Shown here: piece by piece, positions 1 through 64,000 of the stretch
How the letters are laid out: each line of letters opens with the position of its first letter
How positions within the stretch are numbered: the stretch's first letter is position 1
Source: Candidatus Nomurabacteria bacterium
Lineage (GTDB): Bacteria > Patescibacteriota > Minisyncoccia > Phycocordibacterales > UBA5272
NCBI GenBank assembly: GCA_029288775.1
Contig: JARIGQ010000006.1
Coordinates: 64,120-128,119 of the forward strand
Direction: 5' to 3'
Length of the DNA: 64,000 nucleotides
The notes under the pieces: generated by a model
What the model was told of the DNA's origin: nothing
Database searches by the model: none
What the model saw: the letters and a program-made list of their open reading frames with translations, nothing else
Translations under genes and position numbers: made by a program

Positions 1-21
1 ACCAGGTATACTGGCCTTTAT

Positions 22-789
22 ATGAAAATGCTCACGAAACATGCAAGTAAAGTCCCTGCGGTGACACTTGGATTTTGGATTATTAAAATTTTATGTACCA
101 CCCTTGGTGAAACAGGGGGAGATGCAGTTACGATGACATGGAATTTCGGGTATCTTCTTGGAAGTGTCTTTTTCTTGATGATGCTTATTGTTTTGGTTGT
201 CTTTCAGACCAAGGCAGAAAAGTATCACCCTTGGCTTTACTGGGCAACCATTATTGCATCTACGACCGCAGGCACAACCATGGCAGATTTTTTTGATAGA
301 TCTTTAGGTATTGGTTATACCGGAGGCTCTCTTATTCTTGTGTCTTGTGTGCTTGTCACACTTTTAGTATGGAAATGGGCTGCGGGAACGATCTCCGTCG
401 ATACGGTAACTACACCGAAGGTAGAAATCTTCTATTGGATTGCAATTACCTTTTCTCAGACCCTTGGTACAGCTCTTGGAGATTGGATGGCTGATACAAA
501 TGATTTTGGTTATTTGAAAGCAGCATTAGTATTTGGTGCTGCACTCCTTGTACTTGTTGCTTTATATTATTGGACATCTATTTCTCACGTGTGGCTATTT
601 TGGACGGCGTTTATCCTTACTCGGCCACTTGGAGCCACTATAGGTGATTTTTTGGATAAGCCGATTGCTCACGGCGGCTTAAATATCAGTCGACCTATGG
701 CCTCCCTTGTACTTATGGTTGCAGTGGGGCTGCTTATAGCCACTCTACCTCAAAAGGCAACTCAAGCGAGGGTTGGCTACGCAAGTTAA
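22..789 (+). CDS. polytopic membrane protein with internal repeats (GETGGD / LGTALGDW / LGATIGDF)
   Basis: 255-aa ORF, multiple hydrophobic segments, repeated G-D-containing motifs; no recognised catalytic motif. Confidence 0.45.
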   Translation: MKMLTKHASKVPAVTLGFWIIKILCTTLGETGGDAVTMTWNFGYLLGSVFFLMMLIVLVVFQTKAEKYHPWLYWATIIASTTAGTTMADFFDRSLGIGYTGGSLILVSCVLVTLLVWKWAAGTISVDTVTTPKVEIFYWIAITFSQTLGTALGDWMADTNDFGYLKAALVFGAALLVLVALYYWTSISHVWLFWTAFILTRPLGATIGDFLDKPIAHGGLNISRPMASLVLMVAVGLLIATLPQKATQARVGYAS

Positions 790-840
790 AGATACCTCGA
801 AGCTTTTTGAGGTCAAGGTAGCCTTGCTACACTACCTAGT

Positions 841-1503
841 ATGGTACTTTCTCCGTCCGATACTGTATTCGTTGCAACTAAGCACAAAAAAGAACAGATC
901 GTTAAACCGCTTTTTGAGCGGGAATTTGGCTGTCATGTTGATGTACTGGAAATAGATACCGATGCATATGGAACATTTACTGGAGAAAAGAAACGAAGAG
1001 GTGCACAGATGGACATTGCCAAAAAGAAAGCGTTTGATGCAGCACGACGATTTGGTAAGAGATTCGTGCTTGCAAGCGAAGGGTCCTTTTTTCCTGACCC
1101 AAACTCATTCGGATTTCTCATTCTTAATGTTGAAGTTGTAGTCCTTTATGATGCACATGCCGACTACTTTTATATAGGAGAGCATGTGACACATGATGTC
1201 TGTGCAAAGAAATCCGATATACGTTCTTTGAATGATTTTTATACTTTTATAAAAGATATGCCCCAGGACCAGCAATATATTCTTTCCTATCGCACTCTTT
1301 TCCTTCTAGGAAAAAAAGTTTTTATCAAGCATGCATTAGTTCAGCAAGTACCGGAAATACTTACATCATTGCTTTCTAGGCGTGGCGTTATGAATATTGT
1401 CATAGAAACAGATATGCGTGCCCATCGCAATGCGCTTAGGAAGCACGCCATTCAAAAGGCGACCGAAAAACTGATTGAACATCTCCGCACAGTTAGCGCA
1501 TAA
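841..1503 (+). CDS. hypothetical protein
   Basis: 220-aa ORF, host-like AT-rich composition, no motif recognised. Confidence 0.4.
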   Translation: MVLSPSDTVFVATKHKKEQIVKPLFEREFGCHVDVLEIDTDAYGTFTGEKKRRGAQMDIAKKKAFDAARRFGKRFVLASEGSFFPDPNSFGFLILNVEVVVLYDAHADYFYIGEHVTHDVCAKKSDIRSLNDFYTFIKDMPQDQQYILSYRTLFLLGKKVFIKHALVQQVPEILTSLLSRRGVMNIVIETDMRAHRNALRKHAIQKATEKLIEHLRTVSA

Positions 1504-1517
1504 TTCTTTGTTATACT

Positions 1518-1871
1518 TTGTCTATGAACCCGATGTGTCCAACGTGCCATCTCCCCATTCTTCCGGAATATTATTTCTGCCCAAATTGTGGCACTAATCT
1601 TCGTCCTGCTCCGTTACCGATGACCTTCGTTACCCTTTTTTCACTCTATGCGCATAGTCTTATTCTCCCGTTTCTTGCTTTCATTACGATTTCTAAGTGG
1701 AAGGGGAGTATGTATCTCAAATCTGCTGATTCACAGGCTAAACGTGTAGGAATGATAGCTCTTGTCCTTCTCATTCTCTCCACTGTGGGTATGGTTTGGA
1801 GTACGTACGCATTAAGTAAATCACTATCTGCATCTTTAAATGAAACGCTCTCAGGGAGCCTTGATGAATAG
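1518..1871 (+). CDS. zinc-ribbon (CPTC...CPNC) membrane protein
   Basis: N-terminal CxxC-x14-CxxC followed by two hydrophobic helices. Confidence 0.4.
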   Translation: MSMNPMCPTCHLPILPEYYFCPNCGTNLRPAPLPMTFVTLFSLYAHSLILPFLAFITISKWKGSMYLKSADSQAKRVGMIALVLLILSTVGMVWSTYALSKSLSASLNETLSGSLDE

Positions 1872-1945
1872 TGTCACACATGTTCACCTACGCTGTTATT
1901 TAAAATAGGTAGCCTTCAGCTCCCTATAACTTATTCTCTACCATT

Positions 1946-2419
1946 ATGTTCAAATCTTCTTTGTTTATAGGTACAACGGTTGGGTTTCTTGCGCTTGTAG
2001 GGGTCGCTTCCGCTCAGACTATTGGTGCTGATATGCATCTTTCCATGACCACTTCTTCTTACCCTGCAATGGCAACATCTACTCAGGCGAAAATTTCTTG
2101 TGTCGGAACTGCGGTTGCTGCACGAGAAGCTACTCTTCAGTCAGCAATGACTACACATTCTCAAGCGGTAAATGCGGCGTATGCAGCGCGCGCAACTGCT
2201 CTTAGTCATGCCTATGCTGCAACTTCTACAGCAGAAGTTAACGCAGAAGTGAAAACTTCTTGGTCTACTTTTTCTGCTAGCATCAAATCTGCCCAGAAGG
2301 GTTGGCGTACCGCAAAGCAAAACGCATGGAGCACTTTCCGTAGTGCTTCCCACGCCTGCAAGGCACCTGCTTCTATAAGTGATGAAGCAAAGGCTGGTCT
2401 TGAGGTGATTAGTCAATAG
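1946..2419 (+). CDS. secreted Ala/Ser/Thr-rich protein
   Basis: signal-peptide-like N-terminus (FLALVGVASAQ), low-complexity Ala-rich body. Confidence 0.4.
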   Translation: MFKSSLFIGTTVGFLALVGVASAQTIGADMHLSMTTSSYPAMATSTQAKISCVGTAVAAREATLQSAMTTHSQAVNAAYAARATALSHAYAATSTAEVNAEVKTSWSTFSASIKSAQKGWRTAKQNAWSTFRSASHACKAPASISDEAKAGLEVISQ

Positions 2420-2465
2420 ACTTCTTCTCCAGAGAGAAAGTACAAAAGCGCCTCACGGCGCTTTT

Positions 2466-2747
2466 GTGTATACTTTGTATATGAACGAAACTACATGCCA
2501 TCATCTTACTCACATTCAGGATGTCACCCCAAAAACAAAAGGGTGTGAAGAATGTGAAAAAATAGGGGACACTTGGGTAGAACTTCGTTTATGTCTCAGC
2601 TGTGGCCATGTTGGCTGTTGTGATTCTTCTAAAAACAAGCATGCCACAAAACATTTCAAGGCAACCGGGCACCCAATTATGGAATCCTTTGGTGATAATC
2701 CTGGTAAACCGTGGAGATGGTGCTATATAGATGAACAACACGTATAA
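2466..2747 (+). CDS. UBP-type zinc-finger protein
   Basis: CEECEK...CLSCGHVGCCDSSKNKHATKHF...GHP pattern of zf-UBP. Confidence 0.6.
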   Translation: MYTLYMNETTCHHLTHIQDVTPKTKGCEECEKIGDTWVELRLCLSCGHVGCCDSSKNKHATKHFKATGHPIMESFGDNPGKPWRWCYIDEQHV

Positions 2748-2753
2748 ATAGAA

Positions 2754-3254
2754 ATGAATATTTTTCTCATTGTCGTTAGTCTTTACTTTCTGTATGCTGC
2801 TTCTACACCGTATGAATTTCATTTCATAGATGGTGCAAATCTTCTTATTCACGAAGGAGGCCATGCTGTGACGCGTCTTTTTGGAGAATTTATATGTGTG
2901 CTCTCGGGATCAGGATTTCAGGTGCTTGTTCCTCTTTTATTCTGCGGATATTTTTACATGCAACGAGAAAAAGTTGCAGCATGGATATGTTTACTGTGGG
3001 CTGGAGAAAGTTTACACAATGTGAGTATTTATGCAGGTGATGCGCAGACCATGGTACTTCCACTTGTAGGTGGAGATGGTACTTTCCATGATTGGAATTA
3101 TCTTCTCACAGTGACAGGCCTACTTCCTTATACGGATGTTGTAGCGCTTACTTTGCGATGTAGTGCGTGGATAGTCATCCTCGCCGCATGTACGATGGTG
3201 TGTTTATCTGCTTTTGAGGCACCTCTACCAAAGCCGGTAGAGCGCCCTTTTTAA
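2754..3254 (+). CDS. membrane protein, unknown function
   Basis: 166-aa hydrophobic ORF. Confidence 0.35.
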   Translation: MNIFLIVVSLYFLYAASTPYEFHFIDGANLLIHEGGHAVTRLFGEFICVLSGSGFQVLVPLLFCGYFYMQREKVAAWICLLWAGESLHNVSIYAGDAQTMVLPLVGGDGTFHDWNYLLTVTGLLPYTDVVALTLRCSAWIVILAACTMVCLSAFEAPLPKPVERPF

Positions 3255-3892
3255 AGAAGTTTTTTCCAAGTCTTACCAATGCTCATTCCTATCGCAGCGC
3301 CAATAAGTGCCCCGGCTATGAACTCAGAAAACCAGTGAATAGAAAACGATACCCCAATACCTACGTACAGAGCTAAAAGAAAAACCATTATTTTTAACCA
3401 CATGCGCTTAGTGGTTGTAATTACGGCAAATGCCATCGAGAATGCAACAGCTGTATGCGAGGAAGGCCATCCCCAAAATATTCCATGCTGAAGAAAGCCA
3501 AAATGGAATCCGTGGCTTCCATCAACAAGCAGATTGTGGCGATCTGGTTGAACACGACCAGTGAATGCTTTATAGAAAGAAGAAATAGCCCAACCCAAAA
3601 AGGCTGATTGGAGTATCATCCATCCGTATTCTTCTTTCATTTTCTGTTTACGGGCGGCTTCTATTCCAATAATGATAAAGGGCATGAGTATGGGGAGAAT
3701 AAATCCGCCACTTACTGCAAGGTGAAAGATTGAGGCGTACGGAAACGTCTGCATAAAAACAAAGTATTTCCAGTCAAAATCACTCCTGACAATAACGTAG
3801 GTAAGCATACATGCAAGCACCTGGAGCATCAGCAACTTACCACTATAGAATGTACGCAGAATATGAGGAATAGTTTTTAAAAAGTGCCGCAT
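3251..3892 (-). CDS. PAP2 family (phosphatidic acid phosphatase type 2) membrane phosphatase
   Basis: KxxxxxxRP-like, PSSHT and SFSIHWFSEF(I)AG motifs match the PAP2 C1/C2/C3 boxes; polytopic. Confidence 0.65.
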   Translation of the reverse strand: MRHFLKTIPHILRTFYSGKLLMLQVLACMLTYVIVRSDFDWKYFVFMQTFPYASIFHLAVSGGFILPILMPFIIIGIEAARKQKMKEEYGWMILQSAFLGWAISSFYKAFTGRVQPDRHNLLVDGSHGFHFGFLQHGIFWGWPSSHTAVAFSMAFAVITTTKRMWLKIMVFLLALYVGIGVSFSIHWFSEFIAGALIGAAIGMSIGKTWKKLL

Positions 3893-3903
3893 GGTAAGGA
3901 AAA

Positions 3904-4584
3904 GTGATAAGGTGTATAGTTACTAGACAGTATATGGAAAATCTTCTCAAGAAGCACGTTATCTTTTGGACGGACCGGAAGATTATTTTTCACCTCATCG
4001 TTTCCTTGGTTCTATTTGCTCTCAGCCTTTTATTTACCTATGTAGCAACCTACATGACTCGATCGTATGTTGGATATGTAGTACCCGATATATTACTGGA
4101 TAATCTTCCCGTTTTTAATGTCAGTATTATTTTCTTCCAAGCCGCCTTTTTATTTGTTCTTATCCTTGTCGGTATTTTATTGTATGAACCTGCTTTTATT
4201 CCTTTTACATTGGAAAGTACTGCGCTCTTCTTTCTTGTGCGGTCTATCTTTATGGTAATGACGCATCTGACGGCACCGAATGTTGAGTATTATAACTACG
4301 TCGAGCATGAACATCATACTAAGGAAGTTCTCTTTACTATTAGTTCAGGAAATGATCTTTTCTTTTCTGGTCACGCTGGGTATCCGTTTTTACTAGCTTT
4401 TATATTCTGGAGAATAAAAAAGCTTCGCTTATTTTTTCTTATATGTTCCATACTCGGGGGAACTACTGTTATTTTGGGGCACCTTCACTACTCCATTGAT
4501 GTCTTTTCCGCGTTTTTCATCGCATTTGGAGTACATGAGATAAGTAAAAAGTGGTTTAAGCATGAATATGCACTCATGAAGTAG
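3904..4584 (+). CDS. PAP2_C / sphingomyelin-synthase-like phosphotransferase
   Basis: FFSGHAGY and HYSIDVF motifs (SGH + HYxxDV) in a 6-TM protein. Confidence 0.55.
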   Translation: MIRCIVTRQYMENLLKKHVIFWTDRKIIFHLIVSLVLFALSLLFTYVATYMTRSYVGYVVPDILLDNLPVFNVSIIFFQAAFLFVLILVGILLYEPAFIPFTLESTALFFLVRSIFMVMTHLTAPNVEYYNYVEHEHHTKEVLFTISSGNDLFFSGHAGYPFLLAFIFWRIKKLRLFFLICSILGGTTVILGHLHYSIDVFSAFFIAFGVHEISKKWFKHEYALMK

Positions 4585-4588
4585 TACT

Positions 4589-5167
4589 ATGAATATTGCT
4601 GCTCTTCTCCTCAAGTATAAATATGCCATTCTTATTCCACTTTCTATTCCTTTTGGTCCAGAAGTGAATCTCCCTGCTTCCTTTTTTGCTTCCTTGGGAT
4701 ACTTCAACGTATATGTGGTTTATATAATTGTTGTGATAGGGGATGTGATAGGGGATGGATTGTGGTACTGGGTGGCCCGTGTAGGTAGATCGCATTTTAT
4801 GACGAGTGTTGGTAGTCGATTAGGTCTTAGTGAGGAAAGAATTAAAACAGCCGAGAAGAATATCAATGCTCATTTTTATAAAACCATGTTTTTGGGAAAA
4901 CTTACTAATATTGTGATGCTCCCCATAATCGTGACCTGTGGATTACTTAGAGTGGATTATAGAAAATTTCTTTTAACTGCACTAGTACTAGATATTGTCA
5001 AAGATTGTATATTTACTTTTATTGGGTATTATTTTGGATCTTCATACAAGATTATTATTGCCCATGTTAATAACTTTTCTATTGTGGCTACTTTATTTGT
5101 GGCACTCTTTATTTTGTTACTAGTTGCAATACAAAACTTCAGGAAACGTTTTTCAAGTGTTATATGA
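4589..5167 (+). CDS. DedA/VTT-domain membrane protein
   Basis: LIPLSIPFGPEVNLPASFFAS...GDVIGD...WYWVAR pattern typical of the DedA (SNARE-associated) family. Confidence 0.6.
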   Translation: MNIAALLLKYKYAILIPLSIPFGPEVNLPASFFASLGYFNVYVVYIIVVIGDVIGDGLWYWVARVGRSHFMTSVGSRLGLSEERIKTAEKNINAHFYKTMFLGKLTNIVMLPIIVTCGLLRVDYRKFLLTALVLDIVKDCIFTFIGYYFGSSYKIIIAHVNNFSIVATLFVALFILLLVAIQNFRKRFSSVI

Positions 5168-6264
5168 AAAAGATTGCATTTAATTGGGATTATTTTTATC
5201 CCGTTTATAAGGAAGGAGCGCTTGTTAAGAAAATTGAAAAAAGAATTCAAAGAATTTCATGTAGTAATAAGCGTGTACTTATTATTGTTCCCGCTCTTGT
5301 GGGTGATTTTGTAGCCACTGTTCCTGCTATTTTTGACTACATTGAAAGGAATTCAGAAGAGCATGTAGATCTTATTGTGACTCCTCTTCTTAAAAACCTT
5401 GCCGCAAAAATACGAGGCGTTCAGCATGTGTATGGGGCAAAATCTGTCGCTGAAAGAGAAGGAGAAAATTATGTACCAGATCTCCTTACGCCGGTAGCAT
5501 ATGAAAAAATCATTATTTTGCGCGCCAGTGCAAGTGTACTTAATTCAGTGGCGCCTCACTTGATGGCAGAAAAGGTAGTAACATTTAATTGGATGGTATT
5601 TACATACGGTGTGATTGAATTGTTTTTAAAAAATATTGTTCGCAAAAAGCCAAAGCAATGGAAAGATTTTTGTTTTGAGCTTTTAGGAGGAGTAAAAAGA
5701 AAAATTCCTTTTGAAAAAATGTTTACTATTTCTCATTCTGATTATGAATCCATACTAGCTTTAAATCTTCGCAAGGAAATTAAAAAGATAGTTATTCACA
5801 CTGGCGCAAGTTGGCATATGATGAGATGGGAGAATGATCGCTGGGTGGAGCTCTTAAAAAAGATTCATGAGTCAGGAGAGTATCACTTTATTTTTATAGG
5901 TTCACAAAAGGATATCGCAGACTATGAATATATTAGTTCTCGACTTCCCTTTGAGACAACTTCCTATATTTCTAAAGTTGATTTATGGATGCTTACACTT
6001 CTTTTTACTAAAATGGATTATTTTTTAGGTATCGATAGTGGACCAGGGAACATTGCTCATCTTGTGGGCTTGCGTAGCATTATCATCTATGGTCCGGGTC
6101 CTCATACCTTTATGTCGGATGACGAGCATGATGTTGTACTAGACAAATCTAGAGGAAGAGGATTATATCAACGCTTTTTTGTAAAAAAGAAAGGATTCAT
6201 TCACAAAATAACTTCAGACGAAGTTTTTGATTCTTTCAAAAATTGTAAACCAAAGAACATATAA
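5164..6264 (+). CDS. glycosyltransferase family 9 (heptosyltransferase-like)
   Basis: VLIIVPALVGDFV... and C-terminal IGSQKD...GIDSGPGNIAHLVG...IIIYGPG pattern of GT9. Confidence 0.6.
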   Translation: MKKIAFNWDYFYPVYKEGALVKKIEKRIQRISCSNKRVLIIVPALVGDFVATVPAIFDYIERNSEEHVDLIVTPLLKNLAAKIRGVQHVYGAKSVAEREGENYVPDLLTPVAYEKIIILRASASVLNSVAPHLMAEKVVTFNWMVFTYGVIELFLKNIVRKKPKQWKDFCFELLGGVKRKIPFEKMFTISHSDYESILALNLRKEIKKIVIHTGASWHMMRWENDRWVELLKKIHESGEYHFIFIGSQKDIADYEYISSRLPFETTSYISKVDLWMLTLLFTKMDYFLGIDSGPGNIAHLVGLRSIIIYGPGPHTFMSDDEHDVVLDKSRGRGLYQRFFVKKKGFIHKITSDEVFDSFKNCKPKNI

Positions 6265-6312
6265 AAAAGATACATTATCTTCAACTCCTCTTATTATCCA
6301 AGTAAGAAAAAA

Positions 6313-6642
6313 TTAGAGATGTTTTTCTCCAAAGGTTCTCATATCTTCTATAAGCCGCTGTAGTTTTTTGCCTTCTTTTGTTAATGCATATTCCACACGG
6401 GGAGGCTTTTCTTTGAATTCTTCTCGCGTAATAAGATGGTGTTCTTCTAAAACTTTAAGCTTATTTGCAATAGTGCGTGAAGAAATAGGGGAAAGGGAGG
6501 CGGTAAGTTCGCCGAATCGTTGAGTACCCGTAAGTAAGTCCCGCACAATAAGCAGGGTACAAGGATCGCCTAAAAGTTCCGCAACGCGGGCAATGGGACA
6601 TATATCGGTATCGTGCTTCTGCATGTGCACAGTATATAACAC
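6313..6642 (-). CDS. HxlR-family winged-helix transcriptional regulator
   Basis: CPIARVAELLGDPCTLLIVRDLLTGTQRFGEL...RTIANKLKVLEEHHLITRE...EYALTKEG is the canonical HxlR signature. Confidence 0.8.
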   Translation of the reverse strand: MLYTVHMQKHDTDICPIARVAELLGDPCTLLIVRDLLTGTQRFGELTASLSPISSRTIANKLKVLEEHHLITREEFKEKPPRVEYALTKEGKKLQRLIEDMRTFGEKHL

Positions 6643-6693
6643 TTTACAAAGTAAAGTAACTAATTTACACTGAACCTATTACTTACTTTAATT

Positions 6694-7233
6694 TTGGAAA
6701 CTATGAAAACTTTTATTGCATTTTCGGGAAGTTTGCGAAAAGACTCGTTCAACACCAACCTTTTAAAAGCTGCTCAGGAGCTTGCTCCCGAAGGAGTAAC
6801 GATTGAAATGGTAGATATTTCTACCTTTCCACTTTATAACCAGGATGAGGAAGGAACATATCCTGCTCAGGTGCAAGCGGTAAAAGATAAAGTGCTTGCC
6901 GCGGATGGAATTATTTTTGCAACTCCTGAATACAATCGCTCTATTCCGGGTGTGCTTAAAAATGCCATTGACTGGATTTCACGCCCATATGGCACGAATC
7001 CGTTTGCAGGGAAACCAACGCTGATTATGAGTGCTTCCGGGGGGCCGCTTTCGGGCGCGCTTGGTAACTATCATCTTAAGCAAGTGATGCTTTATTTGGA
7101 TGCGCACATTCTTGGCCAACCGGAGTTTTTCCTAGGCGGAGCCGGAAGCAAATTCGGTTCAGATGGGAAACTTACCGATGAAGATACCAAGGCTCATATC
7201 ACAAAGGCTCTGCAAGCTCTTATCAATCGATAA
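6694..7233 (+). CDS. NAD(P)H-dependent FMN reductase
   Basis: FSGSLRKDSFNTNLL...ATPEYNRSIPGVLKNAIDW; divergent from the HxlR regulator, a classic pairing. Confidence 0.75.
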   Translation: METMKTFIAFSGSLRKDSFNTNLLKAAQELAPEGVTIEMVDISTFPLYNQDEEGTYPAQVQAVKDKVLAADGIIFATPEYNRSIPGVLKNAIDWISRPYGTNPFAGKPTLIMSASGGPLSGALGNYHLKQVMLYLDAHILGQPEFFLGGAGSKFGSDGKLTDEDTKAHITKALQALINR

Positions 7234-7295
7234 GCCGACACAAAGCTAAAAAGCAGTCCAAGTGGGCTGCTTTTTGCAATGGTATACTCGATTGC

Positions 7296-7745
7296 ATGTA
7301 CGAGAACCCTATCTGTTTTTATGAGCATGAATATTATGTCTTTTCAAATTTCTCATCTTTTATGCTTTCGTGGAAAGGGAAAGACTATATGACCTCTGAA
7401 CACGTATACCACTCAGAGCGATTCAATGAAGAGGAAAGAAAGGAAGCTATACGTTCTAGGCGATCAGCCCACGATGCATATACCTATGCTCAGGAACATA
7501 AACCTCTTCAGCGATCTGATTGGAATGAGATTAAGGTATCTGTCATGAAAGAGATTCTCCGCGAAAAGGTGAAACAGCATCCGTATGTGCTTAAGAAACT
7601 TTTGGAGTCTGTAGATCGGCCTTTGGTGGAAGATTCCTGGCGTGATGATTTTTGGGGTTGGGGACCCAATAAAGATGGTGTCAACATGCTTGGAAAACTG
7701 TGGATGGAAGTTCGTGATGAAATACGCGCCGAGGAGCACTTGTAA
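7296..7745 (+). CDS. NADAR (YbiA-like, DUF1768) domain protein
   Basis: FYEHEYYVFSNFS...SEHVYHSERF...DFWGWGPNKDGVNMLGKLWMEVR matches the NADAR fold signature. Confidence 0.65.
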   Translation: MYENPICFYEHEYYVFSNFSSFMLSWKGKDYMTSEHVYHSERFNEEERKEAIRSRRSAHDAYTYAQEHKPLQRSDWNEIKVSVMKEILREKVKQHPYVLKKLLESVDRPLVEDSWRDDFWGWGPNKDGVNMLGKLWMEVRDEIRAEEHL

Positions 7746-7750
7746 GCAGT

Positions 7751-8143
7751 ATGAAAGATTCTTCGCTTCCTCAAATACATATCGATAAATATCCAAAACT
7801 CGTAAAAGAGGGAGTGTTTATTTTAGATGATGAAGTCTGGAGTACTCAGAAGCGCATCGCCCGCATTTACGGCCGCAGTATTCCGACCATCAATGATCAC
7901 TTAAAAAAGATTTATAAAGAAAAAGAATTGATGCGAGGAAAAAGTGAGCGTGAGCTTATGATTACCCAAACAGAAGGTAAGAAAAAAGTATCACGAAAAG
8001 TGTTTGTATATAACACTGACGTTGTTATTGCTATCGGGTTTCGCGTGAAAGGAGAGTGGGGGAAGGAATTTCGTATCTGGGCACGAGAAATTGTTCGCGC
8101 AAGCTATGACCCTAAAGATCAGATCAAGCATTTGATGAAGTAA
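7751..8143 (+). CDS. RhuM-family protein, N-terminal half only (truncated)
   Basis: VVIAIGFRVKGEWGKEFRIWAREIV matches the RhuM N-terminal region; the ORF stops at about 130 aa where full-length members are about 330 aa. Confidence 0.5.
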   Translation: MKDSSLPQIHIDKYPKLVKEGVFILDDEVWSTQKRIARIYGRSIPTINDHLKKIYKEKELMRGKSERELMITQTEGKKKVSRKVFVYNTDVVIAIGFRVKGEWGKEFRIWAREIVRASYDPKDQIKHLMK

Positions 8144-8146
8144 GCT

Positions 8147-9718
8147 TTACAAAAAGGTGCGTATCGCGTGCTTAAGTAAAAATTCTTTCTGAATAGCAAT
8201 TTTCTTTCCAGGGTTAAAGATACCTGCTGGATCCCATGCCGCTTTAAGCTTCTTGAATACTTCTCGAGTTGCTTCATTGAACACAAATGGGAGAGCGGTG
8301 GTACGCTCTAAACCATCACCACCAACTGCACTTATTCCGCCTTTAAAGTGGGCAACAATACCACAGACCAACTCGCGAAATTCCTGCAAATCACGTTCAA
8401 AGGTTTGGCTTTTGCCATCAAAGGAGGCGGTAAGTGCTATGTGTCCGCTCCCGGCATATCCCGATAAGGTATACAGAAGTCCGGACTTAAGGAGTGCTTC
8501 ATCGAGTGCTTGTATGCAGGCGCTATAGCTATGAATGGGAACAATCAATCCTTCCGCTGAAGTAGCTATCATGTGAGCACCTTTGGTGTAGGTGGTAAAA
8601 AGGCTGTGAAGAAAAGTGTGTGAGGAGAGCTTATAGACATTTTTTTCTGGAATAGCGTATTCTTCGCACGGAAAAGGAAGTGCTTTAAGGAACATTTTAC
8701 CTTTTTTGGAAGCCTGTTCCGCATCAGTATCTTGGAATGTGGTCAAAAGATAGTAAGGGGTTTCGGGTATTTCTGGACGCAAAAGAAGCGGGTGGAATGT
8801 ATCCGTCATATGTCTGAAGGCATGGTCAAACATATACAACGCCTCTGCGTGATGATGCTTTGCGATGGTAACGGATGTTTCCAGGAGTGAATTTTCGGGG
8901 ATGGTAATAAGAAGGGTGTGGTTGTGTGGTTTTCGTGGCACTACGCGAAATGTAACGGAAGTAATGACAGCAAGAGTTCCTTCACTTCCTACTAATTGAT
9001 CTAAAAGCTGACGCGGCCCAATCGAAGTATTCCAGAGTGAATATCCGGTGGCGTCATCACTTTGTTCCCGTCGAGCCGCGCGAAGAGTTGGGCCGTGCTC
9101 AGAAAGGAGAGGGAATATCGATTGATAGATTCCCAAAAGGCGACCGCTGGGAGTGATGCCGTCTTTAATTGCATGTTCTTCACCTGAGTCGACAACTATT
9201 GTCATTCCTTCTATCCATTCACGAATGGTTCCTGCATAGAATGTACTTCGTGTAGCACTTTTGGTAGCCACAAGTCCTCCAACAGTTGCTCGACTGTCTT
9301 CGGGTTGAAGTACTGGTATTTCCAAATTCCATCCCGCAAGTTTTAATCGAAGCTCGTCGATGGTTACTCCCGCATCAACGGTAACCGTGTGATCCATCAT
9401 ATTAACGTGTCTAATATGAGAAAAATAGCGGGTCATGTCGAGAATAATTCCTTCGCCAAGCGCCCCACCGGATGCCGCAGTTATCCCGCCACACACAGTA
9501 AGGGGAATGCTATATTCTTTCGCAAAGGCGATGACATGCTTGATATCGCTTGTCGTCTTTGGGTAAATAACTGCCTGTGGACGAACTTGATATGGTGAAC
9601 CGTCTGTCGCATGCGCTTGAAGGGAGAGCTGTGAGCAATCTATGTCTCCAGAAATAATATTCGCAACATGCGAAAAAAGGGGCGGCACGCCAGAAAACAT
9701 ACTAGAGACCGTTCGCAT
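8147..9718 (-). CDS. FAD-linked oxidase (FAD_binding_4; GlcD / D-lactate dehydrogenase-like)
   Basis: PKTTSDIKHVIAFAKEYSIPLTVCGGITAASGGALGEGIILDM... FAD-binding PCMH domain and C-terminal oxidase domain. Confidence 0.65.
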   Translation of the reverse strand: MRTVSSMFSGVPPLFSHVANIISGDIDCSQLSLQAHATDGSPYQVRPQAVIYPKTTSDIKHVIAFAKEYSIPLTVCGGITAASGGALGEGIILDMTRYFSHIRHVNMMDHTVTVDAGVTIDELRLKLAGWNLEIPVLQPEDSRATVGGLVATKSATRSTFYAGTIREWIEGMTIVVDSGEEHAIKDGITPSGRLLGIYQSIFPLLSEHGPTLRAARREQSDDATGYSLWNTSIGPRQLLDQLVGSEGTLAVITSVTFRVVPRKPHNHTLLITIPENSLLETSVTIAKHHHAEALYMFDHAFRHMTDTFHPLLLRPEIPETPYYLLTTFQDTDAEQASKKGKMFLKALPFPCEEYAIPEKNVYKLSSHTFLHSLFTTYTKGAHMIATSAEGLIVPIHSYSACIQALDEALLKSGLLYTLSGYAGSGHIALTASFDGKSQTFERDLQEFRELVCGIVAHFKGGISAVGGDGLERTTALPFVFNEATREVFKKLKAAWDPAGIFNPGKKIAIQKEFLLKHAIRTFL

Positions 9719-9980
9719 AAATACTTTGGCCGTTGTAATAGAGAAGGAAGAAAGCTATGCACAGGAAAAAAATAATACACAAAGCAAAGAAAAGCCGTCT
9801 GAAGGCGATATAAGATGGGGTTTCTGAAGGGGAGATGTCATTCATAGATTCATTCTTCATGTTCTTTTTAGTATAGCCTATAAAAGGTATCCTTTTTCTT
9901 TAAACCTGTCCACAGCAAATGCTTCAAAAGAAGAGCTATACTATGCGTATACAAGTAATCATAATTAATAACTACTACGC

Positions 9981-12044
9981 ATGAAATCGATCGTTCCTTT
10001 TCTTACAAAACTTTATCAATATGTAACAGTGTTTTTGGTGGTTGCTTCCCCGCTCTTTTTTATTCCGGGAACCAACTTCGCTCCTGAGGTGACGTACTAC
10101 ATCACCGTTTCTGTGCTTTCTGCTATTGCGCTTCTTTCGTATGCGCTCGTAGCAGTGATTACGCGCTCCTGGCACAGTGTGTCCCGGCTTGAATTCATTT
10201 CCTACTTTACATTTGCAGGCGCTATTGTCCTCTCGGTGCTTGTGGCGGACAATCACCGCATCGCGCTTTTTGGAGATGCGTTTAATCCGCTTTCGGGAGC
10301 AGCGCTTCTTTCGCTTCCTGCAATCATGTACCTCGTGCGAACCCTTCCGGATGGAATGCGTACTAAACTCAAGTATGTTCTTGCAAGCATCCTTGGGGTT
10401 GCAACGTTCTTGTTCGTTCTTCTCATGACGATTAATGGAACGTACGTTTCAATGCTCTCTAATGTGTTCTCTGGATTCTCCACTGCGGTTTCGTTCAGTG
10501 CGTACATCGGTATTTTCGTGGTAGCAGCTTTCTTCTTTACCAAGAAAGCAAAGATTAAAATGTGGCAGAAAGGGGTGATTGTGGTTACTGCCCTTGTGTT
10601 CCTCGCATGGCTTGTCTCTTTGTCTCTTACCTATGTTCGTCCTAATTTCACTTCATCGTTCGTAGTTGCTCAAAATGTGCTTCTTCACGATGGTCTCTTT
10701 GGTATCGGTGCTGGAGATTATGTGCGCAGCTGGCAGCTCTACCGCCCTCAGGCCGTGATTACTTCTCCTTACTTCGCATACGATTTCAGCGAAGGGTTCA
10801 GTACAGCTACGACACTTGCAACAACCATCGGTATTGTCGGTCTTCTCGCATTCCTTATGCTTACGTTGTCTGCACTGTACAGCACATGGCGAAGCTATAG
10901 AAGGATACATGAAGGGGAAGATCATATGGTAACAGGCCTTCTCGCTCTTGTGCTTCTGTATTTGTCGATTATTTCATGGGTGCTTCCGCTTTCGTATGCA
11001 ATGCTTGTGGTATGGATGGTAGTAGGAGGTCTTGGTCTTGCTAAGGCACAGCTTACACAGTTCCATCCAAGTAAGAAGCTTGGCTTCTTGTTTGTTCCGC
11101 TCGCTGTACTCCTTGTTATCCATGCTGGTATGACAGTACAGAAGGCCCGTGCCTTCCTTCTCTTCGGTCAGGCTCAAATGCAAATGACGAACTCAGGTCC
11201 AGTTGATCAGGTAGGTGATTTGCTTACAAAAGCTGAATCAATTTACTCGTACGACGGATTTAATCGTGCTCATGTTGAGTACATGATTGAAAAGGAGCGT
11301 TTGCTTGTGGCGACTACAACTATGGAGCAAGCCGCTCTTCAGCAGGCGTATCTCACCAATGTACAGGCGGCTGTAGATACTGGACTTGGAGCAGTGGCTA
11401 TTAACAAGACAAATTATCAGAACTACGTATCTCTTGGAAGAGCTTACGAACTTGCAATTCCGTTCCAGAAGGATGATGCATATAAGCACGCACGAGATGC
11501 GTATGAACAAGCTACCAAGTTGTATCCTAATAATCCCTACTTGTATGTTATGCTCGCTCGCCTAGAAGCTGCGGCTGGTACCAAGGAAGGGGTTCGTACT
11601 GATTTGACTCAAGCGCTTAAGACTAAGAATAACTTTGCTGATGCGCTTTACCTTATGAGCCAGCTTGAAGCTTCAGATCAAAAGATCGATGAAGCGATTA
11701 ATTACGCAATTGAAGCTGTAAAGAATGCTCCGCAGGATCCACTCGTGTACATTCAAGCAGGTTTGCTCTTATATGGAAAGAAGGATTATCAGGATGCAGT
11801 TATTGCACTTAACACTGCTCTCTCGCTAGATCAGAATAACGCTACGATCGCATACTTCCTCGCCCTTTCGCTTCGTGATGGAGGACGTCCAGATCTTGCA
11901 AAGACCCTTGCTGACGAGCTTGCAAAGCGCGACCCAACCAATTCAGATATTCAAGCTTTGGTAAAATCTGTAGAGAATGCTTCCGCGCCAAGCTCTGTTC
12001 CAGCAGCTACCAAAGCAACCACCAAAACGTCTGTTAAGAAATAA
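9981..12044 (+). CDS. polytopic membrane protein (O-antigen-ligase-like) with C-terminal TPR repeats
   Basis: about 400 aa of TM helices followed by about 280 aa of TPR-like repeats (YELA...AYKHARDAYEQATKLYPNNPY...). Confidence 0.5.
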   Translation: MKSIVPFLTKLYQYVTVFLVVASPLFFIPGTNFAPEVTYYITVSVLSAIALLSYALVAVITRSWHSVSRLEFISYFTFAGAIVLSVLVADNHRIALFGDAFNPLSGAALLSLPAIMYLVRTLPDGMRTKLKYVLASILGVATFLFVLLMTINGTYVSMLSNVFSGFSTAVSFSAYIGIFVVAAFFFTKKAKIKMWQKGVIVVTALVFLAWLVSLSLTYVRPNFTSSFVVAQNVLLHDGLFGIGAGDYVRSWQLYRPQAVITSPYFAYDFSEGFSTATTLATTIGIVGLLAFLMLTLSALYSTWRSYRRIHEGEDHMVTGLLALVLLYLSIISWVLPLSYAMLVVWMVVGGLGLAKAQLTQFHPSKKLGFLFVPLAVLLVIHAGMTVQKARAFLLFGQAQMQMTNSGPVDQVGDLLTKAESIYSYDGFNRAHVEYMIEKERLLVATTTMEQAALQQAYLTNVQAAVDTGLGAVAINKTNYQNYVSLGRAYELAIPFQKDDAYKHARDAYEQATKLYPNNPYLYVMLARLEAAAGTKEGVRTDLTQALKTKNNFADALYLMSQLEASDQKIDEAINYAIEAVKNAPQDPLVYIQAGLLLYGKKDYQDAVIALNTALSLDQNNATIAYFLALSLRDGGRPDLAKTLADELAKRDPTNSDIQALVKSVENASAPSSVPAATKATTKTSVKK

Positions 12045-12899
12045 ATGAATCTGCATGAGATAGAAGCAACAATCAAGGAGCTCTCGCTACGCCATCAACC
12101 GCTTGACGAGATTACCCTTGTGACACTTCTCCGTGCAGGAGGATGGGAGGAAAAAGATATAGAAGACGCAAAGACACTCTTCCGCGGGGGAGTGTCTTCT
12201 GCTCTTAAAGGAAGAACATGGACACAGCAACAAATACGCGAGGATACGGAAAAAGCCCTTCCTAATGGTAATGATTCAAGCCATCTCCTTATGGAACGCA
12301 CGGAAGATGTTCCGAGTGTTATTGGTTCTGAAGAAGCGAAGGGAACGGAAATGTCTCATCATGTGGATCCGGTATCACTGATAGAGGTGAATCACATCGT
12401 AGAAAAAGATGCTATTCCTCATAATTTGCCCTTACGCCCATTTGAGACATCAGAACATGTGTGGCCTTTCTCACGGTATCGCGACGTATTTTATGGGGGA
12501 GAAGATGATCATTTGCCTCCATCAGTTACACCCCACATTGCTTCACCGCCTCCTCCACCAGAACCTGTAGCACCTCCTGTGCCCATCCCGGAGCCTGTAC
12601 AAAGTATTCCCGTAGTGCCTCCTCCTGTAGAAACGCCTGCGGTTGAAGTTCCTCCTCAAGAAGAAGAGATAGAAATTCCTCCTCCGATTGCAGAACCAGT
12701 GTATGTAGAACCGGTAGTAGTTACTCCTGTAATTCCTCCGGTTTCTCCTGCGCCTGTAGAGCTTCCTTTACCTACGCCGACCAAACCCTCGTCGCCTTCA
12801 AAGAGTCATATCGACGAAAATCTTGTTATCCTGGCGTGTTTCATGCTTTTCCTCGTGCTCCTTCTCCTTGGGTATATGTACAGCAATGGGCGACTGTGA
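12045..12899 (+). CDS. proline-rich tail-anchored protein
   Basis: ATG immediately after the upstream stop; PxxP/PVxP repeats; C-terminal hydrophobic anchor. Confidence 0.4.
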   Translation: MNLHEIEATIKELSLRHQPLDEITLVTLLRAGGWEEKDIEDAKTLFRGGVSSALKGRTWTQQQIREDTEKALPNGNDSSHLLMERTEDVPSVIGSEEAKGTEMSHHVDPVSLIEVNHIVEKDAIPHNLPLRPFETSEHVWPFSRYRDVFYGGEDDHLPPSVTPHIASPPPPPEPVAPPVPIPEPVQSIPVVPPPVETPAVEVPPQEEEIEIPPPIAEPVYVEPVVVTPVIPPVSPAPVELPLPTPTKPSSPSKSHIDENLVILACFMLFLVLLLLGYMYSNGRL

Positions 12900-12982
12900 T
12901 GTATTTCCTTTTGAAGTGTTGTCACAAGTTTGTGCTTTAGCTGTTATTACCATTACTAGCAATCAATTAAGAACCTATATCT

Positions 12983-13777
12983 ATGAATAAACATTTGGAT
13001 ATCAAACAGTACGCTTGGTACGCGGGTACGCTCGCCCTTGCGGGATTATTTATCATGTCGCTTGCAATCGCAGGCGCGCAGCTTTCTTCTATGAAGCACC
13101 CACTTGGACAGCAGGGGACAATCACTGTTTCAGGTGATGGAGAAGTAGCTGTTAAACCAGATATTGCAACCATTACGTTTACCGTAAATGAGACCGGCAC
13201 GACAGTTGCAAACGCTCAAGATGCGGTAGAAAAGAAAGTTATTGCTGCAATTAATGCACTTGCGCAATTTGGTGTAGACGAAAAGGATCGCAAAACAGTT
13301 TCGTATAATGTGTATCCACATTACGAAAATGTACCGATTATGTCAGCTATGGGGATGGGTGTTGCAACCTACCCATCAACTAATCAGAAGATCACTGGGT
13401 ATGACGTAAGTGAGACGGTAGAAGTTAAGATTAGAAAGATTGACTCAGCTGGAGATGTTCTTGGAGCGCTTGGAGCTGCAAATATTACGCAGATCTCTGG
13501 TCCTAACTTCACCGTGGAGGATCCAGATAAGGCACAAGAAAAAGCTAAGGAAGAAGCTATTGAAGCGGCTCGTGCAAAGGCAAAAGAAACTGCTCGTGCG
13601 CTTGGAGTTGATTTAGGAGAAGTAGTACAGTTCTCAGAAGATAATGGTGGCTACCCGATGCCGATGAGCTATGCTAAGGATATGCGAGCACAAAGTGCGC
13701 TCGGTTCTGAGGTTACGCTTCCTTCAGGGGATAGTACGATTAAGTCTCATGTGACGATCACGTACAATCTAGATTAA
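12983..13777 (+). CDS. SIMPL-domain (DUF541) periplasmic/surface protein
   Basis: signal anchor + ITVSGDGEVAVKPDIATITFTV... SIMPL signature. Confidence 0.7.
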   Translation: MNKHLDIKQYAWYAGTLALAGLFIMSLAIAGAQLSSMKHPLGQQGTITVSGDGEVAVKPDIATITFTVNETGTTVANAQDAVEKKVIAAINALAQFGVDEKDRKTVSYNVYPHYENVPIMSAMGMGVATYPSTNQKITGYDVSETVEVKIRKIDSAGDVLGALGAANITQISGPNFTVEDPDKAQEKAKEEAIEAARAKAKETARALGVDLGEVVQFSEDNGGYPMPMSYAKDMRAQSALGSEVTLPSGDSTIKSHVTITYNLD

Positions 13778-13800
13778 ATAGAGAAAATATCTGCATAAGA

Positions 13801-13827
13801 AAACCGCCTGGAAGAGGCGGTTTTCTT
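13801..13827 (+). terminator. intrinsic terminator (AAACCGCC-TGGAAGA-GGCGGTTTTCTT)
   Basis: perfect GC stem followed by a T-run directly after the SIMPL gene stop. Confidence 0.7.
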
Positions 13828-13828
13828 A

Positions 13829-13857
13829 TTGACAATAGCGTTTGCTTCCTGTATAAT
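13829..13857 (+). promoter_or_regulatory. consensus sigma70-type promoter TTGACA-17-TATAAT upstream of secE
   Basis: TTGACA at 13829-13834, 17-nt spacer, TATAAT at 13852-13857. Confidence 0.65.
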
Positions 13858-13916
13858 GAGTCTATCAGAAATGCCCGTCGGGGGCGTTTTTTAGAATAAG
13901 ACACTTATAGACCCAT

Positions 13917-14099
13917 ATGAATCTTTTCAATTATCTCAAGGAGACCAAGGCTGAGCTTAAGGAAGTAACATTTCCGAGCATGTCTCAAACGATTCTTTTT
14001 ACTACTGCGGTGATCGTGATTTCTCTTGCGGTTGCAGCGCTTCTTGGTGCGGTGGACTTTGGTCTTCGTGAAGGTCTTATCAAGCTTCTCGCACGCTAA
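13917..14099 (+). CDS. secE: preprotein translocase subunit SecE
   Basis: 60-aa single-TM protein immediately upstream of nusG; typical SecE C-terminus. Confidence 0.8.
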   Translation: MNLFNYLKETKAELKEVTFPSMSQTILFTTAVIVISLAVAALLGAVDFGLREGLIKLLAR

Positions 14100-14119
14100 T
14101 CTTTAATTTATAACTATTT

Positions 14120-14665
14120 ATGGCCAAGCAAGAATTTACAGGAGAGCGTCATTGGTATGCAATCCACACCTATAGTGGGTATGAAAATGCGGTAATGCGT
14201 AATCTTAAGCAGCGCATCGAATCGCTCGGTATGGAGAACAAAATCTTCAATGTGATTGTTCCTATTGAAAAGAAGATCAAGGTAAAAGGAACTAAGCGTG
14301 TAGAAGTTGAGGAAAAGATTTATCCAGGATATGTCCTTGTAGATATGATTGTGGACGATAACTCCTGGTATGTAGTGCGCAATACGCCGCGGGTTACAGG
14401 ATTCGTTGGTGCGGGGACAACGCCTGTTCCACTTATGCAATCTGAAATCGACTTCCTTTTCTCTCGCATGAATACTGGAGAAGTTGAGCATGATATCTCT
14501 ATGGATGTAGGGGAACTTGTTGCTATTACCGATGGTCCGTTTAAGGATTTTGAAGGAAAGGTATCCGAAGTAGATAAGGCACGTGGAAAGCTCAAGGTCT
14601 TGGTAAATATGTTCGGTCGCGAGACGCCGGTTGAACTAGACTTCCTCCAAGTAAAAAAGATTTAA
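14120..14665 (+). CDS. nusG: transcription termination/antitermination factor NusG
   Basis: NGN domain (HWYAIHTYSGYENAV) + KOW (GELVAITDGPFKDFEGKV). Confidence 0.9.
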   Translation: MAKQEFTGERHWYAIHTYSGYENAVMRNLKQRIESLGMENKIFNVIVPIEKKIKVKGTKRVEVEEKIYPGYVLVDMIVDDNSWYVVRNTPRVTGFVGAGTTPVPLMQSEIDFLFSRMNTGEVEHDISMDVGELVAITDGPFKDFEGKVSEVDKARGKLKVLVNMFGRETPVELDFLQVKKI

Positions 14666-14830
14666 AAGTCATCTATTGTCCATTTTCTTTGTTACGGGTC
14701 CCAGTCGGTTCGTCAACGTAGCACTAACTACGTCTCCTCGCCGACAATCCCGTGCCGCGAAACTGGAAGCAATAGCTTACTTTTAAGGCTTGAAAATAAA
14801 TAGAATTAGTGGTAGAATAACGAAACTTTT

Positions 14831-15244
14831 ATGGCAGCAAAGAAAATTACAAAATACGTGAAGGTGCAGATCGAGGCGGGTAAGGCTATGCCTGCGCCTC
14901 CACTTGGTCCTGCACTTGGACAAGCGGGTGTGCAGATTGGAGACTTCGTACAGAAGTTCAACGCTGCAACCAAGGATATGCAGGGACGTCTTTCAGTGAA
15001 GATTTACGTGTACGAAGATCGTACGTACGATTTCGTTATCAAGACTCCTACTGCAACTTCACTTGTGATGAAGGCTGCAAATGTAGCTAAGGGAAATTCA
15101 AAAGGTAATGCCGGAACTATTTCACAGGATAAAATTCGTGAAATCGCAGAGCTCAAATTGAAGGACCTTACTGCCCACACGGTAGAGCAGGCAATGAAGA
15201 TTATCGAAGGAACTGCACGTTCAATCGGTATCAAGGTAAAGTAA
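14831..15244 (+). CDS. rplK: 50S ribosomal protein L11
   Basis: KVQIEAGKAMPAPPLGPALGQAGVQIGDFVQKFN... canonical uL11. Confidence 0.95.
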   Translation: MAAKKITKYVKVQIEAGKAMPAPPLGPALGQAGVQIGDFVQKFNAATKDMQGRLSVKIYVYEDRTYDFVIKTPTATSLVMKAANVAKGNSKGNAGTISQDKIREIAELKLKDLTAHTVEQAMKIIEGTARSIGIKVK

Positions 15245-15255
15245 TATTTCACAAT

Positions 15256-15291
15256 AAAAGCAAAAAGCCGCAATCTTGCGGCTTTTTGCTT
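15256..15291 (+). terminator. intrinsic terminator after rplK
   Basis: AAAAAGCCGCAATCTTGCGGCTTTTTGCTT hairpin + T-run; rplA/rplJ/rplL do not follow. Confidence 0.7.
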
Positions 15292-15363
15292 GAAAGCGTA
15301 GTCTAGTTCCTAGACTTGTTGCAATTCGCTAACAAGAGCCACATTTGCAAAGAGAGGGTTCTC

Positions 15364-16503
15364 ATGGAATATCCTGGTAAAGGTGCGTTTAGTAAGTCCG
15401 ACTTGCAAGATTTGATTGCCGCAGAGCGGATTAAGACGCTCCCAGGCTTCGAAGGGAAGCATGTTGGGCCTGCGTCGATTGATATTACCGTCTCAAGCGA
15501 GGAGGTATATCAAGTCTCTCAGCTTTTGCGGCCCAGCGGCAAGCGCCGCGAGAAGGTGAGAGACATGCTTAAAAGCTTGGATGCCAAGCGGGTGAGGATG
15601 GGTTCGGTCCTTGGTACTGGTCACAAGTACGTTGCTAAGGCAACCGTAAATGGTAACTTCCCCGCAGGGTTATACGGGTATAGTAATGCCAAGTCCACAA
15701 GTGGGCGCAACATGTGTCTGTGCCGGACGATCGCCGACGAGGTCGAAGGGTTCGATACCCTTGATCGCCGTTGGGAAAATTGGACGGGAGAAATTTGGTT
15801 GACGATTGAACCGTTTGTGTTCCCTATCGTTCTTACGGATAAGGAGTGTTACGCACAAATCCGCATGTTCGACGGAGATACTCGGTTCCATGAGTCCGAC
15901 CTGAAGAAGGAGTTACAAAAACGAGATTTCCTTTTTAAGCAGGACGGGAGCCGGTACAACTTAGGCGAGCTCGAGTTGACAACAGGTGACGGCACGATTT
16001 TTACCACCCTATACGCGAAGGCGGGTAGGTTGGTGGGATTCAAGGCGAAGCGCACGCTTGAGCCGCTCAATCTGACTGCGCGCGGACTTCACCCAGAAAG
16101 CCATTTCATTCCGGTCTATGCCGAAAAGGACCCCACGGATCCTGATGGGGGAATGGTCACGCTTGAGGCAGGGCATTTCTACTTGCTCTCGACCAACGAG
16201 GTTCTTGATGTTCCAGAGCATCTTTGCGCAGAGCTGGTTGCACTCCATCCGCGCCTTGGATTGTTCTTCTCCCATTTTGCTGGGTTCTTCGATCCGGGAT
16301 TTAAGGGAGTACCTACCCTTGAAGTGACACCCATCATCAGGACTACTTTGCGTCACCGTGAGGCCGTCGGGTGCTTCCGTTATGAGCGGATGCGTTCAAA
16401 GACGGAGTCATACGCGGTTGTCGGTAACTACAGTGGGCAAAAGAGAACCACGCTTCCGAAGCAGTTTCATCTGCCCAGAGATTGGCACGATGCCATGGCC
16501 TGA
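15364..16503 (+). CDS. long-form 2'-deoxycytidine 5'-triphosphate deaminase-like protein (PF06559-like, dUTPase-fold C-terminus)
   Basis: C-terminal HFAGFFDPGFKGVPTLEV matches the HYAGFFDPGF signature of long DCD proteins; 52-55% GC; AGAGAGGG SD 5 nt before the ATG at 15364. Confidence 0.55.
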   Translation: MEYPGKGAFSKSDLQDLIAAERIKTLPGFEGKHVGPASIDITVSSEEVYQVSQLLRPSGKRREKVRDMLKSLDAKRVRMGSVLGTGHKYVAKATVNGNFPAGLYGYSNAKSTSGRNMCLCRTIADEVEGFDTLDRRWENWTGEIWLTIEPFVFPIVLTDKECYAQIRMFDGDTRFHESDLKKELQKRDFLFKQDGSRYNLGELELTTGDGTIFTTLYAKAGRLVGFKAKRTLEPLNLTARGLHPESHFIPVYAEKDPTDPDGGMVTLEAGHFYLLSTNEVLDVPEHLCAELVALHPRLGLFFSHFAGFFDPGFKGVPTLEVTPIIRTTLRHREAVGCFRYERMRSKTESYAVVGNYSGQKRTTLPKQFHLPRDWHDAMA

Positions 16504-16556
16504 AGAGGCAGTAAGAGCTCCGAGAGGGGCTCTTTCTTTTTTGCTACACTGAGCGT

Positions 16557-16976
16557 ATGAAATTGAAAGTGAAAAGATTACATCCACAGGCTAAACTTCC
16601 TACACGTGCACACCATGATGATGGAGGTTTAGATATTTATTGTTGTGAAGAAGTAACGCTTCCTCCACATACTACTGTAAAAATTCCTACAGGCATTGCC
16701 TATGAATTGCCGGTTGGTTATTGTGCATTTGCATGGGATAAGTCTTCTATTGGCGCGAAAGGATTAAAAACACTTGGAGGCGTATTGGATGCGGGATACC
16801 GCGGGGAATTATTCATCCCGATGAGAAATCTCACTAATGAAAGTTACACGTTTGAAGCAGGACATAAAATCGCACAGATGGTAATTCAAAAAGTAGAACT
16901 CTGGGAGGTAGAAGAAGCGCACGAACTTTCTGAAACCGCTCGCGGAGAAGGAGGATTTGGAAGTACAGGGAAGTAA
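16557..16976 (+). CDS. dut: dUTP diphosphatase
   Basis: GVLDAGYRGEL and RGEGGFGSTGK motifs; AT-rich host-like composition. Confidence 0.85.
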   Translation: MKLKVKRLHPQAKLPTRAHHDDGGLDIYCCEEVTLPPHTTVKIPTGIAYELPVGYCAFAWDKSSIGAKGLKTLGGVLDAGYRGELFIPMRNLTNESYTFEAGHKIAQMVIQKVELWEVEEAHELSETARGEGGFGSTGK

Positions 16977-17423
16977 TTATCTTTTACTTAGCTCTCTTAT
17001 TGTGCCTATATATAACTGCTCGTAGGAAGTACCTTGAATGTTCTTATCTTTGGGGCCCAGGTGTACTTCTGTTTTTTCATCAATCCCCATCTTCATAAAT
17101 TGAGGCAAGATTTGTAGCACTTCTTGTCGTACCTTTTCATTAAATGCAAATCCTGCACCTTTGTAGCAATAGAGTCTATTTTCCTGCTTAAGAAAAAATC
17201 CGCGTATGTGTTCTTCTAAAAAACTGTGTAGAGAAGACTCCTCAACCCATCCTTCATCTTTGAACCATTCGATATGTGAACTTTGAATATTAGGAGGAGC
17301 AACTTCAAGCGCTCCATCTTTTATACAGAACATAATTCTCGATGTGTGGAAATCAATATCTTCAGGCCTTGTTTTGAGGAAATTTAAATCTGGAGCATCT
17401 TTCATGTCTAAAGTATAAAGCAC
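16977..17423 (-). CDS. hypothetical protein (host-like composition)
   Basis: 148-aa AT-rich ORF between dut and the GC-rich block; start may be the internal Met (MKDAPD). Confidence 0.4.
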   Translation of the reverse strand: MLYTLDMKDAPDLNFLKTRPEDIDFHTSRIMFCIKDGALEVAPPNIQSSHIEWFKDEGWVEESSLHSFLEEHIRGFFLKQENRLYCYKGAGFAFNEKVRQEVLQILPQFMKMGIDEKTEVHLGPKDKNIQGTSYEQLYIGTIRELSKR

Positions 17424-17471
17424 TTAAAGAAAAAGGCCCGCCAAGGGGCGGGCCTCGACTCGTTGACCTGA

Positions 17472-18533
17472 TCAGTCTTCGAGTGAAAGGATGAATTCGA
17501 CCATCTCCTGGTCACCACGGCAGCCCACGAGGAGTTGCTCCTTGGAGACCAGCTTGGTGAAGTCTCCTTCGTTGGGGATGGTTTTTCGCAGCTGGGTCCA
17601 GACGCGGGAGTAATTCCCCCACGAACCGTCGGGGTCGCCGTCCTCACGTGGGCGCACCGGGTGCTGCAGGGGAGACATGTGCCCATTCCCTTTCAGGTCT
17701 TGGGCCAGTTCGAGATCCTTCGCGAGTGCCCGGACGCCGTTATGGGTCAGATAGCTGGTCCGCGCGCATTTGCCGGCGGAGGCCCATGCGAGAACTCCTT
17801 CTTTCGGTTCCTCGGCACGGTCTTCCGGACGTATGTACGGAAGGTGCCATTGCCCGATTTGGAGTTCCGTGGGCTTGCTGTTCATCATCGCGTGAGCGAT
17901 GACGATGCCGAAGTCGTTGGCTTCAGGTTGCGCGTGTTCGCTGTTGCGGAGGCCGAAGAAGTTTCTCCAGTGCGTAGCAGTCACGATGACCGTGTGGAAC
18001 GAGTAGGGCTCGATCACGCGGTTGGCATGCTGCTTGTGGAGGCCTTGGTCCTGCTCGAACAGGAAGTGGGAGAGTCCGTACTTCCGGACGAGCTCGTCCA
18101 CCTGTTCGCACAACCATGCACCCTTGGCTGCCATGCCAGCTTTCTCGCTTGCTGCCAGGATTTCCTTGTGGCCGCCAGCCAGGTAGAACGCCTGGATGAC
18201 GGCGATGTCCCGGCCGACCAGCCAGTTGGCTACAGCCTTCTTCTGGTCGGAATCCGACAGGGATTCGCCGGCCTGCATCCCGGCCTTGTTGACCCCGAAC
18301 GAGTTGGGGACGTAAGGCCGTTCAAGCACGGCGATCAGCCGCTTGATCGTGGGCATGGCGCGCGAGCTTGCCGAGTTGCGCGAAAAGCGCGTGTGGGTGT
18401 TGAACTCTGCGAGGTAGGGTCGAGGAAACTCGACTTCCACCGAGCAGATTCGCGATCCGCGAAAAATGCTGTCGCAAATCATCTTTGCGGTGGCGCTTAC
18501 CTCGCGGTAAACGGACGGCGGGGTATAATCCAT
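17472..18533 (-). CDS. unknown 353-aa protein of the GC-rich deoxynucleotide island
   Basis: about 60% GC; AAGGAGAT SD 5 nt upstream; own terminator. The opposite-strand 345-aa ORF is an R/V/G-rich shadow. No TS, ThyX, radical-SAM or MTase motifs recognised. Confidence 0.5.
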   Translation of the reverse strand: MDYTPPSVYREVSATAKMICDSIFRGSRICSVEVEFPRPYLAEFNTHTRFSRNSASSRAMPTIKRLIAVLERPYVPNSFGVNKAGMQAGESLSDSDQKKAVANWLVGRDIAVIQAFYLAGGHKEILAASEKAGMAAKGAWLCEQVDELVRKYGLSHFLFEQDQGLHKQHANRVIEPYSFHTVIVTATHWRNFFGLRNSEHAQPEANDFGIVIAHAMMNSKPTELQIGQWHLPYIRPEDRAEEPKEGVLAWASAGKCARTSYLTHNGVRALAKDLELAQDLKGNGHMSPLQHPVRPREDGDPDGSWGNYSRVWTQLRKTIPNEGDFTKLVSKEQLLVGCRGDQEMVEFILSLED

Positions 18534-18738
18534 GAGATCTCCTTTTCCGTGATGGGGTGGAATGAGCTGTAACCAGCTTATCTAAATGTACAAGTTTGGA
18601 ATAGCTTTTACTAGATTGACAGAACGCGTGTTCTGTTCGTTTGTGGAGTTTCTTTCTTTTACATACACTCGGATAAAAGTTCTTTCTCTCAAGAAGGAAC
18701 ATCCTATTAACTATGCGCCTGCGGGCGAGGAGAGTGAC

Positions 18739-19437
18739 ATGGCCAAGGCTATTATTGCGATCGAAGGGTCTGACGGCGCCGGCAAGGAGACGCAGGCGGG
18801 ACTGCTTATGAAGTTCCTCCAGTCGCAGGGATATACCGTGGGGACGGAATCATTTCCCCGTTACAACAAATCGGTCGGCGGTATCTTTTTGTATGATGCC
18901 CTTAAGGGACCGGAGAAGGAGAAGTACGCCTTCTCGAAGCTTGATCCATATGACGCGAGCAAGCCCTACGCCATGGATCGTTCGGAGTCCCGCGGCATCA
19001 TCGAAGATCTCGTCGCGAAGCACGATGTGGTTGTCTTCGATCGTTACGTTGAGTCGAACTTGCTCCACCAAGGGGGCAAGCTCGCTACACCTGAAGAGCG
19101 TGTAGAATACGCGAATTGGTTGTTCCGGGAAGAATACGAAGGCAAGCGCGGTATCCCGCGCCCTGACTTCGTGATCTACCTCAAGATCCCGTTCTGGCTT
19201 TCGCGCGCCCGTGCGGAGCGGCGGTCGGCAAACGGCGGCCCCGCACTTGATGCGGTCGAGTCCGACATGGATTACGTGCGTAAGGGCCACGAAGGCGGCA
19301 TCTTCTATGCCGAGCATTTCGGTTGGGAAGTAGTGGAAGGCTTGGAGGACAAGCGCGAGCTCACCCCGGATGAAGTTCACCAGAAGGTGATCCGCCAGAT
19401 TACCCCTCGTCTTCTCGAAAAAGGGATCGAGATCTGA
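18739..19437 (+). CDS. thymidylate-kinase-like P-loop kinase (P-loop present, TREPGGT motif absent)
   Basis: IIAIEGSDGAGKETQ P-loop, DRYVESNLLHQGG (DRY/lid-like); GAGGAGAG SD before the ATG at 18739. Confidence 0.6.
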   Translation: MAKAIIAIEGSDGAGKETQAGLLMKFLQSQGYTVGTESFPRYNKSVGGIFLYDALKGPEKEKYAFSKLDPYDASKPYAMDRSESRGIIEDLVAKHDVVVFDRYVESNLLHQGGKLATPEERVEYANWLFREEYEGKRGIPRPDFVIYLKIPFWLSRARAERRSANGGPALDAVESDMDYVRKGHEGGIFYAEHFGWEVVEGLEDKRELTPDEVHQKVIRQITPRLLEKGIEI

Positions 19438-19557
19438 AGTAACACTATGGAAACCGGCCCACGGGGCCGGTTTTTTCTTTTCTCGACACATAAGGGAATG
19501 ATGTGATAGGGTGTCGTTAGTACATCCGTACTTTTTCTTTTGCGAAGGAGAAGATTC

Positions 19558-20127
19558 ATGAAGGGCAAGTTCATCGTCTTTGGCGGGGTGAAGTCCCCCT
19601 GGCCCACCATCGAGGTGGTTCAGGAACACGTTCGTTCGAGCGGTGTCGAAACCGTGATCACCAGAGAACCTGGAGGTACGCCCTTTGCGGAGAATATCCG
19701 CAAGCTCCTCCTGGAAGGTGATCATGGTGGCGATTACGGAATCGTGCGAAGCCTCACTCGTGCTGCGCGTATCGAACATGAGCGCAAGGTTGTGGAACCG
19801 GCGCTCGAGCGGGGAGAGCATGTGCTCTGCGATTCCACCGACTATACCAAGTTCCACGAATGGGACACGGTCGTTTCCGAGCAGAGCTTGATCCATTCAG
19901 GTTTCGATCGCGAATGGTTGGTTGGCAAACCGACAATGCTCATCCTGTTCACTCCCTCCGAGATGGATCCGCGGCTCAGGACCATCTTCAACAATGTGGG
20001 GTACACGATGAACACAGGATTCATTTCCTGGGAGACTCTTGTGTACTACGTGGATCCCGGCGACATCCATTCGGTGGAAACGATGTTGGAAGCCTTGAAG
20101 GACCATCTTGCTTTCGAAATCGCCTGA
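19558..20127 (+). CDS. thymidylate-kinase-like protein with degenerate P-loop (TREPGGT present)
   Basis: ITREPGGTPFAENIRKLL dTMP-binding motif but FGGVKSPWPT in place of the G-x-x-G-x-GK-S/T P-loop; AAGGAGAAG SD before the ATG at 19558. Confidence 0.5.
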   Translation: MKGKFIVFGGVKSPWPTIEVVQEHVRSSGVETVITREPGGTPFAENIRKLLLEGDHGGDYGIVRSLTRAARIEHERKVVEPALERGEHVLCDSTDYTKFHEWDTVVSEQSLIHSGFDREWLVGKPTMLILFTPSEMDPRLRTIFNNVGYTMNTGFISWETLVYYVDPGDIHSVETMLEALKDHLAFEIA

Positions 20128-20203
20128 TCACTTCTTGGCCACAGCCCCGCTTGCGCGGGGCTGTTTTCTTTTTAATACTCAGCAAATAAGGTAGTATAGA
20201 TGC

Positions 20204-21904
20204 ATGAATTCCTATTCGGTTATCTATGAGGCGCTTGTAGACCTCTGCAAAAAACAGGGACTTATTGCCTCGTTTTCGCTTGATCAGCCCGACTTGGCGG
20301 AGCATGGTGATTATGCGACCAATATCGCTTTTACGCTTTCTAAATCACTCGGCAAATCTCCAAAAGAAACTGCAGACACCATTGCCATAGAGTTAGCAGC
20401 TTCACTTGAAGACACAATTGAAAAGATAGAGGTTGCTGGCCCTGGATTCATTAATTTCTTTTTGAAGGACGATGTTCGTACGGATGAAGCCGAAGCAGTT
20501 GCGGTAAGCGATATAGTAAATGAGAAAGGAAAAGGGAGCGTGCTTGTGGAATATACCGATCCAAATTGCTTCAAGGTATTTCATATCGGCCACTTGATGG
20601 CAAATACAATTGGTGAAGCAATAGCACGGCTCTATGAAGCAAGTGGGTATGACGTCCTGCGTGTATGTTATCCCTCCGATATTGGGTTAAACGTTGCCAA
20701 GGGTGTGTGGGGTGTTATGCAATTAGCCTCCGAAAAGCCCGATGAAAGTGCTTCGCTTAAAGAAAAAGTTGCTTTCTTAGGGAAAGCTTACGCGTATGCT
20801 CATCAAAAGTATGAAGAAAGCGAAGAAAATAAGCAGGCGATTGTAGAGGTGAACAAAGCTATCTATGCCGGAAACGACGCACAAGTAATGGGGGTGTATG
20901 CGGAAGGTCGGGCGCTTTCTTTGGAATATTTTGAAACCCTGTACGCAATGCTTGGAACAAAGTTTGATGCATACGTATATGAATCTGAAGTTGCAGATCC
21001 AGGAAAGGTGATTGTGAAAGCGTACATGGGAAGCATTTTTGAAGAATCTGAAGGAGCAATTGTATATAAAGGGGAGCAAGACGGATTACATACCAGAGTG
21101 TTTATTAATTCTGTGGGACTCCCTACATATGAGACCAAAGATATTGGCAACTACGAAAGGAAACTTTCTCTTCTTCCAAATGCGGATAGATATGTGGTAG
21201 TAACCGCCCAGGAGCAGGCCGAATATTTTAAGGTGATCAACAAAGTGGAAGAAAAACTCCACCCTGAGCTTACCGGAAAGCTGGTGCATATTAGTCATGG
21301 CATGATGCGTCTTGCATCCGGTAAAATGTCATCCCGAACAGGGAACGTAATTGGTGGGGAAGATTTGATTGATAAGATCAAGGAAGTGCTTTCTGCGCGA
21401 TTGGAAGATATGAAGGTAGAGGAAATAGATAAACCAAAACTTCTCAACGATATTGCAGTTGGTGCAGTGAAGTTTTCCATACTTAAGCAAGCACCGGGAA
21501 AAGATACGGTATTTGATTTTGAAAAATCTATCTCGTTTGAGGGGGACTCCGGTCCGTATTTGCAGTATACGCACGCTCGTATATGTGCGCTCTTGGATCG
21601 GGCGGAGGAGGTGGGGATTGATATTGAAAGCTATGCAATAGAACATCCAGAACGAGAACTTGAACAGGTAATCATTGGTTATAATCAAGCACTTGAAAAG
21701 GCATGTACGGAACTTGCCCCTCAATCAATTTTGCAACATCTTCTTAAGCTTACGCGCGCATTTAATAATATGTACGGCCGCGAGCAGATCATTCGCGATG
21801 ATAAGGAATTAAGTGCGTATTATATGATGCTTACGCAAGCGACAAAAAACATTTTAGGTCACGGACTTTCGACGCTTGGTATTGTGGCTCCGGAGAGGAT
21901 GTGA
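20204..21904 (+). CDS. argS: arginine--tRNA ligase
   Basis: 566 aa, HIGH-region FHIGHLMANTIGEAI and C-terminal DALR anticodon-binding region. Confidence 0.9.
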   Translation: MNSYSVIYEALVDLCKKQGLIASFSLDQPDLAEHGDYATNIAFTLSKSLGKSPKETADTIAIELAASLEDTIEKIEVAGPGFINFFLKDDVRTDEAEAVAVSDIVNEKGKGSVLVEYTDPNCFKVFHIGHLMANTIGEAIARLYEASGYDVLRVCYPSDIGLNVAKGVWGVMQLASEKPDESASLKEKVAFLGKAYAYAHQKYEESEENKQAIVEVNKAIYAGNDAQVMGVYAEGRALSLEYFETLYAMLGTKFDAYVYESEVADPGKVIVKAYMGSIFEESEGAIVYKGEQDGLHTRVFINSVGLPTYETKDIGNYERKLSLLPNADRYVVVTAQEQAEYFKVINKVEEKLHPELTGKLVHISHGMMRLASGKMSSRTGNVIGGEDLIDKIKEVLSARLEDMKVEEIDKPKLLNDIAVGAVKFSILKQAPGKDTVFDFEKSISFEGDSGPYLQYTHARICALLDRAEEVGIDIESYAIEHPERELEQVIIGYNQALEKACTELAPQSILQHLLKLTRAFNNMYGREQIIRDDKELSAYYMMLTQATKNILGHGLSTLGIVAPERM

Positions 21905-21944
21905 TCTTACTTGCACAACTTTTAAAGTGCGATAGTATACGTAT

Positions 21945-22140
21945 ATGGCGATGACGGGAGTAATCACCCCTGAGCTTCGGGAAGAAAGTCGAAAGGCAAG
22001 TAGAACCCAGTGAATGAGGTCCAAGAAGGGAAACCGACGAGGACAAATCAAGGTGGTACCACGGGAATCTTTTGAAACTCGTCCTTGGAAAGCAATATCA
22101 AACATTGCTTCTCAAGGACGAGTTTTTATTTTTAATTACA
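21945..22140 (+). promoter_or_regulatory. T-box riboswitch leader with terminator, upstream of ileS
   Basis: AAUCAAGGUGGUACCACGGG (22046-22066) matches the T-box consensus AGGGUGGNACCGCG; followed by the terminator CTCGTCCTTGG...CCAAGGACGAG + T-run (22078-22140); promoter TTGCAC-16-TAGTAT at 21910-21937. Confidence 0.55.
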
Positions 22141-22145
22141 AACAT

Positions 22146-25100
22146 ATGAACGATACACCCAAATCAATAAACGAAAAGGAACTAGAAACGCTTGCGTTCT
22201 GGAAAGAACATGCGATTTTTGAAAAGTCGGTGGAAACGCCAGCCGGGGATACACCCAAAGGATCCTTTTCATTTTATGATGGTCCACCATTTGCAACAGG
22301 TACTCCGCATATGGGGCATATTTTGGCTGGAACAATTAAGGATGCAATTCCGCGGTACCAAACGATGAAAGGTAATTCCGTCCGCCGTGTATGGGGATGG
22401 GATTGCCATGGGCTTCCAATTGAAAATTTGATTGAAAAGAAGCTCGGTCTTCAGTCAAAGAAAGATATTGAAAGCTTCGGTATAGATAAGTTTAATCGTG
22501 ACGCGTTTGAGTCAGTGCTTCAATATGAAGAGGAATGGAAGAAGGCAATTCCTCGATTGGGTCGTTTTGTAGATATGGAGCATCCCTACAAGACGATGGA
22601 TTGGAGTTATACCGAAAGCGTATGGTGGTCATGGAAAACTTTGTATGAAAAGGGGCTTGCTTACGAAGGGAACAAAATGATGCATATTTGTCCTCGTTGC
22701 GAGACACCGCTTGCACAATCTGAAGTAGGACTTGAATATCATGATGTTACTGACCTTTCGGTGACGGCAAAATTTGAGCTAGTGGATGAACCGGGAACAT
22801 ATGTACTTGCGTGGACAACAACGCCGTGGACTCTTCCGGGGAATACGGCACTTGCTCTAAAAGAGGATGCTCACTATGTAAAGGTTTCCATTGAAGGAAT
22901 GGGAGGGCTGTATGTGCTCGCTCAAGAAAGAATAGAAGAGGTGCTTAAAGAAATGAAGTACGAAGTGCGGGATACTTTTGTTGGCAGTTCACTTATCGGT
23001 AAATCATATAAGCCTGTATTCCCTTATTTTATAGACAAGAATATTGAAAACAAGGAACAGATCTGGAAGATTTGGCATGCAGAATTCATTACTCTTGATA
23101 CTGGAACTGGTATCGCCCATGAAGCTCCTGCTTTTGGTGCCGAAGATATGGATCTTGCAAAAGCACACACCATTCCCGTGATCAAGCATGTGAAGATGGA
23201 CGGAACGTTTACTGAGGATGTGACAGATTTTGCTGGCATGAAAGTGAAGGTTAAGGACGATACGCAATCTGCTGATATTGAGATCATTAAATATTTGGCA
23301 CACAACGGTTTGCTTTTCGAAAAGCATAAAATCGTCCACTCCTATCCACTCTGCTGGCGATGCAAGACTCCGCTTCTTAATTACGCGACATCGTCTTGGT
23401 TTGTGGATGTGCCAAAGATGAAGGAAAAGCTTTTAAATGAAAATCAAAAAATTGGTTGGACTCCAGACCATATTCGCGAGGGGCGATTTGGGAGATGGCT
23501 TGAAGGCGCACGGGAATGGGCCGTATCACGCTCGCGTTATTGGGGTGCGCCGCTTCCTGTGTGGAAGTCCGCTTCAGGTGACGTGAAAGTCATTGGCAGC
23601 TTAAAGGAGCTTGCGACCCTTTCTACAAAAAAGTCGAAGAATACTTATTTTGCAATTCGACACGGTGAAGCAAAGAGTAATATCGATAATATGCTCGATA
23701 GTTATGGTGATAAGAATAATCATCTGACGGATTTGGGTAAGGAACGCGCACGACATGCGGGACATTTTGCAAAAGAACAGGGAATAGATCTTATTATTCA
23801 TTCACCACTTCTACGTACGAGGGAAACGGCAGGCATCATTCATGAAGCGTGCGGCGCCTCCACAGTGGAAGATGTTCGACTGCAGGAATTCCAAGGAGGA
23901 ATCTTTTCTGGAAAACCTATTCACGAGCTCCGTTCATTTCAGCATTCCTCGACTTTCACCTTTGACTCCAAAGTGGAAAATGGAGAATCATATCGCGAAG
24001 TTATGCATCGTGTCATGTCACTTCTTCATGAGTGCGAAACAAAGTACAAAGGAAAGAAGATTCTTTTTGTGACTCATGGTTCTCCACTCTGGATGCTTCA
24101 AGCGGGAGCAGAATTAAAGACCGATGAGGAGCTTTATGGGGAAATTGCTTCCCATGAAGATACGTCTCCTGCCCACGCGCACGTCATTCCGATTAAGCCG
24201 CTTCTTGTGCCTCGAGATGAAACTGGTGCAATTAACCTTCATCGCCCGTATATTGATGAAGTTGAGTTAGAGATAGAAGGGAAGCTGTATAGGCGTATTG
24301 GAGATGTCTTTGATTGCTGGTATGAATCAGGCTCCATGCCGTTTGCGCAACTCCATTACCCCTTTGAGAATAAAGAGGTGTTTGATAAAAATTTCCCGGC
24401 AGACTTTATTGCTGAAGGGTTGGATCAGACCCGTGGGTGGTTCTATTCGCTGATTAATCTAGGGGTGGGCCTGTTTGATAAGGCTCCTTATAAGCATGTC
24501 ATTGTAAATGGTTTGGTGATGGCTGAAACTGGGCAAAAGCTCTCTAAAAGTGAAAAAAATTATACCGATCCCATGGAGCTTGTGGCGCGCTATGGAGCGG
24601 ATGCGGTGCGTTATGCTTTGCTTTCTTCACCAGTTGTAAAAGGGGAGAATGTTCAGTTTGGTGATAAAACAGTAGAAGATGTATATAAGAAGGTTATTCA
24701 GCGTTTGGAAAATGTCGTGTCTCTTTATGAAATGAATAAAGATACCTCCTACGAAGCAAACCCTGCTTCTCGTAATGTGCTTGATAGATGGATCGTCTCT
24801 CGTGTACATGAGCTCGTAGCAAGGGCAACTAAAGGATATGATACGTATACGCTTGATGAAGCAACCTACCCGCTTGATCAGTTCGTAGATGATTTGTCTG
24901 TATGGTATGTACGTCGCAGTCGAGATCGTCTTAAGGGGGATACCGGGGAAGAGGACAAAAGACTCTCTTATGAAACACTCACGTATGTATTGATCACGGT
25001 TGCTAAAGTGATTGCTCCCGTTATGCCATTTTTAGCGGAACGTTTGTATCAAACGGTGTGTACAGCTCGAGAGTCGGTGCACCTTGAAAGCTGGCCAGAG

Positions 25101-25574
25101 AGCGGAGTAATAGAGGAAGATGTTCTTACAGAAATGAGAAAAGTGCGGGAGGTTGTAACTCAAGCGCTTGCCAAGCGTACCGAAAGTAAGATTGCTGTCC
25201 GTCAACCGCTCGCGAAACTTACTGTTAAAGAAACAATCCATAAGGAGTATGAAGCAATTCTTCTTGATGAACTTAATGTTAAAGAGCTTGCAATCGATTC
25301 TTCGCTTGCCGAGCCATGTGTACTCGACACTGCACTTACTGAGACGCTCAAGCAAGAAGGCGACGTACGTAATCTTATGCGTGCAATTCAGGACGCTCGC
25401 AAGGAAAAGGGTCTTACCCCTAAGGATACAGTGACGCTGAGTGTTTCGTATACTGTACCAGATGCATTTAGGGACATGCTGATGGCTACTTGTCGTGTAG
25501 TTGCAATTGAAGAAGGTGAAGGTCCGTACGGAGCGGAAACATCTCAAGGAAGAATAACCTTCGATCTTCGTTAA
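22146..25574 (+). CDS. ileS: isoleucine--tRNA ligase, eukaryote-like type 2, with an inserted histidine-phosphatase (PGAM-like) domain
   Basis: FYDGPPFATGTPHMGHILAGTIKD is nearly identical to the human IARS motif; WTTTPWTLPGNTALAL editing domain; KLSKS; about 190-aa insert (RHGEAKSN...LLRTRETA...VTHGSPLW) between the catalytic core and ...GDVFDCWYESGS. Confidence 0.9.
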   Translation: MNDTPKSINEKELETLAFWKEHAIFEKSVETPAGDTPKGSFSFYDGPPFATGTPHMGHILAGTIKDAIPRYQTMKGNSVRRVWGWDCHGLPIENLIEKKLGLQSKKDIESFGIDKFNRDAFESVLQYEEEWKKAIPRLGRFVDMEHPYKTMDWSYTESVWWSWKTLYEKGLAYEGNKMMHICPRCETPLAQSEVGLEYHDVTDLSVTAKFELVDEPGTYVLAWTTTPWTLPGNTALALKEDAHYVKVSIEGMGGLYVLAQERIEEVLKEMKYEVRDTFVGSSLIGKSYKPVFPYFIDKNIENKEQIWKIWHAEFITLDTGTGIAHEAPAFGAEDMDLAKAHTIPVIKHVKMDGTFTEDVTDFAGMKVKVKDDTQSADIEIIKYLAHNGLLFEKHKIVHSYPLCWRCKTPLLNYATSSWFVDVPKMKEKLLNENQKIGWTPDHIREGRFGRWLEGAREWAVSRSRYWGAPLPVWKSASGDVKVIGSLKELATLSTKKSKNTYFAIRHGEAKSNIDNMLDSYGDKNNHLTDLGKERARHAGHFAKEQGIDLIIHSPLLRTRETAGIIHEACGASTVEDVRLQEFQGGIFSGKPIHELRSFQHSSTFTFDSKVENGESYREVMHRVMSLLHECETKYKGKKILFVTHGSPLWMLQAGAELKTDEELYGEIASHEDTSPAHAHVIPIKPLLVPRDETGAINLHRPYIDEVELEIEGKLYRRIGDVFDCWYESGSMPFAQLHYPFENKEVFDKNFPADFIAEGLDQTRGWFYSLINLGVGLFDKAPYKHVIVNGLVMAETGQKLSKSEKNYTDPMELVARYGADAVRYALLSSPVVKGENVQFGDKTVEDVYKKVIQRLENVVSLYEMNKDTSYEANPASRNVLDRWIVSRVHELVARATKGYDTYTLDEATYPLDQFVDDLSVWYVRRSRDRLKGDTGEEDKRLSYETLTYVLITVAKVIAPVMPFLAERLYQTVCTARESVHLESWPESGVIEEDVLTEMRKVREVVTQALAKRTESKIAVRQPLAKLTVKETIHKEYEAILLDELNVKELAIDSSLAEPCVLDTALTETLKQEGDVRNLMRAIQDARKEKGLTPKDTVTLSVSYTVPDAFRDMLMATCRVVAIEEGEGPYGAETSQGRITFDLR

Positions 25575-26140
25575 TGGCAATTGAAAAGCATACAACTGAA
25601 GCGATAGTTATAGAGCATTTTGATCAAGGAGAACATGACCGGGTATATAAGTTATTTACTCGTGACTTCGGTTTGGTCATGGCTCATGCTAAAAGTGTTC
25701 GCAAATTAGAGAGTAAGCTCCGTGCCCACATACAACCGCGCAGTGTTACCCTGGTAACGCTTGTGCGTGGAAAGGAGGTATGGCGGCTTGTCGGTGCGCA
25801 AGAAGAAAAAAGCAGAGATACGTTTGGGGGTCTTGGGCTTATGGAAGCCTCGCTTCTTATTAAGCGCCTTATTCGCGGAGAGGGGGCACATAAATCTCTG
25901 TATGCTCGAATCTTGGAATTTGCTTCTGTGGAGTCTTCGCTCGACAAGCAAAAAGCACGTTTACTTTTATATTACTTCATGTTGGTTGAGCTTGGGTATG
26001 CTGATGCTAAAGTGATAGGGGCTAAAGATCTTAAAGAATATATTTCTTGGAATATGCAGGATATGTATACTCATCTTCTTCTTTCGTTTGAGGGTGTACG
26101 GAAACACGTGTATGAAGTGTTAAAAGAAATCCAATTGTAA
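25574..26140 (+). CDS. recombination protein RecO-like (short)
   Basis: EAIVIEHFDQGEHDRVYKLFTRDFGLVMAHAKSVRK...WRLVGAQE resembles the RecO N-terminal OB fold; start overlaps the ileS stop. Confidence 0.5.
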   Translation: MAIEKHTTEAIVIEHFDQGEHDRVYKLFTRDFGLVMAHAKSVRKLESKLRAHIQPRSVTLVTLVRGKEVWRLVGAQEEKSRDTFGGLGLMEASLLIKRLIRGEGAHKSLYARILEFASVESSLDKQKARLLLYYFMLVELGYADAKVIGAKDLKEYISWNMQDMYTHLLLSFEGVRKHVYEVLKEIQL

Positions 26141-26173
26141 GTTAAGAAGGCTTATTTTTGCTATACTTACAGT

Positions 26174-28039
26174 ATGGATAACCAGGAAGATGAGGGGGCT
26201 CTGGAGTCACTTGAGTCAAAACTGTACGACCCTCGGGGAAAAATTGAAAACCTTACCTTTCACCACGTGCGAGACAGAAAGGAGAAAGAGCTTCCTACTT
26301 CATGGGGAGATGACGCTTTGGTTATACACGAATCAGAAGCTGAGAGCGGTCTTTCCTTTGGTGCCAAATTTTTAGTAGGAGCAGTCATTCTGCTTATCTT
26401 TGTGCTTGGTTTTGCAGCGTGGCGTGTTTTTTCAAATCGTAATGTTGTTTCAGATAAGAATATTGATCTTTCTTTAAACGTTGCGCCGTATGTGGATGGT
26501 GGAGAATCCACGCCACTTGTAGTGAACCTTACTAACAAAAACAATGTTCCTCTTGAAGAAGCCACTCTTACCCTCATGTATAAGCAGGGAATAAGCGCGG
26601 AAGATGAAGAGGAAAAAATTCAAGAAAAGGAATCCTTGGGAACTATTAATTCCGGAGAGTTTAAGCAGCAAGATTTTGATATTCAGTTGTATGGGAGCGA
26701 AGCCGAAACTCGTGACGTAACAGTAAAATTGGATTACAAGGTAAAGGGCTCCAACGCAGTGTTTAGTAAAACTGGCGTAGCGCATGTTGTACTTAAGACA
26801 CCGCCACTTTCCATTCAGGTGAGCGGACCGAAATTACTTTCCGTGGGTCAGACTGGGACATATGTCTTTACGGTGTATAACACTACTGCAACCACAAGTC
26901 AGCCGGCATTACTTCAAGCGACACTTCCAACCACGTTCCATTTAAGTGAACAATCTCCAGTGCCAAGTAATGCAAGAAATGAACTTTGGCCTATAGCGGC
27001 TCTAGCTCCCGGAGCGACAACTACTATTTCCATTACCGGAAGTTTGGGAGGCAACCAGGGTGAAACTGGCACCATAAAAGCGGCGGTTGGATCTCCTGGC
27101 GCTCAGCTTGCGTCGCTTGGTGTCGTCTATTCGTTGCAAACTTTTGATATCTCATTGAGAACCTCTCCACTCTCCACTTCATTTTCATTAGATACTCTAC
27201 GAGGCACAAGTGATACTTTGCTGTATGGTGACCGTGCAACTATTTCTATTCATTACAAGAATACGAGTTCGGACCCCATTCACGATACTCGTCTTGTGCT
27301 TTCCATTTCTGGAAACGCGCCGCTTATGAAAGGTGTTACTACCGATCGTGGGTATTATGATTCTTCGCAAGGAACCATTACCTGGGATAAGGCAACAGAT
27401 CCTCAATTCGGTGTCCTTGACCAAGGAGAAGAGGGAACGCTCATTGTAACCATTCCCATCGTGTCTTCTGGATCTAATTCTCCAAAACTTGAGCTTACCT
27501 TGGCAGGTGAGGGGACGCTTGCTTCACCGGATGATGTCACGACAACTATTTCTAAAACTTATGTTGTCCAAGGGAGTGCTAGTGTTTCCGGATCGGTGCA
27601 TTATAAAAATGCTCCGTTCCAAAATTCCGGACCCATTCCGCCACAGCCGAATGTGGACACTACGTATTCACTTCATTTTGGGGTTTCGGCTCAGAACGCG
27701 CTTCAAAACACCACTGTGTCTTTCATCTTACCGGCGTATGTAACATGGAAGAATCTTATCACTGGGGGCGCTAATGTGGCATACGATACCGGCACACGCA
27801 CGGTCACTTGGACAGTCGGCAATCTAGAAGCAGGAAAGACAACTGCAGTAGATATTGGCGTTTCGGTACGTCCTTCACAGGTGCATGTGGGTTCCATGCC
27901 ACCAATTACAAGCGGCATAGTACTTAATGCAGACGAAGTGGTTTCAAAGGCGCATATTAAGACCACACTCTCGCCTTTGACTACCTACATAAGTGGGGAA
28001 ACTTGGCCTACGGACCCTTCTACTGTGGTAGACAAATAG
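26174..28039 (+). CDS. membrane-anchored surface protein with repeated beta-sandwich (DUF11/CARDB-like) domains
   Basis: N-terminal TM, then about 550 aa of Thr/Ser/Gly-rich repeated modules. Confidence 0.4.
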   Translation: MDNQEDEGALESLESKLYDPRGKIENLTFHHVRDRKEKELPTSWGDDALVIHESEAESGLSFGAKFLVGAVILLIFVLGFAAWRVFSNRNVVSDKNIDLSLNVAPYVDGGESTPLVVNLTNKNNVPLEEATLTLMYKQGISAEDEEEKIQEKESLGTINSGEFKQQDFDIQLYGSEAETRDVTVKLDYKVKGSNAVFSKTGVAHVVLKTPPLSIQVSGPKLLSVGQTGTYVFTVYNTTATTSQPALLQATLPTTFHLSEQSPVPSNARNELWPIAALAPGATTTISITGSLGGNQGETGTIKAAVGSPGAQLASLGVVYSLQTFDISLRTSPLSTSFSLDTLRGTSDTLLYGDRATISIHYKNTSSDPIHDTRLVLSISGNAPLMKGVTTDRGYYDSSQGTITWDKATDPQFGVLDQGEEGTLIVTIPIVSSGSNSPKLELTLAGEGTLASPDDVTTTISKTYVVQGSASVSGSVHYKNAPFQNSGPIPPQPNVDTTYSLHFGVSAQNALQNTTVSFILPAYVTWKNLITGGANVAYDTGTRTVTWTVGNLEAGKTTAVDIGVSVRPSQVHVGSMPPITSGIVLNADEVVSKAHIKTTLSPLTTYISGETWPTDPSTVVDK

Positions 28040-28077
28040 CTCGTGCTAAGGCGAGCGCGCCGTGGTAGGATACAGGT

Positions 28078-29127
28078 ATGAAAGAAACAGTCTCCGTTTC
28101 CATAAGCTCGGGAACAATTGTGAAGACCATTTTATGGCTCACTATTTTTGCTGGTCTTTTCTATGTGCGTGATTTTGTGATTGCGCTTTTTGTTGCAGTA
28201 GTACTTGCTTCTGCTGCGGAAATACCAGTTCGCGCTCTTATGCGCCTTGGTCTTCCCCGTGGGATTTCTGTGGCATGTCTTTTTCTTTTCTTTGTAGCAC
28301 TTATTGCTGCCGCTTCTTTCATATTCATTCCACCACTTGTGGATGATATGGCTCGTTTTGTTCAGACACTTCCACAAGTGCTTGATTCCGTGCGTATCTT
28401 TGGTCGTGATATGGGATTCAAAGATCTTTCGTTATATGTTCAGGACCTCTCCAGGACTATAGACAAAGGACAGATTCTTACGGTGCTTAAAAATACGTTT
28501 TTTGGGGCAAGTGGTGTATTTGTAACCTCTGCGCGAGTGGTTGCAAGTGTATTTAACCTTGTGCTCACGTTTGTGCTTGCGTTTTATCTTGCTCTTGATG
28601 AAAAAGGGGTACAGAAATTTTTACGTCTCATTGTTCCCAAGGAGCATGAAAATTATGTAGAAGACCTTTGGATGCGTTCGCAGCGGAAAATTGGCTTGTG
28701 GATGCAAGGACAACTCCTCTTGTCGCTTCTGGTTTCGCTATTGGTATATATTCCAATGCTCATTCTAGGTATGCCGTATGCAGCTCTCTTAGGTGTGCTT
28801 GCTTTTATTGGCGAACTTATTCCCATTGTTGGCCTTACATTTGCGGCCATCCCTGCGCTTTTTTTAGCGTGGACGCATGGCGGCATGACACTCCTTGGTA
28901 TCGTTGCGCTTATTCTCTTTATCATTGGCCAGCTTGAAAATCATGTGCTGTATCCGCGCGTAATGAACAAGATGGTTGGTGTTCCTTCAGTGATTGTCAT
29001 CATTGCCTTGGTGATGGGGGCCAAGTTTGCAGGTATTTGGGGGGTGATTCTTTCGGTTCCGGTGGCAGCCATTTTCATGGAAGTGGCAACCGATCATAAT
29101 AAGCGCAAGCAAGGCTATATAGGCTAA
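28078..29127 (+). CDS. AI-2E family transporter (UPF0118)
   Basis: 8-TM protein with FVIALFVAVVLASA...P and C-terminal GELIPIVG / SVPV motifs. Confidence 0.7.
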   Translation: MKETVSVSISSGTIVKTILWLTIFAGLFYVRDFVIALFVAVVLASAAEIPVRALMRLGLPRGISVACLFLFFVALIAAASFIFIPPLVDDMARFVQTLPQVLDSVRIFGRDMGFKDLSLYVQDLSRTIDKGQILTVLKNTFFGASGVFVTSARVVASVFNLVLTFVLAFYLALDEKGVQKFLRLIVPKEHENYVEDLWMRSQRKIGLWMQGQLLLSLLVSLLVYIPMLILGMPYAALLGVLAFIGELIPIVGLTFAAIPALFLAWTHGGMTLLGIVALILFIIGQLENHVLYPRVMNKMVGVPSVIVIIALVMGAKFAGIWGVILSVPVAAIFMEVATDHNKRKQGYIG

Positions 29128-29129
29128 CT

Positions 29130-30596
29130 ATGGATAAGCGTCCTTTTTTCATCACTACTGCTATCGCATACGCAAATGGTGCTCCGCATGTCGGGCATGC
29201 TTTTGAGTTTCTTTTGGCTGACGCAATCGCTCGCTATAAGCGTTTGGAAGGAAACGACGTTTATTTCATTACAGGTATGGATGAGCATGGACAGAAAATA
29301 GAACAGAAAGCCAAAGAACAAGGACTTGCTGTACAATCTTTTGTAGATGGATATGCGGAGGAGTTTAAGTCGCTTGATCGTGAATTGGGTATTTCGTATG
29401 ACTTTTTCGTACGCACAAGCGATATGGAGAAGCATTATAAGGGTGCCCAAGCATTATGGAAAAAGATTGCCGAAAAGGGGGATTTGGAAAAACGTTCCTA
29501 CAAAGCGCTCTATTGCGTAGGGTGTGAGGAGTTCAAGACCGAAAAAGATTTGGATGCGGAAGGACGTTGTCCACTTCATTTGAAAGTGCCGGAAGTAGTA
29601 GAGGAGGAAAATTATTTCTTCAAGCTTTCTCAGTACACTGAAATAATTAAGGATAAGATATTAACTGATGAAGTAAAGATTTATCCGCAGTCGAGAAAGA
29701 ACGAGATTTTAGCACTCCTTGAGCGGGGACTTGAGGATGTCTCTTTTTCTCGACCTACGACAAAAGTAGCCTGGGGGATTCCAGTTCCTGGTGACGATTC
29801 GCAGGTCATGTACGTATGGTGTGATGCGCTTGCAAACTATATTACTGCAATCGGCTACGGCACGGATACGTTTCGCGAAGATTTGTGGAGTAATGCCACG
29901 CATGTCATTGGTAAGGATATCCTTCGTTTTCATGCTGCTATTTGGCCAGGTATGCTTCTTTCAGCCGGACTTGCACTTCCTAAAAATATTATTGTTCACG
30001 GACATATCACCTCGGGCGGTCAGAAAATGAGTAAAACATTAGGTAATAGTATTGATCCAAAAGATGTTATTGAGCTCTTTAAACCTGTTGCAGGTGAGCT
30101 CGCTGGAGAAGCCGCGCGTTTTGTTTTACTTCATGAGGTCCCAAGTTTTAATGATGGTGATATTACGCTTGATTCCATCAAAAGCGCATACACAGGCCAT
30201 TTAGTAAACGGCCTTGGGAATCTTACGAGTCGTATTATGAAATTATGCGAAGTTCATAAAGATAAACTGACAGCACTCCCGTTTGAATTCAATGATAATT
30301 ATCCACATGAAGGGGATATTTGGGAATCTTTCACTGATTTTGATCCTAATCAAGCCCTCCATCTTGTAATGGATTATACAAAGCTTTTGGATGAAACTAT
30401 TCAGAAAGACGAAGCTTTCAAAGTAATTAAGCAAGACGAAGCGCGCGGATTAGAACTCATCAATGAACATAAGAAAAGATTAATGATGATTGCAACCATG
30501 CTGTATCCTTTTATTCCAAAAACTTCTCAAATTATTCTTGATTGTATTCGCGAAAACAAAATGCCTGAGAAGCCGCTGTTTGCACGGCTTCCATAG
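29130..30596 (+). CDS. metG: methionine--tRNA ligase (minimal core form)
   Basis: FFITTAIAYANGAPHVGHAFE HIGH region, CPLH zinc knuckle, KMSKTLGN. Confidence 0.9.
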   Translation: MDKRPFFITTAIAYANGAPHVGHAFEFLLADAIARYKRLEGNDVYFITGMDEHGQKIEQKAKEQGLAVQSFVDGYAEEFKSLDRELGISYDFFVRTSDMEKHYKGAQALWKKIAEKGDLEKRSYKALYCVGCEEFKTEKDLDAEGRCPLHLKVPEVVEEENYFFKLSQYTEIIKDKILTDEVKIYPQSRKNEILALLERGLEDVSFSRPTTKVAWGIPVPGDDSQVMYVWCDALANYITAIGYGTDTFREDLWSNATHVIGKDILRFHAAIWPGMLLSAGLALPKNIIVHGHITSGGQKMSKTLGNSIDPKDVIELFKPVAGELAGEAARFVLLHEVPSFNDGDITLDSIKSAYTGHLVNGLGNLTSRIMKLCEVHKDKLTALPFEFNDNYPHEGDIWESFTDFDPNQALHLVMDYTKLLDETIQKDEAFKVIKQDEARGLELINEHKKRLMMIATMLYPFIPKTSQIILDCIRENKMPEKPLFARLP

Positions 30597-30597
30597 T

Positions 30598-30957
30598 ATG
30601 AAAAAGATCTATAACAAACTAGTGCGCGATAAGATGATAGACATCTACAAGCATGATGTTGAAAATAAAATAAGCGCAAGCGGGTATAGTGTTCGCTATA
30701 TGGAACGCGAGGAGACATTAGAGCGCTTGAAGGATAAGCTCTTGGAAGAAGCTCAGGAAGTGTTCGAAGCCTATGGAAAGGAAGATAAGACACATCTGAA
30801 AGAAGAGATAGCGGATGTGATTGAAGTAATTGATGCCATTTTGTATCATAATGACATTTCGTTAGAGGAGGTTTTAGTACTTCGTGATGCTAAGAAAGAA
30901 AAACGAGGGGGATTTGAGAAAGGCTTATTTTTGGAGAGCATAGATTATTTTGACTAA
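30598..30957 (+). CDS. MazG-like house-cleaning nucleoside-triphosphate pyrophosphohydrolase (small form)
   Basis: YNKLVRDKMIDIY...EEAQEV...EEIADVIEVIDAI pattern; ATG 1 nt after the metG stop. Confidence 0.55.
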   Translation: MKKIYNKLVRDKMIDIYKHDVENKISASGYSVRYMEREETLERLKDKLLEEAQEVFEAYGKEDKTHLKEEIADVIEVIDAILYHNDISLEEVLVLRDAKKEKRGGFEKGLFLESIDYFD

Positions 30958-30960
30958 ATC

Positions 30961-31569
30961 ATGGAAGAGAACAAGCAAGGTTTAATAGATATTGCTAAAC
31001 TGGTGTTTTCTTTCGCACGGGTTCATCGAGTCACGCTTCAGGAAGATGGCAAAACTCCGGAATCTGATACCGATCATACCGTCATGTTATCGGTATGTGC
31101 CTGCGCCCTTGCTCAAAAATTATATCCAGCTCTTGATATTGGAAAAGTAGCCCAATTTGCTATTGTACATGATCTTGTTGAAGCTTATGCCGGTGATACT
31201 AATACCTTTAATATTACGGAGGAAGAGCGTCATAAAAAAGAAGAGAGAGAAAAGCAGGCTTTTGAAAAGATACAGCAGGAGTTTCAGACTGTTTATCCTT
31301 GGATACCTTCTACAATAGCTTCCTATGAAGCTCTTGCTTCTGATGAAGCTCAATTTGTAAAAGCTGTAGATAAATTGATGACCAAACTTACTCATAGGAT
31401 CAATCAAGGGGCCTATTTGAAGAATGAAGGAAAAACAAGAGAAGAAACCAAAATGCATTATGATACTCAAGCACAAACTGTTGAAGAAAAATATGGCGAC
31501 AAGTTCCCCGAAGTGGTGACGTTGTTAAAAGAATTAACGGATGATATTTTACGAGAAACCTATGCATAG
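30961..31569 (+). CDS. HD-domain hydrolase (YfbR-like 5'-deoxynucleotidase)
   Basis: ESDTDHT ... HDLVEAYAGD metal-binding motifs. Confidence 0.6.
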   Translation: MEENKQGLIDIAKLVFSFARVHRVTLQEDGKTPESDTDHTVMLSVCACALAQKLYPALDIGKVAQFAIVHDLVEAYAGDTNTFNITEEERHKKEEREKQAFEKIQQEFQTVYPWIPSTIASYEALASDEAQFVKAVDKLMTKLTHRINQGAYLKNEGKTREETKMHYDTQAQTVEEKYGDKFPEVVTLLKELTDDILRETYA

Positions 31570-32374
31570 CAACTATATTGATGTTCATTCACATATTCAT
31601 GACAAGGTATTCGATGCAGATCGGGATCAGCTTGTCTTGGAAATGAAAGAAAAAGGGTGTGCCACGATTACGGTAGGCACGGATTTTATTGAAAGTAGTA
31701 AAGCTAAAGAAGTTGCAGAGAAATATAATAATGTATGGTTTACGGTTGGTATGCATCCGGTGGATAATCGTAATGAAGCTTTTGAAAAGGAAACGTATCG
31801 TGAGCTCCTCATACATCCCAAATGTGTAGCACTAGGGGAATGTGGGTTGGATTATTTTCACATCAAAGAATTTGAAGGCAATAAGGATGCGGAAGTGGAT
31901 CGTCAACAGCGGCTTTTTATGGAACAGATAGAGCTTGCGGTTGCATGTGATAAACCGCTTATGTTGCATGGACGTCCGGATGAGGGAATGGATGCCTATG
32001 AAGATATGCTTTTTATTTTGGGAAATGCCAAGAAAAAGCATGGCGAAAAACTACGCGGTAACGCTCACTTTTTCGTGGGAACGGTTGATATCGCAACGCA
32101 GTTCAACGATCTTGGTTTTACGGTTTCTTTTTCTGGTGTCATTACCTTTGCCAAAATGTATGAAGAGGTGGTCCGAGTGGTTCCACTAGAAATGATGCAT
32201 GCTGAAACTGATAGCCCGTATGCAACCCCAGTGCCGCATCGAGGGAAAAGAAATACACCACTCTATGTGGAACATATCTATGAAAAGATTGCAGAAATAA
32301 AAGGTCTTGATAAGGAAGAGGTGAGAGAGCAATTGGTTAAAAATGCCCACAGAGTCTTTGGTTTGACATTTTAG
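31541..32374 (+). CDS. TatD-family metal-dependent hydrolase
   Basis: IDVHSHIHD, GECGLDYFH, LMLHGR, ETDSPY motifs; start may be the Met at 31562. Confidence 0.8.
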   Translation: MIFYEKPMHSNYIDVHSHIHDKVFDADRDQLVLEMKEKGCATITVGTDFIESSKAKEVAEKYNNVWFTVGMHPVDNRNEAFEKETYRELLIHPKCVALGECGLDYFHIKEFEGNKDAEVDRQQRLFMEQIELAVACDKPLMLHGRPDEGMDAYEDMLFILGNAKKKHGEKLRGNAHFFVGTVDIATQFNDLGFTVSFSGVITFAKMYEEVVRVVPLEMMHAETDSPYATPVPHRGKRNTPLYVEHIYEKIAEIKGLDKEEVREQLVKNAHRVFGLTF

Positions 32375-32423
32375 CCTTAAACAGGCAGGATAAGGACAGT
32401 TGCAACTTACCAAAAGGGTCCGT

Positions 32424-32804
32424 ATGGAAACCGAGTCCAAGACCCCGGAGGCATTCTGTGGGGTCATCGCTGCCAAGTATGTCAGAGGCGAGGGAATAGA
32501 TGTGGTGCTTGCTGAAAGTGAGTATCGCATCCACATTGCTTCATCCAAGGATGAAGGCTTGAAATACCTCCCTGAAGGAGAGCGACGGCATTTTGTGGTG
32601 GAAGGTGGGCGGATCATTGCTGTTTATATCCGGCCTCGCATCCAGCTACTGAAGCTTGCCGGGGCTAGACTTCCTCTCCAGGACAGTCTCCTGTGGTCTC
32701 TGAAGCCCATTTATCCACGCGGTATTGGCAGGCTTCAGAGAAAAACAGGGAAGAGGAGTCGCAGGCTGCGCCTGTATCTTTTGCAGCATGATCTCCAGAG
32801 ATGA
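32424..32804 (+). CDS. GC-rich small hypothetical protein (coding status uncertain)
   Basis: 127-aa ORF in a 52% GC block with a weak AAAGGG SD and strong terminator (32806-32830); could alternatively be a structured RNA. Confidence 0.3.
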   Translation: METESKTPEAFCGVIAAKYVRGEGIDVVLAESEYRIHIASSKDEGLKYLPEGERRHFVVEGGRIIAVYIRPRIQLLKLAGARLPLQDSLLWSLKPIYPRGIGRLQRKTGKRSRRLRLYLLQHDLQR

Positions 32805-32861
32805 AAGGCCCGCTTCGGCGGGTCTTTTCTAATGCAAAAAATCGTGGTATAATAGCACCCT

Positions 32862-33368
32862 ATGACAGAAATTAATGAAACCATGGTGGATAACCGCGTA
32901 TACGAAATTTCTTTCATCTTTGATAACAAAATTGATGAAAGCGCGGCGCTTGGGAAAGCTGAACAGCTCAAGCAGTCTATCGCTACCCTTGGAGGTAGCT
33001 TCATTTCAGAAGAGACTCCGTATATGCGTGAGCTCGCTTACGAAATGATTCGCGTTCAGAATAATGTGAATGTTCGTTTTAATGAAGGATATTTCGGATG
33101 GATCAAGTTCGAAATGGACGCCGACAAAGTTAAGGAGTTCGAAAAGGCAATCAAGCTTGATGAGCAGGTGGTACGCTATATTGTCGTAAAGACAGTACGC
33201 GATAACACGGTCTACACCAAGCGCGCTCCAGTTATTAAGGCTGAAGTGCTTGCTTCAAATGAAGATGATGCAATTATTGACACTACAGGCGAGCCAGATA
33301 GTATCGATCCCCTCAAGGAACCGGAAATTGCTGAAGTTTCTGTGGCTGCTAGCGAAGAGATAAAGTAA
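32862..33368 (+). CDS. rpsF: 30S ribosomal protein S6 (C-terminally extended)
   Basis: VYEISFIFD...MRELAYE...GYFGWIKF; the -10 TATAAT is 10 nt before the ATG. Confidence 0.9.
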   Translation: MTEINETMVDNRVYEISFIFDNKIDESAALGKAEQLKQSIATLGGSFISEETPYMRELAYEMIRVQNNVNVRFNEGYFGWIKFEMDADKVKEFEKAIKLDEQVVRYIVVKTVRDNTVYTKRAPVIKAEVLASNEDDAIIDTTGEPDSIDPLKEPEIAEVSVAASEEIK

Positions 33369-33413
33369 GGAGTACACTTAAGGCAACCATTATAAGCGCC
33401 TCATTTATACCTT

Positions 33414-33875
33414 ATGTATCTCAACAAAGTCTATCTTTACGGAAATCTTACTCGCGATCCAGAGATGAAGTCACTCCCTTCAGGATCGAAAGTTACCCAG
33501 TTCTCTCTTGCAACTAATCGTGTGTACAAGGATCAGTCCGGCGCACGACAGGAACAAACCGAATACCATAATATCGTTGTATTCGGACGTCAGGCAGAAA
33601 CATCAGCTCAGTACTTGAAGAAAGGACAAGGGGTGATGATTGAAGGTCGCATTCAGACAAGGAGCTGGGATGACAAGACAACGGGTGAGAAGAAGTATCG
33701 TACTGAAATCGTAGCTGACGCCGTTCAGTTTGGTCCAAAAGGTGGTAACGGTGGAGGGGAAGGAGGATTTATTCCAGCTACACCTGCCGCTTCAGCGCCA
33801 ATCACGGGAGGAGCCGATCTCGATACGATTGATTACGGAGATGCTAATGTAAATGTCGACGACATTCCATTCTAA
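33414..33875 (+). CDS. ssb: single-stranded DNA-binding protein
   Basis: OB-fold N-terminus, Gly-rich linker, C-terminal DDIPF tip. Confidence 0.9.
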   Translation: MYLNKVYLYGNLTRDPEMKSLPSGSKVTQFSLATNRVYKDQSGARQEQTEYHNIVVFGRQAETSAQYLKKGQGVMIEGRIQTRSWDDKTTGEKKYRTEIVADAVQFGPKGGNGGGEGGFIPATPAASAPITGGADLDTIDYGDANVNVDDIPF

Positions 33876-34023
33876 ACAAATAAAATTATTTCATCTGCTG
33901 CGTAAGTGAAGAAATTTTCTCAGTCAATGTACTAGATGTACATTTTCCTCAAAAATTCTTCACTGCCTTGCATCTAAAACAATTTTCTCCGTTTAGACCA
34001 GTGACTAATAATTACAAACTACT

Positions 34024-34227
34024 ATGCATAAACAAGATTATTTCAACCAGAACAATATCAAGTTCATCGATTATAAGGATACAGAAATCCTTGCGAAGTT
34101 CTTGAACCCGCACGCGCGTATTCTCAATCGTCGCAAGACTGGCCTTACCGCCAAGAATCAGCGATCGCTTGCAAACGCAGTAAAACGTGCACGATTTATG
34201 GGGCTTCTCCCATACGTGTCTCACTAA
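34024..34227 (+). CDS. rpsR: 30S ribosomal protein S18
   Basis: [51 protein letters not shown]. Confidence 0.9.
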
Positions 34228-34303
34228 GGAAAGTAAATGTAAAGCAAATATCCGCCGCAAGGCGGATATTTGCTTTTAAAGAAAAGATGTATACTTTAGA
34301 AAT

Positions 34304-34795
34304 ATGAATGAAAATGCACCACAACCAGAAAGTACTGAGCCAAGTTTTGTAGACCTCGTAGAACAACCATCTACTACTCCACTCACTGAAGAACAAAAGG
34401 ATGCTAAGTATATGGTTCTTACTCCAAATTTAGAGACCAACCTGAGTATAATGAAATCTCGAGTGGAAAAAAGTATCGATGATCTGTTCCTCATCCTCAA
34501 AAACCCTCATATCCAAACTGCCGAAAATGAAATAGAACGTATCGTTGATCATATTGCGAATGATCTTGGGTCTTTGATGACGTTACAACAAAAAAATGGA
34601 GAAAAAGAAGCCACGGTAGCAGGTCTGGTTCCAGCTTTTGAAAAATTAAATGATCCGCTACTTCAGCCGCTTCGCGCTGCTCTTCTTTCCTATAAGAATT
34701 CTGATTACGGGGCTCCGCTTGATGCAGTTAAAGTGTTAACTGAACAGCATAAAGCGCTTGTTAACCGGACTAAGGCTGAGCGTTCAGGTGTCTAA
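34304..34795 (+). CDS. hypothetical protein
   Basis: 163-aa acidic ORF flanked by terminators (34236-34275 and 34812-34848). Confidence 0.4.
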   Translation: MNENAPQPESTEPSFVDLVEQPSTTPLTEEQKDAKYMVLTPNLETNLSIMKSRVEKSIDDLFLILKNPHIQTAENEIERIVDHIANDLGSLMTLQQKNGEKEATVAGLVPAFEKLNDPLLQPLRAALLSYKNSDYGAPLDAVKVLTEQHKALVNRTKAERSGV

Positions 34796-34879
34796 GAAAA
34801 GATACACCATACTAGCAAAAAATCCGCCTTTTAAAAAGGCGGATTTTTTGCTAGTATTACACCTATTGATTATAAGCTA

Positions 34880-35503
34880 ATGACTATTGCCATGCACCCA
34901 AAAAAGGAACGAACATTTGTAATTCTTAAGCCAGACGCGATTCAGCGTGGGCTTGTAGGGGAAATTATTAAGCGCTTTGAGCAGATCGGTCTTAAGATCG
35001 TTGCTATGAAGATGCATCGTGCAGATGAAGAAAAATTGTGGAAGCACTATAATAAGGACGATGCATGGTTCCTGAAAAAAGGTGAAAAGATTGTTGTTAA
35101 TCGACAAGGCTTGGGGCTTCCTATTGAAAAGGAGCCGATCGAATATGGTCGCGATATTATTGGGGTAGTGGTGAAATATATGCGTGCAGGACCTGTTGTG
35201 TCGCTTGTACTTGAAGGTAACAATGCAGGTAATGTAGTGAAGCGTCTTGTTGGCGGTACAGAGCCAGCAACGGCGGATACAGGAACTATACGTGGAGACT
35301 TTGCGCTCGATTCATATTATTTGTGTGATGTGGATGGCTCTCGCGGTATGCGTAATCTTATTCATTGTACCGATCCTGCAGACGGAGATGATGCAGCAGA
35401 GCGTGAGATTGGCTTATGGTTTACGGAAGATGAAATTATGCAGTATAAGCATATTGCAGAAGCTATGCTCTATGATGTCGACCTCGACGGCATGATGGAA
35501 TAA
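34880..35503 (+). CDS. ndk: nucleoside-diphosphate kinase (with insertion)
   Basis: ERTFVILKPDAIQRGLVGEIIKRFEQIGLKIVAMK ... RNLIHCTD (catalytic His retained). Confidence 0.8.
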   Translation: MTIAMHPKKERTFVILKPDAIQRGLVGEIIKRFEQIGLKIVAMKMHRADEEKLWKHYNKDDAWFLKKGEKIVVNRQGLGLPIEKEPIEYGRDIIGVVVKYMRAGPVVSLVLEGNNAGNVVKRLVGGTEPATADTGTIRGDFALDSYYLCDVDGSRGMRNLIHCTDPADGDDAAEREIGLWFTEDEIMQYKHIAEAMLYDVDLDGMME

Positions 35504-35772
35504 TCTTATAAGAATTATTTCTTAGAAAAGTAAAAAGAAAAAGCAAGTAACCTTGCTTTTTCTTTTTCTCAAAGGAAGGCGAAAATCCATTTGTAAAGCT
35601 CTTGGAGCTTGAGTGGGCGAAGGGGAAGGATGTTTCTACCAAGAAAATACCTTTATTTTCAAGGGTTTTTTATGGGATGGCCACTTATCCACATAAGTCC
35701 CAGAAATTTGATTTGACAATGCTTGCAAACTTTTCTGTGAAAGAATATACCTAACTATAGGTGCTGATGTTT

Positions 35773-35936
35773 CCATCTGCATATACCGTTTTCCGGGCTT
35801 CATGGAATATTGAGATTTGGTCGCGGCCATATCCGTTTCCTGCCCACTTGAGCTTCATATCCAGATGGACGTTCAATTTAGCACCTCGCCTATGGAAAGA
35901 GCCGCATAAAGTTCCATACTTCTCATGCGGTTTTTT
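35773..35936 (+). ncRNA. candidate structured RNA, copy 1 (closing stem CCATCTG/CAGATGG) plus intrinsic terminator
   Basis: paralogous to copy 2; conserved core CCGGGCT..ATGGAATATTG.G.T..GGTCG.GGCC...TTTCCTGCCCAC.TGA; terminator GCCGCAT...ATGCGGTTTTTT. Confidence 0.4.
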
Positions 35937-36024
35937 CCTAAAAAAGTTTTGTAAGATTTCCGGTACTCAATCGTCCTACCAAAGCGATTGTTTTTTATTT
36001 TAAGATATTTATACTAAGAGTGGA

Positions 36025-36181
36025 GGACCAGGAAATTTTTCTGGATACCGCATCTCCGGGCTATGGAATATTGGGTTAAGGTCGAGGCCTCAACCTTTTC
36101 CTGCCCACCTGACATTTTGATCAGGAAGATGCCCTGGTCCTCTGTTTAAGAGCCGCCCCTCTGAAAAGAAGGGCGGTTTTT
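36025..36181 (+). ncRNA. candidate structured RNA, copy 2 (closing stem GGACCAGG/CCTGGTCC) plus intrinsic terminator
   Basis: same conserved core; compensatory CGG..CCG -> AGG..CCT change; -10-like TATACT just upstream; terminator CCGCCC...GGGCGGTTTTT. Confidence 0.4.
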
Positions 36182-36199
36182 GATGGTATACTTTTTAGC

Positions 36200-36559
36200 A
36201 TGAAGCAGATTATCATCTCCGTCCTCTACCTTGTTATAGTATTTCTGGTATCTCAGTTTATTTTCGAGCCTTCACATCTTTACTATGAGCTCTGGTGGTT
36301 GGATATTCCTATGCACATTATGGGTGGGTTTGGAGTTGCGTCACTTGTGGTTGCTGTTTCTGAATATTATAAAAAACCTGTTTCCTTGTCTAAACTTTTC
36401 CTTGTCTATGCAGTCGTTGCTATCACATGGGAAGTGTATGAATATGCTCATGATGTAGTGACGTATACAACGTGGAATGGATGGTTTGATACGGTTAAAG
36501 ATTTTATAGATGGAACCATCGGTATGTATCTTGCCTATCTTCTTATTAAGCATAAATAA
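36200..36559 (+). CDS. small membrane protein (possibly VanZ-like)
   Basis: 119 aa, 3-4 TM helices; TATACT -10 is 7 nt before the ATG. Confidence 0.35.
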   Translation: MKQIIISVLYLVIVFLVSQFIFEPSHLYYELWWLDIPMHIMGGFGVASLVVAVSEYYKKPVSLSKLFLVYAVVAITWEVYEYAHDVVTYTTWNGWFDTVKDFIDGTIGMYLAYLLIKHK

Positions 36560-36564
36560 TTTAT

Positions 36565-37938
36565 ATGGCAACATTTACAGTTACATTTGCGGGCGGAGCC
36601 CAGATGCCGACCGGCTCAAATTTTCTTCTTCAAATGGGTGGGAAGAAGATTCTTATAGATTGCGGCATGGTGCAAGGCGAGAAGTATACGATTCCTATCA
36701 ATTATGAAAAGTTTTCATATGATCCGGCATCGATCGATATCCTTATTGTTACTCACGGTCATTTGGATCACGTGGGGAGAATTCCCAAGCTCGTTAAGGA
36801 TGGTTTTAAAGGGAAAATTATAAGTACCGCTCCTACGAGGGAAATAGGAGAGCTTATCATGCTTGATAGTTTGGGTGTTTTTGGAAAAGAAGCAGCTCAT
36901 CAAGGCATAGAGCGGCTCTATGAAGAACAGGATGTATTGCGGGCGGTTCACTTATGGGACACAGTACTTGAATATGAAAAGCCTTTTTCCTATCAGACTG
37001 ATGCCGGGGAAGCAATTATTACTTTGCATGACGCAGGCCATATCTTGGGAAGTGCCATCATTGAAATTGCTTTTCAGGGAAAGCGAATCGCGTTTACAGG
37101 TGATCTTGGTAACACGCCTTCTCCGCTTATGCGTGATACGACTCCGCTTCGTAATGTCGATTATCTCATCATGGAAAGCGTGTATGGGGATCGCAATCAT
37201 ACCGATAAGGATAAGCGCATAGAAATTCTTAAAGAAGCAGTTGTGTCGACCATTCAAAAAGGGGGTACGGTGCTTATTCCTGCTTTCTCTATAGAGCGTA
37301 CTCAAGAGATGTTGCAGGCCTTCAATGAGCTTGTAGAGCACAAGGAAATACCCTCTGTTCCGGTATACCTGGATTCGCCGTTAGGTATTAATGTCACCAA
37401 AGTCTACAAGAAGTATGAAGGGTGGTTTAATGAAAATACGGAGAAGATTATTCAATCCGGAGATGATATTTTTGCCTTTAAAGGGCTTATTCAAACGCCT
37501 TCTCCGGAAGAAAGTAAAAAGATAAATGATGACCACGGCTCTAAAGTGATTATTGCAGGATCAGGCATGTCCAATGGTGGGCGTATTGTTCATCATGAGG
37601 CTCGTTATTTGCCGGATGAGAAGAGTACAATCTTGATTGTCGGTTATCAGGCGGTAAATACGCTTGGGCGCCGTATAAGTGACGGAGAAAAGCAAGTGAT
37701 TATCCATAATCAACCAGTACAGGTACGGGCCAAGGTGGTGACTATTCATGGTTTTTCTGCGCACAAGGATTCTGACCATCTGTATGAATTTGTAGATTCC
37801 ACAAAGGAGAGTTTGAAAAAGGTGTTTGTGGTTTTAGGTGAACCAAAAAGCGCATACTATCTAGCTCAACGTATTCATGAAGGTTATGGACTTGATGTGG
37901 TAGTTCCTGAAAAGGGGAATACCGTAGAACTTGATTAA
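36565..37938 (+). CDS. MBL-fold beta-CASP family RNA-metabolising hydrolase
   Basis: ILIDCGM...HGHLDHVGRIP (HxHxDH), beta-CASP and C-terminal RNA-specificity region. Confidence 0.75.
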   Translation: MATFTVTFAGGAQMPTGSNFLLQMGGKKILIDCGMVQGEKYTIPINYEKFSYDPASIDILIVTHGHLDHVGRIPKLVKDGFKGKIISTAPTREIGELIMLDSLGVFGKEAAHQGIERLYEEQDVLRAVHLWDTVLEYEKPFSYQTDAGEAIITLHDAGHILGSAIIEIAFQGKRIAFTGDLGNTPSPLMRDTTPLRNVDYLIMESVYGDRNHTDKDKRIEILKEAVVSTIQKGGTVLIPAFSIERTQEMLQAFNELVEHKEIPSVPVYLDSPLGINVTKVYKKYEGWFNENTEKIIQSGDDIFAFKGLIQTPSPEESKKINDDHGSKVIIAGSGMSNGGRIVHHEARYLPDEKSTILIVGYQAVNTLGRRISDGEKQVIIHNQPVQVRAKVVTIHGFSAHKDSDHLYEFVDSTKESLKKVFVVLGEPKSAYYLAQRIHEGYGLDVVVPEKGNTVELD

Positions 37939-37955
37939 TTGCTTTTAAGAATCAA

Positions 37956-38576
37956 ATGTATCCACTGCCTTTAGAGAAAGGCCTACGGTATACTGAAACA
38001 ACTATGAAAGGTCAGAGAATAACGATAGGCGTCTCAGGCGCCGCTGAAATTGCCCATTGTGGCCCTACGGTAATTCCGGTAGCCAAGGAGCTAGGCCGTG
38101 AAATTGCTCGCCAGGGGGCACAAATTGTCACAGGAGCTACGTCAGGCTTTCCTATGTATTCTGCAGAAGGAGCCAAAGAAGCAGGGGGCTTTTCTTTTGG
38201 TCTTTCGCCCGCGGCTAGTAAAAAAGAACACGAAGAAACCTATCGTTTGCCGCTTAAGGCAATGGATGCCGTGGTCTATACCGGGTTTGGTTTTCCGGGG
38301 CGAGATCTTATGATGGTGCGCTCGGCAGACGCAATGGTTATTGGTTGCGGACGTATAGGTACTATTCATGAATTTACAGTGGCATGGGAGGCAAATATGC
38401 CGATTGGCATCCTAGTAGGAGACTGGCCTACGGATGAAGTGATTCATAACATTATAGATAATAGCAATCGCACCAATCCGAACGTTATTTTTGAAAGCGA
38501 TCCAAAAGTAATGATTGAAAAGCTTATCTCTATGGTAAAGTCAAAAGAATCTGAACCATCTGATCTGCGCCTCTAA
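37956..38576 (+). CDS. LOG/TIGR00725-like Rossmann-fold protein
   Basis: ITIGVSGAAE...GATSG...GCGRIGTIHEF resembles the LOG-family PGGxGTxxE region. Confidence 0.45.
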   Translation: MYPLPLEKGLRYTETTMKGQRITIGVSGAAEIAHCGPTVIPVAKELGREIARQGAQIVTGATSGFPMYSAEGAKEAGGFSFGLSPAASKKEHEETYRLPLKAMDAVVYTGFGFPGRDLMMVRSADAMVIGCGRIGTIHEFTVAWEANMPIGILVGDWPTDEVIHNIIDNSNRTNPNVIFESDPKVMIEKLISMVKSKESEPSDLRL

Positions 38577-38617
38577 TAGCAACTAAAAACCGCAAGCTTG
38601 TGGCTTGCGGTTTTTAG

Positions 38618-38965
38618 TTATGCGTTTACCGTATCAATGATTCGCTTGAAGCTTGTAGGATTTTCTGCTGCAAGCTCTGCGAGCATTTTGCGGTTGATCA
38701 CAATGCCTTTCTTTGCTGCTTTGCCAATAAAGACGCTATAGGTGATTCCGTTTTCACGAAGTCCTGCGTTGAGGCGGGTGGTCCATAGACGACGCATATC
38801 GGTTTTCTTGTCCTTACGGTGAGCAAATGCATAGGCACCTGCTTTGCGAAGGGCTACCTTTGCTTCAATTTCCTTCTTGCTTCGTCCGAAACGGAAGCCT
38901 TTCGCGCGCGAAAGAACATTTCGGCGGTGCTTCATCGCAATTTTGCTTCGTTTTACGCGTGACAT
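38618..38965 (-). CDS. rplT: 50S ribosomal protein L20
   Basis: MSRVKRSKIAMKHRRNVLSRAKGFRFGRSK canonical bL20. Confidence 0.95.
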   Translation of the reverse strand: MSRVKRSKIAMKHRRNVLSRAKGFRFGRSKKEIEAKVALRKAGAYAFAHRKDKKTDMRRLWTTRLNAGLRENGITYSVFIGKAAKKGIVINRKMLAELAAENPTSFKRIIDTVNA

Positions 38966-39006
38966 GGTGAGTGATTAAAAAACTGGTAAATGCTTATAGA
39001 TAACGA

Positions 39007-39195
39007 TTATAGAAGACCAGGGAGAAAGCGCGACTTTTCCTTACCTGTCATGGCGAATTCCTGTCCACGCTTAGCATTAAGCTGCTTGCGGCGGGAAGCC
39101 TTGGCATTGAAGTGGTTAAGGCCTGGCTTGCGTGCAATGATCTTGCCGTTCTTCGTCACCTTGAGGCGCTTAAGGAATGATTTGTTGGTCTTCAT
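39007..39195 (-). CDS. rpmI: 50S ribosomal protein L35
   Basis: MKTNKSFLKRLKVTKNGKIIARKPG... Confidence 0.9.
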   Translation of the reverse strand: MKTNKSFLKRLKVTKNGKIIARKPGLNHFNAKASRRKQLNAKRGQEFAMTGKEKSRFLPGLL

Positions 39196-39261
39196 GATGT
39201 TTCCGTACCTATAAAGATAGTTTCGCTATTCTAGCACGTATTTTGCGCCAGATCAAGGCTT

Positions 39262-39774
39262 TTAGCGGGCCTTTTCAATAACGATCATCATCGACTTAGG
39301 GATCTTCTTCAAAGGTTCAGCTACCTTGTACTCTGCGGGTATGACCGCCAAGATACGCTCCATGCGTTCCTTAAGGAAAGCTTCTTCCATGTATTTGGTT
39401 CGTCCTTTGAGTTGGAGTTCAATTTTGACCCGATGACCTTCCTTGATCCATTCTGCCGCCTGCTTTGCCTTAATCATAATGTCATGTTCCCCAATGGAGA
39501 CCGAGATCTGAATGTTTTTGGTTTCCGTAACGTGGGCACGAGCCTTTACCTCTTTCTGTTTCTTCGACATTTCATAGGTGTATTTACCATAATCGGCAAT
39601 ACGTGCTACAGGCGGGTCTGCTTGCGGAGAAACTTCTATGAGATCTAAACCAGCAAGCTTAGCTTGCTCGAGGGCGTCTTCTTTGGTGAGAACGCCGAGA
39701 TTTTCGCCTTGAGCTCCGATGACACGGAGCTTAGGTGCGCGAATGTTATTGTTGATGCTTACTTTGTCTGCCAA
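39262..39774 (-). CDS. infC: translation initiation factor IF-3
   Basis: INNNIRAPKLRVIGAQGENLGV...DLIEVSP... canonical IF3 N- and C-domains. Confidence 0.9.
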   Translation of the reverse strand: MADKVSINNNIRAPKLRVIGAQGENLGVLTKEDALEQAKLAGLDLIEVSPQADPPVARIADYGKYTYEMSKKQKEVKARAHVTETKNIQISVSIGEHDIMIKAKQAAEWIKEGHRVKIELQLKGRTKYMEEAFLKERMERILAVIPAEYKVAEPLKKIPKSMMIVIEKAR

Positions 39775-39888
39775 AATGGTTTATTGATTAGGAATTAGTA
39801 GGTTAATACTACCAAATTAAGAGGTAGAAGACAACAAGGTGGGTGAGGTGTCAAAAAAACAGCGCCCTGCGGCGCTGTTGCTTCAACC

Positions 39889-40185
39889 TCAATCCTTGGT
39901 GTAGCTCGGAGGGTCGGTATTCTTCTCCGGCCAATGAACGGTGTAGCCGCGTTCTTTCCACCACTTTTCCGCAATAGGAGTGATGTAAGTGTCCCACTGC
40001 CGAACGAGGCCATACACCCTTTGTTTATCCACCTCGCGCATTACTTCGAAGCAGTCTGGGTGGTTACGCATGTTATTGTTTCTTATCCACTCCAATCGAA
40101 GCTGTTCGGCGTACTCTCTCCATTCTCGATCGTGCTGACGGAATTCGGCTTCCTGTGTTTGCTGCGTGGAGGCTTCAGTTTTCAT
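39889..40185 (-). CDS. GC-rich small hypothetical protein next to the ssrA 3' end
   Basis: 98 aa, about 55% GC, AAGGAGTT SD 6 nt upstream, own terminator at 39852-39882. Confidence 0.4.
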   Translation of the reverse strand: MKTEASTQQTQEAEFRQHDREWREYAEQLRLEWIRNNNMRNHPDCFEVMREVDKQRVYGLVRQWDTYITPIAEKWWKERGYTVHWPEKNTDPPSYTKD

Positions 40186-40299
40186 CGCTTAACTCCTTAT
40201 CTTAATCTGGAAGCACTCTAGTTCTTTTGATGGCGATTGTCAAAAGCTGCCTTTCGATTTCTCCACAAATGAAAAAACTCCCGCGGGAGTTTTTTCATT

Positions 40300-40686
40300 T
40301 GTGGAGATGGGCGGAATCGAACCGCCGTGTATATCGGTATGAAGCATGCATCTACTGTGCGTAGTTTGCTTTGTATGCCTGTATGCCATAGAAGCAAACG
40401 AAAGCGACATACAGGGTGCATGGATTAGTTCATTGCGCACCTCATGCGGAGTGCGCAACTACATCTGCTGTCATTATGCCGTACTCCTTCCCGCAGATGC
40501 GAAAGGGGACGACACCAGGTCGGCGTAAATTACGCGAACGCTGGAACAAGTCCATTCACGTAAGGTGATGGAATTGCCGCTGCAGTTTTGTTTGCAACAT
40601 GGATGGCAGAATGTTAACGAGTACTCTGCCTATCTCGGCATAGCACATACGTCATGGTCGATATATCAAAGCCAAAGATCATCCCC
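40300..40686 (-). ncRNA. ssrA: tmRNA (ssrA)
   Basis: minus strand 5'-GGGGAUGAUCUUUGGCUUUGA..UCGACC and 3'-GGCGGUUCGAUUCCGCCCAUCUCCA with a G3:U70 acceptor pair; putative tag ORF GCA AAC AAA ...GCG UUC GCG UAA (ANKTAAAIPSPYVNGLVPAFA); starts 2 nt after the smpB stop. Confidence 0.75.
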
Positions 40687-40687
40687 A

Positions 40688-41122
40688 TTATTCTCGTAGA
40701 CGCGTTTCGCGACGAGCAATTTCTTCTTTCACCTTTTCGCGTTTGTCGTGCTTCTGCAATTTTTTGCAAACAGCAACTTCACACTTGATCAGGTTTCTCA
40801 TAGAATACAATGAAATTGGGTGTAATGTCAAGGATTCTCGTGCTTCCTCTATGGCCAACTTTTGTAGCTCTCCTTTAGTAAGAAGAAGTTTGCGAGTGCG
40901 GTGTTCATCGTAAGATTTAGGTGTGTTAGCCGGCTGAAAGGGAGGTATATACGCTCCTACCAAAAACGCTTCGCCTCCACGAATAATCACTTTACTTCCT
41001 TCCAAGGAACCAAGTTTTTGGCGAAGTGATTTTACCTCAAAGCCTTCTAATTCTATGCCGGCAGAATAGGTATCGAGCACGTCGTACGTCATGCGCAATT
41101 TTTTATTTTCTACCAATTTCAT
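40688..41122 (-). CDS. smpB: SsrA-binding protein SmpB
   Basis: GIELEGFEVKSLR...LVGAYIPPF...LLLTKGELQKL canonical SmpB. Confidence 0.85.
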   Translation of the reverse strand: MKLVENKKLRMTYDVLDTYSAGIELEGFEVKSLRQKLGSLEGSKVIIRGGEAFLVGAYIPPFQPANTPKSYDEHRTRKLLLTKGELQKLAIEEARESLTLHPISLYSMRNLIKCEVAVCKKLQKHDKREKVKEEIARRETRLRE

Positions 41123-41155
41123 GGCCTCATTGTAGCATGTGCTAGTATTGATACT

Positions 41156-43066
41156 ATGGCTAAAGACACTAAGAAACAGCAAGGTAAATCAGGCTCTGGA
41201 AATAAATTTTCAGCGGTTAAAAAGGTGGGTGGCTTTTCACAACAGCTCATAGGAACGCTTATTATCTTTCTTTTTTTGGCGTGGGGGTATTCGCTCGTTG
41301 AAGACAAGGCTGCTACAGAAACGATTCCACTTTCGGAATTCGCTTCTCTGGTGACGAGGAACCAGATACGTTCGATACGTGTTCAAGGAGACACGCTTTT
41401 AGCTACTAAGACAGATAATTCTTTGGTATCGAGCAAGAAGGAGACCGGAGCTTCGGTTTTGGATACGCTTCGCAATTATGGTGTGAGTACTTCAACCCTT
41501 GCTTCTACTACTATTACAGTAGAGAGCGTGCGTGGTCTCTCATTCTGGGGATCTATTATTCCAATTGCACTCCCCATCCTTTTCTTCGGTTTTATGATTT
41601 GGTGGTTGGCCCGCGGTATCAAGGGGGCAAATATGCAGGCGCTTTCATTTGGGCAATCCCGCGCCAAGATGATTCATCCAGATGATGGGAAGCAAAAAGT
41701 TACATTCAAAGATGTAGCAGGTGCAAAGGAAGCCAAAGAAGAACTTATGGAAATTGTGGAATTTCTACGCAGTCCCAAGAAGTTTTTGGATATCGGTGCG
41801 GTGATCCCCAAAGGTGTACTTCTTATGGGTGCACCAGGAACGGGAAAAACCATGCTTGCGCGTGCTGTTGCAGGAGAAGCAGGTGTGCCATTCTTTCACT
41901 TGTCAGGCTCAGAGTTTGAAGAAATGTTCGTGGGAGTGGGGGCATCGCGTGTCCGAGATCTCTTTGATATGGCAAAGAAGTCTGCGCCGTCTATTATTTT
42001 TATTGATGAAATTGATGCCGTTGGACGCGCGCGTTCGCCTTCTATGGGGGGTCAGGGTGAAGCCCGTGAGCAAACGCTCAACCAAATTCTTGTAGAGATG
42101 GATGGATTTGAACAGACTGAGAACGTGATCGTCATGGCTGCAACTAACAGACCTGATGTGCTTGATCAAGCTCTTCTTCGTCCAGGGCGATTTGACCGTC
42201 GAGTAACACTTGATTTACCTGATCGTAATGACCGTGAATCAATTCTTCAGGTTCACATCAAGGCAAAGCCGCTTGCTGAAGATGTTAATCTTCGCGTCAT
42301 TGCTGAACGTACTCCAGGATTTTCAGGGGCTGATCTGTATTCACTGATGAATGAAGGAGCAATCTTGGCGGCACGTGAAGGAAGGAAGTCGGTTGCACAG
42401 TATGATCTCATTCGTGCAATAGAAAAGGTCATGCTCGGCCCTGAACGCAAAAGTCATGTGCTTTCACCGGAAGAGAAGAAGCTTACTGCATACCATGAAG
42501 CCGGACATGCCTTGGTTGCGTCGGTATTACCAAATGCGGACCCTGTACATAAGATTTCCATTATTGCTCGTGGACGTGCCGGAGGATACACGCTCAAGCT
42601 CCCGCTTGATGATAGGCGGCTGATGAGCAAAGGTGCATTTTTGGATGATATCGCTATGTCGCTTGGAGGATATGTTGCGGAGAAGGAAGTCTTTGGGGAT
42701 ATTACGACCGGCCCATCAAATGATCTTCAGGTGGCGACAGGTTTTGCTCGTGATATGGTGACTAAATACGGTATGTCTTCGCTCGGGCCGATTGCGCTTG
42801 TGGGAGATGGGCGCGCGTTCTTTGGAGGAGGGTTGTATGGAAAGGAATACAGCGAATCATTTGGTCAAAAGATTGATGAGGAAGTAAAGCGTATCATGGA
42901 CGAAGCGTGGGAGCGTGCGCGAGTGATTATCACGGAAAAACGTGCGGCACTCGATGCAATTGCAGAAGAGCTTATCAAGGTGGAAAATATCGAACGCGAA
43001 GAATTTGAAAAGATTCTTATCATGCATGGCATTAAGCCAAAACGAAAAGAAGAAGTGTTTGTGTAA
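41156..43066 (+). CDS. ftsH: ATP-dependent zinc metalloprotease FtsH
   Basis: [33 protein letters not shown] zinc motif. Confidence 0.9.
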
Positions 43067-43107
43067 AAAGAAAGGCCGCCGTGAGGCGGTCTTTTGCTGC
43101 GGCGGGC

Positions 43108-43335
43108 TTACGTCGCAGCGTTCACGAAGCCGATGGCCTGGACAGTGGTCAACGACCGGGACTGCATGCTCCAGTTGCATGCCTGCGGCAGATTGGCAGC
43201 AGGGTTGTGCCAGTGGCCGGCACAGGAGTTCTGGGTGATCTTCCCTTTCGAGGGACAGCGGTCGTTGTTGATCTTCTTGTGGCAGTCGCTGTGGCCAGGG
43301 ACGCAGTTGCATTCCCGGAGTTTTCTTTCGTCCAT
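43108..43335 (-). CDS. GC-rich cysteine/histidine-rich small protein
   Basis: 75 aa with 7 Cys and 5 His (CNCVPGHSDCHKK...CPSKG...CAGHWHNP...C), about 60% GC, AGAGGAGT SD. Confidence 0.35.
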   Translation of the reverse strand: MDERKLRECNCVPGHSDCHKKINNDRCPSKGKITQNSCAGHWHNPAANLPQACNWSMQSRSLTTVQAIGFVNAAT

Positions 43336-43461
43336 CTGGGGACTCCTCTACTGTTAGTTTAAGAACAGAGGTTTATGATACCTCCATTTTCTATCCTACG
43401 ACTTTGAAAGTTTTCTGTAAAGATGTCATACGCACTCTTTTTTGTTATAGTTTGTAGCAAT

Positions 43462-43534
43462 GCATCCATAGCTCAGTTGGTAGAGCCGTCGTCTTATACA
43501 CGACTGGTCCCTGGTTCGAGTCCAGGTGGATGCA
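43462..43534 (+). tRNA. tRNA-Ile with anticodon UAU (AUA-decoding)
   Basis: cloverleaf folds cleanly: acceptor GCATCCA/TGGATGC, D GCTC/GAGC, anticodon stem GTCGT/ACGAC with loop cTTATAc, T-loop TTCGAGT; CCA not encoded. Confidence 0.75.
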
Positions 43535-43561
43535 CAAAAGTACGTTTGCTATACTGTGTGC

Positions 43562-43927
43562 ATGTTCAATATCTGGCCCTATCTTCTTCGCCTTGCGGTT
43601 GCATTGGAATTTATTTATCCGCACGGCATTGCTCTCATGCAGGGGGCTAAGAAAGTGAAGCTTGCTGTGTTTGCGTGTGTGAATGAGTATATTCCAACGA
43701 CTATTGCTTTTACTCTGTGGCATTCTTTCTTTGTTATCTTGGGAATACTTATTCTTATTTGGCCGCGTCCTATTTTGCCACTTATTATTGCACTCATTAT
43801 TCTCTCTTCTGAGCTTTATATTAATTTTGCACAGCATAGCTATACGGTCATGAATATGCTCCTCTTTATTTTGCTTCTCGTGACACTCGCGCTCATCATC
43901 TATCACTCTCGTCCGCAGTTCAGGTAA
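43562..43927 (+). CDS. membrane protein, unknown function
   Basis: hydrophobic 121-aa ORF (Met at 43562). Confidence 0.4.
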   Translation: MFNIWPYLLRLAVALEFIYPHGIALMQGAKKVKLAVFACVNEYIPTTIAFTLWHSFFVILGILILIWPRPILPLIIALIILSSELYINFAQHSYTVMNMLLFILLLVTLALIIYHSRPQFR

Positions 43928-43928
43928 C

Positions 43929-46091
43929 ATGCGCCTGAATGATCCCATTTCCTCATTAGGTCGCATCAACGAAACGCATGCTGATGCTTTCAAGCGTTTA
44001 AAGATTGCCACACTCCGTGATCTTCTTTTTCACTTTCCTGTTCGCTATGCGGATTCGCGTGAAGTGACTGCGGCGACGAATCTCGAAAAAGGCAAACCTG
44101 TTACCGTCTATGGCATCATGGAGAAGGTGCAAGTACGTAGAAGTTTTAAGGGTCATATTCCTATGACGGAGGCGCGCATTGCGGATCAAACAGGGGGAGT
44201 GCGTGCGGTGTGGTTCAACCAGGCGTACATCGGCAAAATGTATCCGGATGGAACGCGCGTAAAAGTAAGCGGGATAGTACATGAAGATAAAAAGGGGTTT
44301 TCCCTTTCCAATCCATCGATTGAGCGGGCGCCGGATATCATTCCAGATGCAGACAATTCGCTCTTCCAAGAGCATGTAGCCCCTGAATTTCTTATTCCCG
44401 TGTATCGGGAAACTAAAGGGATCACGAGCAATTATCTTTATACGCTTATCAAGAAGGCTGTAGCAGGGGGCATTCTAGACACTGTTGAGGACCCCATACC
44501 GCCGCACATCTCAAAGAAGCTCAGCTTGCCCGAGCTCAAGGATGCACTTCTTTTTATTCATTTTCCAAAAGAAGAAAAATGGACAATAGCTGCTCGTAAA
44601 CGTTTCGCTTTTGAGGAAATTTTTTATATGCAGCTCAAGCAGCAAAAGGAACGCATGCTTGCCAGAAACTCGCTTGCGTATACAGTGACTGCGTCTGACG
44701 AAGACGTAGGAGATTTTATGGATTCTTTTTCTTTTGTTCCAACACAGGCGCAAAAAGATGCAGTTGCTTCTATTCTTAAAGATCTTAAGGCGAACTTCCC
44801 CATGGGACGATTGTTGGAAGGGGATGTGGGAAGCGGTAAGACGTTTGTTGGAGCTACGGCGGCATATGCAACGCTTCTTACCGAAAGTAGTAAAGGCGGT
44901 CAATCACTTCAAGTGGCCTATATGGCGCCTACGGAAATCCTTGCAAAGCAGCATTTTGAAAGCTTCATTCAGTATTTTGAAGGCACAGGAGCAGAAATCG
45001 GTTTGCTTACAGGAAGCGGGTGTAAAAAATTCCCAAGTAAGTCTGATCCGTCAGGGTATACGGATATTTCACGAACGCAACTTATCAAGTGGCTTGAAGA
45101 GGGTCGTGTTTCTATTGTTGTTGGTACCCATGCGCTTATTCAAAAGTCTGTGACCTTTGCACATCTTGGACTCGTGATTATCGACGAGCAGCATCGGTTC
45201 GGTGTAAAACAACGTAAAGCCCTTGCAGAGAAGAAGGGTCGCACACGACGCGAACTTCCTCATCTTTTGTCTATGACAGCAACGCCTATTCCGCGTACGC
45301 TTGCGCTTACTATGTTTGGGGATTTGGATCTTACTGTGATTGATGAAATGCCAAAGGAACGCAAAAAAATTATCACTGAAGTCGTTGCTACGTATAAACG
45401 CAAAGACGTATATGAACATATGCGAAATGAGTTAGCGGCTGGTCGTCAGGCTTATGTCATTTGTCCTCGCATTGACGAGCAGGACGAAGAAGAGCAACAA
45501 AAGAGAATGCTAAAGAGCGTGAAAGAAGAGGCTAAGCGGTTAGGTGAAGAAATCTTCCCTGAGTTTGTTGTTGATATCCTGCACAGCAAAATGAAGAAAG
45601 AGGAGAAGGAAGAAGTGATGCAGGATTTTTTGGCAAAGAAATCCAATATTTTGGTTGCTACTTCAGTGGTTGAAGTGGGGGTGAATGTTCCGAATGCTAC
45701 CGTGATGATTATTGAGCATGCGGATCGGTTCGGTTTGGCTCAGCTCCATCAGCTTCGCGGTCGGGTAGGAAGAAGTCATCACCAGTCATATTGTTACTTA
45801 TTTACCGAAAGCGATGGTGAAGCTACCATGCGCCGTCTCAAGCATCTTGTTGAAGCAAAGAATGGTTTTGAATTGGCTGAACTTGATATGCAATCACGCG
45901 GCATTGGAACACTTATGGATGGTAAGCAGTGGGGGATGAGCGATTTGGCAATGGAAGCAATCAAAAACCCTAAGCTTGTAGAAATTGCTCGTGCTGAAGC
46001 CAAAGAATTGATTGAACATGATCCCGATTTGGAAAGTTATCCAGATTTGGCAGAACTGGTACTCAAACGCGAGACGGTGCATATGGAGTAG
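43929..46091 (+). CDS. recG: ATP-dependent DNA helicase RecG
   Basis: wedge/OB N-terminus, GDVGSGKT Walker A, DEQHRFG, QLRGRVGR motifs. Confidence 0.85.
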   Translation: MRLNDPISSLGRINETHADAFKRLKIATLRDLLFHFPVRYADSREVTAATNLEKGKPVTVYGIMEKVQVRRSFKGHIPMTEARIADQTGGVRAVWFNQAYIGKMYPDGTRVKVSGIVHEDKKGFSLSNPSIERAPDIIPDADNSLFQEHVAPEFLIPVYRETKGITSNYLYTLIKKAVAGGILDTVEDPIPPHISKKLSLPELKDALLFIHFPKEEKWTIAARKRFAFEEIFYMQLKQQKERMLARNSLAYTVTASDEDVGDFMDSFSFVPTQAQKDAVASILKDLKANFPMGRLLEGDVGSGKTFVGATAAYATLLTESSKGGQSLQVAYMAPTEILAKQHFESFIQYFEGTGAEIGLLTGSGCKKFPSKSDPSGYTDISRTQLIKWLEEGRVSIVVGTHALIQKSVTFAHLGLVIIDEQHRFGVKQRKALAEKKGRTRRELPHLLSMTATPIPRTLALTMFGDLDLTVIDEMPKERKKIITEVVATYKRKDVYEHMRNELAAGRQAYVICPRIDEQDEEEQQKRMLKSVKEEAKRLGEEIFPEFVVDILHSKMKKEEKEEVMQDFLAKKSNILVATSVVEVGVNVPNATVMIIEHADRFGLAQLHQLRGRVGRSHHQSYCYLFTESDGEATMRRLKHLVEAKNGFELAELDMQSRGIGTLMDGKQWGMSDLAMEAIKNPKLVEIARAEAKELIEHDPDLESYPDLAELVLKRETVHME

Positions 46092-46119
46092 TTTCAGTAG
46101 GAAGGCAAGAGGAAAGAGT

Positions 46120-46469
46120 TTAGAGGAGTTTCTTTATTAAAGAGTGAATCATTTTTGCTATTTCATCAATTTCTTTTGAAAGAGGTTTCAAATCAGTTTT
46201 GGAAATATATCCAAGTTCGAAGGCTATGATTTTTTGAGTTTCAAGTTCTGCTAAAGAGCCCAACGAGATATGGAGAAATGTTTAAAGTCCTTATTTGTAG
46301 ATCTCTTATTTCCTTCTGCAATGTTAGACGCTATTGAAACTACCGCTCTACACATTTGGCCTACAAGGCTGTACTTTTATGATGCGGGGAATTTTTCTGT
46401 AAGCATATAAATGCTTTTAGCGATTGCTACAGATCTCTGCCAGACAACCAGGTTTTTATATTCAGTCAT
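46120..46469 (-). pseudogene. four-helix-bundle protein (23S rRNA intervening-sequence protein family) pseudogene
   Basis: minus-strand translation MTEYKNLVVWQRSVAIAKSIYMLTEKFPAS*KYSLVGQMCRAVVSIASNIAEGNKRSTNKDFKHF then (+2 frame) FLHISLGSLAELETQKIIAFELGYISKTDL...: one in-frame TAA and one frameshift. Confidence 0.55.
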
Positions 46470-46516
46470 TCTCTCTTAACTCTAGACTCTTTCCTCTTAT
46501 CGCATTACTGCACAAT

Positions 46517-48229
46517 TTACCCTTCGTTGTTTTTTGAGGTAATAATACGAATGGTAGAAGTTGAAGTTGCTCCAGAACAGGAAAGTGTAAAGTCTGTAGT
46601 GAAGCTCATCTGGAGTGTTTTCTTTCCAAGCGCTTTGTTGGCTGAAGTAGGGGAGACACTATGGAGAGCGGATGCCATTGCTCGTGAGGCACCATACGGG
46701 TCATTGCTATCGGTGGTGCTTGAAGCGAAGGTGGTATTAATTGATGCCGCGTCCGTGATTTGTGCTTGACTACATGATCCTCCAGTACATACAGGGACTG
46801 CTTTCACTGTACAGGACATAGATGGATTTAGGATAGACCACGTAAAGGTAACTTTGCCACCTTTTTCTACAGTACGCGGAGTAGCGTTAAGTGAGAGACC
46901 TGAGGGTTGGGCATTAGGGCTATAATAAACCACTTTCGTGTCAGTTCCGTTCGTGTTTTCACAAGAATAGCTGTAGTTTCCTTCAGTAGAAGGCAACAGA
47001 TAGTGAACTGCGCCTGTGTAGTTTTGCTTATTTACAAGCGTTACTCCATCACGCGAGATTGAATAGGTTTGAGTGGAGGCATTACATGTAAAGTCGAGAT
47101 AGCATGGAGAAGAATAGTTGCAGCTTAATCCACCGCCGGTAATAGAAGGAAGATTAGGTGCACAAGCATTACCATTCCAGGAAGAATTAGAAGCACAAGA
47201 TACAGTGATGGTTTTTGAATCCAAGACGACATTATTGTGCTTGAGGTTGAAGGTATAGCTACCTGTTCCTTGCAGGTTAATTGTTGTAGCACCGCTATTA
47301 CCTGTTCCGCCTGCTATTGTTCCAAAAGGACTATACCCTCGCTCTACTGTTACTGTGTTTGTTGCGTTCTGCGTTGTCCAGCTGATTGGAACCCCAGAGC
47401 ACGTTGCGCTGCTTGCAGGAATGGTACATGTTGAGGTAATGCTAAGCGATCCAGTCACCGTAGGACTAGATACGGTAATTGCTGTCCACGTTCCGCAATT
47501 ATTAGTTTCATTTGATTCGACAATTACTCCAGCATTAGAAGCTGAGCTTTTATCGGCACAGGCTCTAATATAATAGGTACCCGCTGAAAAGACTTTTTGA
47601 AGAGTTGCAGTATTGTTTGTAGACATTGCAAGCGGAGCATTGAATACAGATGTACCAATATCTGTTACTCCAACCCCGTTACCATTTACGTCTACACTTG
47701 TGGCTTGTTGGAAGAGATTAGTGAATCCGCTTCCCGTGCTTCCTCCTCCAATATTATAGATAGTTGCCGACAGGGTGGTTGTGCTATTGGCAAGACTTGT
47801 GGTAGGAGTAATTCCGCTAGATACAAGATCCGGGGTTGCGCTGACGCACTGAGTTCCATTCCAAACCAAAGGTGTAAGGCAGTCGTTTACTTGGAGAGTT
47901 GTCTGGCCAAAAGCGTCTTGAGCACCGTTTATGTTGTAGTGTCTGCAATAAAAAGTATAACTACCTACCTGTTTAGGTACAATTGAAACACTTCCTGAAG
48001 ATGATGACCCTCCAGCGGTGATCCAGGTAGTGTAAACGGTATCCCCTGAACTAGGGTAATCGGTACTAGGGCTACATGAAAGACCATTAGTTACTCTCCA
48101 ATTTAAAATAGCGGTATCACCCCGGTAAACAGTTTTGTCTGCTGGAAGGGGACCACCTCCTGCAAAAAGCGAAATGGGAAATAACCCTACAACGGTTAAA
48201 AGGAGATATAACCCTATTTTTGTTTTCAT
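46517..48229 (-). CDS. large secreted Ser/Thr/Gly-rich surface protein
   Basis: signal peptide MKTKIGLYLLLTVVGLFPISLFAGGG; 570 aa of low-complexity beta-rich sequence. Confidence 0.5.
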   Translation of the reverse strand: MKTKIGLYLLLTVVGLFPISLFAGGGPLPADKTVYRGDTAILNWRVTNGLSCSPSTDYPSSGDTVYTTWITAGGSSSSGSVSIVPKQVGSYTFYCRHYNINGAQDAFGQTTLQVNDCLTPLVWNGTQCVSATPDLVSSGITPTTSLANSTTTLSATIYNIGGGSTGSGFTNLFQQATSVDVNGNGVGVTDIGTSVFNAPLAMSTNNTATLQKVFSAGTYYIRACADKSSASNAGVIVESNETNNCGTWTAITVSSPTVTGSLSITSTCTIPASSATCSGVPISWTTQNATNTVTVERGYSPFGTIAGGTGNSGATTINLQGTGSYTFNLKHNNVVLDSKTITVSCASNSSWNGNACAPNLPSITGGGLSCNYSSPCYLDFTCNASTQTYSISRDGVTLVNKQNYTGAVHYLLPSTEGNYSYSCENTNGTDTKVVYYSPNAQPSGLSLNATPRTVEKGGKVTFTWSILNPSMSCTVKAVPVCTGGSCSQAQITDAASINTTFASSTTDSNDPYGASRAMASALHSVSPTSANKALGKKTLQMSFTTDFTLSCSGATSTSTIRIITSKNNEG

Positions 48230-48314
48230 CTACTTAGTATAGCTGTGCTCTTTAATAAAAAAAGAGCTCAATTAACAGTTGTCTGTCAATTGAGCTCTTT
48301 GTGATTGCTGCTGG

Positions 48315-48980
48315 TCAATTGCTAAAGGCCCTGATCAGTCGGATGTCTTCATCAGCAGCGCGCGTACCGGCGCGCACCGTGATTGCATTTCCGGTCGTCG
48401 GTTGATAGATGGCCGCAGTCCTGGTTTCGTTCGAAGAACCCAGGCCGGCGTACACCCAGCTGCCGTCCGAGAGTTGAACCCCGGTCGTTCCGGCAATTAC
48501 GACGCCATTCACTGTGATCGTCACTGATTCACCGAAGTTGAAATCGGTTTCGGGTCGTGTTGTTCCCTTGAAATCGAGAAACTTGTTGGTGCTTGGGTCG
48601 AGCCGGACGTCCACCATCTGGTTTGTAGTGATCGAAGTGCATTTTATCTGGCGCGTACCGTCATCCAGTACGGTGTTGTCCTTGAGGGTTCCGCAGTTGA
48701 TGAACGGTCGGGTACCAGCGAAGCTGGTACCGTTCACGACAGGGGTGTAATCCCCCGGCGTTTTCCCCAGCCTGTACAAATACCCCCCAGTCCAAATCCC
48801 GTAGACGACCTCCTTGTATTTCGCCACGGGCACCTGGGCGGTGGAGTTGGATGTCGTGTCCGTCGTGGCAGATGCCGTTGACGGTGTCGATGCTGAGGGC
48901 GCGGAACCTCCGCCACCTCCGCCGCATGCAGCGAGGGCTAGAGCGGCTGTCGCCGCCAAAATCACGAGGATGTTCCTCAC
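48315..48980 (-). CDS. GC-rich lipoprotein (GTG start) inserted into the 5' end of a host gene
   Basis: lipobox LALAAC-GGGGGG; GAAGGAGAT SD 5 nt before the GTG at 48980; about 58% GC; the upstream in-frame AT-rich 45 codons reaching 49115 are paralogous to the N-terminus of 49160..49732. Confidence 0.5.
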   Translation of the reverse strand: MRNILVILAATAALALAACGGGGGGSAPSASTPSTASATTDTTSNSTAQVPVAKYKEVVYGIWTGGYLYRLGKTPGDYTPVVNGTSFAGTRPFINCGTLKDNTVLDDGTRQIKCTSITTNQMVDVRLDPSTNKFLDFKGTTRPETDFNFGESVTITVNGVVIAGTTGVQLSDGSWVYAGLGSSNETRTAAIYQPTTGNAITVRAGTRAADEDIRLIRAFSN

Positions 48981-49159
48981 GAGTATCTCCTTCTGCCCGA
49001 GAGGGCGGTTGGTGTGAAAATGCGAATGAGGGTGTCCAGTTTTCTTTTGGTCTTGCAACCAAAAACCAAAAGGACTACCTTTTATTATTTTGCGCCATTT
49101 TTTTGACTTTGTCAATTTTTCTAATAATTATGTAAAGACACTGAAAATGGTATGTCAGT

Positions 49160-49732
49160 TTAATTGAAATACACTTGTACAGATGGTGCTGGGGGTGGTG
49201 AGGGTGGAGTATAACAGCTTACAGAAGCCTGATTTGCGGGTCCAAAGGAATTAAGATATCTATTGTATCCAGCATATGAATCATAGAAAGATTTACACTG
49301 AGCCCAAGCTTGAGCATCCGTACCAGCTGGAATATTTATTGTAGGATAAGATCCATAATTGATGAGCCATACGCTACATGTCCATGCGGATGCATAATAT
49401 TGAGGAGAAGGACTGTTTACACTAGAAGGGGCGGAGTTATATCCCGTGCCGGCAAGATACCACGGCAAGTTTGAACCTTGAGGGTCGATATGATAATAGC
49501 CGCTTTCGCAGCTTGCTGGTACTACTGAACCTGCTTCTTTACCTAAAGCAGAATGTTCTACAAAGGAAAGTTCTCCAGCAGGTACGTTTCCTCGCGTAAT
49601 AAGGAAGGTTGCAATAAGAATAAAGCAAGAAACAAAAAGTGCGCCTATAATTTTATAAGGGCCTTTATGTGTATGGAAATGGCTATGAATATGGCTCCTG
49701 ATACGTTTCATACTATAATCGTACCACGTCAA
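49160..49732 (-). CDS. membrane-anchored hypothetical protein with HSHFHT N-terminal motif
   Basis: MKRIRSHIHSHFHTHKGP + TM + Pro/Ser/Tyr-rich extracellular part. Confidence 0.4.
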   Translation of the reverse strand: MTWYDYSMKRIRSHIHSHFHTHKGPYKIIGALFVSCFILIATFLITRGNVPAGELSFVEHSALGKEAGSVVPASCESGYYHIDPQGSNLPWYLAGTGYNSAPSSVNSPSPQYYASAWTCSVWLINYGSYPTINIPAGTDAQAWAQCKSFYDSYAGYNRYLNSFGPANQASVSCYTPPSPPPAPSVQVYFN

Positions 49733-49759
49733 AAGAAGGGTGTTCTTTTCTTATACACA

Positions 49760-50512
49760 TCAGTACCCTTTTTGCTGAATGAGTTGTAAATTGGAAGCTA
49801 TTGATGATTTAAATCCGTCTAGCCCTTGAGCGTAGATTCTCGGATCGTTCCCCGGATAGGACTGAGCCCAGAGTTCTGGCGTGTATGCGTCAGTAATCCT
49901 TTTTGCATTCTCAAAGGCTGTTTTTGCTTGTCTGTATTTCTCCTTATTCATCAGAAGTGTGCCGTACATATTTTGAATCCATGGGTTATCTTGGCTGTGA
50001 TCCAGGATGGGTTGTATGGTAGCTAATGCACCGTCTATATCTCCTATTCGAAATTGAAGCCATGCTTTATCGTTCCTTGCTGCCCAACTCATAGGAGCGG
50101 CATCAATGAATTTTGAAAATGCTTCAATAGCTTCTGGTTCCCGATTAAGATACCCATACGTAAGCCCTAAAATATAATAGGTGCGTACATTGTCAGGGTA
50201 TAAAGCTAATTCTTTTTTGGCCTCTTCTAGAGATTGCTCTAGTTTGCCTTGTATAAAATAAGTTCGCGAAAGCTGATAGTGCGCAAATGCTACAGGAGTT
50301 CCAAATACCGGATACGCTGCGTTTACAAAGAAGAATTGTGCAAAGGTAATATTATAGAGTGTTGAGTAGGTACCAAAAAAAGTATTTCCTAAAGCTTGCG
50401 AGAGAGGGGATTGAACATATAAAAAGAGGACTATTAAAAAGATAGCTACAATACTTTTTAATTTGAATAATTGAAAATACTTCATTTGGAATAGAGGAGG
50501 GTATTTCGCCAA
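49760..50512 (-). CDS. TPR-repeat protein with N-terminal membrane anchor
   Basis: TM then TPR-like repeats (AYP..G, YYILGLTYGY, AIEAFSKFI...). Confidence 0.5.
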   Translation of the reverse strand: MAKYPPLFQMKYFQLFKLKSIVAIFLIVLFLYVQSPLSQALGNTFFGTYSTLYNITFAQFFFVNAAYPVFGTPVAFAHYQLSRTYFIQGKLEQSLEEAKKELALYPDNVRTYYILGLTYGYLNREPEAIEAFSKFIDAAPMSWAARNDKAWLQFRIGDIDGALATIQPILDHSQDNPWIQNMYGTLLMNKEKYRQAKTAFENAKRITDAYTPELWAQSYPGNDPRIYAQGLDGFKSSIASNLQLIQQKGY

Positions 50513-51207
50513 AAAAGATTAGCTTCCATGTATGCTGAAAAACCTTCAGGCCCAAGAAGATCTCGAGTCTTTTGAAAAAGAAACCCAAGAATACTGTGTA
50601 TTATTTTTTCTCTCCGAGAATAGTAAGTTTTGGGTAAAACATCAAAAATAATGTGAATGCGAGAATTTGTACTTAGATTTTTTACACTATGTACTTTTTT
50701 GTTTGCAAACCACCAAATCTCACCTTCTTTTAAGATTTGCTTCTCTTCGCCAGATGTGAACTCACTTCCATGGTTTGCTTGAAGTACTACATGATATCTA
50801 TCTCGTGCTTTATAGTATTCTCCAAAATCAAAATGGGGAAGTACCTCTTTATCTGGAGGGAGGAGAACTATGCTGACACGCTGCAGAATGCCTTTTTCTT
50901 TCTTTGCTATCTTTTTGAGAAATAAAAAGGTTTTAGGAAAGTAACCACAATTTTTAGTTTTATAGATAAAAGTACAATGATTACCTCCTTCTTCTCTGTA
51001 GGTTTCATTGATACGATAAGTTGCGTACAGATCTAACCATCCACTGTAGGGATGGTTAGAGCAGTAATTCGTTTCCTTTACCCATTTAGCTCTACGCTGC
51101 GCTCCTAAATCTTCTTCTATATACCCATTGCGAATAGCATGGGTAAGCTCTTCGAGAATAAATGTAGGATCAATGGTATCAATAAGACGGAAATTTTTCA
51201 TTTCCAA
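50482..51207 (-). CDS. aspartyl/asparaginyl beta-hydroxylase-like cupin (2OG/Fe oxygenase)
   Basis: LPPDKEVLPHFDFGEYY...HVVLQANHGSEF...EGEIWWFANKKVHSVKN (HxD...H). Confidence 0.45.
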   Translation of the reverse strand: MEMKNFRLIDTIDPTFILEELTHAIRNGYIEEDLGAQRRAKWVKETNYCSNHPYSGWLDLYATYRINETYREEGGNHCTFIYKTKNCGYFPKTFLFLKKIAKKEKGILQRVSIVLLPPDKEVLPHFDFGEYYKARDRYHVVLQANHGSEFTSGEEKQILKEGEIWWFANKKVHSVKNLSTNSRIHIIFDVLPKTYYSRREKIIHSILGFLFQKTRDLLGPEGFSAYMEANLFWRNTLLYSK

Positions 51208-51224
51208 AAGTATATCAGCAATGA

Positions 51225-52415
51225 TTACTTTTTAATCGCTTCTCTAAAAGGAGGGTAGAGAGTACCTAAGGCAGTTAGATTAGGCACTATATTGGTATCC
51301 TTATTTTTAATAGCATTTTTAGCATACTCATAAAACCGTTGAGTGCTTGTTGCTCCTTTATTTTCTACGATAGGTTTAAGGAGGGAAATAATAGTATCCT
51401 TTTGATCTTTAGTTTCAGGAGAAATAGAATGTAAATAGGTAGCGAAGTTATACCTGATAAACGGAGCAACAGGATCTCGTTGATCGTTTGCGATAGAAAT
51501 CGCCTGGAAAAAGTAGGGGGCTGGGTCTTCCGTTTGTTCACCTGCTTGCCTTAAGTATTGAAGGGCCATACCCTTGTGCATTGTTATATAAGGATACATC
51601 CACTGTAAGTCTGTTTTGTTTACAGTTTCAGGCAGACTTGTATCGCTAAAAATAATATGTTGTTTTGCTAAAGCCACGTACTTTTGTACATCATCCGTTT
51701 TGCTTTGAGCTTTAGCTTCGGCAGCTTTTTTAGCATATAAAAAGGCTAACATCGCTTCAGAATCTGCCAGTGGATGATATGAGCTACTTATCTCATACAT
51801 GGCTATCATGGCTTGATTTCGGTTGGTGGCTTGTACAAGTTGAAGCAGTAGAGCTTGGCTTGTACTTGCGCTTGCAAGTGTATTGGCTTCTCCTTGAATG
51901 TTCGGAAGAAGTGAAGGATCAAGGGTAGATCCAACTTTTGTTGCAAGAATGTTCATGATTAAAGACTTCGTAAGGTTGTTTGTTCGTGAATCTTTCAATA
52001 GAACAAATAACGCTTTTATACCTTCAGGGCGGTCAAGGCTAAATTGTAGGTGGGCAATTTGATATTGAACAAAAGAATACTCCTCGTCATTACTGGTTGG
52101 AACCTTCTTCATTAATTCCAACGCTTGTGCGTAGTTTCCTTGCCCCATACTATCCCATGCTTCTTTAAAAGAAGGCTGCCCCTTGTAGAGGGTGTTTATA
52201 TCTTTATTTAGGTTTATAGTCTCTGCTGTATTCGGCTGCTTATACCCTGTATACAAGCGATATCCCCAGATTCCACCAAGGATAAGAAGTACGATAAAAA
52301 TCGTACTCAGTATAAAAGTTTTTTTATGCAGTGAAAGGAGAGATGTAGAAGGTGTTTGATCCATATAGCTTCTAGTGTAGATTATCTTTATTTTATAAGG
52401 AAAAAAGTTATACAC
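51225..52415 (-). CDS. membrane-anchored helical-repeat protein, unknown function
   Basis: N-terminal TM, about 350-aa alpha-helical body. Confidence 0.4.
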   Translation of the reverse strand: MYNFFPYKIKIIYTRSYMDQTPSTSLLSLHKKTFILSTIFIVLLILGGIWGYRLYTGYKQPNTAETINLNKDINTLYKGQPSFKEAWDSMGQGNYAQALELMKKVPTSNDEEYSFVQYQIAHLQFSLDRPEGIKALFVLLKDSRTNNLTKSLIMNILATKVGSTLDPSLLPNIQGEANTLASASTSQALLLQLVQATNRNQAMIAMYEISSSYHPLADSEAMLAFLYAKKAAEAKAQSKTDDVQKYVALAKQHIIFSDTSLPETVNKTDLQWMYPYITMHKGMALQYLRQAGEQTEDPAPYFFQAISIANDQRDPVAPFIRYNFATYLHSISPETKDQKDTIISLLKPIVENKGATSTQRFYEYAKNAIKNKDTNIVPNLTALGTLYPPFREAIKK

Positions 52416-52524
52416 AGGTCTATTGACTTTTTATTAATAGTATGCTATATTTCAGATGGTATGTTTGGGCAATTCCGCCCGTTTCGTCAACCGGCGCATT
52501 AAGCGCCACAACCAGGAGTGTGTC

Positions 52525-53004
52525 ATGATTTCTCGCATGTTGTCCCTGATCGTGGCGTGCGCTTTCGCGTGCGTCTCCGCTTTCGCTCAGTCAGGCGAAG
52601 ACACCAAGGCCTCCGGCGCCGCACCCGCTTCGGTGGAAACAACGGTGAACAAGAACCCGCTGCCGATCGTAAGCACCTATTACATGAGTTCAGGTGCGAG
52701 AACTGGGGTGGACATCCGAATTTCTCCCATTCCCAACGCAGAAGGTGTTCCGAAGGCGAAGCTCTACATGGGTGGAGCAACATGGATCCGTTGCCTTTAC
52801 GGCGAAAAAGAAGTCACAGCAAGAGAGGAGGGCGATAAGTTCATCCTCCAAACCGAAGGTGGCTACCCTGCCAACCTTTCTGGTAACGAAAGTTACTGTC
52901 GTGGATTGACTGTGAAGGTCACGCTTCCCCGAGGGGGTGGACTTTCCGTTATCGATTTTACTTCGACGGAAGGGGGAGGTTCTCGTGCTACCTTCCGTTA
53001 CTGA
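52525..53004 (+). CDS. GC-rich secreted protein
   Basis: signal peptide MISRMLSLIVACAFACVSAFAQ; about 57% GC; CAGGAGTG SD; terminator at 53014-53045. Confidence 0.45.
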   Translation: MISRMLSLIVACAFACVSAFAQSGEDTKASGAAPASVETTVNKNPLPIVSTYYMSSGARTGVDIRISPIPNAEGVPKAKLYMGGATWIRCLYGEKEVTAREEGDKFILQTEGGYPANLSGNESYCRGLTVKVTLPRGGGLSVIDFTSTEGGGSRATFRY

Positions 53005-53045
53005 ACAGGGGTTCCTGTGAAAAAAGCCACGTTCGCGTGGCTTTT

Positions 53046-53291
53046 TTAATCCCCAGTAGGACCATCTCCTGCAGCCCCTGCATCTCCACCTACACCAGTT
53101 CCCGAGTCTGCACCAGATACACCGCCTTCAGTTCCTCCTCCTGTATTGGTATCTGTTACAGGGACATCAGCGTGCGCTTGTTCTATAGCGGTATTCCCTC
53201 GTGTTTGTAATATAAAACCAAGCACTCCCAACATGCCAAGCAATGTAAGCTTATAAATGCTTTTTATTGCTGAAGTAGTCTTTTTCGCCAT
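53046..53291 (-). CDS. small membrane-anchored Gly-rich protein
   Basis: 81 aa: TM followed by a GG(T/S/D)G-rich tail. Confidence 0.35.
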   Translation of the reverse strand: MAKKTTSAIKSIYKLTLLGMLGVLGFILQTRGNTAIEQAHADVPVTDTNTGGGTEGGVSGADSGTGVGGDAGAAGDGPTGD

Positions 53292-53354
53292 TACCAGTAG
53301 TATAGCTCTTTTTCAGATATAAGGTGTGGAAAACATTCAGGTATACTCAAGAGT

Positions 53355-54176
53355 ATGTCTTACTTGCAAAGGGTGTTTACCTCCATACGACTTAAGCAAA
53401 AACTCCTTGAGGAGAATCTATCGCTTGAAAGCTATCTGAAGCCGCATGCCTTGCAGCCGAACGTCATCCAAGAACCGTTTCCGCATATTGTGATCGACAA
53501 CTTCTTTCATGAGGGTTTTGTAGAAAAGGTATCTGCATATTTTAATGAACTCCTTTCTAAAGGGTTAAGCGAAGATCCTTTGGTCCGGGATAGATTCCAC
53601 CCATTCAATGAAGCTCAGCCTTATGATGGATATGTGTATGCTCCGAGTCCGTCTGGTGACGAGCCTTTAAAACTTTTCTTTTCCGTGGTTTGGAATCAGT
53701 ACTTTTCGAAACTTTTTGGTAAGCCGACAACCTTTGGTACTAATCTAACTTTTCATCATCACCCGCCAGGAAACCGGACAGGATTCATTCATAGCGATTA
53801 CACGAGCTTCCTTTTTCCGCAGCAGAAAATACTTACAAACGGAGTGCATGTACTGCAATTCAAACCTACCCATATACATACTCCTCTCGAAAGAAACTTT
53901 GAACCACTTAAACAAAAAAGAACCATTGCTCTTTTGTACTACTTCAATAGCCCAGAATGGAAGGAAGGGGATGGGGGAGAGACCGGTATGTATCTTTCTG
54001 CAGAAGATAAAGAGCCGCTGAAGAAAATTGCTCCGCTGGATAATCGTTTGTTTGCCTTTGATATTAGTCCGAACTCTTTGCACGCTTTTCAGGAAAATTT
54101 AAAGGAAAGAAATTGTCTTGTGCAATGGTTCCATATAGATGAAGCATGGGCTCTCAAGCGCTATAGTAAGGTATAG
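53355..54176 (+). CDS. 2OG-Fe(II) oxygenase superfamily protein (prolyl-hydroxylase/PhyH-like)
   Basis: FHHHPPGNRTGFIHSDY H-x-D motif with a distal His. Confidence 0.45.
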   Translation: MSYLQRVFTSIRLKQKLLEENLSLESYLKPHALQPNVIQEPFPHIVIDNFFHEGFVEKVSAYFNELLSKGLSEDPLVRDRFHPFNEAQPYDGYVYAPSPSGDEPLKLFFSVVWNQYFSKLFGKPTTFGTNLTFHHHPPGNRTGFIHSDYTSFLFPQQKILTNGVHVLQFKPTHIHTPLERNFEPLKQKRTIALLYYFNSPEWKEGDGGETGMYLSAEDKEPLKKIAPLDNRLFAFDISPNSLHAFQENLKERNCLVQWFHIDEAWALKRYSKV

Positions 54177-54233
54177 GTTGCTATTAAAACCTTATTTGGA
54201 GGTTGTTTTTTCTATGGTAGAATTCAGGTCACT

Positions 54234-55523
54234 ATGAACCAGAAAATCAAGGCGATGTGGGTAATTGTGGCAGTGGCGGCAATCGGCCTCTTTTTAGTAA
54301 AAGGGGGAAGTAAGTTCAGTCTCGGCTTGGATCTTGCTGGTGGATCGGCACTTACGTATGTTATTCATACTGAGCAGCTTCCGCCAACAGAAGACGTGAA
54401 TGATGCGGTAAACCGCCTTCGCGATCTTATCGAGCGGCGCGTGAATCCAAACGGAGTTTCCGAAGCAACGGTGGTGACAAGCTACAGCAATCTTACCAAG
54501 ACGCATAAGCTTGTTGTTGAGCTTCCAGGCATTACTAATATCGAAGACGCAAAAGCAGTTATCAAGGCAACTCCGGTACTTGATTTTCGCACCGAGCGTC
54601 CCGGTGTTACTGCAAGCTCTTCATTGACCGTAGATGAAGCTTTTGAAAAGACGGCACTTACCGGTCGTTACATAGACAATGCTCAGCTTGTATTTGATCC
54701 AGCAACAAATCGTCCGATGGTGTCGCTTCAATTCAATGCGGAAGGTGCCCAAATGTTTTCTGAAATTACCAAAGCAAACATCGGTAAGCGTGTAGCTATT
54801 TTCCTTGATGGAGCTCCGATTTCCGTGCCAACAGTGCAGCAGCAAATTGACGGAGGAAAGGCGGTGATTTCTGGAAGCTTTACAGTAGACGAAGCAAAAG
54901 AGCTTGCGCTTCGTTTGAAGAACGGTGCGCTTCCTGTGCCAATTAGTGAAGAATCTTCTACGGTAATTAGCCCAACGCTTGGTTCTTCTGCGGTGCAGAC
55001 TGGTGTGAAAGCAGGAGTAATCGGCTTTGCTCTCGTTGCACTCTTTATGATCCTCTGGTACCGCCTACCGGGAGTTATGGCGACCCTTGCGCTTATTGCA
55101 TACTCGGTGATTATGCTTGCGATTTTCAAGAATCCAGTATTTCCGGTAACGCTTACATCAGCTGGTATTGCAGGATTCATCATTTCGGTTGGCCTTGCGG
55201 TGGATGCAAACGTGCTTACCTTTGAACGCATGAAAGAGGAGATTAGAAACGGCAAAGGGCTCATTGATGCTATCAATGTCGGCTTTGCTCGCGCGTGGAC
55301 ATCCATTCGTGATTCGCACTTGGCTGCCCTTATCGTTTCAGTGATTCTCTATATGATGGGAACTTCTGTAGTTAAGGGATTTGCTGTCGCATTTTTCTTA
55401 GGTGCGGTCGTATCACTTATCTCTGCCCAGCTTATTACCCGTGTATTCATGCGGGCAATTGCAACTAAATCCGGAAGCAGATTTGTGCGATTCTTATTCA
55501 GCTCTGGTTTTCATCTTAAGTAA
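54234..55523 (+). CDS. secD: protein translocase subunit SecD
   Basis: LGLDLAGGSALTYV... periplasmic domain + 6 TM. Confidence 0.85.
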   Translation: MNQKIKAMWVIVAVAAIGLFLVKGGSKFSLGLDLAGGSALTYVIHTEQLPPTEDVNDAVNRLRDLIERRVNPNGVSEATVVTSYSNLTKTHKLVVELPGITNIEDAKAVIKATPVLDFRTERPGVTASSSLTVDEAFEKTALTGRYIDNAQLVFDPATNRPMVSLQFNAEGAQMFSEITKANIGKRVAIFLDGAPISVPTVQQQIDGGKAVISGSFTVDEAKELALRLKNGALPVPISEESSTVISPTLGSSAVQTGVKAGVIGFALVALFMILWYRLPGVMATLALIAYSVIMLAIFKNPVFPVTLTSAGIAGFIISVGLAVDANVLTFERMKEEIRNGKGLIDAINVGFARAWTSIRDSHLAALIVSVILYMMGTSVVKGFAVAFFLGAVVSLISAQLITRVFMRAIATKSGSRFVRFLFSSGFHLK

Positions 55524-55529
55524 ACGAGT

Positions 55530-56390
55530 ATGTTTATCATCAAATACAAAGCATTCTTTATTGGGCTCTCAGTGATACTTGTTGCAGCAACGGCAATTCT
55601 TTACGGCGTGTATGGTCTCAAGCGCGGTATCGATTTCACCGGCGGTTCCATTGTGGACGCAGCAGTTGTGGGAACGTCTACACTTAACCTCCAAGCTTTC
55701 CAAGGTACCGGAGTAGAGGTGTATAGCACAGGAGAAGGAACCTATCGTTTTCTTTCAAGTAAGCCATACGAAGAAGTTGCACCAATTATTTCTCAAAAAG
55801 CTACTGCGGTACTTCAGATTACCCAGGCACAGAGCGTAGGACCAACGCTTGGAAAGGAATTGACGCAAAAGGCAATCATCGCGCTCATTGTGGTTGTGCT
55901 CGCGATCTTAGCGTTCATTGCTTTTTCATTCAGAGAAGTGTCACACCCGCTTCCATCATGGAAGTACGGGGTGGTGGCTATGGTTACGCTGCTTCATGAC
56001 ATCATCGTGCCGACAGGAGTGTACGTTCTTCTTTCACATCGCTACGGCGCAGAAGTAGACACACTCTTTGTGATCGCCCTGCTTACCATCATCGGTATTT
56101 CCATTTCGGATAAGATTGTGGTGTTCGACAGAATTCGCGAGAACTTGAAGAACAGTAGTGCTAAGCGTGCTTTTGAGGATGTGGTAGGGGACAGTCTTCG
56201 CCAGACGTTCACTCGTTCAATCAATACCTCGGTAACGGTAGTGCTCGCGCTCCTTGCACTTTACTTCTTCGGTCCGGTGACCACGAAGTATTTCACGCTT
56301 ACGCTTATTGTGGGTATGATTGTAGGAACGTATTCATCCATCTTCGTAGCAAGTCCGCTGCTTACGGTGTGGAATAAAAGAAAAGCATAA
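55530..56390 (+). CDS. secF: protein translocase subunit SecF
   Basis: GIDFTGGSIV... + 6 TM; directly after secD. Confidence 0.85.
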   Translation: MFIIKYKAFFIGLSVILVAATAILYGVYGLKRGIDFTGGSIVDAAVVGTSTLNLQAFQGTGVEVYSTGEGTYRFLSSKPYEEVAPIISQKATAVLQITQAQSVGPTLGKELTQKAIIALIVVVLAILAFIAFSFREVSHPLPSWKYGVVAMVTLLHDIIVPTGVYVLLSHRYGAEVDTLFVIALLTIIGISISDKIVVFDRIRENLKNSSAKRAFEDVVGDSLRQTFTRSINTSVTVVLALLALYFFGPVTTKYFTLTLIVGMIVGTYSSIFVASPLLTVWNKRKA

Positions 56391-56444
56391 AAGAATCCTG
56401 TATAACAAAAGACGCTCCCAGGCGTCTTTTGTTATACTTCACTA

Positions 56445-57089
56445 ATGACATCTTCCTTTTTAGAAGGATTGGAATTTTCAGTTATTTTTTTTGGGTTGGG
56501 GCATTTTGCAATAGCATATAAATATATCTACACAGCACATAAGAGGAAAGTATTGTTTGCTTCGTTCGTCATGCTTTTTTCCCTCTTTGCACTCTATGCT
56601 TTTTATACGTCTGTTTCAGTAAGAGTTCTTTTCTTAATAGCCAATGCACTCTTTGCTCTTCATCATGCATATGATTCTTATAAAATTTTTCGCTCGTCAT
56701 TTATTTCCTTTCTGTGGCTCTTCTTAGGAATTATTTCCACACTCCTTTCATATATTTCTTTTTTTCTTTTTCTTATACCCCAAAGCATACCCACTCTCTT
56801 CCTTTCGGTGATGGTGCTTTACCATTGTTATATGTGGTACGAATATTACTATCGAAAATTTACTGGGGAAACACTACGAAATTATAGTATTGATATCATA
56901 GTGATTCATGTGGCATTGGTCATCCTCTTACTTGCTTCCAAGAGAGATGTATATGCTGGTCTATCTATTTTATTTTCATACAAGTTTTTCTACCTCCAAA
57001 CTATTAACCATGTTCTATTTTCCTACTACAAAAAACTAACCCATATTACTCACAGGTACGGTAAAACAGCAGTTCTCTATTTTAAATAG
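56445..57089 (+). CDS. membrane protein, unknown function
   Basis: 214-aa polytopic ORF. Confidence 0.4.
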   Translation: MTSSFLEGLEFSVIFFGLGHFAIAYKYIYTAHKRKVLFASFVMLFSLFALYAFYTSVSVRVLFLIANALFALHHAYDSYKIFRSSFISFLWLFLGIISTLLSYISFFLFLIPQSIPTLFLSVMVLYHCYMWYEYYYRKFTGETLRNYSIDIIVIHVALVILLLASKRDVYAGLSILFSYKFFYLQTINHVLFSYYKKLTHITHRYGKTAVLYFK

Positions 57090-57146
57090 CAAATAATGCT
57101 GTATTTGTGTGCCCGGATATTTTTCGTGGTTTGCTATACTTAAATT

Positions 57147-57704
57147 ATGTTAGACAATACGGCACTTGTTCAGTCGGCTAATTATTGGTTTGCAACAATC
57201 GCTCTCATTGGGCTTGCGTTTGTGGCAATTTGGATCGTGGATCTTTTTTTTGGCGCACTTTGGATGCCGAATTGGAAAAAAAGAATGTACGCGGGATTTG
57301 AGAATTTTGTATTACCTTTTGGGTTTTTCATTTCACTTTTTGCAACGCTTGGGTCGCTGTACTACCAATTCCATCTTGGTATTCAGCCGTGCGAACTATG
57401 CTGGTTTGCGCGTATTTTCATCTACCCGCAAGTCTTTATCTTTGGTATGGCGTGGTACAAAAATGATCGCCGTATCTTTGATTATCTGATGATGCTTTCT
57501 GTGTTTGGAATTATCATCGGCCTCTATCATCATTTTCTTCAAATGGGGTATGATTTGTATAAGCCGTGTGGCACAGGACTCTTTGTTGATTGTTCGGTGC
57601 CAACGTTTGTAGAGTATGGGTTCATGACGTATCCGCTTATGGGAGTAGTAACGAACGCGCTTACATTTTTGACGGCGTATTCCGCAAAGAAGTTTCAAAA
57701 GTAA
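57147..57704 (+). CDS. disulfide bond formation protein B (DsbB/BdbC-like)
   Basis: 4 TM with CELCW and CGTG...C cysteine pairs in the two periplasmic loops. Confidence 0.6.
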   Translation: MLDNTALVQSANYWFATIALIGLAFVAIWIVDLFFGALWMPNWKKRMYAGFENFVLPFGFFISLFATLGSLYYQFHLGIQPCELCWFARIFIYPQVFIFGMAWYKNDRRIFDYLMMLSVFGIIIGLYHHFLQMGYDLYKPCGTGLFVDCSVPTFVEYGFMTYPLMGVVTNALTFLTAYSAKKFQK

Positions 57705-57744
57705 TGTGCTAAGATAGTGGGGTCTTGTACAAAGGAGGTGCCCC

Positions 57745-57942
57745 ATGGCCCAGGAAGACGTGACGGAAGACAGGTGCAAGGATTGCGGGTCTGAGTTGGA
57801 CTTCAACGACCCGCATCCGCCGCGGTTCGTGGTTACCAAGAAAGGCTACGTGTGTGGTGACTGCTTGTCCGACGCGATAAGCGACGCCATCGACCAGCAC
57901 CCCATTGGTCGGCCGATGGCCACCAAGGTCAACAACACCTGA
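57745..57942 (+). CDS. GC-rich zinc-ribbon small protein
   Basis: CKDCGSEL...CGDC; about 58% GC; AAGGAGGTG SD; terminator at 57945-57975. Confidence 0.4.
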   Translation: MAQEDVTEDRCKDCGSELDFNDPHPPRFVVTKKGYVCGDCLSDAISDAIDQHPIGRPMATKVNNT

Positions 57943-57974
57943 AAACCGCAAGCCGTCCGGCTTGCGGTTTCTCT

Positions 57975-58613
57975 TTATAGCCCTTTGAGGAGTTCGAGCT
58001 CTTTTTTGGTAAGCGGCTCTTTATAGAGCTCGTTTACAAGCCACAAGCCGCTTTCTTTTATTTTTTCTTTTGGTGAGTATAGTCCAAGCCATTTCGAGGA
58101 GGGGGTACATATCTTACAGTGTGATACGGTGGAAATGATTTTGGATTCCAATAAGAGACGTTTGTCTTTATCATCAACTTGAATCACAGCAAAGAAAAAG
58201 TTCTTCTGCATATAGTCGGATATTTCTTTCTCAATGTGTTGTTGTTTTCCTTGGTCTACTTTGTGTCCGTGGGTATCGCGGGCAATCTTGGTTGTCATAT
58301 CCATTTCCCATATAGCAAGGTAGGGATCACGACCTTTGTTGAGGAGACAGCGCCCGATATTTTTTCGAAAGATACTGCGATCCTTGTTGGAGTTTAGAAA
58401 ATGCTGACGCAAACGCGAACGAAGCTGATTGTTACCTGTGTGCGTGCCTATGCGGACGATGCGATTACTTCCATGACCTGTCTCGCCCTTTTCAAATAAA
58501 ATATAGATGCCGTTTTCGGGAATGTTAGATTCATCATAAGGAAAGTGAAAGAGGGGAAGGGTGTTGGTCCACGAGGTAAGGTCCGTGCAAAGATTAGAAT
58601 AAGGTTTGTTCAT
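57975..58613 (-). CDS. GIY-YIG nuclease superfamily protein
   Basis: GIYILFEKGE-x10-RIVRIGTHTG...LRSRLRQH matches GIY-x10/11-YIG...R...H/E. Confidence 0.55.
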   Translation of the reverse strand: MNKPYSNLCTDLTSWTNTLPLFHFPYDESNIPENGIYILFEKGETGHGSNRIVRIGTHTGNNQLRSRLRQHFLNSNKDRSIFRKNIGRCLLNKGRDPYLAIWEMDMTTKIARDTHGHKVDQGKQQHIEKEISDYMQKNFFFAVIQVDDKDKRLLLESKIISTVSHCKICTPSSKWLGLYSPKEKIKESGLWLVNELYKEPLTKKELELLKGL

Positions 58614-59046
58614 AGGTTTCTTTTCTATGTGCTGAAGCTAGCTTTTTCTTAAGCCATCCTAACTGTTTACCTATCCCCAAACCTTTGAGTGGTACTTTTG
58701 CATTTCTACAAAGGGGAAGCAAAAACTTCCTGTAGTTTTCTCCCGCTAAGAAAATAATTTCGTCGTTACGAAAATCTATTTTCCCTTCCGTTTGATCGAT
58801 CACATCAAGTGCCCAGTCTTTGAGTTCGTGCGATTTCTTAGTATTGAGTGTTTCGTTATAGGTATCGATTTCTTTTTCCGGATCTACTAGGCCATATTTT
58901 GCCGAAAGAATGTAAATTGCATCTGGTTTGAGAGACTCCGCATACGTATAGTTCATCGTAAAGAGGGGGCTAATATACAAATCCTTGGCTTTGGCACGCC
59001 TATCTAGCTTTGTGCTTACGCAGGAGATAAGGACGATGCGGCTCAT
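58594..59046 (-). CDS. small uncharacterised protein coupled to the GIY-YIG gene
   Basis: 150 aa; N-terminal RIVLISCVSTKLD strand-loop motif; 20-nt overlap with the downstream GIY-YIG gene. Confidence 0.4.
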   Translation of the reverse strand: MSRIVLISCVSTKLDRRAKAKDLYISPLFTMNYTYAESLKPDAIYILSAKYGLVDPEKEIDTYNETLNTKKSHELKDWALDVIDQTEGKIDFRNDEIIFLAGENYRKFLLPLCRNAKVPLKGLGIGKQLGWLKKKLASAHRKETYEQTLF

Positions 59047-59053
59047 ACGCCGA

Positions 59054-59728
59054 TTATACTCCTATGCCTTGTTGTTCGCACCATGTAATACACTGCTCAA
59101 GTACCTCATCGCGACTCATAGAAGAGGAGTCGATTACAAGTGCGTCATCGGCAGGATAGAGTGCGCCAACTTCTTTGTTTTTATCACGCTCGTCGCGCAG
59201 AAGGAGTTCTTCGTAAATTTGTTCAAGGGTCTTACCGGTATGGGCTTTTTCTTCTTCTACAAATCTGCGTGAGGCTCGAATAGCAGGATCGGCATCGAGA
59301 TAAATCTTTGCTTGTGCTTGGGTAAATACGCGCGTGCACATGTCTCGGCCTTCCGCTACAAGTCCTGGTGCCTTGGCCATACGAAGCATGGTTTCATCGA
59401 GCGCTAAACGTACTTCGGTGATACTGCTTACGATCGATGCCGGGCTGCCATAGGTTTGGGTAGAAAGAATTGGCCAAATATCATCTCCATTGACGAGCAC
59501 TTTTTTGTCTTCAAAAGTAACTTCCAAGTTCTTGGCGATATTAACAAGAAGTTCCACATTGTCGAGCTCTACTCCGCTTGCTAGTGCTTCATAGGCAACC
59601 AGGCGATAGAGTGCGCCTGAGTTTAAATAGTTAAATCCGAAGTGCTGCGCCAGGCGATAGGCGATAGTACCTTTGCCGGAAGATGAGGTCCCGTCTATGG
59701 CTATTATCGGGATTTCGGGACGTTCCAT
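59054..59728 (-). CDS. cmk: cytidylate kinase
   Basis: IIAIDGTSSSGKGT P-loop, NSGALYR, DGRD motifs. Confidence 0.85.
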   Translation of the reverse strand: MERPEIPIIAIDGTSSSGKGTIAYRLAQHFGFNYLNSGALYRLVAYEALASGVELDNVELLVNIAKNLEVTFEDKKVLVNGDDIWPILSTQTYGSPASIVSSITEVRLALDETMLRMAKAPGLVAEGRDMCTRVFTQAQAKIYLDADPAIRASRRFVEEEKAHTGKTLEQIYEELLLRDERDKNKEVGALYPADDALVIDSSSMSRDEVLEQCITWCEQQGIGV

Positions 59729-59824
59729 ACGCTTTGGAGTATACCTGGGCAGAAGCCTTTTTTCCAAGAAAGTGGGGATATTCTACCTAATGCGAAAGAA
59801 ACCCTATAAATCCTTGATAAAATG

Positions 59825-59853
59825 CTTGACTTCCCGACCTTTTAGGTATAGAA
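59825..59853 (+). promoter_or_regulatory. putative rRNA promoter TTGACT-17-TAGAAT
   Basis: about 190 nt upstream of the 16S 5' end. Confidence 0.45.
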
Positions 59854-60044
59854 TAGGGGTCTTCGCGAGCTTCAGGGTAACTTGTAGCAAACGGAGAATT
59901 TCAGTAGTAAATTGTCAAAGCAAGAGCAGCTGCGGAAGATAGATCAGAAAACTCTCAAATGTTTCTGATTACAAACGTCTTCTGATGACGCTGCAAACAT
60001 TACACACATTGTGCATTTTTGTTTTTCTTTTGTCACACTCTATT

Positions 60045-61592
<1,548 letters not shown>

Positions 61593-61820
61593 TGAAATCG
61601 GTCAACATACCTATTTAATAGGGTGTATGATTCTTGTCGAACTATTGTTTTCAATAGAGGAATTGATAGTGATCCTTAACACTATCCGCGTTACAGCGAA
61701 AGGTAACACAAGTCGCGCAAGCGCTAGAGTGTGACAAAAGAAAGATGTGAAATCTCAATGTGTGTAATGTAATGAAATAGCCCCGATCGCTACGCGATCG
61801 GGGCTTCTCCGTTTTCGGAT

Positions 61821-62234
61821 TCATGCCTGCTTCTTCCAGGGTGGGGGAGGGGCAATTGATTCCCCGGTGCGATCAGCTGGTTGCTTTTTGAAGAGTAGGT
61901 TGTTATTGCGCAACCGCTGGCCGTTTCCGCGAAAGAGCATCCATACCCGGCTTGGCGGTTTGTACCACAAGAGGCAGCCACAACTTTCCGCCAGACGTTT
62001 CTCGATCACAACTTCGGCGACCGCCCATTTGAGATCCAGTGTCGCTTCCTCTTTTGTTTGGAGGATGTGTGAACCCTGGGTGAATGGGAGATTGTGTGCC
62101 GAAAGGGTGTGGGCCATCGCTTGAAGCTGATCCACGTTGCCGGCAACTGCCCAGCTTGAGAGGCGACGCCTTTTCTGCTGTTCGGTTTCAGTGCGTTCCA
62201 CGGAGTATCTCCTTTTAATGAACGGATGTCTCAT
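61821..62234 (-). CDS. GC-rich hypothetical protein inside the 16S-tRNA-Ile spacer
   Basis: 137 aa, about 55% GC, terminator at 61788-61815. Confidence 0.35.
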   Translation of the reverse strand: MRHPFIKRRYSVERTETEQQKRRRLSSWAVAGNVDQLQAMAHTLSAHNLPFTQGSHILQTKEEATLDLKWAVAEVVIEKRLAESCGCLLWYKPPSRVWMLFRGNGQRLRNNNLLFKKQPADRTGESIAPPPPWKKQA

Positions 62235-62325
62235 TTTCCCTTATGGAGTAAGCTTTTGCAAGGTATTGACTTTTATATAAAAACGTGATATATTATATTA
62301 GTACCCATAACGGAGGAGTTCCTTC

Positions 62326-62568
62326 ATGAACCACCATTTTTCGAAAACGATGACGATCGGTGGAACCGACCGCCATCGCATGAACGCGATGGACTTCGGT
62401 CGCCCGGTGCCGGCCGGCAAGAAGCAGGCCGATTGGTCTGGGGTCATCATTGCAGGAGGGGTCATCCTCTTCCTCGTGGTCCTGGCTCTGCCGACGGTTT
62501 CGGAATCGTTCCGGCAACATACCGGCATCACGGGCTGGGTGGAATCCCTGCGGAATCTCTTCCGCTAA
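62326..62568 (+). CDS. GC-rich small membrane protein inside the rRNA spacer
   Basis: 80 aa with one TM; ACGGAGGAG SD 8 nt before the ATG; promoter TTGACT...; terminator at 62588-62622. Confidence 0.4.
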   Translation: MNHHFSKTMTIGGTDRHRMNAMDFGRPVPAGKKQADWSGVIIAGGVILFLVVLALPTVSESFRQHTGITGWVESLRNLFR

Positions 62569-62670
62569 TCCATCCCGGACCTTCAACCAAGCCTGCCTGC
62601 GCTTACGCGCGGCAGGCTTTTTCATTTGGTATTTTTGTGGTAGTATTGTGCTTACGTTTCAAATAATCAT

Positions 62671-62743
62671 GCGCGAATAGCTCAGCTGGTAGAGCACTCG
62701 ACTGATACTCGAGCGGTCCCAAGTTCGAATCTTGGTTCGCGCA
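62671..62743 (+). tRNA. tRNA-Ile (anticodon GAU)
   Basis: acceptor GCGCGAA/TTCGCGC, anticodon loop cTGATAc, T-loop TTCGAAT; usual 16S-23S spacer tRNA. Confidence 0.85.
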
Positions 62744-62796
62744 CATGGAAACAAAAAGACGGGCAACTAATTGAGCGCGTCTTTTTGTTTTTACTT

Positions 62797-62934
62797 ATGA
62801 ACCAAGATTCGAACGGGGAAAGGGGTCGGGAAAACGGATAAAGTTTTCCCGTGGCGGAAGAATGGAAACCGAGGGGTTTCCAAACCGAAATGAGTGATAA
62901 CGAATGGAGGTTGTGAGATTCTTGGTTCGCGCAC
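62797..62934. repeat. tRNA-Ile 3'-end-derived repeats: inverted copy (62797-62812) and direct copy (62917-62934) enclosing about 105 nt
   Basis: GAACCAAGATTCGAAC is the reverse complement of the tRNA T-arm/acceptor; GATTCTTGGTTCGCGCAC repeats tRNA positions 62727-62744. Confidence 0.45.
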
Positions 62935-62997
62935 CAATAGACAAAACCACTCGCATCTTGTAGAGTGGTTTTGTTCTTTGTCCTTGAGGGGGTTTCT

Positions 62998-63309
62998 ATG
63001 GATGGTTACAGAATTGCCGGAAAGGGGGATCTTCCCGACATCCTACATCGCTTGAAGTCGGGAGATCACAAAGGTGTCTTGGTGCGGTCGCTGTATCGTT
63101 CCGACACTGAACCGTATGCACTCCTCGAACTTTGTCGGGGACCTTTTACGCTTCAGGAGGGTATTCTTTCCGGATTTGCCAATAATGGGGAGCATGCATT
63201 GCTTCGCATTGCAGATAGTTCGCTGTCTCACGTGGAAATTAAGTTGGGCAACGAAGAGTGGTTTGGGCCGGAGCTCAGTTCGATCGTTCTTCTCATTCCC
63301 GCGAAGTAA
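62998..63309 (+). CDS. hypothetical protein (moderately GC-rich)
   Basis: 104 aa; GAGGGGGT SD; terminator at 63312-63340. Confidence 0.35.
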   Translation: MDGYRIAGKGDLPDILHRLKSGDHKGVLVRSLYRSDTEPYALLELCRGPFTLQEGILSGFANNGEHALLRIADSSLSHVEIKLGNEEWFGPELSSIVLLIPAK

Positions 63310-63346
63310 CCGCACGCAAAACCGCGTGCGGTTTTGTTTTTGAATA

Positions 63347-63375
63347 TTGACAAATAAATTTTAATATGTTACAAT
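63347..63375 (+). promoter_or_regulatory. promoter TTGACA-17-TACAAT (TG-extended)
   Basis: TTGACA at 63347-63352, TGTTACAAT at 63367-63375, 28 nt before the ATG at 63404. Confidence 0.5.
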
Positions 63376-63403
63376 GTATTTGTTCTTTTTTACGGAGATT
63401 TCC

Positions 63404-63613
63404 ATGTCTCACACAAAATCATTTGGCCACCGTTGCGCGGTCGTGCTTGCTTTCGTGATGTTCATCAGCATCATGGCGCAGCCTGCGCGAGACCTGTGGG
63501 TTTCGTACCAGGTCGCTTTCGCGGAAGATCCCGCTTTCATGTGGTTCTTCATGGAAGGCGGTATCACCATGACGATCTTCATTTACCTCCTTTGGCCACG
63601 AAGGACTCGTTAA
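63404..63613 (+). CDS. GC-rich small membrane protein
   Basis: 69 aa, two hydrophobic helices; ACGGAGAT SD; flanked by near-identical terminators (63312-63340 and 63622-63656). Confidence 0.4.
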   Translation: MSHTKSFGHRCAVVLAFVMFISIMAQPARDLWVSYQVAFAEDPAFMWFFMEGGITMTIFIYLLWPRRTR

Positions 63614-63719
63614 GTCTGAACCGACCGCATGCAAAACCGCGTGCGGTTTTGTTTTTATAATACGTCGTTTGTGTTTAGTGCTGTTGCTTTCTCTTTTATG
63701 GAGCATACACTTAGGGTGT

Positions 63720-64000
63720 ATGGACACAACAATCAATTATTGGGCAGTGCTAGGAGGGGCTATCTTTTTATTCATAATGGGAATGATTTGGTATGGGCCA
63801 TTGTTTGGCAAGCTTTGGAGAAAGATTGTAGGTGCTGAACATATGAGCAAAGAGGAAATGGCGAAGATGCAAAAGGAGATGATGCCTATGTATCTTATGA
63901 CCATTGTGCTTGGTTTTATTACAAGCTATGTTTTGTATACGTTCGTACATATGTCGGGCATGGGAATTTCTATGGGATTCTGGATTTGGCTTGGCTTTCA
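63720..64000 (+). CDS. DUF1761-family membrane protein (3'-partial, runs off the window)
   Basis: MDTTINYWAVLGGAIFLFIMGMIWYGPLFGKLWRKIVG... typical DUF1761 N-terminus. Confidence 0.5.
   Translation, partial: MDTTINYWAVLGGAIFLFIMGMIWYGPLFGKLWRKIVGAEHMSKEEMAKMQKEMMPMYLMTIVLGFITSYVLYTFVHMSGMGISMGFWIWLGF

Follow-up and report, generated by a model that had tools for sequence, protein, structure and literature searches.

Introduction

Aminoacyl-tRNA synthetases are among the best-studied enzymes, and the lineage-specific additions known in them are mostly RNA-binding, editing-like or protein-interaction modules. An isoleucyl-tRNA synthetase (IleRS) with an added enzyme-type domain, in that case an N-acetyltransferase, has been curated as a family (NF040702, ileS_w_GNAT). 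In the mycobacterial RNase H/acid phosphatase (NF005567, Rv2228c type), a branch-1 histidine phosphatase (HP) is joined covalently to a nucleic-acid enzyme, and the Escherichia coli CCA-adding enzyme (Cca), which works on the 3' end of tRNA, carries an HD phosphatase/phosphodiesterase domain for which a role in mending damaged tRNA ends has been proposed. The small phosphatase PhoE (YhfR) of Geobacillus stearothermophilus (1EBB, 1H2E) is free-standing, and its own physiological substrate is unclear. As for IleRS itself, the solved enzymes have a CP3 subdomain of 50-70 residues, with or without a zinc knuckle (PMC7191050). A literature search that was thin on subscription journals returned no published account of a synthetase with a histidine phosphatase inside it or next to it.

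The window analysed here, a stretch of 64,000 nucleotides from a Candidatus Nomurabacteria contig, encodes such a phosphatase inside an IleRS, and it departs from each of these systems. The solved type-2 enzymes (Priestia megaterium IleRS2, 8C8U; Thermus thermophilus IleRS, 1ILE; the yeast and Candida cytoplasmic enzymes) align on both sides of the insert, at about 1e-200, whereas the window IleRS has about 200 extra CP3 residues that form a second enzyme. The domain added in NF040702 has a GNAT fold and not that of an HP, and the window protein, which reaches 306 bits where the cut-off is 1999, is therefore not a member of that family. The HP half of NF005567 (profile positions 173-341) matches the insert with 74 bits, below the cut-off of 326, and it belongs to an end-to-end fusion with RNase H, in contrast to the nested arrangement in the synthetase. 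The HD domain of Cca offers a functional analogy for one candidate role of the HP, its fold being unrelated and metal-dependent.

Results

The synthetase gene, ileS::HP, lies on the plus strand at 22146..25574. The mechanical open reading frame (22014..25574, plus strand) is longer and encodes 1186 residues of a complete type-2 IleRS in a continuous frame; judging from the starts of homologues, whose consensus N-terminus (MN..PK.I.EKE.ETL) coincides with Met45 of the window protein, translation probably begins at nt 22146 and yields 1142 residues. An identical 1186-residue protein (P0163) is encoded on a 160.5-kb NCBI contig. The window protein exceeds the cut-off of the NCBIfam model for ileS (TIGR00392, 845.3 bits against 621.4), and Pfam finds in it a tRNA-synt_1 domain split in two (2e-132), His_Phos_1, Anticodon_1 and a C-terminal DUF5915. 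Among solved structures it matches IleRS2 8C8U (5e-211), human IARS1 (2e-204) and the T. thermophilus enzyme (4e-201), and also the isolated IleRS editing domains 1WK8 and 1WNY. The match to Staphylococcus aureus IleRS1 is weaker, 1e-92 against about 1e-200 for IleRS2 and the cytoplasmic IleRSs, in agreement with the eukaryote-like type-2 host named in the preliminary description. These alignments show that the protein is, as far as its sequence tells, a eukaryote-like type-2 IleRS with intact HIGH, KMSKS and editing motifs.

The names and boundaries of the IleRS domains used below (CP1 to CP3 and the linker) are those of the papers on the yeast and Candida enzymes (PMC7955072, PMC7191050). 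The N-terminal part of the synthetase (22146..23612, plus strand) aligns with residues 9-474 of 8C8U. It contains, all on the plus strand, the HIGH motif of the first half of the Rossmann fold, here HMGH (residue 99; 22308..22319), the CP1 editing motifs WTTTPWT (residues 267-273, TTTPWT starting at 22815) and GTGIAH (residue 364, nt 23103), and the CP2-3 linker WAVSRSRYWG (residue 502; 23517..23546). This part also takes in the CP core, CP2 and, of CP3, the first hairpin and helix. The C-terminal part (24228..25574, plus strand) aligns with residues 485-892 of 8C8U and includes the return hairpin of CP3, LHRPYIDEVELEIEGKLYRRIG, placed by the same alignment, followed by the two motifs of the second half of the Rossmann fold on the plus strand, DCWYESG (residue 767, nt 24312) and KLSKS, the KMSKS equivalent (residue 842; 24537..24551). 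After the Rossmann fold come the anticodon-binding domain (Pfam Anticodon_1) and the C-terminal DUF5915 domain.

Upstream of ileS::HP, on the same strand, lies argS (20204..21904; Pfam tRNA-synt_1d, DALR_1 and Arg_tRNA_synt_N). A recO-like gene (25574..26140, plus strand; Pfam RecO_N) serves as the downstream synteny marker and is followed by a gene for a DUF11 surface protein (26174..28039; Pfam DUF11), an order also present in loci L001-L005 and L011.

Between the two parts of the synthetase lies the inserted module, which comprises residues 534-738 (about 205 residues; 23613..24227, plus strand). Its limits follow from its absence from 8C8U and from the IleRS of locus L011. About 10 residues of the solved structure (474-485) correspond to the 205 or so of the window protein, and the insert-less L011 enzyme (931 residues) lacks 200 residues at the same point. 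The preliminary description had placed an insert of about 190 residues at 23630-24220 and had suggested delimiting it by alignment with type-2 IleRSs; the two comparisons agree with it. The insertion point is inside CP3, about 23 residues past the CP2-CP3 linker that lines the pocket for the tRNA CCA end; CP3 itself is a small and variable segment that runs from this linker to the second half of the Rossmann fold. Pfam His_Phos_1 (PF00300) covers residues 547-700 (23652..24113) with 105.1 bits against a gathering score of 21.7 (E=4.9e-30), and the remaining tail, residues 701-738, is a helix/strand element that takes the chain back into CP3. The GC content of the insert is the same as that of its flanks. 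The window protein lacks the CP3 cysteines that many members of the family keep.

The AlphaFold2 (AF2) model of the insert is of high confidence (pLDDT 96.9, pTM 0.92) and packs confidently against the CP3 strands. Foldseek relates it with a probability of 1.0 to structures of PhoE, PspA, cofactor-dependent phosphoglycerate mutase (dPGM), Rv2419c and CobC, with TM-scores to the target of at most 0.76; the best TM-scores are to phosphatases of about 200 residues and not to dPGMs. With these E-values, this model and this Foldseek probability, a chance origin of the match is excluded. The best sequence match among solved structures is PhoE (E=1e-9), which is of the same size class of about 200 residues, aligns at the catalytic Arg-His, Arg, Glu and His, and gives a TM-score to the target of 0.71-0.76; it differs in being free-standing, where the window HP is nested in a synthetase subdomain, and the identity is only about 23%. 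Given that the physiological substrate of PhoE is itself unclear, the match transfers chemistry and not function. The curated models for other small HPs stay below their cut-offs (CobC TIGR03162, 71.8 against 162.9; PspA NF045917, 51 against 350; SixA TIGR00249, 32.3 against 74.5).

The RHGE motif (residues 549-552), the second arginine in LLRTRETA and the histidine of VTHG all stand where the preliminary description had put them, and each has its counterpart in PhoE. Arg549, His550 and Gly551 (23658..23666, plus strand) align with the RHG of 1EBB and 1H2E, His550 being the predicted phospho-acceptor nucleophile. The second phosphate-binding arginine, Arg601 (23814..23816, plus strand), lies in SPLLRTRETA (LLRTRE from residue 599), which aligns with SGRALETA of PhoE; the predicted general acid, Glu625 (23886..23888, plus strand), lies in RLQEF (from residue 622) and aligns with the glutamate of RLREI; and the distal His688 (24075..24077, plus strand) belongs to VTHG (from residue 686), which is identical in PhoE. 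The insert is thus a complete, independently folding histidine phosphatase domain of branch 1, nested in the synthetase and of the small PhoE type, as the earlier claim of a complete domain had it and as the structure prediction called for at that time bears out. From the residues it retains, the domain is very probably a catalytically competent phosphatase.

PF00300 was found in every one of the 120 nearest IleRS relatives (64-100% identity), which answers the earlier suggestion to look for the same insertion in CPR IleRSs. The size of the family was taken from an exhaustive search of representatives together with a full-length search; a word-index search with the insert alone gave five fragments and under-counts. 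About 96 of the best 150 representatives of 50%-identity clusters for the HP domain are IleRSs with the HP in the same place, and NCBI, JGI, ENA and Logan together supply over 120 protein clusters with the ileS::HP architecture, encoded on contigs of up to 1 Mb. The 96 embedded copies are only 30-45% identical to one another. Arg549 and His550 are conserved in 100% of them (n=92-93), as are Arg601 (n=95) and His688 (n=96), and position 625 is Glu in 94% and Asp in the remainder of the 96. Across 305 domains, tandem extras included, every complete copy keeps the Arg-His, Arg, Glu/Asp and His set with one exception, a free-standing copy that has Ser in place of the distal His. Between close relatives, identity in the HP core falls to 50%, against 80% for the IleRS catalytic domain. 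The HP domain is mildly acidic (median pI about 6.3).

The phosphatase also exists outside IleRS. In loci L011, L014 and L015/16 argS and ileS enclose a free HP gene, separated from its neighbours by 1-9 nt, and the IleRSs of L011 and L015, both complete genes, are insert-less with the HP gene adjoining. In L009 an argS-HP pair stands beside a convergent ileS, and in L018/19 ileS is followed directly by tsaC::HP, in which the HP is fused to tsaC. The insert-bearing loci (the window, L001, L002, L004 and L005) have the order argS-ileS::HP-recO and no free HP. In two of the six informative cases the free HP lies away from synthetases, near adk/secY (L006) and in an RNase T/NUDIX region (L013). 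In ValRS, 34 of 122 relatives have the HP, which has entered at two or more sites; its distribution is patchy among proteins 80-88% identical, and the ValRS insertion flanks the DTWF helix. A second insertion site in IleRS was seen on six contigs; some relatives have the HP fused to the C-terminus of ArgRS; and tandem copies occur, as do HP-HP proteins. Apart from these tandem HP-HP forms, IleRS, ValRS, ArgRS and TsaC were the only multidomain partners among the best 150 representatives.

These arrangements show that Parcubacteria have a conserved module of which ileS::HP is the fused version. In a large clade of Parcubacteria an IleRS with the insert is the norm, and the insert is one form of a wider association between phosphatases and synthetases. 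The insert-less IleRSs of L011 and L015 fall among insert-bearing ones in a neighbour-joining tree of the host enzyme, which hints at more than one transition between the free and the inserted state, in a tree that has no support values and is not relied on here. As a counter-point, operon adjacency may mean no more than co-transcription in genomes as compact as those of CPR bacteria.

Discussion

To judge from these genes, synthetases in a large radiation of uncultivated bacteria have recruited a catalytically intact-looking phosphatase repeatedly and independently. The pattern points to a partnership, so far undescribed, that links tRNA charging with a phosphatase. We propose that the insert is an active PhoE-like phosphatase that has been selected to work with IleRS and ValRS, and we would give this reading a probability of about one half. 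Functional coupling of the HP to the two synthetases, as opposed to mere co-expression with them, is in our judgement slightly better than an even bet, and the repeated independent physical coupling to both enzymes suggests that the HP serves the synthetase in cis.

An ordinary origin must be weighed against this proposal. The HP might be a housekeeping phosphatase for a small metabolite, ancestrally co-transcribed with argS and ileS, which became fused or inserted into permissive synthetase loops in drift-prone reduced genomes with no mechanistic consequence. We find this doubtful, although several observations speak for it: the closest solved relatives (PhoE, PspA, Rv2419c and CobC) are broad-specificity or small-molecule phosphatases, certain free copies are not beside synthetase genes, the HP evolves faster than the catalytic domain of its host, CP3 is structurally variable among IleRSs (PMC7191050), and the patchiness of the ValRS insert at 80-88% identity makes it dispensable for ValRS. 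However, a passive passenger would sit uneasily with the absence of any unrelated fusion partner among the best 150 representatives, with catalytic residues kept in all extra copies, and with an HP still beside ileS after rearrangement (ileS-tsaC::HP). It would also require that the HP had entered loops in the catalytic domains of IleRS and ValRS, in frame, on no fewer than four or five separate occasions, and such insertions are harder to obtain than end-to-end fusions. Use of the pocket for binding alone, with a phosphorylated ligand or the 5'-phosphate or backbone of tRNA held by an allosteric sensor or an extra tRNA-binding module for which turnover is irrelevant, seems unlikely to us. Elements of the active site (the CP2-3 linker and, in ValRS, the DTWF helix) do lie next to the insertion sites, the insert is packed confidently on CP3 (pTM 0.92), and a binding role would also conserve the phosphate-binding residues; but the general-acid Glu/Asp and the nucleophilic His, which binding alone does not require, are invariant as well, its acidity sets the domain apart from the tRNA-binding modules typically appended to proteins, and free-standing orthologues share the same residue profile.

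Two further readings are very improbable. The preliminary description had called the domain phosphoglycerate-mutase-like, which holds at the level of the superfamily, and one may ask whether the HP is the dPGM of the cell, moonlighting inside IleRS. Many dPGM structures match at Foldseek probability 1.0 and the dPGM_arch and GpmB models match weakly, but no curated cut-off for the dPGM families (TIGR01258, NF038349) or for GpmB is reached (dPGM_arch, 71.3 against 225; GpmB, 74.9 against 261; NCBIfam), TIGR01258 (pgm_1) is not among the 25 families listed for the window protein, and the best TM-scores lie elsewhere, as described above. Compared with the Schizosaccharomyces pombe dPGM (1FZT), E-R-Y-Y-G is replaced by E-F-Q-G-G, W-R-R has no counterpart and H-G-N has become H-G-S, and the mutase-specific positions are weakly conserved in the HP family. 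Moreover, one genome with ValRS::HP encodes an enolase and two cofactor-independent phosphoglycerate mutases next door. The missing substrate residues, the scores below cut-off and the genome context largely refute a dPGM identity. One could also think of a chimeric assembly, a wrongly called gene or an insertion of intein-like or mobile character, in view of the ValRS patchiness, the tandem amplification and a 13-nt imperfect direct repeat that flanks the insert in frame. That repeat is within chance expectation (about 0.3 expected, an estimate), and the composition equals that of the flanks; the breadth of the architecture over the four databases and the continuous frame refute the artefact. 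Pfam found no endonuclease or intein domain in the window protein, PADLOC gave no match that would link it to a defence system, and the only PHROG match is a family of unknown function.

Returning to a phosphatase that works with the synthetase, its chemistry would be the standard one of histidine phosphatases: Arg549, Arg601 and His688 would hold a terminal phosphoryl group for attack by His550, Glu625 would give a proton to the leaving group, and the phospho-histidine intermediate would then be hydrolysed. Most likely, the HP would clear a phosphate-bearing species that the ATP- and tRNA-dependent reaction either produces or is disturbed by. Candidate substrates are pyrophosphate, a phosphorylated adenine nucleotide and a tRNA end phosphorylated at the 2' or 3' position of A76, each of them improbable when taken singly. 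The conserved residues are generic to branch 1 and give no clue to specificity; the branch-1 enzymes Det1 and YOR283w strip phosphate from ATP and from a labelled DNA substrate (PMC2737285). The ileS-tsaC::HP genome encodes nearby a CCA-adding enzyme that has an HD domain, so that a tRNA-end phosphatase is not obviously needed there and the HP is not simply a replacement for the HD domain of Cca. The mildly acidic character of the HP does not favour extensive contact with RNA. As to pyrophosphate, no inorganic pyrophosphatase gene (ppa) was found in the window and 19 loci with E. coli Ppa as an approximate query, a sample too small to support the pyrophosphatase idea. The full-length AF2 model, built from 51 closely related sequences, has a pLDDT of 63 with the IleRS core below 50, too poor to orient the phosphatase pocket relative to the synthetic site or the tRNA.

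More speculatively, and only as a tentative extension, the IleRSs and ValRSs of Parcubacteria might possess a third catalytic site beside those for synthesis and editing, a built-in phosphatase acting on aminoacylation itself. Pyrophosphate or 3'-phosphorylated adenine nucleotides could then be cleared at the active site, or 2'/3'-phosphorylated or pyrophosphorylated A76 ends could be healed to make the tRNA chargeable. Nothing comparable to such a step in tRNA charging would exist in model organisms.

A mechanistic coupling would disclose a tRNA-charging need of reduced-genome episymbionts that is invisible in model organisms; the need could lie in removing a product, detoxifying nucleotides or repairing tRNA ends. 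The coupling would also provide a simple recombinant system for testing. If it is not mechanistic, ileS::HP would be a clean natural case of large enzymatic domains tolerated near the active site of a class I enzyme, of use in engineering synthetases and in the study of constructive neutral evolution in CPR genomes. NCBI records often name these proteins only 'class I tRNA ligase family protein' or 'hypothetical protein', and the annotation of the HP-bearing synthetases could be improved.

A predicted histidine phosphatase nested in a type-2 IleRS

The ileS::HP gene occupies positions 22014..25574 of the forward strand and encodes 1186 aa, numbered here from that start. About 100 homologues begin at the equivalent of Met45 (nt 22146, homologue consensus), so translation probably begins downstream of the annotated start and the true protein probably has 1142 aa. 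The 44 N-terminal codons (22014..22145), without counterpart in these homologues, also occur in an identical 1186-aa entry, P0163. The preliminary description had read a phosphatase domain inside IleRS, and this was borne out. Pfam returns the class I synthetase domain as two pieces, one on each side of the branch-1 histidine phosphatase domain His_Phos_1 (HP; aa 547-700, E=4.9e-30, 105 bits for a threshold of 21.7 bits) and also places an anticodon-binding domain and DUF5915 in the protein, which NCBIfam assigns as a whole to ileS (845 bits vs a cut-off of 621). A motif scan recovered the quoted motifs in place: WAVSRSRYWG (aa 502), RHGE (aa 549), LLRTRE (aa 599), RLQEF (aa 622), VTHG (aa 686) and DCWYESG (aa 767), all on the forward strand. 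The proposed alignment with type-2 IleRS was carried out to delimit the insert. The best solved relative, Priestia megaterium IleRS2 (8C8U), can be aligned before and after the insert, with about 10 of its residues opposite some 205 of the window protein; an insert-less IleRS of 931 aa (locus L011) has flanks 53% and 47% identical and exactly 200 residues fewer. The insert therefore spans aa 534-738 (nt 23613..24227, forward strand). A 13-nt direct repeat (12/13 identical; 23549..23561 and 24197..24209) brackets it, with copies exactly 216 codons apart that encode PLPV and PLLV; because by our own estimate chance alone would yield about 0.3 such pairs in the stretch, we treated it as a coincidence.

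We then asked where the insert lies within the synthetase. In yeast IleRS, ARDWNVSRNRYWG is the CP2-CP3 linker and part of the reveromycin A pocket, placed by the authors at the tRNA-Ile binding site; CP3 comprises residues 459-526, and the Rossmann fold starts again from 527 (PMC7955072). The homologous linker in the window protein is REWAVSRSRYWG. The insert starts 23 residues past this linker and ends about 25 residues ahead of DVFDCWYESG, distances that place HP inside CP3, as judged by homology after the first hairpin and helix and before the return hairpin. CP3 topology differs among Candida, Thermus and Staphylococcus IleRS, with a zinc motif in Thermus only (PMC7191050). The CxxC...C knuckle of CP3 is kept by many family members and lost from the window protein.

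The claim that the host is a eukaryote-like type-2 enzyme also held. The closest PDB matches (about 1e-200) are IleRS2, the human, yeast and Candida cytoplasmic IleRS and T. thermophilus IleRS, vs 1e-92 for S. aureus IleRS1. HIGH (HMGH), KMSKS (KLSKS) and the editing-domain WTTTPWT and GTGIAH motifs are all intact, and no second ileS was found within the 64-kb window. The host thus looks like a normal type-2 IleRS on sequence grounds.

The insert itself carries all the catalytic signatures that had been ascribed to it: its Arg-His pair, second Arg and distal His, and also the Glu, have aligned counterparts in PhoE, the nearest solved protein by sequence (1EBB/1H2E, E=1e-9). The structure prediction that had been proposed was run on aa 515-765 with 100 homologues and gave a pLDDT of 96.9 and a pTM of 0.92. 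Foldseek matched this model with a probability of 1.0 to PhoE, Rv2419c, CobC, the phosphoserine phosphatase of Hydrogenobacter and a large number of cofactor-dependent phosphoglycerate mutases (dPGMs); the top target-normalised TM-scores (0.70-0.76) belong to phosphatases of about 200 aa. The insert is thus a complete branch-1 histidine phosphatase domain.

Conservation of HP and its recurrence in other enzymes

Is the insertion a peculiarity of one genome? The search of CPR IleRS that had been suggested found PF00300 in 120/120 of the closest full-length IleRS relatives (64-100% identity), whose source names are Candidatus Nomurabacteria, Pacebacteria and Parcubacteria; five species-representative MAGs carry ileS::HP. 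An exhaustive insert-only search of 1.84 billion cluster representatives gave 7927 matches (E<=1e-3), and about 96 of the best 150 of these 7927 representatives are IleRS, complete or fragmentary, with HP at the same point and IleRS sequence on either side of it. Across a large clade the insert is the norm, and it is under selection. Among 96 embedded copies sharing 30-45% mutual identity, R549, H550, R601, H688, E658 and R666 are 100% conserved, E625 94% and N556 89%. In a set of 305 domains, which also counts the second to fourth copies of multi-copy proteins, R-H..R..E/D..H is present in every complete copy except one, a free-standing protein with Ser for the distal His. In close relatives the HP core falls to 50% identity vs 80% for the synthetase catalytic domain; the catalytic residues are thus retained against rapid sequence change. 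The domain is slightly acidic (median pI about 6.3).

The HIGH motif varies among IleRS::HP proteins: the window has the canonical HMGH (22308..22319), the L001 and L002 proteins HHGT, with the fourth His replaced, and those of L004 and L005 GIHH, a swapped GXHH motif, a swap reported to confer mupirocin hyper-resistance on IleRS2 (PMC10485003).

HP recurs in ValRS, in 34/122 close relatives (Magasanikbacteria/Parcubacteria group; the ValRS considered include P0283, at L017 6001..9423, P0101 and P0291-P0409). Thirteen of the 34 have it at the CP3-equivalent site, and roughly 20 in a loop about 20 residues past DTLDTWF. These proteins are intermixed with insert-less ValRS 80-88% identical to them, implying a recent gain or loss of HP. 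Several synthetases carry more than one copy, all with the RHG motif: a ValRS fragment of 1161 aa (P0007) has four, of which one occupies a third site, and among the IleRS there are proteins with tandem copies in CP3 and others whose second copy follows the stem-contact region, near window aa 905 (P0015, P0065, P0111, P0152; P0090, P0132, P0151). P0132, with HP at this second site, is found on six contigs of up to 1.06 Mb. One ArgRS bears a C-terminal HP. Another HP copy aside, the fusion partners among the best 150 of the 7927 representatives are IleRS, ValRS, ArgRS and TsaC only.

Gene order around ileS

The nearest free-standing homologues (185-205 aa, 36-40% identical) have the same conservation profile as the embedded copies, and we placed them on their contigs for comparison of gene order. 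Three loci (L011, L014, L015/16) read argS-HP-ileS with intergenic gaps of 1-9 nt, followed by recO and a DUF11 protein as in the window. The complete ileS genes of these three loci are insert-less (931 and 962 aa in L011 and L015/16); that of L014 ends at the contig edge. In L009, argS-HP adjoins a convergent ileS. In the window, L001, L002, L004 and L005, the order is argS-ileS::HP-recO-DUF11 and the free HP gene is absent. The inserted HP thus appears to correspond to the operon-encoded form, and in the sampled loci the two states exclude each other. The ArgRS-HP fusion is the outcome expected from stop-codon loss in argS-HP. In L018/19 (3116..7179) an insert-less ileS is directly followed by a tsaC::HP fusion (Sua5/YrdC, t6A synthesis), the two genes overlapping by one base, with tgt and the gene of an HD-domain CCA-adding enzyme at most 5 kb away. 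Two further free copies lie between adk and secY (L006) and in an RNase T/NUDIX region (L013).

Possible role of the nested domain

The analysis establishes the fold, the complete set of catalytic residues, the position within CP3, the breadth and conservation of the family, and the pattern of gene order and fusions. We infer that HP is a working phosphatase, selected for a physical or stoichiometric tie to IleRS and ValRS. In such an enzyme His550 would be the nucleophile, Arg549, Arg601 and His688 would hold the phosphoryl group and Glu625 would act as the acid. The main competing view is that of a housekeeping small-molecule phosphatase merely travelling with ileS. The generic, PhoE-like sequence, the free copies in L006 and L013 and the patchy, dispensable inserts of ValRS speak for it. 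However, the choice of partners is exclusive, several separate in-frame insertions have entered catalytic-domain loops, and the catalytic residues are preserved in every extra copy; we regard it as a serious but rather unlikely explanation.

A dPGM identity, which the fold matches might evoke, is weaker still and was rejected. Relative to S. pombe dPGM, residues specific to mutases are changed or lacking (ERYYG becomes EFQGG, HGN becomes HGS and the WRR pair is absent), and none of the curated NCBIfam models for dPGM, GpmB, CobC, PspA and SixA reaches its cut-off with the window protein. Moreover, in the ValRS::HP genome of L017, enolase and two iPGM genes lie directly upstream of the fusion gene. 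An artefact is excluded by the recurrence of the architecture in four data sources, and no support was found for a link of the insert to defence systems or mobile elements.

A tie to the synthetases, as we favour, leads to the question of the substrate. The four partner enzymes all use ATP, release PPi and AMP and act in tRNA charging or modification. This suggests four candidate substrates: PPi, phosphorylated adenine nucleotides, tRNA ends phosphorylated at the 2' or 3' position and a phosphorylated residue of the synthetase itself, each of them improbable when taken singly. Branch-1 enzymes can strip ATP of its terminal phosphate and take phosphate off a labelled DNA substrate (PMC2737285), so all four are chemically possible.

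Both parts of ileS::HP, PhoE-type phosphatases and type-2 IleRS, are already known, as are synthetases that have gained domains, inserted or appended, in particular lineages, for example the NCBI-curated IleRS with a GNAT domain; the mycobacterial RNase H-HP fusion is another case of HP joined to a different enzyme. In the literature searched, we found no description of HP nested in IleRS CP3, of its recurrence in ValRS or of a conserved argS-HP-ileS module. One JGI record is titled 'valyl-tRNA synthetase/broad specificity phosphatase PhoE'; the sequences are public, and the association seems to have gone uninterpreted. The recurrence of HP with an intact catalytic site would surprise a specialist, and the question is directly testable.

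Other features of the region

A metG gene (29130..30596, forward strand; Pfam tRNA-synt_1g) stands 3.5 kb downstream of ileS and encodes a methionyl-tRNA synthetase of just 488 aa; argS, ileS and metG thus cluster within 10 kb. Next come genes for an HD-domain YfbR-like nucleotidase and for TatD. Just upstream of argS, a nucleotide-metabolism cluster (15316..20127) comprises a dCTP deaminase-like ORF, a weak ThyX-like ORF on the reverse strand and two adjacent thymidylate-kinase-like ORFs. It coincides with a rise in GC (up to 0.555 at 18-20 kb vs about 0.44 elsewhere) and has long overlapping ORFs on both strands. Bacterial tRNA-Ile with a UAU anticodon is uncommon, AUA being usually decoded by a lysidine-modified CAU tRNA. 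The window has both tRNA-Ile(UAU) and tRNA-Ile(GAU) (43462..43535 and 62671..62744, forward strand); the former fits a type-2 IleRS, because eukaryotic-type IleRS recognises U34/pseudouridine-34 (PMC11685878).

Follow-up and report, generated by a model that had tools for sequence, protein, structure and literature searches.

In the 64-kb window, which is the whole stretch of DNA that was analysed, two RNA units lie on the + strand between ndk and a gene for a small membrane protein (DUF2238). The initial annotation had described this region as two tandem structured-RNA candidates of about 110 nt with a shared core and no plausible open reading frame. The shared core ATGGAATATTGNGNTNNGGTCGNGGCC occurs exactly twice in the window, at 35802-35828 and 36063-36089, where no occurrence is expected by chance, and TTTCCTGCCCAC is likewise found exactly twice. 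A conserved reading frame is absent from both strands, the possible frames differing between the copies. Protein coding was dropped for this reason; a mini-ORF of copy 1, MEY*, is open in copy 2. The two units will be hereafter referred to as RNA1 (copy 1, or the "alpha" paralogue, ~35759-35936) and RNA2 (copy 2, ~36022-36181). Judged from the sequence, they are independently transcribed, paralogous small-RNA genes of an ultra-small bacterium from a Patescibacteria lineage of the Paceibacteria/Nomurabacteria type. Their structured cores comprise about 122-130 nt, longer than first described, and the predicted transcripts, including the terminator, about 160-180 nt. The predicted folds of both RNAs are more stable than those of shuffled sequences (z from -2.7 to -4.2), and the covariance model built on RNA2 matches RNA1 over its full length with 50.3 bits (E = 7e-11).

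Gene organisation between ndk and the DUF2238 gene

The region can be described as a series of predicted promoters, structured cores and terminators, which ends at the promoter of the DUF2238 gene. Numbers preceded by L denote relatives.

35685-35693, + strand: conserved upstream element TTATCCACA, DnaA-box-like, found in L003, L004, L005, L008, L009 and L076
35723-35751, + strand: RNA1 promoter predicted from sequence, TTGCAA (35723-28), 17-nt spacer, TATACC (35746-51), with the same layout in relatives
35759-35886, + strand: RNA1 structured core, from the RNA2 covariance-model match, covariation and the MFE fold
35887-35936, + strand: RNA1 3' tail CGCCUAUGGAAAGAG and intrinsic terminator, from sequence, fold and relatives; terminator CCGCAT/ATGCGG (35902-07 / 35925-30), then T-run (35931-36)
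35988-36015, + strand: RNA2 promoter predicted from sequence, TTGTTT (35988-93), 16-nt spacer, TATACT (36010-15)
36022-36143, + strand: RNA2 structured core (~122 nt), from covariance model R1, covariation and folding
36153-36181, + strand: RNA2 intrinsic terminator, CCGCCC/GGGCGG (36153-58 / 36171-76), then T-run (36177-81)
36184-36202, + strand: predicted own promoter of DUF2238, extended -10 element TGGTATACT (36184-92), ATG at 36200, conserved in L003, L004, L005, L009 and L076

In both units the -10 box is located 6 nt ahead of the first paired base, and the predicted start is the first nucleotide of the closing helix. The RNA2 promoter of the relatives consists of TTTACA or TTAGCA, about 17 nt and TATAAT, at the same distance from the closing helix. 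In this genome, the TATAC/ATACT motif is enriched upstream of genes, and a TGnTATACT-type box is found about 7 nt before many ATGs. The element TTATCCACA belongs to a block, TTATCCACATAAnnCnCAGAAATTT, ahead of the RNA1 promoter. Its likeness to a DnaA box suggested a replication origin; the GC skew is monotonic and does not switch sign in the window, so the region is not an origin of replication.

A terminator after each unit, as initially annotated, is indeed found, each made of a hairpin and a T-run, and that of RNA2 is present in every relative read. The hairpins (35902-36 and 36153-81) have no bases in common with the helices and strands described below as helix I, X, A and C. The terminators thus lie outside the structured core and there is no expression platform. 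What follows RNA1 is the promoter of RNA2, not a gene. The extended -10 element of DUF2238 is separated from its ATG by 7 nt, and its mRNA is probably leaderless, as far as the sequence tells; this promoter is the boundary of the RNA genes and not a part of them. Since each unit has its own promoter and terminator, and DUF2238 has its own promoter, the units can be considered free-standing small-RNA genes. Of the two identities first offered, tandem riboswitch aptamers or a small-RNA family, this organisation favours the latter and speaks against the former.

Secondary structure and covariation of the two RNAs

Each RNA has an outermost helix I, a strand X and an irregular apical arm, named rod B. 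The helices are as follows.

35759-67 / 35877-86, + strand: RNA1 helix I, AGGTGCTGA/TTTAGCACCT, the true outermost helix of copy 1
35773-79 / 35862-68, + strand: RNA1 helix P2 (strand X with X'), CCATCTG/CAGATGG, with the central bubble beyond it
35795-98 / 35842-45, + strand: RNA1 rod B, P1, GGGC/GCCC
35804-07 / 35837-40, + strand: RNA1 rod B, P2', GGAA/TTCC
35818-21 / 35826-29, + strand: RNA1 apical stem, UGGU, loop CGCG, GCCA
36022-32 / 36133-43, + strand: RNA2 helix I, outermost, GGACCAGG/CCTGGTCC
36033-47, + strand: RNA2 strand X, the 5' strand of P2
36050-55 / 36127-32, + strand: RNA2 helix A, GCATCT/AGATGC
36058-61 / 36103-06, + strand: RNA2 rod B, P1
36065-68 / 36098-101, + strand: RNA2 rod B, P2'
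36073-77 / 36092-96, + strand: RNA2 rod B, P3
36079-82 / 36087-90, + strand: RNA2 apical stem, loop CGAG
36108-12 / 36121-25, + strand: RNA2 hairpin C, CCTGA/TCAGG
~36035-44 with 36121-31, + strand: RNA2 alternative helix P2, formed by X

The two stems named in the initial annotation are both present, CCATCTG/CAGATGG at 35773-79 / 35862-68 and GGACCAGG/CCTGGTCC within 36022-32 / 36133-43. They are not equivalent, however, as had been assumed: the former is the second helix (P2) of copy 1, and the latter is the outermost helix of copy 2. The internal helix proposed from CGG...CCG in one copy and AGG...CCT in the other does not belong to the covariation-supported structure, its bases falling in the apical loop, the apical stem and P3. 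P3 and the apical stem (UGGU/GCCA in RNA1, AGGU/GCCU in RNA2) are the places where the two copies do differ by compensatory changes.

Wherever the sequence of a relative extends far enough upstream of DUF2238, RNA2 is found there (56 of 56 loci). The covariance model R1 recognised these 56 loci with scores of 67-149 bits, and they comprise 52 distinct sequences; 12 of them came from a DNA pattern that is independent of the protein search. Only 12 of the 35 matches in the metagenome scan with this pattern were true RNA2, so the family as defined by the pattern is that of a narrow lineage. RNA1, the faster-evolving paralogue, is present in about 11 relatives. Further small RNAs, of a "beta" type, have 5' and 3' ends in common with RNA1 and are not rod-and-bubble shaped. 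The alpha, beta and RNA2 genes cluster in one intergenic region, with two or three genes per locus and a common promoter type. RNA1 and the beta type also have a conserved, unpaired tail that separates helix I from the terminator; in relatives the RNA1 tail reads CCUCC(U/A)CU(U/A)U(G/A)GAAA.

No Rfam 15 family matched the units at the gathering threshold in a scan of the whole 64-kb window, in agreement with the earlier failure to match a known class, and at E<=10 neither 35500-36250 nor a three-RNA locus in L013 yielded anything but noise matches. A search of the CPR literature on small RNAs, 6S RNA and anti-SD returned nothing relevant and no paper describing such small RNAs.

Sequence comparison suggests that both RNAs keep two mutually exclusive folds, a rod and a three-way junction, and the strong covariation across relatives bears out the initial view of functional, mutually paralogous structured RNAs. 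In the three-way junction, over the 52 distinct RNA2 sequences, 95.1% of the cells are paired, compared with 82% in shuffles. Double (compensatory) changes are found in 29 of its 37 pairs, a number reached by none of 500 shuffles, and in 246 cells, against 38-56 in slid controls. Helix A has double changes in all six of its pairs. Hairpin C varies from CCUGA/UCAGG to CUUGA/UCAAG, CCUUU/AAAGG and CCUGU/ACAGG. Conservation is highest in X, UAUUUUUCUGGAUA, which this covariation-supported junction leaves unpaired; X is near-invariant, as are CCCAC and the AUAUUG/GUU loop of rod B. In RNA1 as in RNA2, hardly any change is seen in the rod-B loops and the junction, whereas the helices around them covary.

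Covariation of the rod fold is seen in RNA1 and in some RNA2 sequences. Helix I and P2 covary among nine alpha sequences; P1 and P2' covary too. Six of the nine P2 pairs of the RNA1 type have double changes, with 22 such cells against 0-7 in slid controls, in a MAFFT alignment made without reference to a structure. The predicted fold of this type is a rod with a bubble of about 16 nt and a small hairpin on the 3' bubble strand. In RNA2, a U-A pair of P2 became A-U in L061 when compared with its near-identical sister L074, and likewise in L028, L030 and L046; U-G became C-G in L054. In L043, L052 and L053 a C-G pair became U-A and the partner in hairpin C is altered too, which makes this a three-way covariation. 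The support for P2 within RNA2 comes from few independent events, with two or three double-change pairs, a level equalled by 31 of 500 shuffles. Folding is consistent with both structures: the unconstrained MFE structure is the rod in 44 of the 52 distinct RNA2 sequences, and with X blocked it is the three-way junction in 46 of the 52. The predicted gap between the two folds is about 1-3 kcal/mol, which is within the error of the nearest-neighbour model.

Resemblance to 6S RNA

On the gene organisation, paralogy, conservation, covariation for both folds and predicted energetics that the analysis establishes, a model can be built in which polymerase binding, pRNA synthesis and a physiological role are putative. 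The rod architecture and the refolding logic are those of 6S RNA, and for this reason we propose that RNA1 and RNA2 are miniature 6S-type RNAs. A pair of RNA-polymerase decoys of this kind is the best reading of our analysis, with a probability of roughly 0.4.

In the proposed ground state, the RNA would be a rod in which helix I is followed by P2, where X pairs with the 3' strand C'A', then by an open bubble with ~13-16 nt on each strand, and finally by the irregular rod B with its conserved internal loops. In this shape the RNA would imitate an open promoter and trap the housekeeping RNA polymerase, which may then copy X into a short product RNA, predicted to be 5'-AUCCAGAAAAAUA for RNA2, with its start at an invariant GAUA; the product complementary to X of RNA1 is predicted to be 5'-AUGCAGAUGG...-like. 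Once X is occupied, the 3' strand of P2 would be freed and refolded. Its proximal half would form hairpin C with the 3' bubble strand, and its distal half would form helix A with the distal 5' bubble strand, the product being the three-way junction. The hybrid of X and pRNA would in this way trigger hairpin C and helix A and release the polymerase.

6S RNA is a rod with a central bubble, and the partners of its pRNA are the 5' strands of the bubble and of P2 (PMC8876501). The E. coli type makes a hairpin out of the 3' strands of the bubble and of P2, while in B. subtilis and Aquifex the 3' strand of P2 joins the distal 5' bubble strand in a "central bubble collapse helix" (PMC8876501). A truncated 6S-1 RNA, with the bubble and two short arms only, still completes the cycle (PMC8876501). 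The RNAs described here have the same predicted and covarying elements as 6S RNA (ssrS; RF00013; B. subtilis 6S-1/6S-2 and E. coli): a closing stem, P2, a bubble with about 13-16 nt on either strand, and an apical arm that is irregular. Refolding of the 3' strand of P2 into a hairpin, as in the E. coli type, and into a bubble collapse helix, as in the B. subtilis/Aquifex type, both covary here. They are also free-standing genes in a conserved housekeeping neighbourhood, and form a paralogous pair, as do the two tandem 6S genes of the Bacillus cereus group (PMC7726162).

There are differences, however. No 6S covariance model (RF00013 and related) matches even at E<=10, the core of ~122-130 nt is shorter than the ~150-200 nt of 6S RNA, and both RNAs end in intrinsic terminators of their own. 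The 3' bubble strand is unlike the -10 box of the organism, TATACT, which counts against the 6S-type reading. A -35-like UUGAGA in rod B was rejected as a mimic of the -35 element because it sits on the strand that would be the template in a 6S mimic. Little sequence is conserved among 6S RNAs, whereas several segments here are very strongly conserved. The near-invariant X, AUAUUG/GUU loop and CCCAC could instead be a site for a protein, a ligand or a target RNA, and the common ends of RNA1 and the beta type may point to another shared partner. Ms1 offers a precedent for a lineage-specific RNA, a rod with an internal loop, that is missed by 6S covariance models and stands where 6S RNA is expected (PMC9130861). 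Ms1, which is 6S-like and binds the RNA polymerase core, differs in its length of about 300 nt and its occurrence in Actinobacteria, and its sequence is unrelated to RNA1 and RNA2.

Alternative identities and significance

Other explanations of the same features have to be weighed. It is possible, though doubtful, that the RNAs are the scaffold of a ribonucleoprotein or a sensor, in which a protein or small ligand docks at the rod-B loops (AUAUUG/GUU, UAU/U and the CCCAC junction) and shifts the balance between rod and three-way junction; they would then be a new class of switching RNA unrelated to 6S. The near-invariance of the loops and junction in both paralogues amid covarying helices, the failure to match a known family and the strict linkage, in relatives, to DUF2238 and to a beta-CASP RNase are consistent with it. 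No partner can be named, however, and, as conservation extends over the whole S6-SSB-S18-NDK...L20 block, the linkage may amount to no more than general synteny within a narrow lineage. By sequence reading, a K-turn, loop E, an 11-nt receptor or a GNRA tetraloop is not recognised in the loops: of the 11-nt GAAA receptor UAUGG is present and CCUAAG is missing, and a hammerhead core and CsrA-type GGA loops do not fit either. A related view, to which we give somewhat less credence, is that the RNAs are the first members of a non-6S class of free-standing switching RNAs, in which the apical loops bind a protein or metabolite and the molecule flips between rod and three-way junction according to whether X is occupied, be it by an RNA or by a transcript copied from it.

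Unlikely as well, in our estimation, is the action of the RNAs in trans as base-pairing small RNAs, with X of RNA2 and/or the RNA1-type 3' tail CCUCCUCUUU as the seed for target mRNAs, and with the alternative fold masking or unmasking the seed or reporting target binding. A promoter and a terminator of their own are typical of bacterial regulatory small RNAs, X is conserved and single-stranded in the three-way junction, and so is the tail of RNA1 and the beta type. Streptococcal csRNAs and Qrr RNAs similarly come as several paralogous genes per cluster, each with its own promoter and terminator. Those RNAs act through short seeds on SD/AUG regions, however, while the organism described here has no SD:anti-SD system and its RNAs have a much larger, covarying structure. 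Its 16S rRNA lacks CCUCC and its genes lack Shine-Dalgarno motifs, so a seed of the anti-SD type would have nothing to mimic or block; a mimic of the anti-Shine-Dalgarno sequence through the CACCUCC tail of RNA1 and the beta type was dropped on the same grounds. The complement of X occurs in the 64-kb window at the level of chance (16 matches with <=3 mismatches, 10.6 expected), and the sole match with one mismatch is the gene itself. A seed would also leave unexplained the conserved apical arm, the geometry of the bubble and the retained capacity of X's pairing partner for two additional helices.

Two further identities are highly improbable. Tandem riboswitch aptamers that control DUF2238 by transcription termination would account for a structured RNA and terminator directly upstream of DUF2238 in every relative and for the alternative pairings, and the arrangement resembles the tandem glycine, TPP or 2'-dG riboswitches in having two related structured domains in series on one strand, here each followed by a terminator. 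The gene organisation largely refutes this reading: there is a promoter per unit, no platform overlaps the terminator, RNA1 is adjoined by an RNA gene rather than an ORF, and a conserved promoter of DUF2238 itself lies 7 nt ahead of the ATG. No antiterminator could form, as none of the nucleotides in the terminator stems belongs to a switching strand, and no Rfam riboswitch class matched the region even at E<=10. We hold it to be just as improbable that the units are a divergent 5S rRNA or SRP RNA, or a repeat or mobile element (MITE). The core of ~120 nt, a three-way junction whose closing helix joins the 5' and 3' ends, and the 10-mer CCCACCUGAC, which is also present in E. coli 5S rRNA, made 5S rRNA tempting. 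The order of the arms is wrong, though, the asymmetric 15-nt strand X has no 5S counterpart, and the Rfam 5S and SRP models are silent even at E<=10. The topology of the loops in the apical arm is that of SRP helix 8; the conserved SRP nucleotides, a GNRA loop and an AGCA/GGAA motif, are missing. The ends AGGTGCTT...AAGCACCT resemble the terminal inverted repeats of a MITE, but there are two copies only in the 64 kb, always at the same locus, viral contigs and phage records gave no matches, and the pattern of covariation is that of RNA helices.

A large part of bacterial diversity belongs to the Patescibacteria (CPR), and to our knowledge almost nothing is known of their gene regulation. The RNAs described here form a family that is new to Rfam, with unusually clear covariation for two mutually exclusive folds. 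Whichever reading applies, an intergenic region that was left empty by gene callers gains an annotation, and the 56 RNA2 and about 11 RNA1 sequences are aligned and ready to seed a new RNA family. If the RNAs are not of the 6S type, they are a new bistable riboregulator with a defined, testable switch; a non-6S class of this kind would be a trans-acting, "riboswitch-like" regulator in bacteria without translational control based on Shine-Dalgarno sequences. If they are of the 6S type, they would be the smallest natural 6S-type RNAs and would reveal which parts of 6S RNA are indispensable, namely the bubble, P2, the release hairpin and the collapse helix. They would then also open a way into the global control of transcription in organisms whose genomes are tiny, whose promoters are dominated by the -10 element and whose mRNAs are leaderless.

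Two small-RNA genes between ndk and a DUF2238 gene

The gap between an NDK-like gene and a membrane-protein gene is about 700 nt long and, as the initial annotation had stated, contains no convincing open reading frame. The membrane protein had no significant match in a Pfam scan, and its homologues carry the precomputed assignment PF09997 (DUF2238). The features of this locus are listed below.

34880-35503: NDK-like gene (Pfam NDK, E = 2e-35)
35746-35751, + strand: RNA1 -10 box TATACC, 6 nt before the first paired nucleotide; start at about 35759
about 35759-35936, + strand: RNA1 (copy 1, alpha type)
36010-36015, + strand: RNA2 -10 box TATACT, 6 nt before the first paired nucleotide; start at about 36022
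about 36022-36181, + strand: RNA2 (copy 2)
36200-36559, same strand as RNA2: membrane-protein gene, 119 aa

The two proposed units with a common core are borne out: ATGGAATATTGNGNTNNGGTCGNGGCC is found only at 35802-35828 and 36063-36089, with 0 occurrences expected by chance, and TTTCCTGCCCAC occurs exactly twice in the window. Folding of both units is better than that of shuffled sequence (z = -2.7 to -4.2), and each is followed by a terminator, as proposed, made of a GC-rich hairpin and then a T-run. The Rfam scan that had been suggested as a check (Rfam 15) yielded matches for 16S rRNA, tmRNA and two tRNAs and for nothing else in the window, and neither unit had any match at E<=10.

Upstream of the 80 long open reading frames in the window, the most enriched 5-mers are TATAC, ATACT, TGGTA and TGCTA, which combine into an extended -10 box, TGnTATACT, ending about 7 nt before the ATG (for example at 36184-36202, 26160-26175 and 57130-57148). 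GGAGG is not enriched there, and because the -10 box lies so near the ATG, most mRNAs appear to be leaderless. This fits the 16S rRNA gene (60042-61592), whose 3' end, read over 61540-61600, has the terminus ...GGAUUAAUUC / GUCGUGGAUUAAUUCAAUG and has no canonical anti-Shine-Dalgarno CCUCC following GGAU. What comes next in the window is protein genes and a tRNA-Ile, with no 23S gene. Both small-RNA genes carry this same -10 box, with a -35-like hexamer 16-17 nt upstream of it, and their promoter arrangement is retained among relatives. The DUF2238 gene has its own box, TGGTATACT, located 7 nt before the ATG and conserved among relatives, and the terminators lie outside the structured cores. 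Together, these features exclude the tandem riboswitch aptamers offered by the initial annotation, a reading that we consider very improbable.

Some 30 nt ahead of the -35 element of the first small-RNA gene is a conserved block that includes a perfect DnaA-box-like 9-mer, TTATCCACA (35685-35693). The block is found in contigs of relatives (L003 85-110, L004 3475-3500, L005 3251-3275, L008 about 1950-1975 and L076 about 410-435), and DnaA-box-like 9-mers occur twice in L008 and twice in L009. GC skew shows no replication origin near 35685-35693, and TTATCCACA may be a regulator binding site.

Distribution among relatives and the wider cluster

The relatives comprise contigs with homologues of the DUF2238 protein (88 clusters), 43 species-representative genomes and 12 contigs found via a pure DNA pattern. 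They are Patescibacteria MAGs labelled Paceibacterota, Nomurabacteria or Parcubacteria, with some TPA assemblies labelled Saccharibacteria, and they keep the gene order S6-SSB-S18-NDK-[small RNAs]-DUF2238-betaCASP RNase-LOG-like-(L20/L35/IF3). Searching with a covariance model, R1 (from A3), built on 14 copy-2 sequences, gave 56 RNA2 loci with scores of 67-149 bits. In each of them RNA2 is encoded on the DUF2238 strand and precedes that gene by 55-200 nt. R1 also aligns the whole of RNA1, scoring 22-50 bits, both in the window (35758-35888, E = 7e-11) and at about ten further loci. Since a model of RNA2 aligns RNA1 end to end, the two are full-length paralogues. RNA2 is universal across the clade; RNA1 is patchy and faster-evolving.

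The intergenic cluster of relatives has two to three small-RNA genes, which share the promoter type, the 5' end AGGUGCUU and the 3' end AAG(C/U)ACCUCC(A/U)CUAUAGAAAA, with a terminator after it. They diverge in the interior, which is of the alpha (RNA1) type, of a 'beta' type (...GUCAGAUnnUGCAUAGUCGUUCGUGACGCAUGUCUC...) or of others, and Rfam has no family for them. The closing helix of RNA2, helix I, is likewise AGGUGCUUAGG/CCUAGGCACCU in some species (L027, L035). The beta genes, of about 120-126 nt, have an RNA1-type promoter, the 5' end AGGUGCUU, the 3' end GUACCUCCACUAUAGAAAA with a terminator, and a distinct yet conserved interior (CCUUCGAAGG ... GUCAGAUnnUGCAUAGUCGUUCGUGACGCAUGUCUCUCU). 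They fold well (z = -3.5 to -5.0), and the window's own locus has no beta copy. They include, among others:

L013, 1116-1239
L017, 303-423
L032, 1496-1616
L050, 1959-2080
L009, 2144-2269
L047, 2081-2206

The intergenic cluster is an insertion hotspot. L005 carries about 250 extra nt (about 3500-3760) after the RNA1 terminator and before the RNA2 promoter. Part of this, GGGCAGGCGAGCGGGAGGUAACUUUUCAGCAGAAAAGUAUACC, has a relative in the window, a conserved block of about 80 nt (35590-35672). This block, which lies between the ndk terminator and the RNA1 promoter and consists of CUCUUGGAGC..GGGCGAAGGGGAAGGAUGUUUCUACCAAGAAAAUACC and a terminator-like hairpin, is also found in L008 (about 1860-1935) and loosely in L005, is absent from most relatives, and could represent either a further small transcript or an element of a 3' UTR. 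Just past tRNA-Ile (62671-62744) and its terminator is an element of about 150 nt (62790-62945). It opens with the tRNA T-arm in inverted copy, contains GGGGTCGG...CCGTGGCGGAA...GAAACCGAGGGGTTTCCAAA, and closes with the tRNA 3' end repeated (GATTCTTGGTTCGCGCACCA). In L003 (about 535-700), a related element has inserted at the RNA2 3' end, for which it supplies a substitute. The element near tRNA-Ile has no Rfam family and looks like a small mobile element targeting the 3' ends of structured-RNA genes.

Two mutually exclusive folds

RNA2 can be described by a three-way junction composed of helix I, helix A (GCAUCU/AGAUGC), rod B and hairpin C (CCUGA/UCAGG). Rod B is a long apical arm: P1, P2' and P3, then an apical stem whose loop is YGNG. 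The test set comprised 56 RNA2 sequences, 52 of them distinct. In an alignment fitted to this model, and hence biased toward it, 95.1% of cells are paired versus 82% in shuffles, and double changes are seen in 29 of 37 pairs (246 cells versus 38-56 in slid controls); none of 500 shuffles reached any of these measures, and a 47-sequence run gave the same picture. Unfitted MAFFT/RNAalifold analysis already has covariation in helix I, P1, P2' and the apical stem, and changes in helix A and hairpin C are visible by eye in the unfitted sequences. Strand X (UAUUUUUCUGGAUA), 14 nt between helix I and helix A, is nearly invariant and is unpaired in this fold.

On the unfitted alignment, RNAalifold preferably pairs X with UCAGGAAGAUG, the combined 3' strands of hairpin C and helix A. 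This pairing, P2, gives a rod that excludes the three-way junction. In the rod of RNA2, helix I and P2 make up a closing arm of about 22 bp, and the apical arm has about 16-20 bp. Between the two arms is a central bubble, with about 13 nt in its 5' strand and about 15 nt in its 3' strand; the RNA1 type has a bubble of about 16/17 nt together with a small 3' hairpin. The rod is the predicted MFE structure in 44 of the 52 distinct RNA2 sequences, and the three-way junction takes its place in 46 of the 52 when X is barred from pairing. The two folds are about 1-3 kcal/mol apart in most sequences.

Within RNA2, P2 is 96% paired with few informative changes. U-A becomes A-U in L028, L030 and L046, and also in L061 when compared with L074, its near-identical sister; U-G becomes C-G in L054. 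C-G becomes U-A in L043, L052 and L053, where the hairpin C partner changes too, so that three positions covary. Covariation of P2 in RNA2 is modest, with double changes in 2-3 pairs. The X and partner sequences of the RNA1 type differ considerably from those of RNA2 (for example CCAUCUG/CAGAUGG, AUGUAUCUG/CAGAUACAU and AACUAUCU/AGAUAGUU), and in an alignment fitted to no structure their P2 has double changes in 6 of 9 pairs (22 cells versus 0-7 in slid controls), which 0 of 500 shuffles match. Counterparts of helix A and hairpin C, with sequences of their own such as GUAUCA/UGAUAC and UCCAUC/GAUGGA, are retained in the RNA1 type.

The outer stems previously compared as equivalent are non-homologous, being P2 in RNA1 and helix I in RNA2. 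A compensatory change between the copies holds in the apical stem and in P3; it does not hold at the internal helix for which it was claimed (CGG...CCG versus AGG...CCT), which lies outside the supported fold.

X of RNA2 includes UCUGGAUA (36040-36047), a perfect complement of UAUCCAGA (35857-35864) in the 3' strand of RNA1 P2. This is kept in L003 and L004 and not in L005 and L013. Judged by this complementarity, RNA1 and RNA2 could pair in trans, or it may merely reflect their paralogy.

Candidate function

In 6S RNA, synthesis of pRNA unwinds P2, whose 3' strand then pairs anew: with the 3' bubble strand in E. coli-type 6S, as a hairpin, and with the distal 5' bubble strand in B. subtilis 6S-1 and Aquifex 6S, as a 'central bubble collapse helix' (PMC8876501). 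The cycle is still completed by a truncated 6S-1 that consists of just the bubble with two short arms (PMC8876501), and tandem 6S paralogues are found in the Bacillus cereus group (PMC7726162). Like 6S RNA, RNA1 and RNA2 are free-standing genes with a predicted rod and central bubble, in which sequestering the 5' strand of the downstream helix would free its 3' strand to refold with the 3' bubble strand and the distal 5' bubble strand. On this match of features, we rank as the most likely mechanism, with a probability of about 0.4, that they would act as miniature 6S-type RNA-polymerase decoys. Against this stand their small size, the lack of covariance-model similarity to 6S, an unusually strong sequence conservation (X, AUAUUG, CCCAC), a 3' bubble strand that is not -10-like, and the few independent P2 events in RNA2.

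An unknown RNP or sensor RNA is an unlikely reading. Still less probable is a small RNA of the seed type, for which no target was found in the window and which would act in an organism without a Shine-Dalgarno system to act on. That the units are a divergent 5S or SRP RNA, or a repeat, is hardly to be expected.

RNA1 and RNA2 are a real, conserved and previously uncatalogued pair of structured small-RNA genes with a two-state architecture. As to their function, which we infer by analogy, 6S-like trapping of RNA polymerase would be the best-supported hypothesis, and it is directly testable.

Follow-up and report, generated by a model that had tools for sequence, protein, structure and literature searches.

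Which tRNA reads the isoleucine codon AUA in a bacterium whose chromosome encodes a tRNA-Ile with the anticodon UAU, and how widely is this arrangement shared among its relatives? The usual bacterial route to AUA is the conversion by TilS of C34 in tRNA-Ile2(CAU) into lysidine. TilS and lysidine are textbook "universal, essential" features of bacteria and proposed drug targets. Here we discuss a tRNA-Ile(UAU) gene in a 64,000-nucleotide stretch of a Candidatus Nomurabacteria genome (hereafter the window), together with 80 related loci. Our preferred reading, which we hold to be probable, is that the gene specifies a functional minor isoleucine tRNA that would read AUA directly through its genomic UAU anticodon, would be charged by a type-2 isoleucyl-tRNA synthetase (IleRS) and would be vertically inherited.

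ARAGORN calls two tRNAs in the window, tRNA-Ile(tat) and tRNA-Ile(GAU), and sets the first at 43462-43535 of the forward strand with the anticodon (tat) at position 34. Rfam places a full-length match to RF00005 (model positions 1-71 of 71) on the same strand at 43462-43534, with a score of 68.5 bits (gathering threshold 29) and an E-value of 8.1e-13. Both programs agree on the anticodon TAT; the anticodon frame is unambiguous, and the proposal that first drew attention to the locus, namely that a tRNA-Ile whose UAU anticodon is encoded in the genome lies at these coordinates, is borne out. The minimum free energy fold is a standard cloverleaf (-27.5 kcal/mol, z=-2.8), with an acceptor stem of 7 bp (GCATCCA/TGGATGC), a D arm of 4 bp (GCTC/GAGC), an anticodon stem of 5 bp (GTCGT/ACGAC) closing the loop C-T-T-A-T-A-C, a variable loop of 5 nt and a T arm of 5 bp (CCTGG/CCAGG). 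The discriminator is A73, and CCA is not encoded. A promoter-like site ends 10 nt upstream of the 5′ end of the gene, and boxes of the same TGnTAnACT type also lie upstream of many window genes; judging from this consensus match, the tRNA probably has an extended -10 promoter to itself. The features on which the following discussion draws are collected in Table 1.

Table 1. Positions in the window of the tRNA-Ile(UAU) gene and of the features discussed with it.
Feature	Position	Strand	Basis
IleRS, type 2, 1186 aa; HMGH at aa 99, KLSKS at aa 842	22014..25574	+	Pfam tRNA-synt_1, Anticodon_1, DUF5915; PDB ranking
His_Phos_1 insertion in IleRS, about 200 aa, aa 534-738, in-frame	23613..24227	+	Pfam PF00300, 4.9e-30
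IleRS codons for Gln1126/Arg1129/Leu1134, corresponding to Gln996/Arg999/Leu1004 of S. cerevisiae IleRS (N34 site)	25389..25415	+	phmmer to 8wnd_A 972-1015
MetRS, for the CAU tRNAs that have to outcompete the U34 tRNA at AUG	29130..30596	+	Pfam tRNA-synt_1g, 1.8e-93
ftsH, conserved upstream neighbour, anchors the tRNA synteny	41156..43066	+	Pfam AAA and Peptidase_M41
Promoter-like site ATGTCA-17-TATAGT with TG extension	43423..43451	+	Consensus scan
tRNA-Ile, anticodon U34 A35 U36, A73, no CCA	43462..43534	+	ARAGORN, Rfam RF00005, MFE cloverleaf, 72-sequence alignment
recG, conserved downstream neighbour	43929..46091	+	Pfam RecG_wedge/DEAD/Helicase_C
tRNA-Ile(GAU), major isoacceptor for AUU/AUC	62671..62743	+	ARAGORN; Rfam 73.1 bits

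The surroundings of the gene are those of a chromosome. The window also holds 16S rRNA, tRNA-Ile(GAU), tmRNA, smpB, and genes for IF3, L20, ArgRS, MetRS, RecO, NusG, L11, S6, SSB and SecDF, a core gene content that marks it as core chromosome and not as an island. Next to the tRNA, the preliminary description had seen a GC-rich, Cys-rich ORF, a characterisation that does not hold: ORF 43526-43927(+) has a GC content of 41.5%, lower than the mean of the window, and its 133 aa include 3 Cys. The product, a small hydrophobic protein that resembles a multi-pass membrane protein and matches no Pfam family, is kept in the seven nearest relatives at 47-78% identity, often several kb away from the tRNA. 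The true start of the ORF is probably an ATG near aa 13, so that it would not overlap the tRNA. Two further ORFs adjoining or overlapping the tRNA, 42857-43312(-) and 43445-44011(-), were rejected as antisense artefacts, their apparent conservation stemming from ftsH, the tRNA and the membrane-protein gene on the opposite strand. Elsewhere in the window, GC content is raised between 17400 and 20000; the 18-20 kb bin has 55.5%, where other bins have about 44%. This region carries long overlapping ORFs on both strands with no Pfam hits (17472-18533(-), 17535-18572(+) and 18850-19896(-)), as well as a thymidylate-kinase-like ORF with a weak match (18586-19437(+)).

Relatives were collected by a scan for FtsH through one genome per GTDB species, which yielded 80 loci with FtsH identities of 62-80%; these GTDB representatives do not include the window genome, and 80% is the top FtsH identity. 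The closest relatives by IleRS and FtsH are metagenome-assembled genomes (MAGs) labelled Candidatus Nomurabacteria, Parcubacteria, Paceibacterota, Yonathbacteria, Taylorbacteria, Kaiserbacteria, Zambryskibacteria and similar, and Candidatus Nomurabacteria is placed in the Patescibacteria group, Parcubacteria group, of the NCBI taxonomy. The host belongs to the Parcubacteria/Paceibacteria group of the CPR.

In 71 of the 80 loci, ftsH is followed, according to ARAGORN, by a complete tRNA-Ile(TAT), which lies 11-8206 nt away and on either strand. The nine loci without a call all have less than 1.6 kb of sequence past ftsH; in three of them (L004, L005 and L008) the contig breaks off within a copy of the tRNA, the CTTATAC loop of which can still be recognised, and the remaining six contigs extend 897 nt or less past the gene. 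The UAU tRNA is thus the conserved norm in Parcubacteria/Paceibacteria and not an exception. A genomic UAU anticodon had been described at the outset as rare; this stands for cultured bacteria, with 17 complete genomes on record (PMC8450103), but not for the present lineage, where 74 of 80 related genomes carry the gene and the rest are truncated. Of the 72 genomes formed by the 71 related loci and the window, 53 have recG and 42 have smpB within 4 kb of the tRNA. Clustering of the neighbours in these 72 tRNA-bearing genomes returned only ftsH, recG and smpB as recurrent, with no tRNA-modification gene consistently adjacent. Three relatives also carry a tRNA-Ser with the anticodon ACT (A34) near a normal tRNA-Ser(GCT) (L072:14871-14960, L073:17237-17326 and L080:14396-14485); anticodons starting with A are very rare among bacteria outside Arg.

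The 72 gene copies, which represent 64 distinct sequences, were aligned on the cloverleaf. C32, U33, U34, A35, U36, A37 and A73 are invariant in all 72, and position 38 varies, with C in 60 copies and U in the other 12. Standard pairs fill 99.6% of the pair cells, and 17 of the 21 stem pairs show changes on both sides, that is, compensatory changes. The covariation score of 0.70 compares with 0.17 for shuffled alignments, none of 500 of which reached it, and with at most 0.14 when the pairing partners were slid. An invariant loop on covarying stems indicates a functional tRNA whose anticodon has been kept as UAU through deep divergence, and the conserved anticodon loop together with the compensatory stem changes marks the gene as being under purifying selection. 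A poorly scoring pseudo-tRNA, which would have undone the initial reading of the locus, is not what is found, given the 68.5 bits in Rfam and the pairing maintained over 64 distinct homologues.

The same comparison bears on the origin of the gene. Phages often carry tRNA-Ile(UAU), and a tmRNA gene, a common integration site, lies 2.8 kb upstream; the tRNA could accordingly be a mobile or horizontally acquired gene, phage-borne or inserted beside tmRNA. Against such an origin, dozens of species share the order smpB-tmRNA-ftsH-tRNA-recG, the flanks of the tRNA contain no integrase or phage genes, the local GC content is typical of the window, and the tRNA stems co-vary along with host divergence. 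The synteny effectively refutes acquisition from a mobile element, which we reject as vanishingly improbable; vertical inheritance at a fixed smpB-tmRNA-ftsH-tRNA-recG site throughout the clade would instead account for the distribution. The tmRNA itself (40299-40686(-), beside smpB) scores 92 bits in Rfam and has no ARAGORN call in the window, whereas ARAGORN does call a tmRNA at the same position in most relatives; in the Rfam alignment the window copy has a long insertion in the tag region.

What AUA means in these genomes can be read from its use. The codon accounts for 11.7 per 1000 codons and 17% of isoleucine codons in 62 window ORFs (17,488 codons). Over the long ORFs of 61 related loci and the window, values run from 5.1 to 56.2 per 1000 around a clade median of 18.6, and AUA is present in all 81 ftsH genes; in a relative of 58.7% GC (L065), ftsH contains 16 AUA against 5 AUU. 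When the nine AUA sites of the window IleRS are compared with 119 homologues, they mainly face isoleucine (52%) and valine (25%). The AUA sites of FtsH (81 genes) face isoleucine in 57%, valine in 18% and leucine in 12% of cases, a profile indistinguishable from that of AUU and AUC. AUA supplies 249 of 1118 codons at the 14 FtsH columns that are at least 95% isoleucine, and none at the seven invariant methionine columns. AUA is therefore used heavily and read as isoleucine.

These data also speak to the identity of the tRNA. ARAGORN's isotype name rests on the anticodon alone, and the gene might in principle be charged with a different amino acid, serve a reassigned AUA or be a pseudo-tRNA. 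We consider any of these extremely unlikely: AUA aligns with isoleucine, valine and leucine as AUU and AUC do and never falls at invariant methionine columns, and a pseudo-tRNA is excluded by score and covariation. The elements by which E. coli IleRS recognises its tRNA are said to include A73, U12-A23 and C4-G69, as reportedly found by Nureki and colleagues in 1994. On this list, which is that of the E. coli system, the tRNA presents A73, U12-A23, C4-G69, A35, U36 and A37; within the clade, U12-A23 is invariant and C4-G69 occurs in 57 of the 64 distinct sequences, so that the E. coli-type elements are conserved and argue for isoleucine.

An isoleucine tRNA with U34 calls for a synthetase that accepts it, and the only IleRS of the window is a type-2 enzyme, with a eukaryote/archaea-like C-terminus and without the zinc-binding domain. 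Among type-2 structures in the PDB it matches P. megaterium IleRS2 (8c8u) at 5e-211 and the T. thermophilus enzyme (1ile) at 3e-201, and the yeast, Candida and human cytoplasmic enzymes match at about 1e-200; type-1 matches are weaker (S. aureus, 1ffy, 1e-92; other type-1 chains about 1e-87 to 1e-74). Its C-terminus can be aligned with residues 909-980 of 8c8u, which lie in ARD3, and with residues 972-1015 of S. cerevisiae IleRS, so that the enzyme combines the ARD2/ARD3 C-terminus of type 2 with a type-2-like catalytic domain; the INS subdomain of about 80 aa is seemingly absent. The coexistence of the tRNA with a eukaryote-like type-2 IleRS, already suggested in the preliminary description, is upheld by this ranking of type 2 far over type 1.

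The alignment also identifies candidate readers of the anticodon. Gln1126 and Arg1129, the counterparts of the yeast residues at the N34 site, are invariant in all 120 of the best IleRS homologues, and Leu1134 is conserved in 115 of the 120. In the yeast enzyme, Arg999 forms a hydrogen bond with a carbonyl common to G34, I34, U34 and pseudouridine-34; C34 lacks that acceptor, and type-2 IleRS thereby takes tRNA-Ile and rejects tRNA-Met (Chen et al., PMC11685878). Taken together with this mechanism, the conserved Arg/Gln reader would give the window's IleRS the known structural means to accept both GAU and UAU without lysidine, and U34 would be recognised by Arg1129. The type of the enzyme is by itself no predictor of UAU use, since about half of bacteria combine type-2 IleRS with TilS (bioRxiv 10.64898/2026.02.03.703510). 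The solution of the Mycoplasma mobile type, in which a type-1 IleRS has exchanged a Trp of its zinc-binding domain for Arg or Lys, does not apply to this type-2 enzyme.

A further peculiarity of this IleRS is its histidine-phosphatase insertion, a His_Phos_1 (branch 1) domain that replaces residues 474-485 of P. megaterium IleRS2 (PDB 8c8u) and sits within the catalytic body, about 100 residues before KLSKS. It is present in all 120 best IleRS homologues (63-79% identity, Parcubacteria MAGs), with the catalytic residues RHG...R...E...HG at least 98% conserved; its nearest PDB match is the phosphatase PhoE (1ebb, 1e-9). Our literature search found no paper on a phosphatase domain in IleRS, and the insertion may be more novel than the UAU tRNA itself.

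Whether the canonical route persists beside the UAU tRNA is the remaining part of the question. A Pfam scan found no PF01171/TilS domain in any ORF of the 64-kb window, and ARAGORN found no tRNA with the anticodon CAT either there or among the 80 related loci. A phmmer search with E. coli TilS (NC_000913) against ORFs of at least 70 aa from the window and the 80 loci, 1.145 Mb in all, gave a best E-value of 0.36. In other bacteria, tilS often adjoins ftsH, a neighbourhood that the sequence searched includes. These negative results cover about 64 kb of the window genome and about 20 kb per relative (1.08 Mb of related loci), so that tilS could lie elsewhere, and the local absence is weak negative evidence for genome-wide loss. 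Double systems do exist, and one could suppose that, as in Lactobacillus casei (PMC3575796) or Cyanothece, tilS and tRNA-Ile2(CAU) are encoded elsewhere in the genome and the UAU tRNA is a supplementary decoder. We think this unlikely, given that the UAU tRNA occurs in every relative with enough sequence and that U34 is fixed down to an FtsH identity of 62%; universal retention and a fixed U34 fit an indispensable gene better than a spare one. Heavy use of AUA is in itself compatible with either arrangement, as TilS can also sustain it (39 per 1000 in Borrelia; PMC12514573). From the universal retention and the invariance of the UAU gene we infer that TilS has been lost and that AUA is decoded mainly or solely by the UAU tRNA.

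Direct decoding by a vertically inherited UAU tRNA would then proceed as follows. The genomic U34-A35-U36 anticodon would read AUA directly, in place of a lysidine made by TilS on tRNA-Ile2(CAU). The tRNA would be charged by the type-2 IleRS, the C-terminal Arg1129 of which is predicted to form a hydrogen bond with the carbonyl shared by G34 and U34 and to reject C34. Misreading of AUG might be avoided by competition with tRNA-Met and possibly by an adaptation of the ribosome or a modification of U34, as has been proposed for Mycoplasma mobile. The window encodes no U34-modifying enzyme.

The window 16S rRNA departs at several positions from that of E. coli and from the Rfam consensus. Its decoding region (16S positions 1395-1412, at about 61462-61482, and position 1491) has U at the highly conserved C1400, U for A1396, and A1409-U1491 replacing a C-G pair; the 530-loop region has A for C526, whereas G530, C1054, A1492 and A1493 are retained. 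In the ribosome, C1400 stacks on the wobble base of the P-site tRNA. The 80 related loci contain no 16S sequence. A link between these changes in the window 16S and decoding by U34 is pure speculation.

Other observations concern the rRNA gene and the start of translation. The 3′ end of the 16S rRNA (61575-61592) reads ...GGAUUAAUUCAAUG, where the bacterial consensus is GGAUCACCUCCUU, and consequently contains no anti-Shine-Dalgarno sequence. Shine-Dalgarno-like 4-mers lie upstream of 5 of 42 ATG starts, under the background of 16%, and an extended -10-like box (TGnTAnACT, GGTATACT) ends about 6-10 nt before the ATG of many window genes, a spacing that suggests mostly leaderless mRNAs. In the region 60042-62744, an insertion of 57 nt lies close to the 5′ end of the 16S gene. 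The spacer of about 1.08 kb between 16S and tRNA-Ile(GAU) holds only unannotated minus-strand ORFs, and no 23S rRNA start was found in the 1.25 kb after this tRNA.

The wider proposal, that the whole Paceibacteria/Parcubacteria radiation, with its thousands of species, has dropped lysidine and TilS and rewired its AUN box around a vertically inherited UAU tRNA, is one that we advance tentatively, rating its chances at somewhat below even. Such a clade-wide loss may have been accompanied by unusually heavy AUA use even in GC-rich genomes, by a type-2 IleRS whose histidine-phosphatase insertion is peculiar to the clade and apparently catalytic, and by changes in the 16S decoding region (U1400, absence of the anti-Shine-Dalgarno sequence). 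If the proposal is true, what has been called a rare exception would rank among the commonest means of decoding AUA in nature, and it might involve a new modification of U34 or a ribosomal device that prevents the misreading of AUG. The interest of the UAU tRNA lies in its breadth, an entire large radiation, and not in a new mechanism. A UAU anticodon fixed across a very large uncultivated clade would alter the view of how common this alternative is, and it would offer dozens of natural variants for studying how a U34 tRNA avoids AUG. For annotation and estimates of completeness, it would mean that a CPR genome should not be expected to carry tRNA-Ile2 or TilS.

Known bacterial cases of tRNA-Ile(UAU) are few: a tRNAscan-SE 2.0 survey of 2021 counted 17 complete genomes (PMC8450103), 19 species are listed elsewhere (PMC4013482), and bacterial UAU tRNAs were still called "rare cases" in 2026 (bioRxiv 10.64898/2026.02.03.703510). 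In the literature searched we found no paper linking CPR/Patescibacteria with lysidine or TilS, and nothing relevant on Parcubacteria IleRS or on CPR anticodon or tRNA genes.

The closest parallel is with Bifidobacterium and Neorickettsia, which have no tilS, a tRNA-Ile(UAU) and a eukaryote-type IleRS (Taniguchi et al., 2013, PMC3575796). They share with the present system the UAU anticodon and a type-2 IleRS without the zinc-binding domain (PMC3575796, PMC8450103). In contrast to these genera, the arrangement described here belongs to a very large uncultivated radiation, occupies a fixed syntenic site and comes with a histidine-phosphatase insertion in IleRS, and the absence of tilS refers to the window and the 80 loci. 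Mycoplasma mobile has a tRNA-Ile2(UAU) with an unmodified U34, a type-1 IleRS with Arg865 and a ribosome that rejects AUG (PMC3575796). The likeness here is in the TilS-independent reading of AUA by U34 and in the same unsolved problem of U-G wobble on AUG; the M. mobile enzyme is of type 1, with a change from Trp to Arg in its zinc-binding domain, whereas the present enzyme is of type 2 and would read N34 with a different domain.

The eukaryotic cytoplasmic tRNA-Ile(UAU) has the same UAU anticodon and is served by the same class of IleRS, with the same Gln/Arg/Leu readers of N34 (PMC11685878). It has an intron and Pus1-dependent pseudouridines at positions 34 and 36, of neither of which the window tRNA gives any sign, and its partner is IAU in place of GAU. 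With the canonical tRNA-Ile2(CAU) and TilS the present tRNA shares its task, the reading of AUA as isoleucine; unlike it, position 34 is T in 72 of 72 genes, and the sequence examined contains no TilS homologue. The clade consensus is 76% identical to E. coli ileX (Ile2) and 64% to ileV (Ile1), a likeness that fits, weakly, an origin of the UAU tRNA by a C34-to-U change. [quoted passage not shown] The tRNA-Ile(UAU) of the Parcubacteria/Paceibacteria would work like the known TilS-independent decoders, and what is new is its placement in a huge uncultivated clade.
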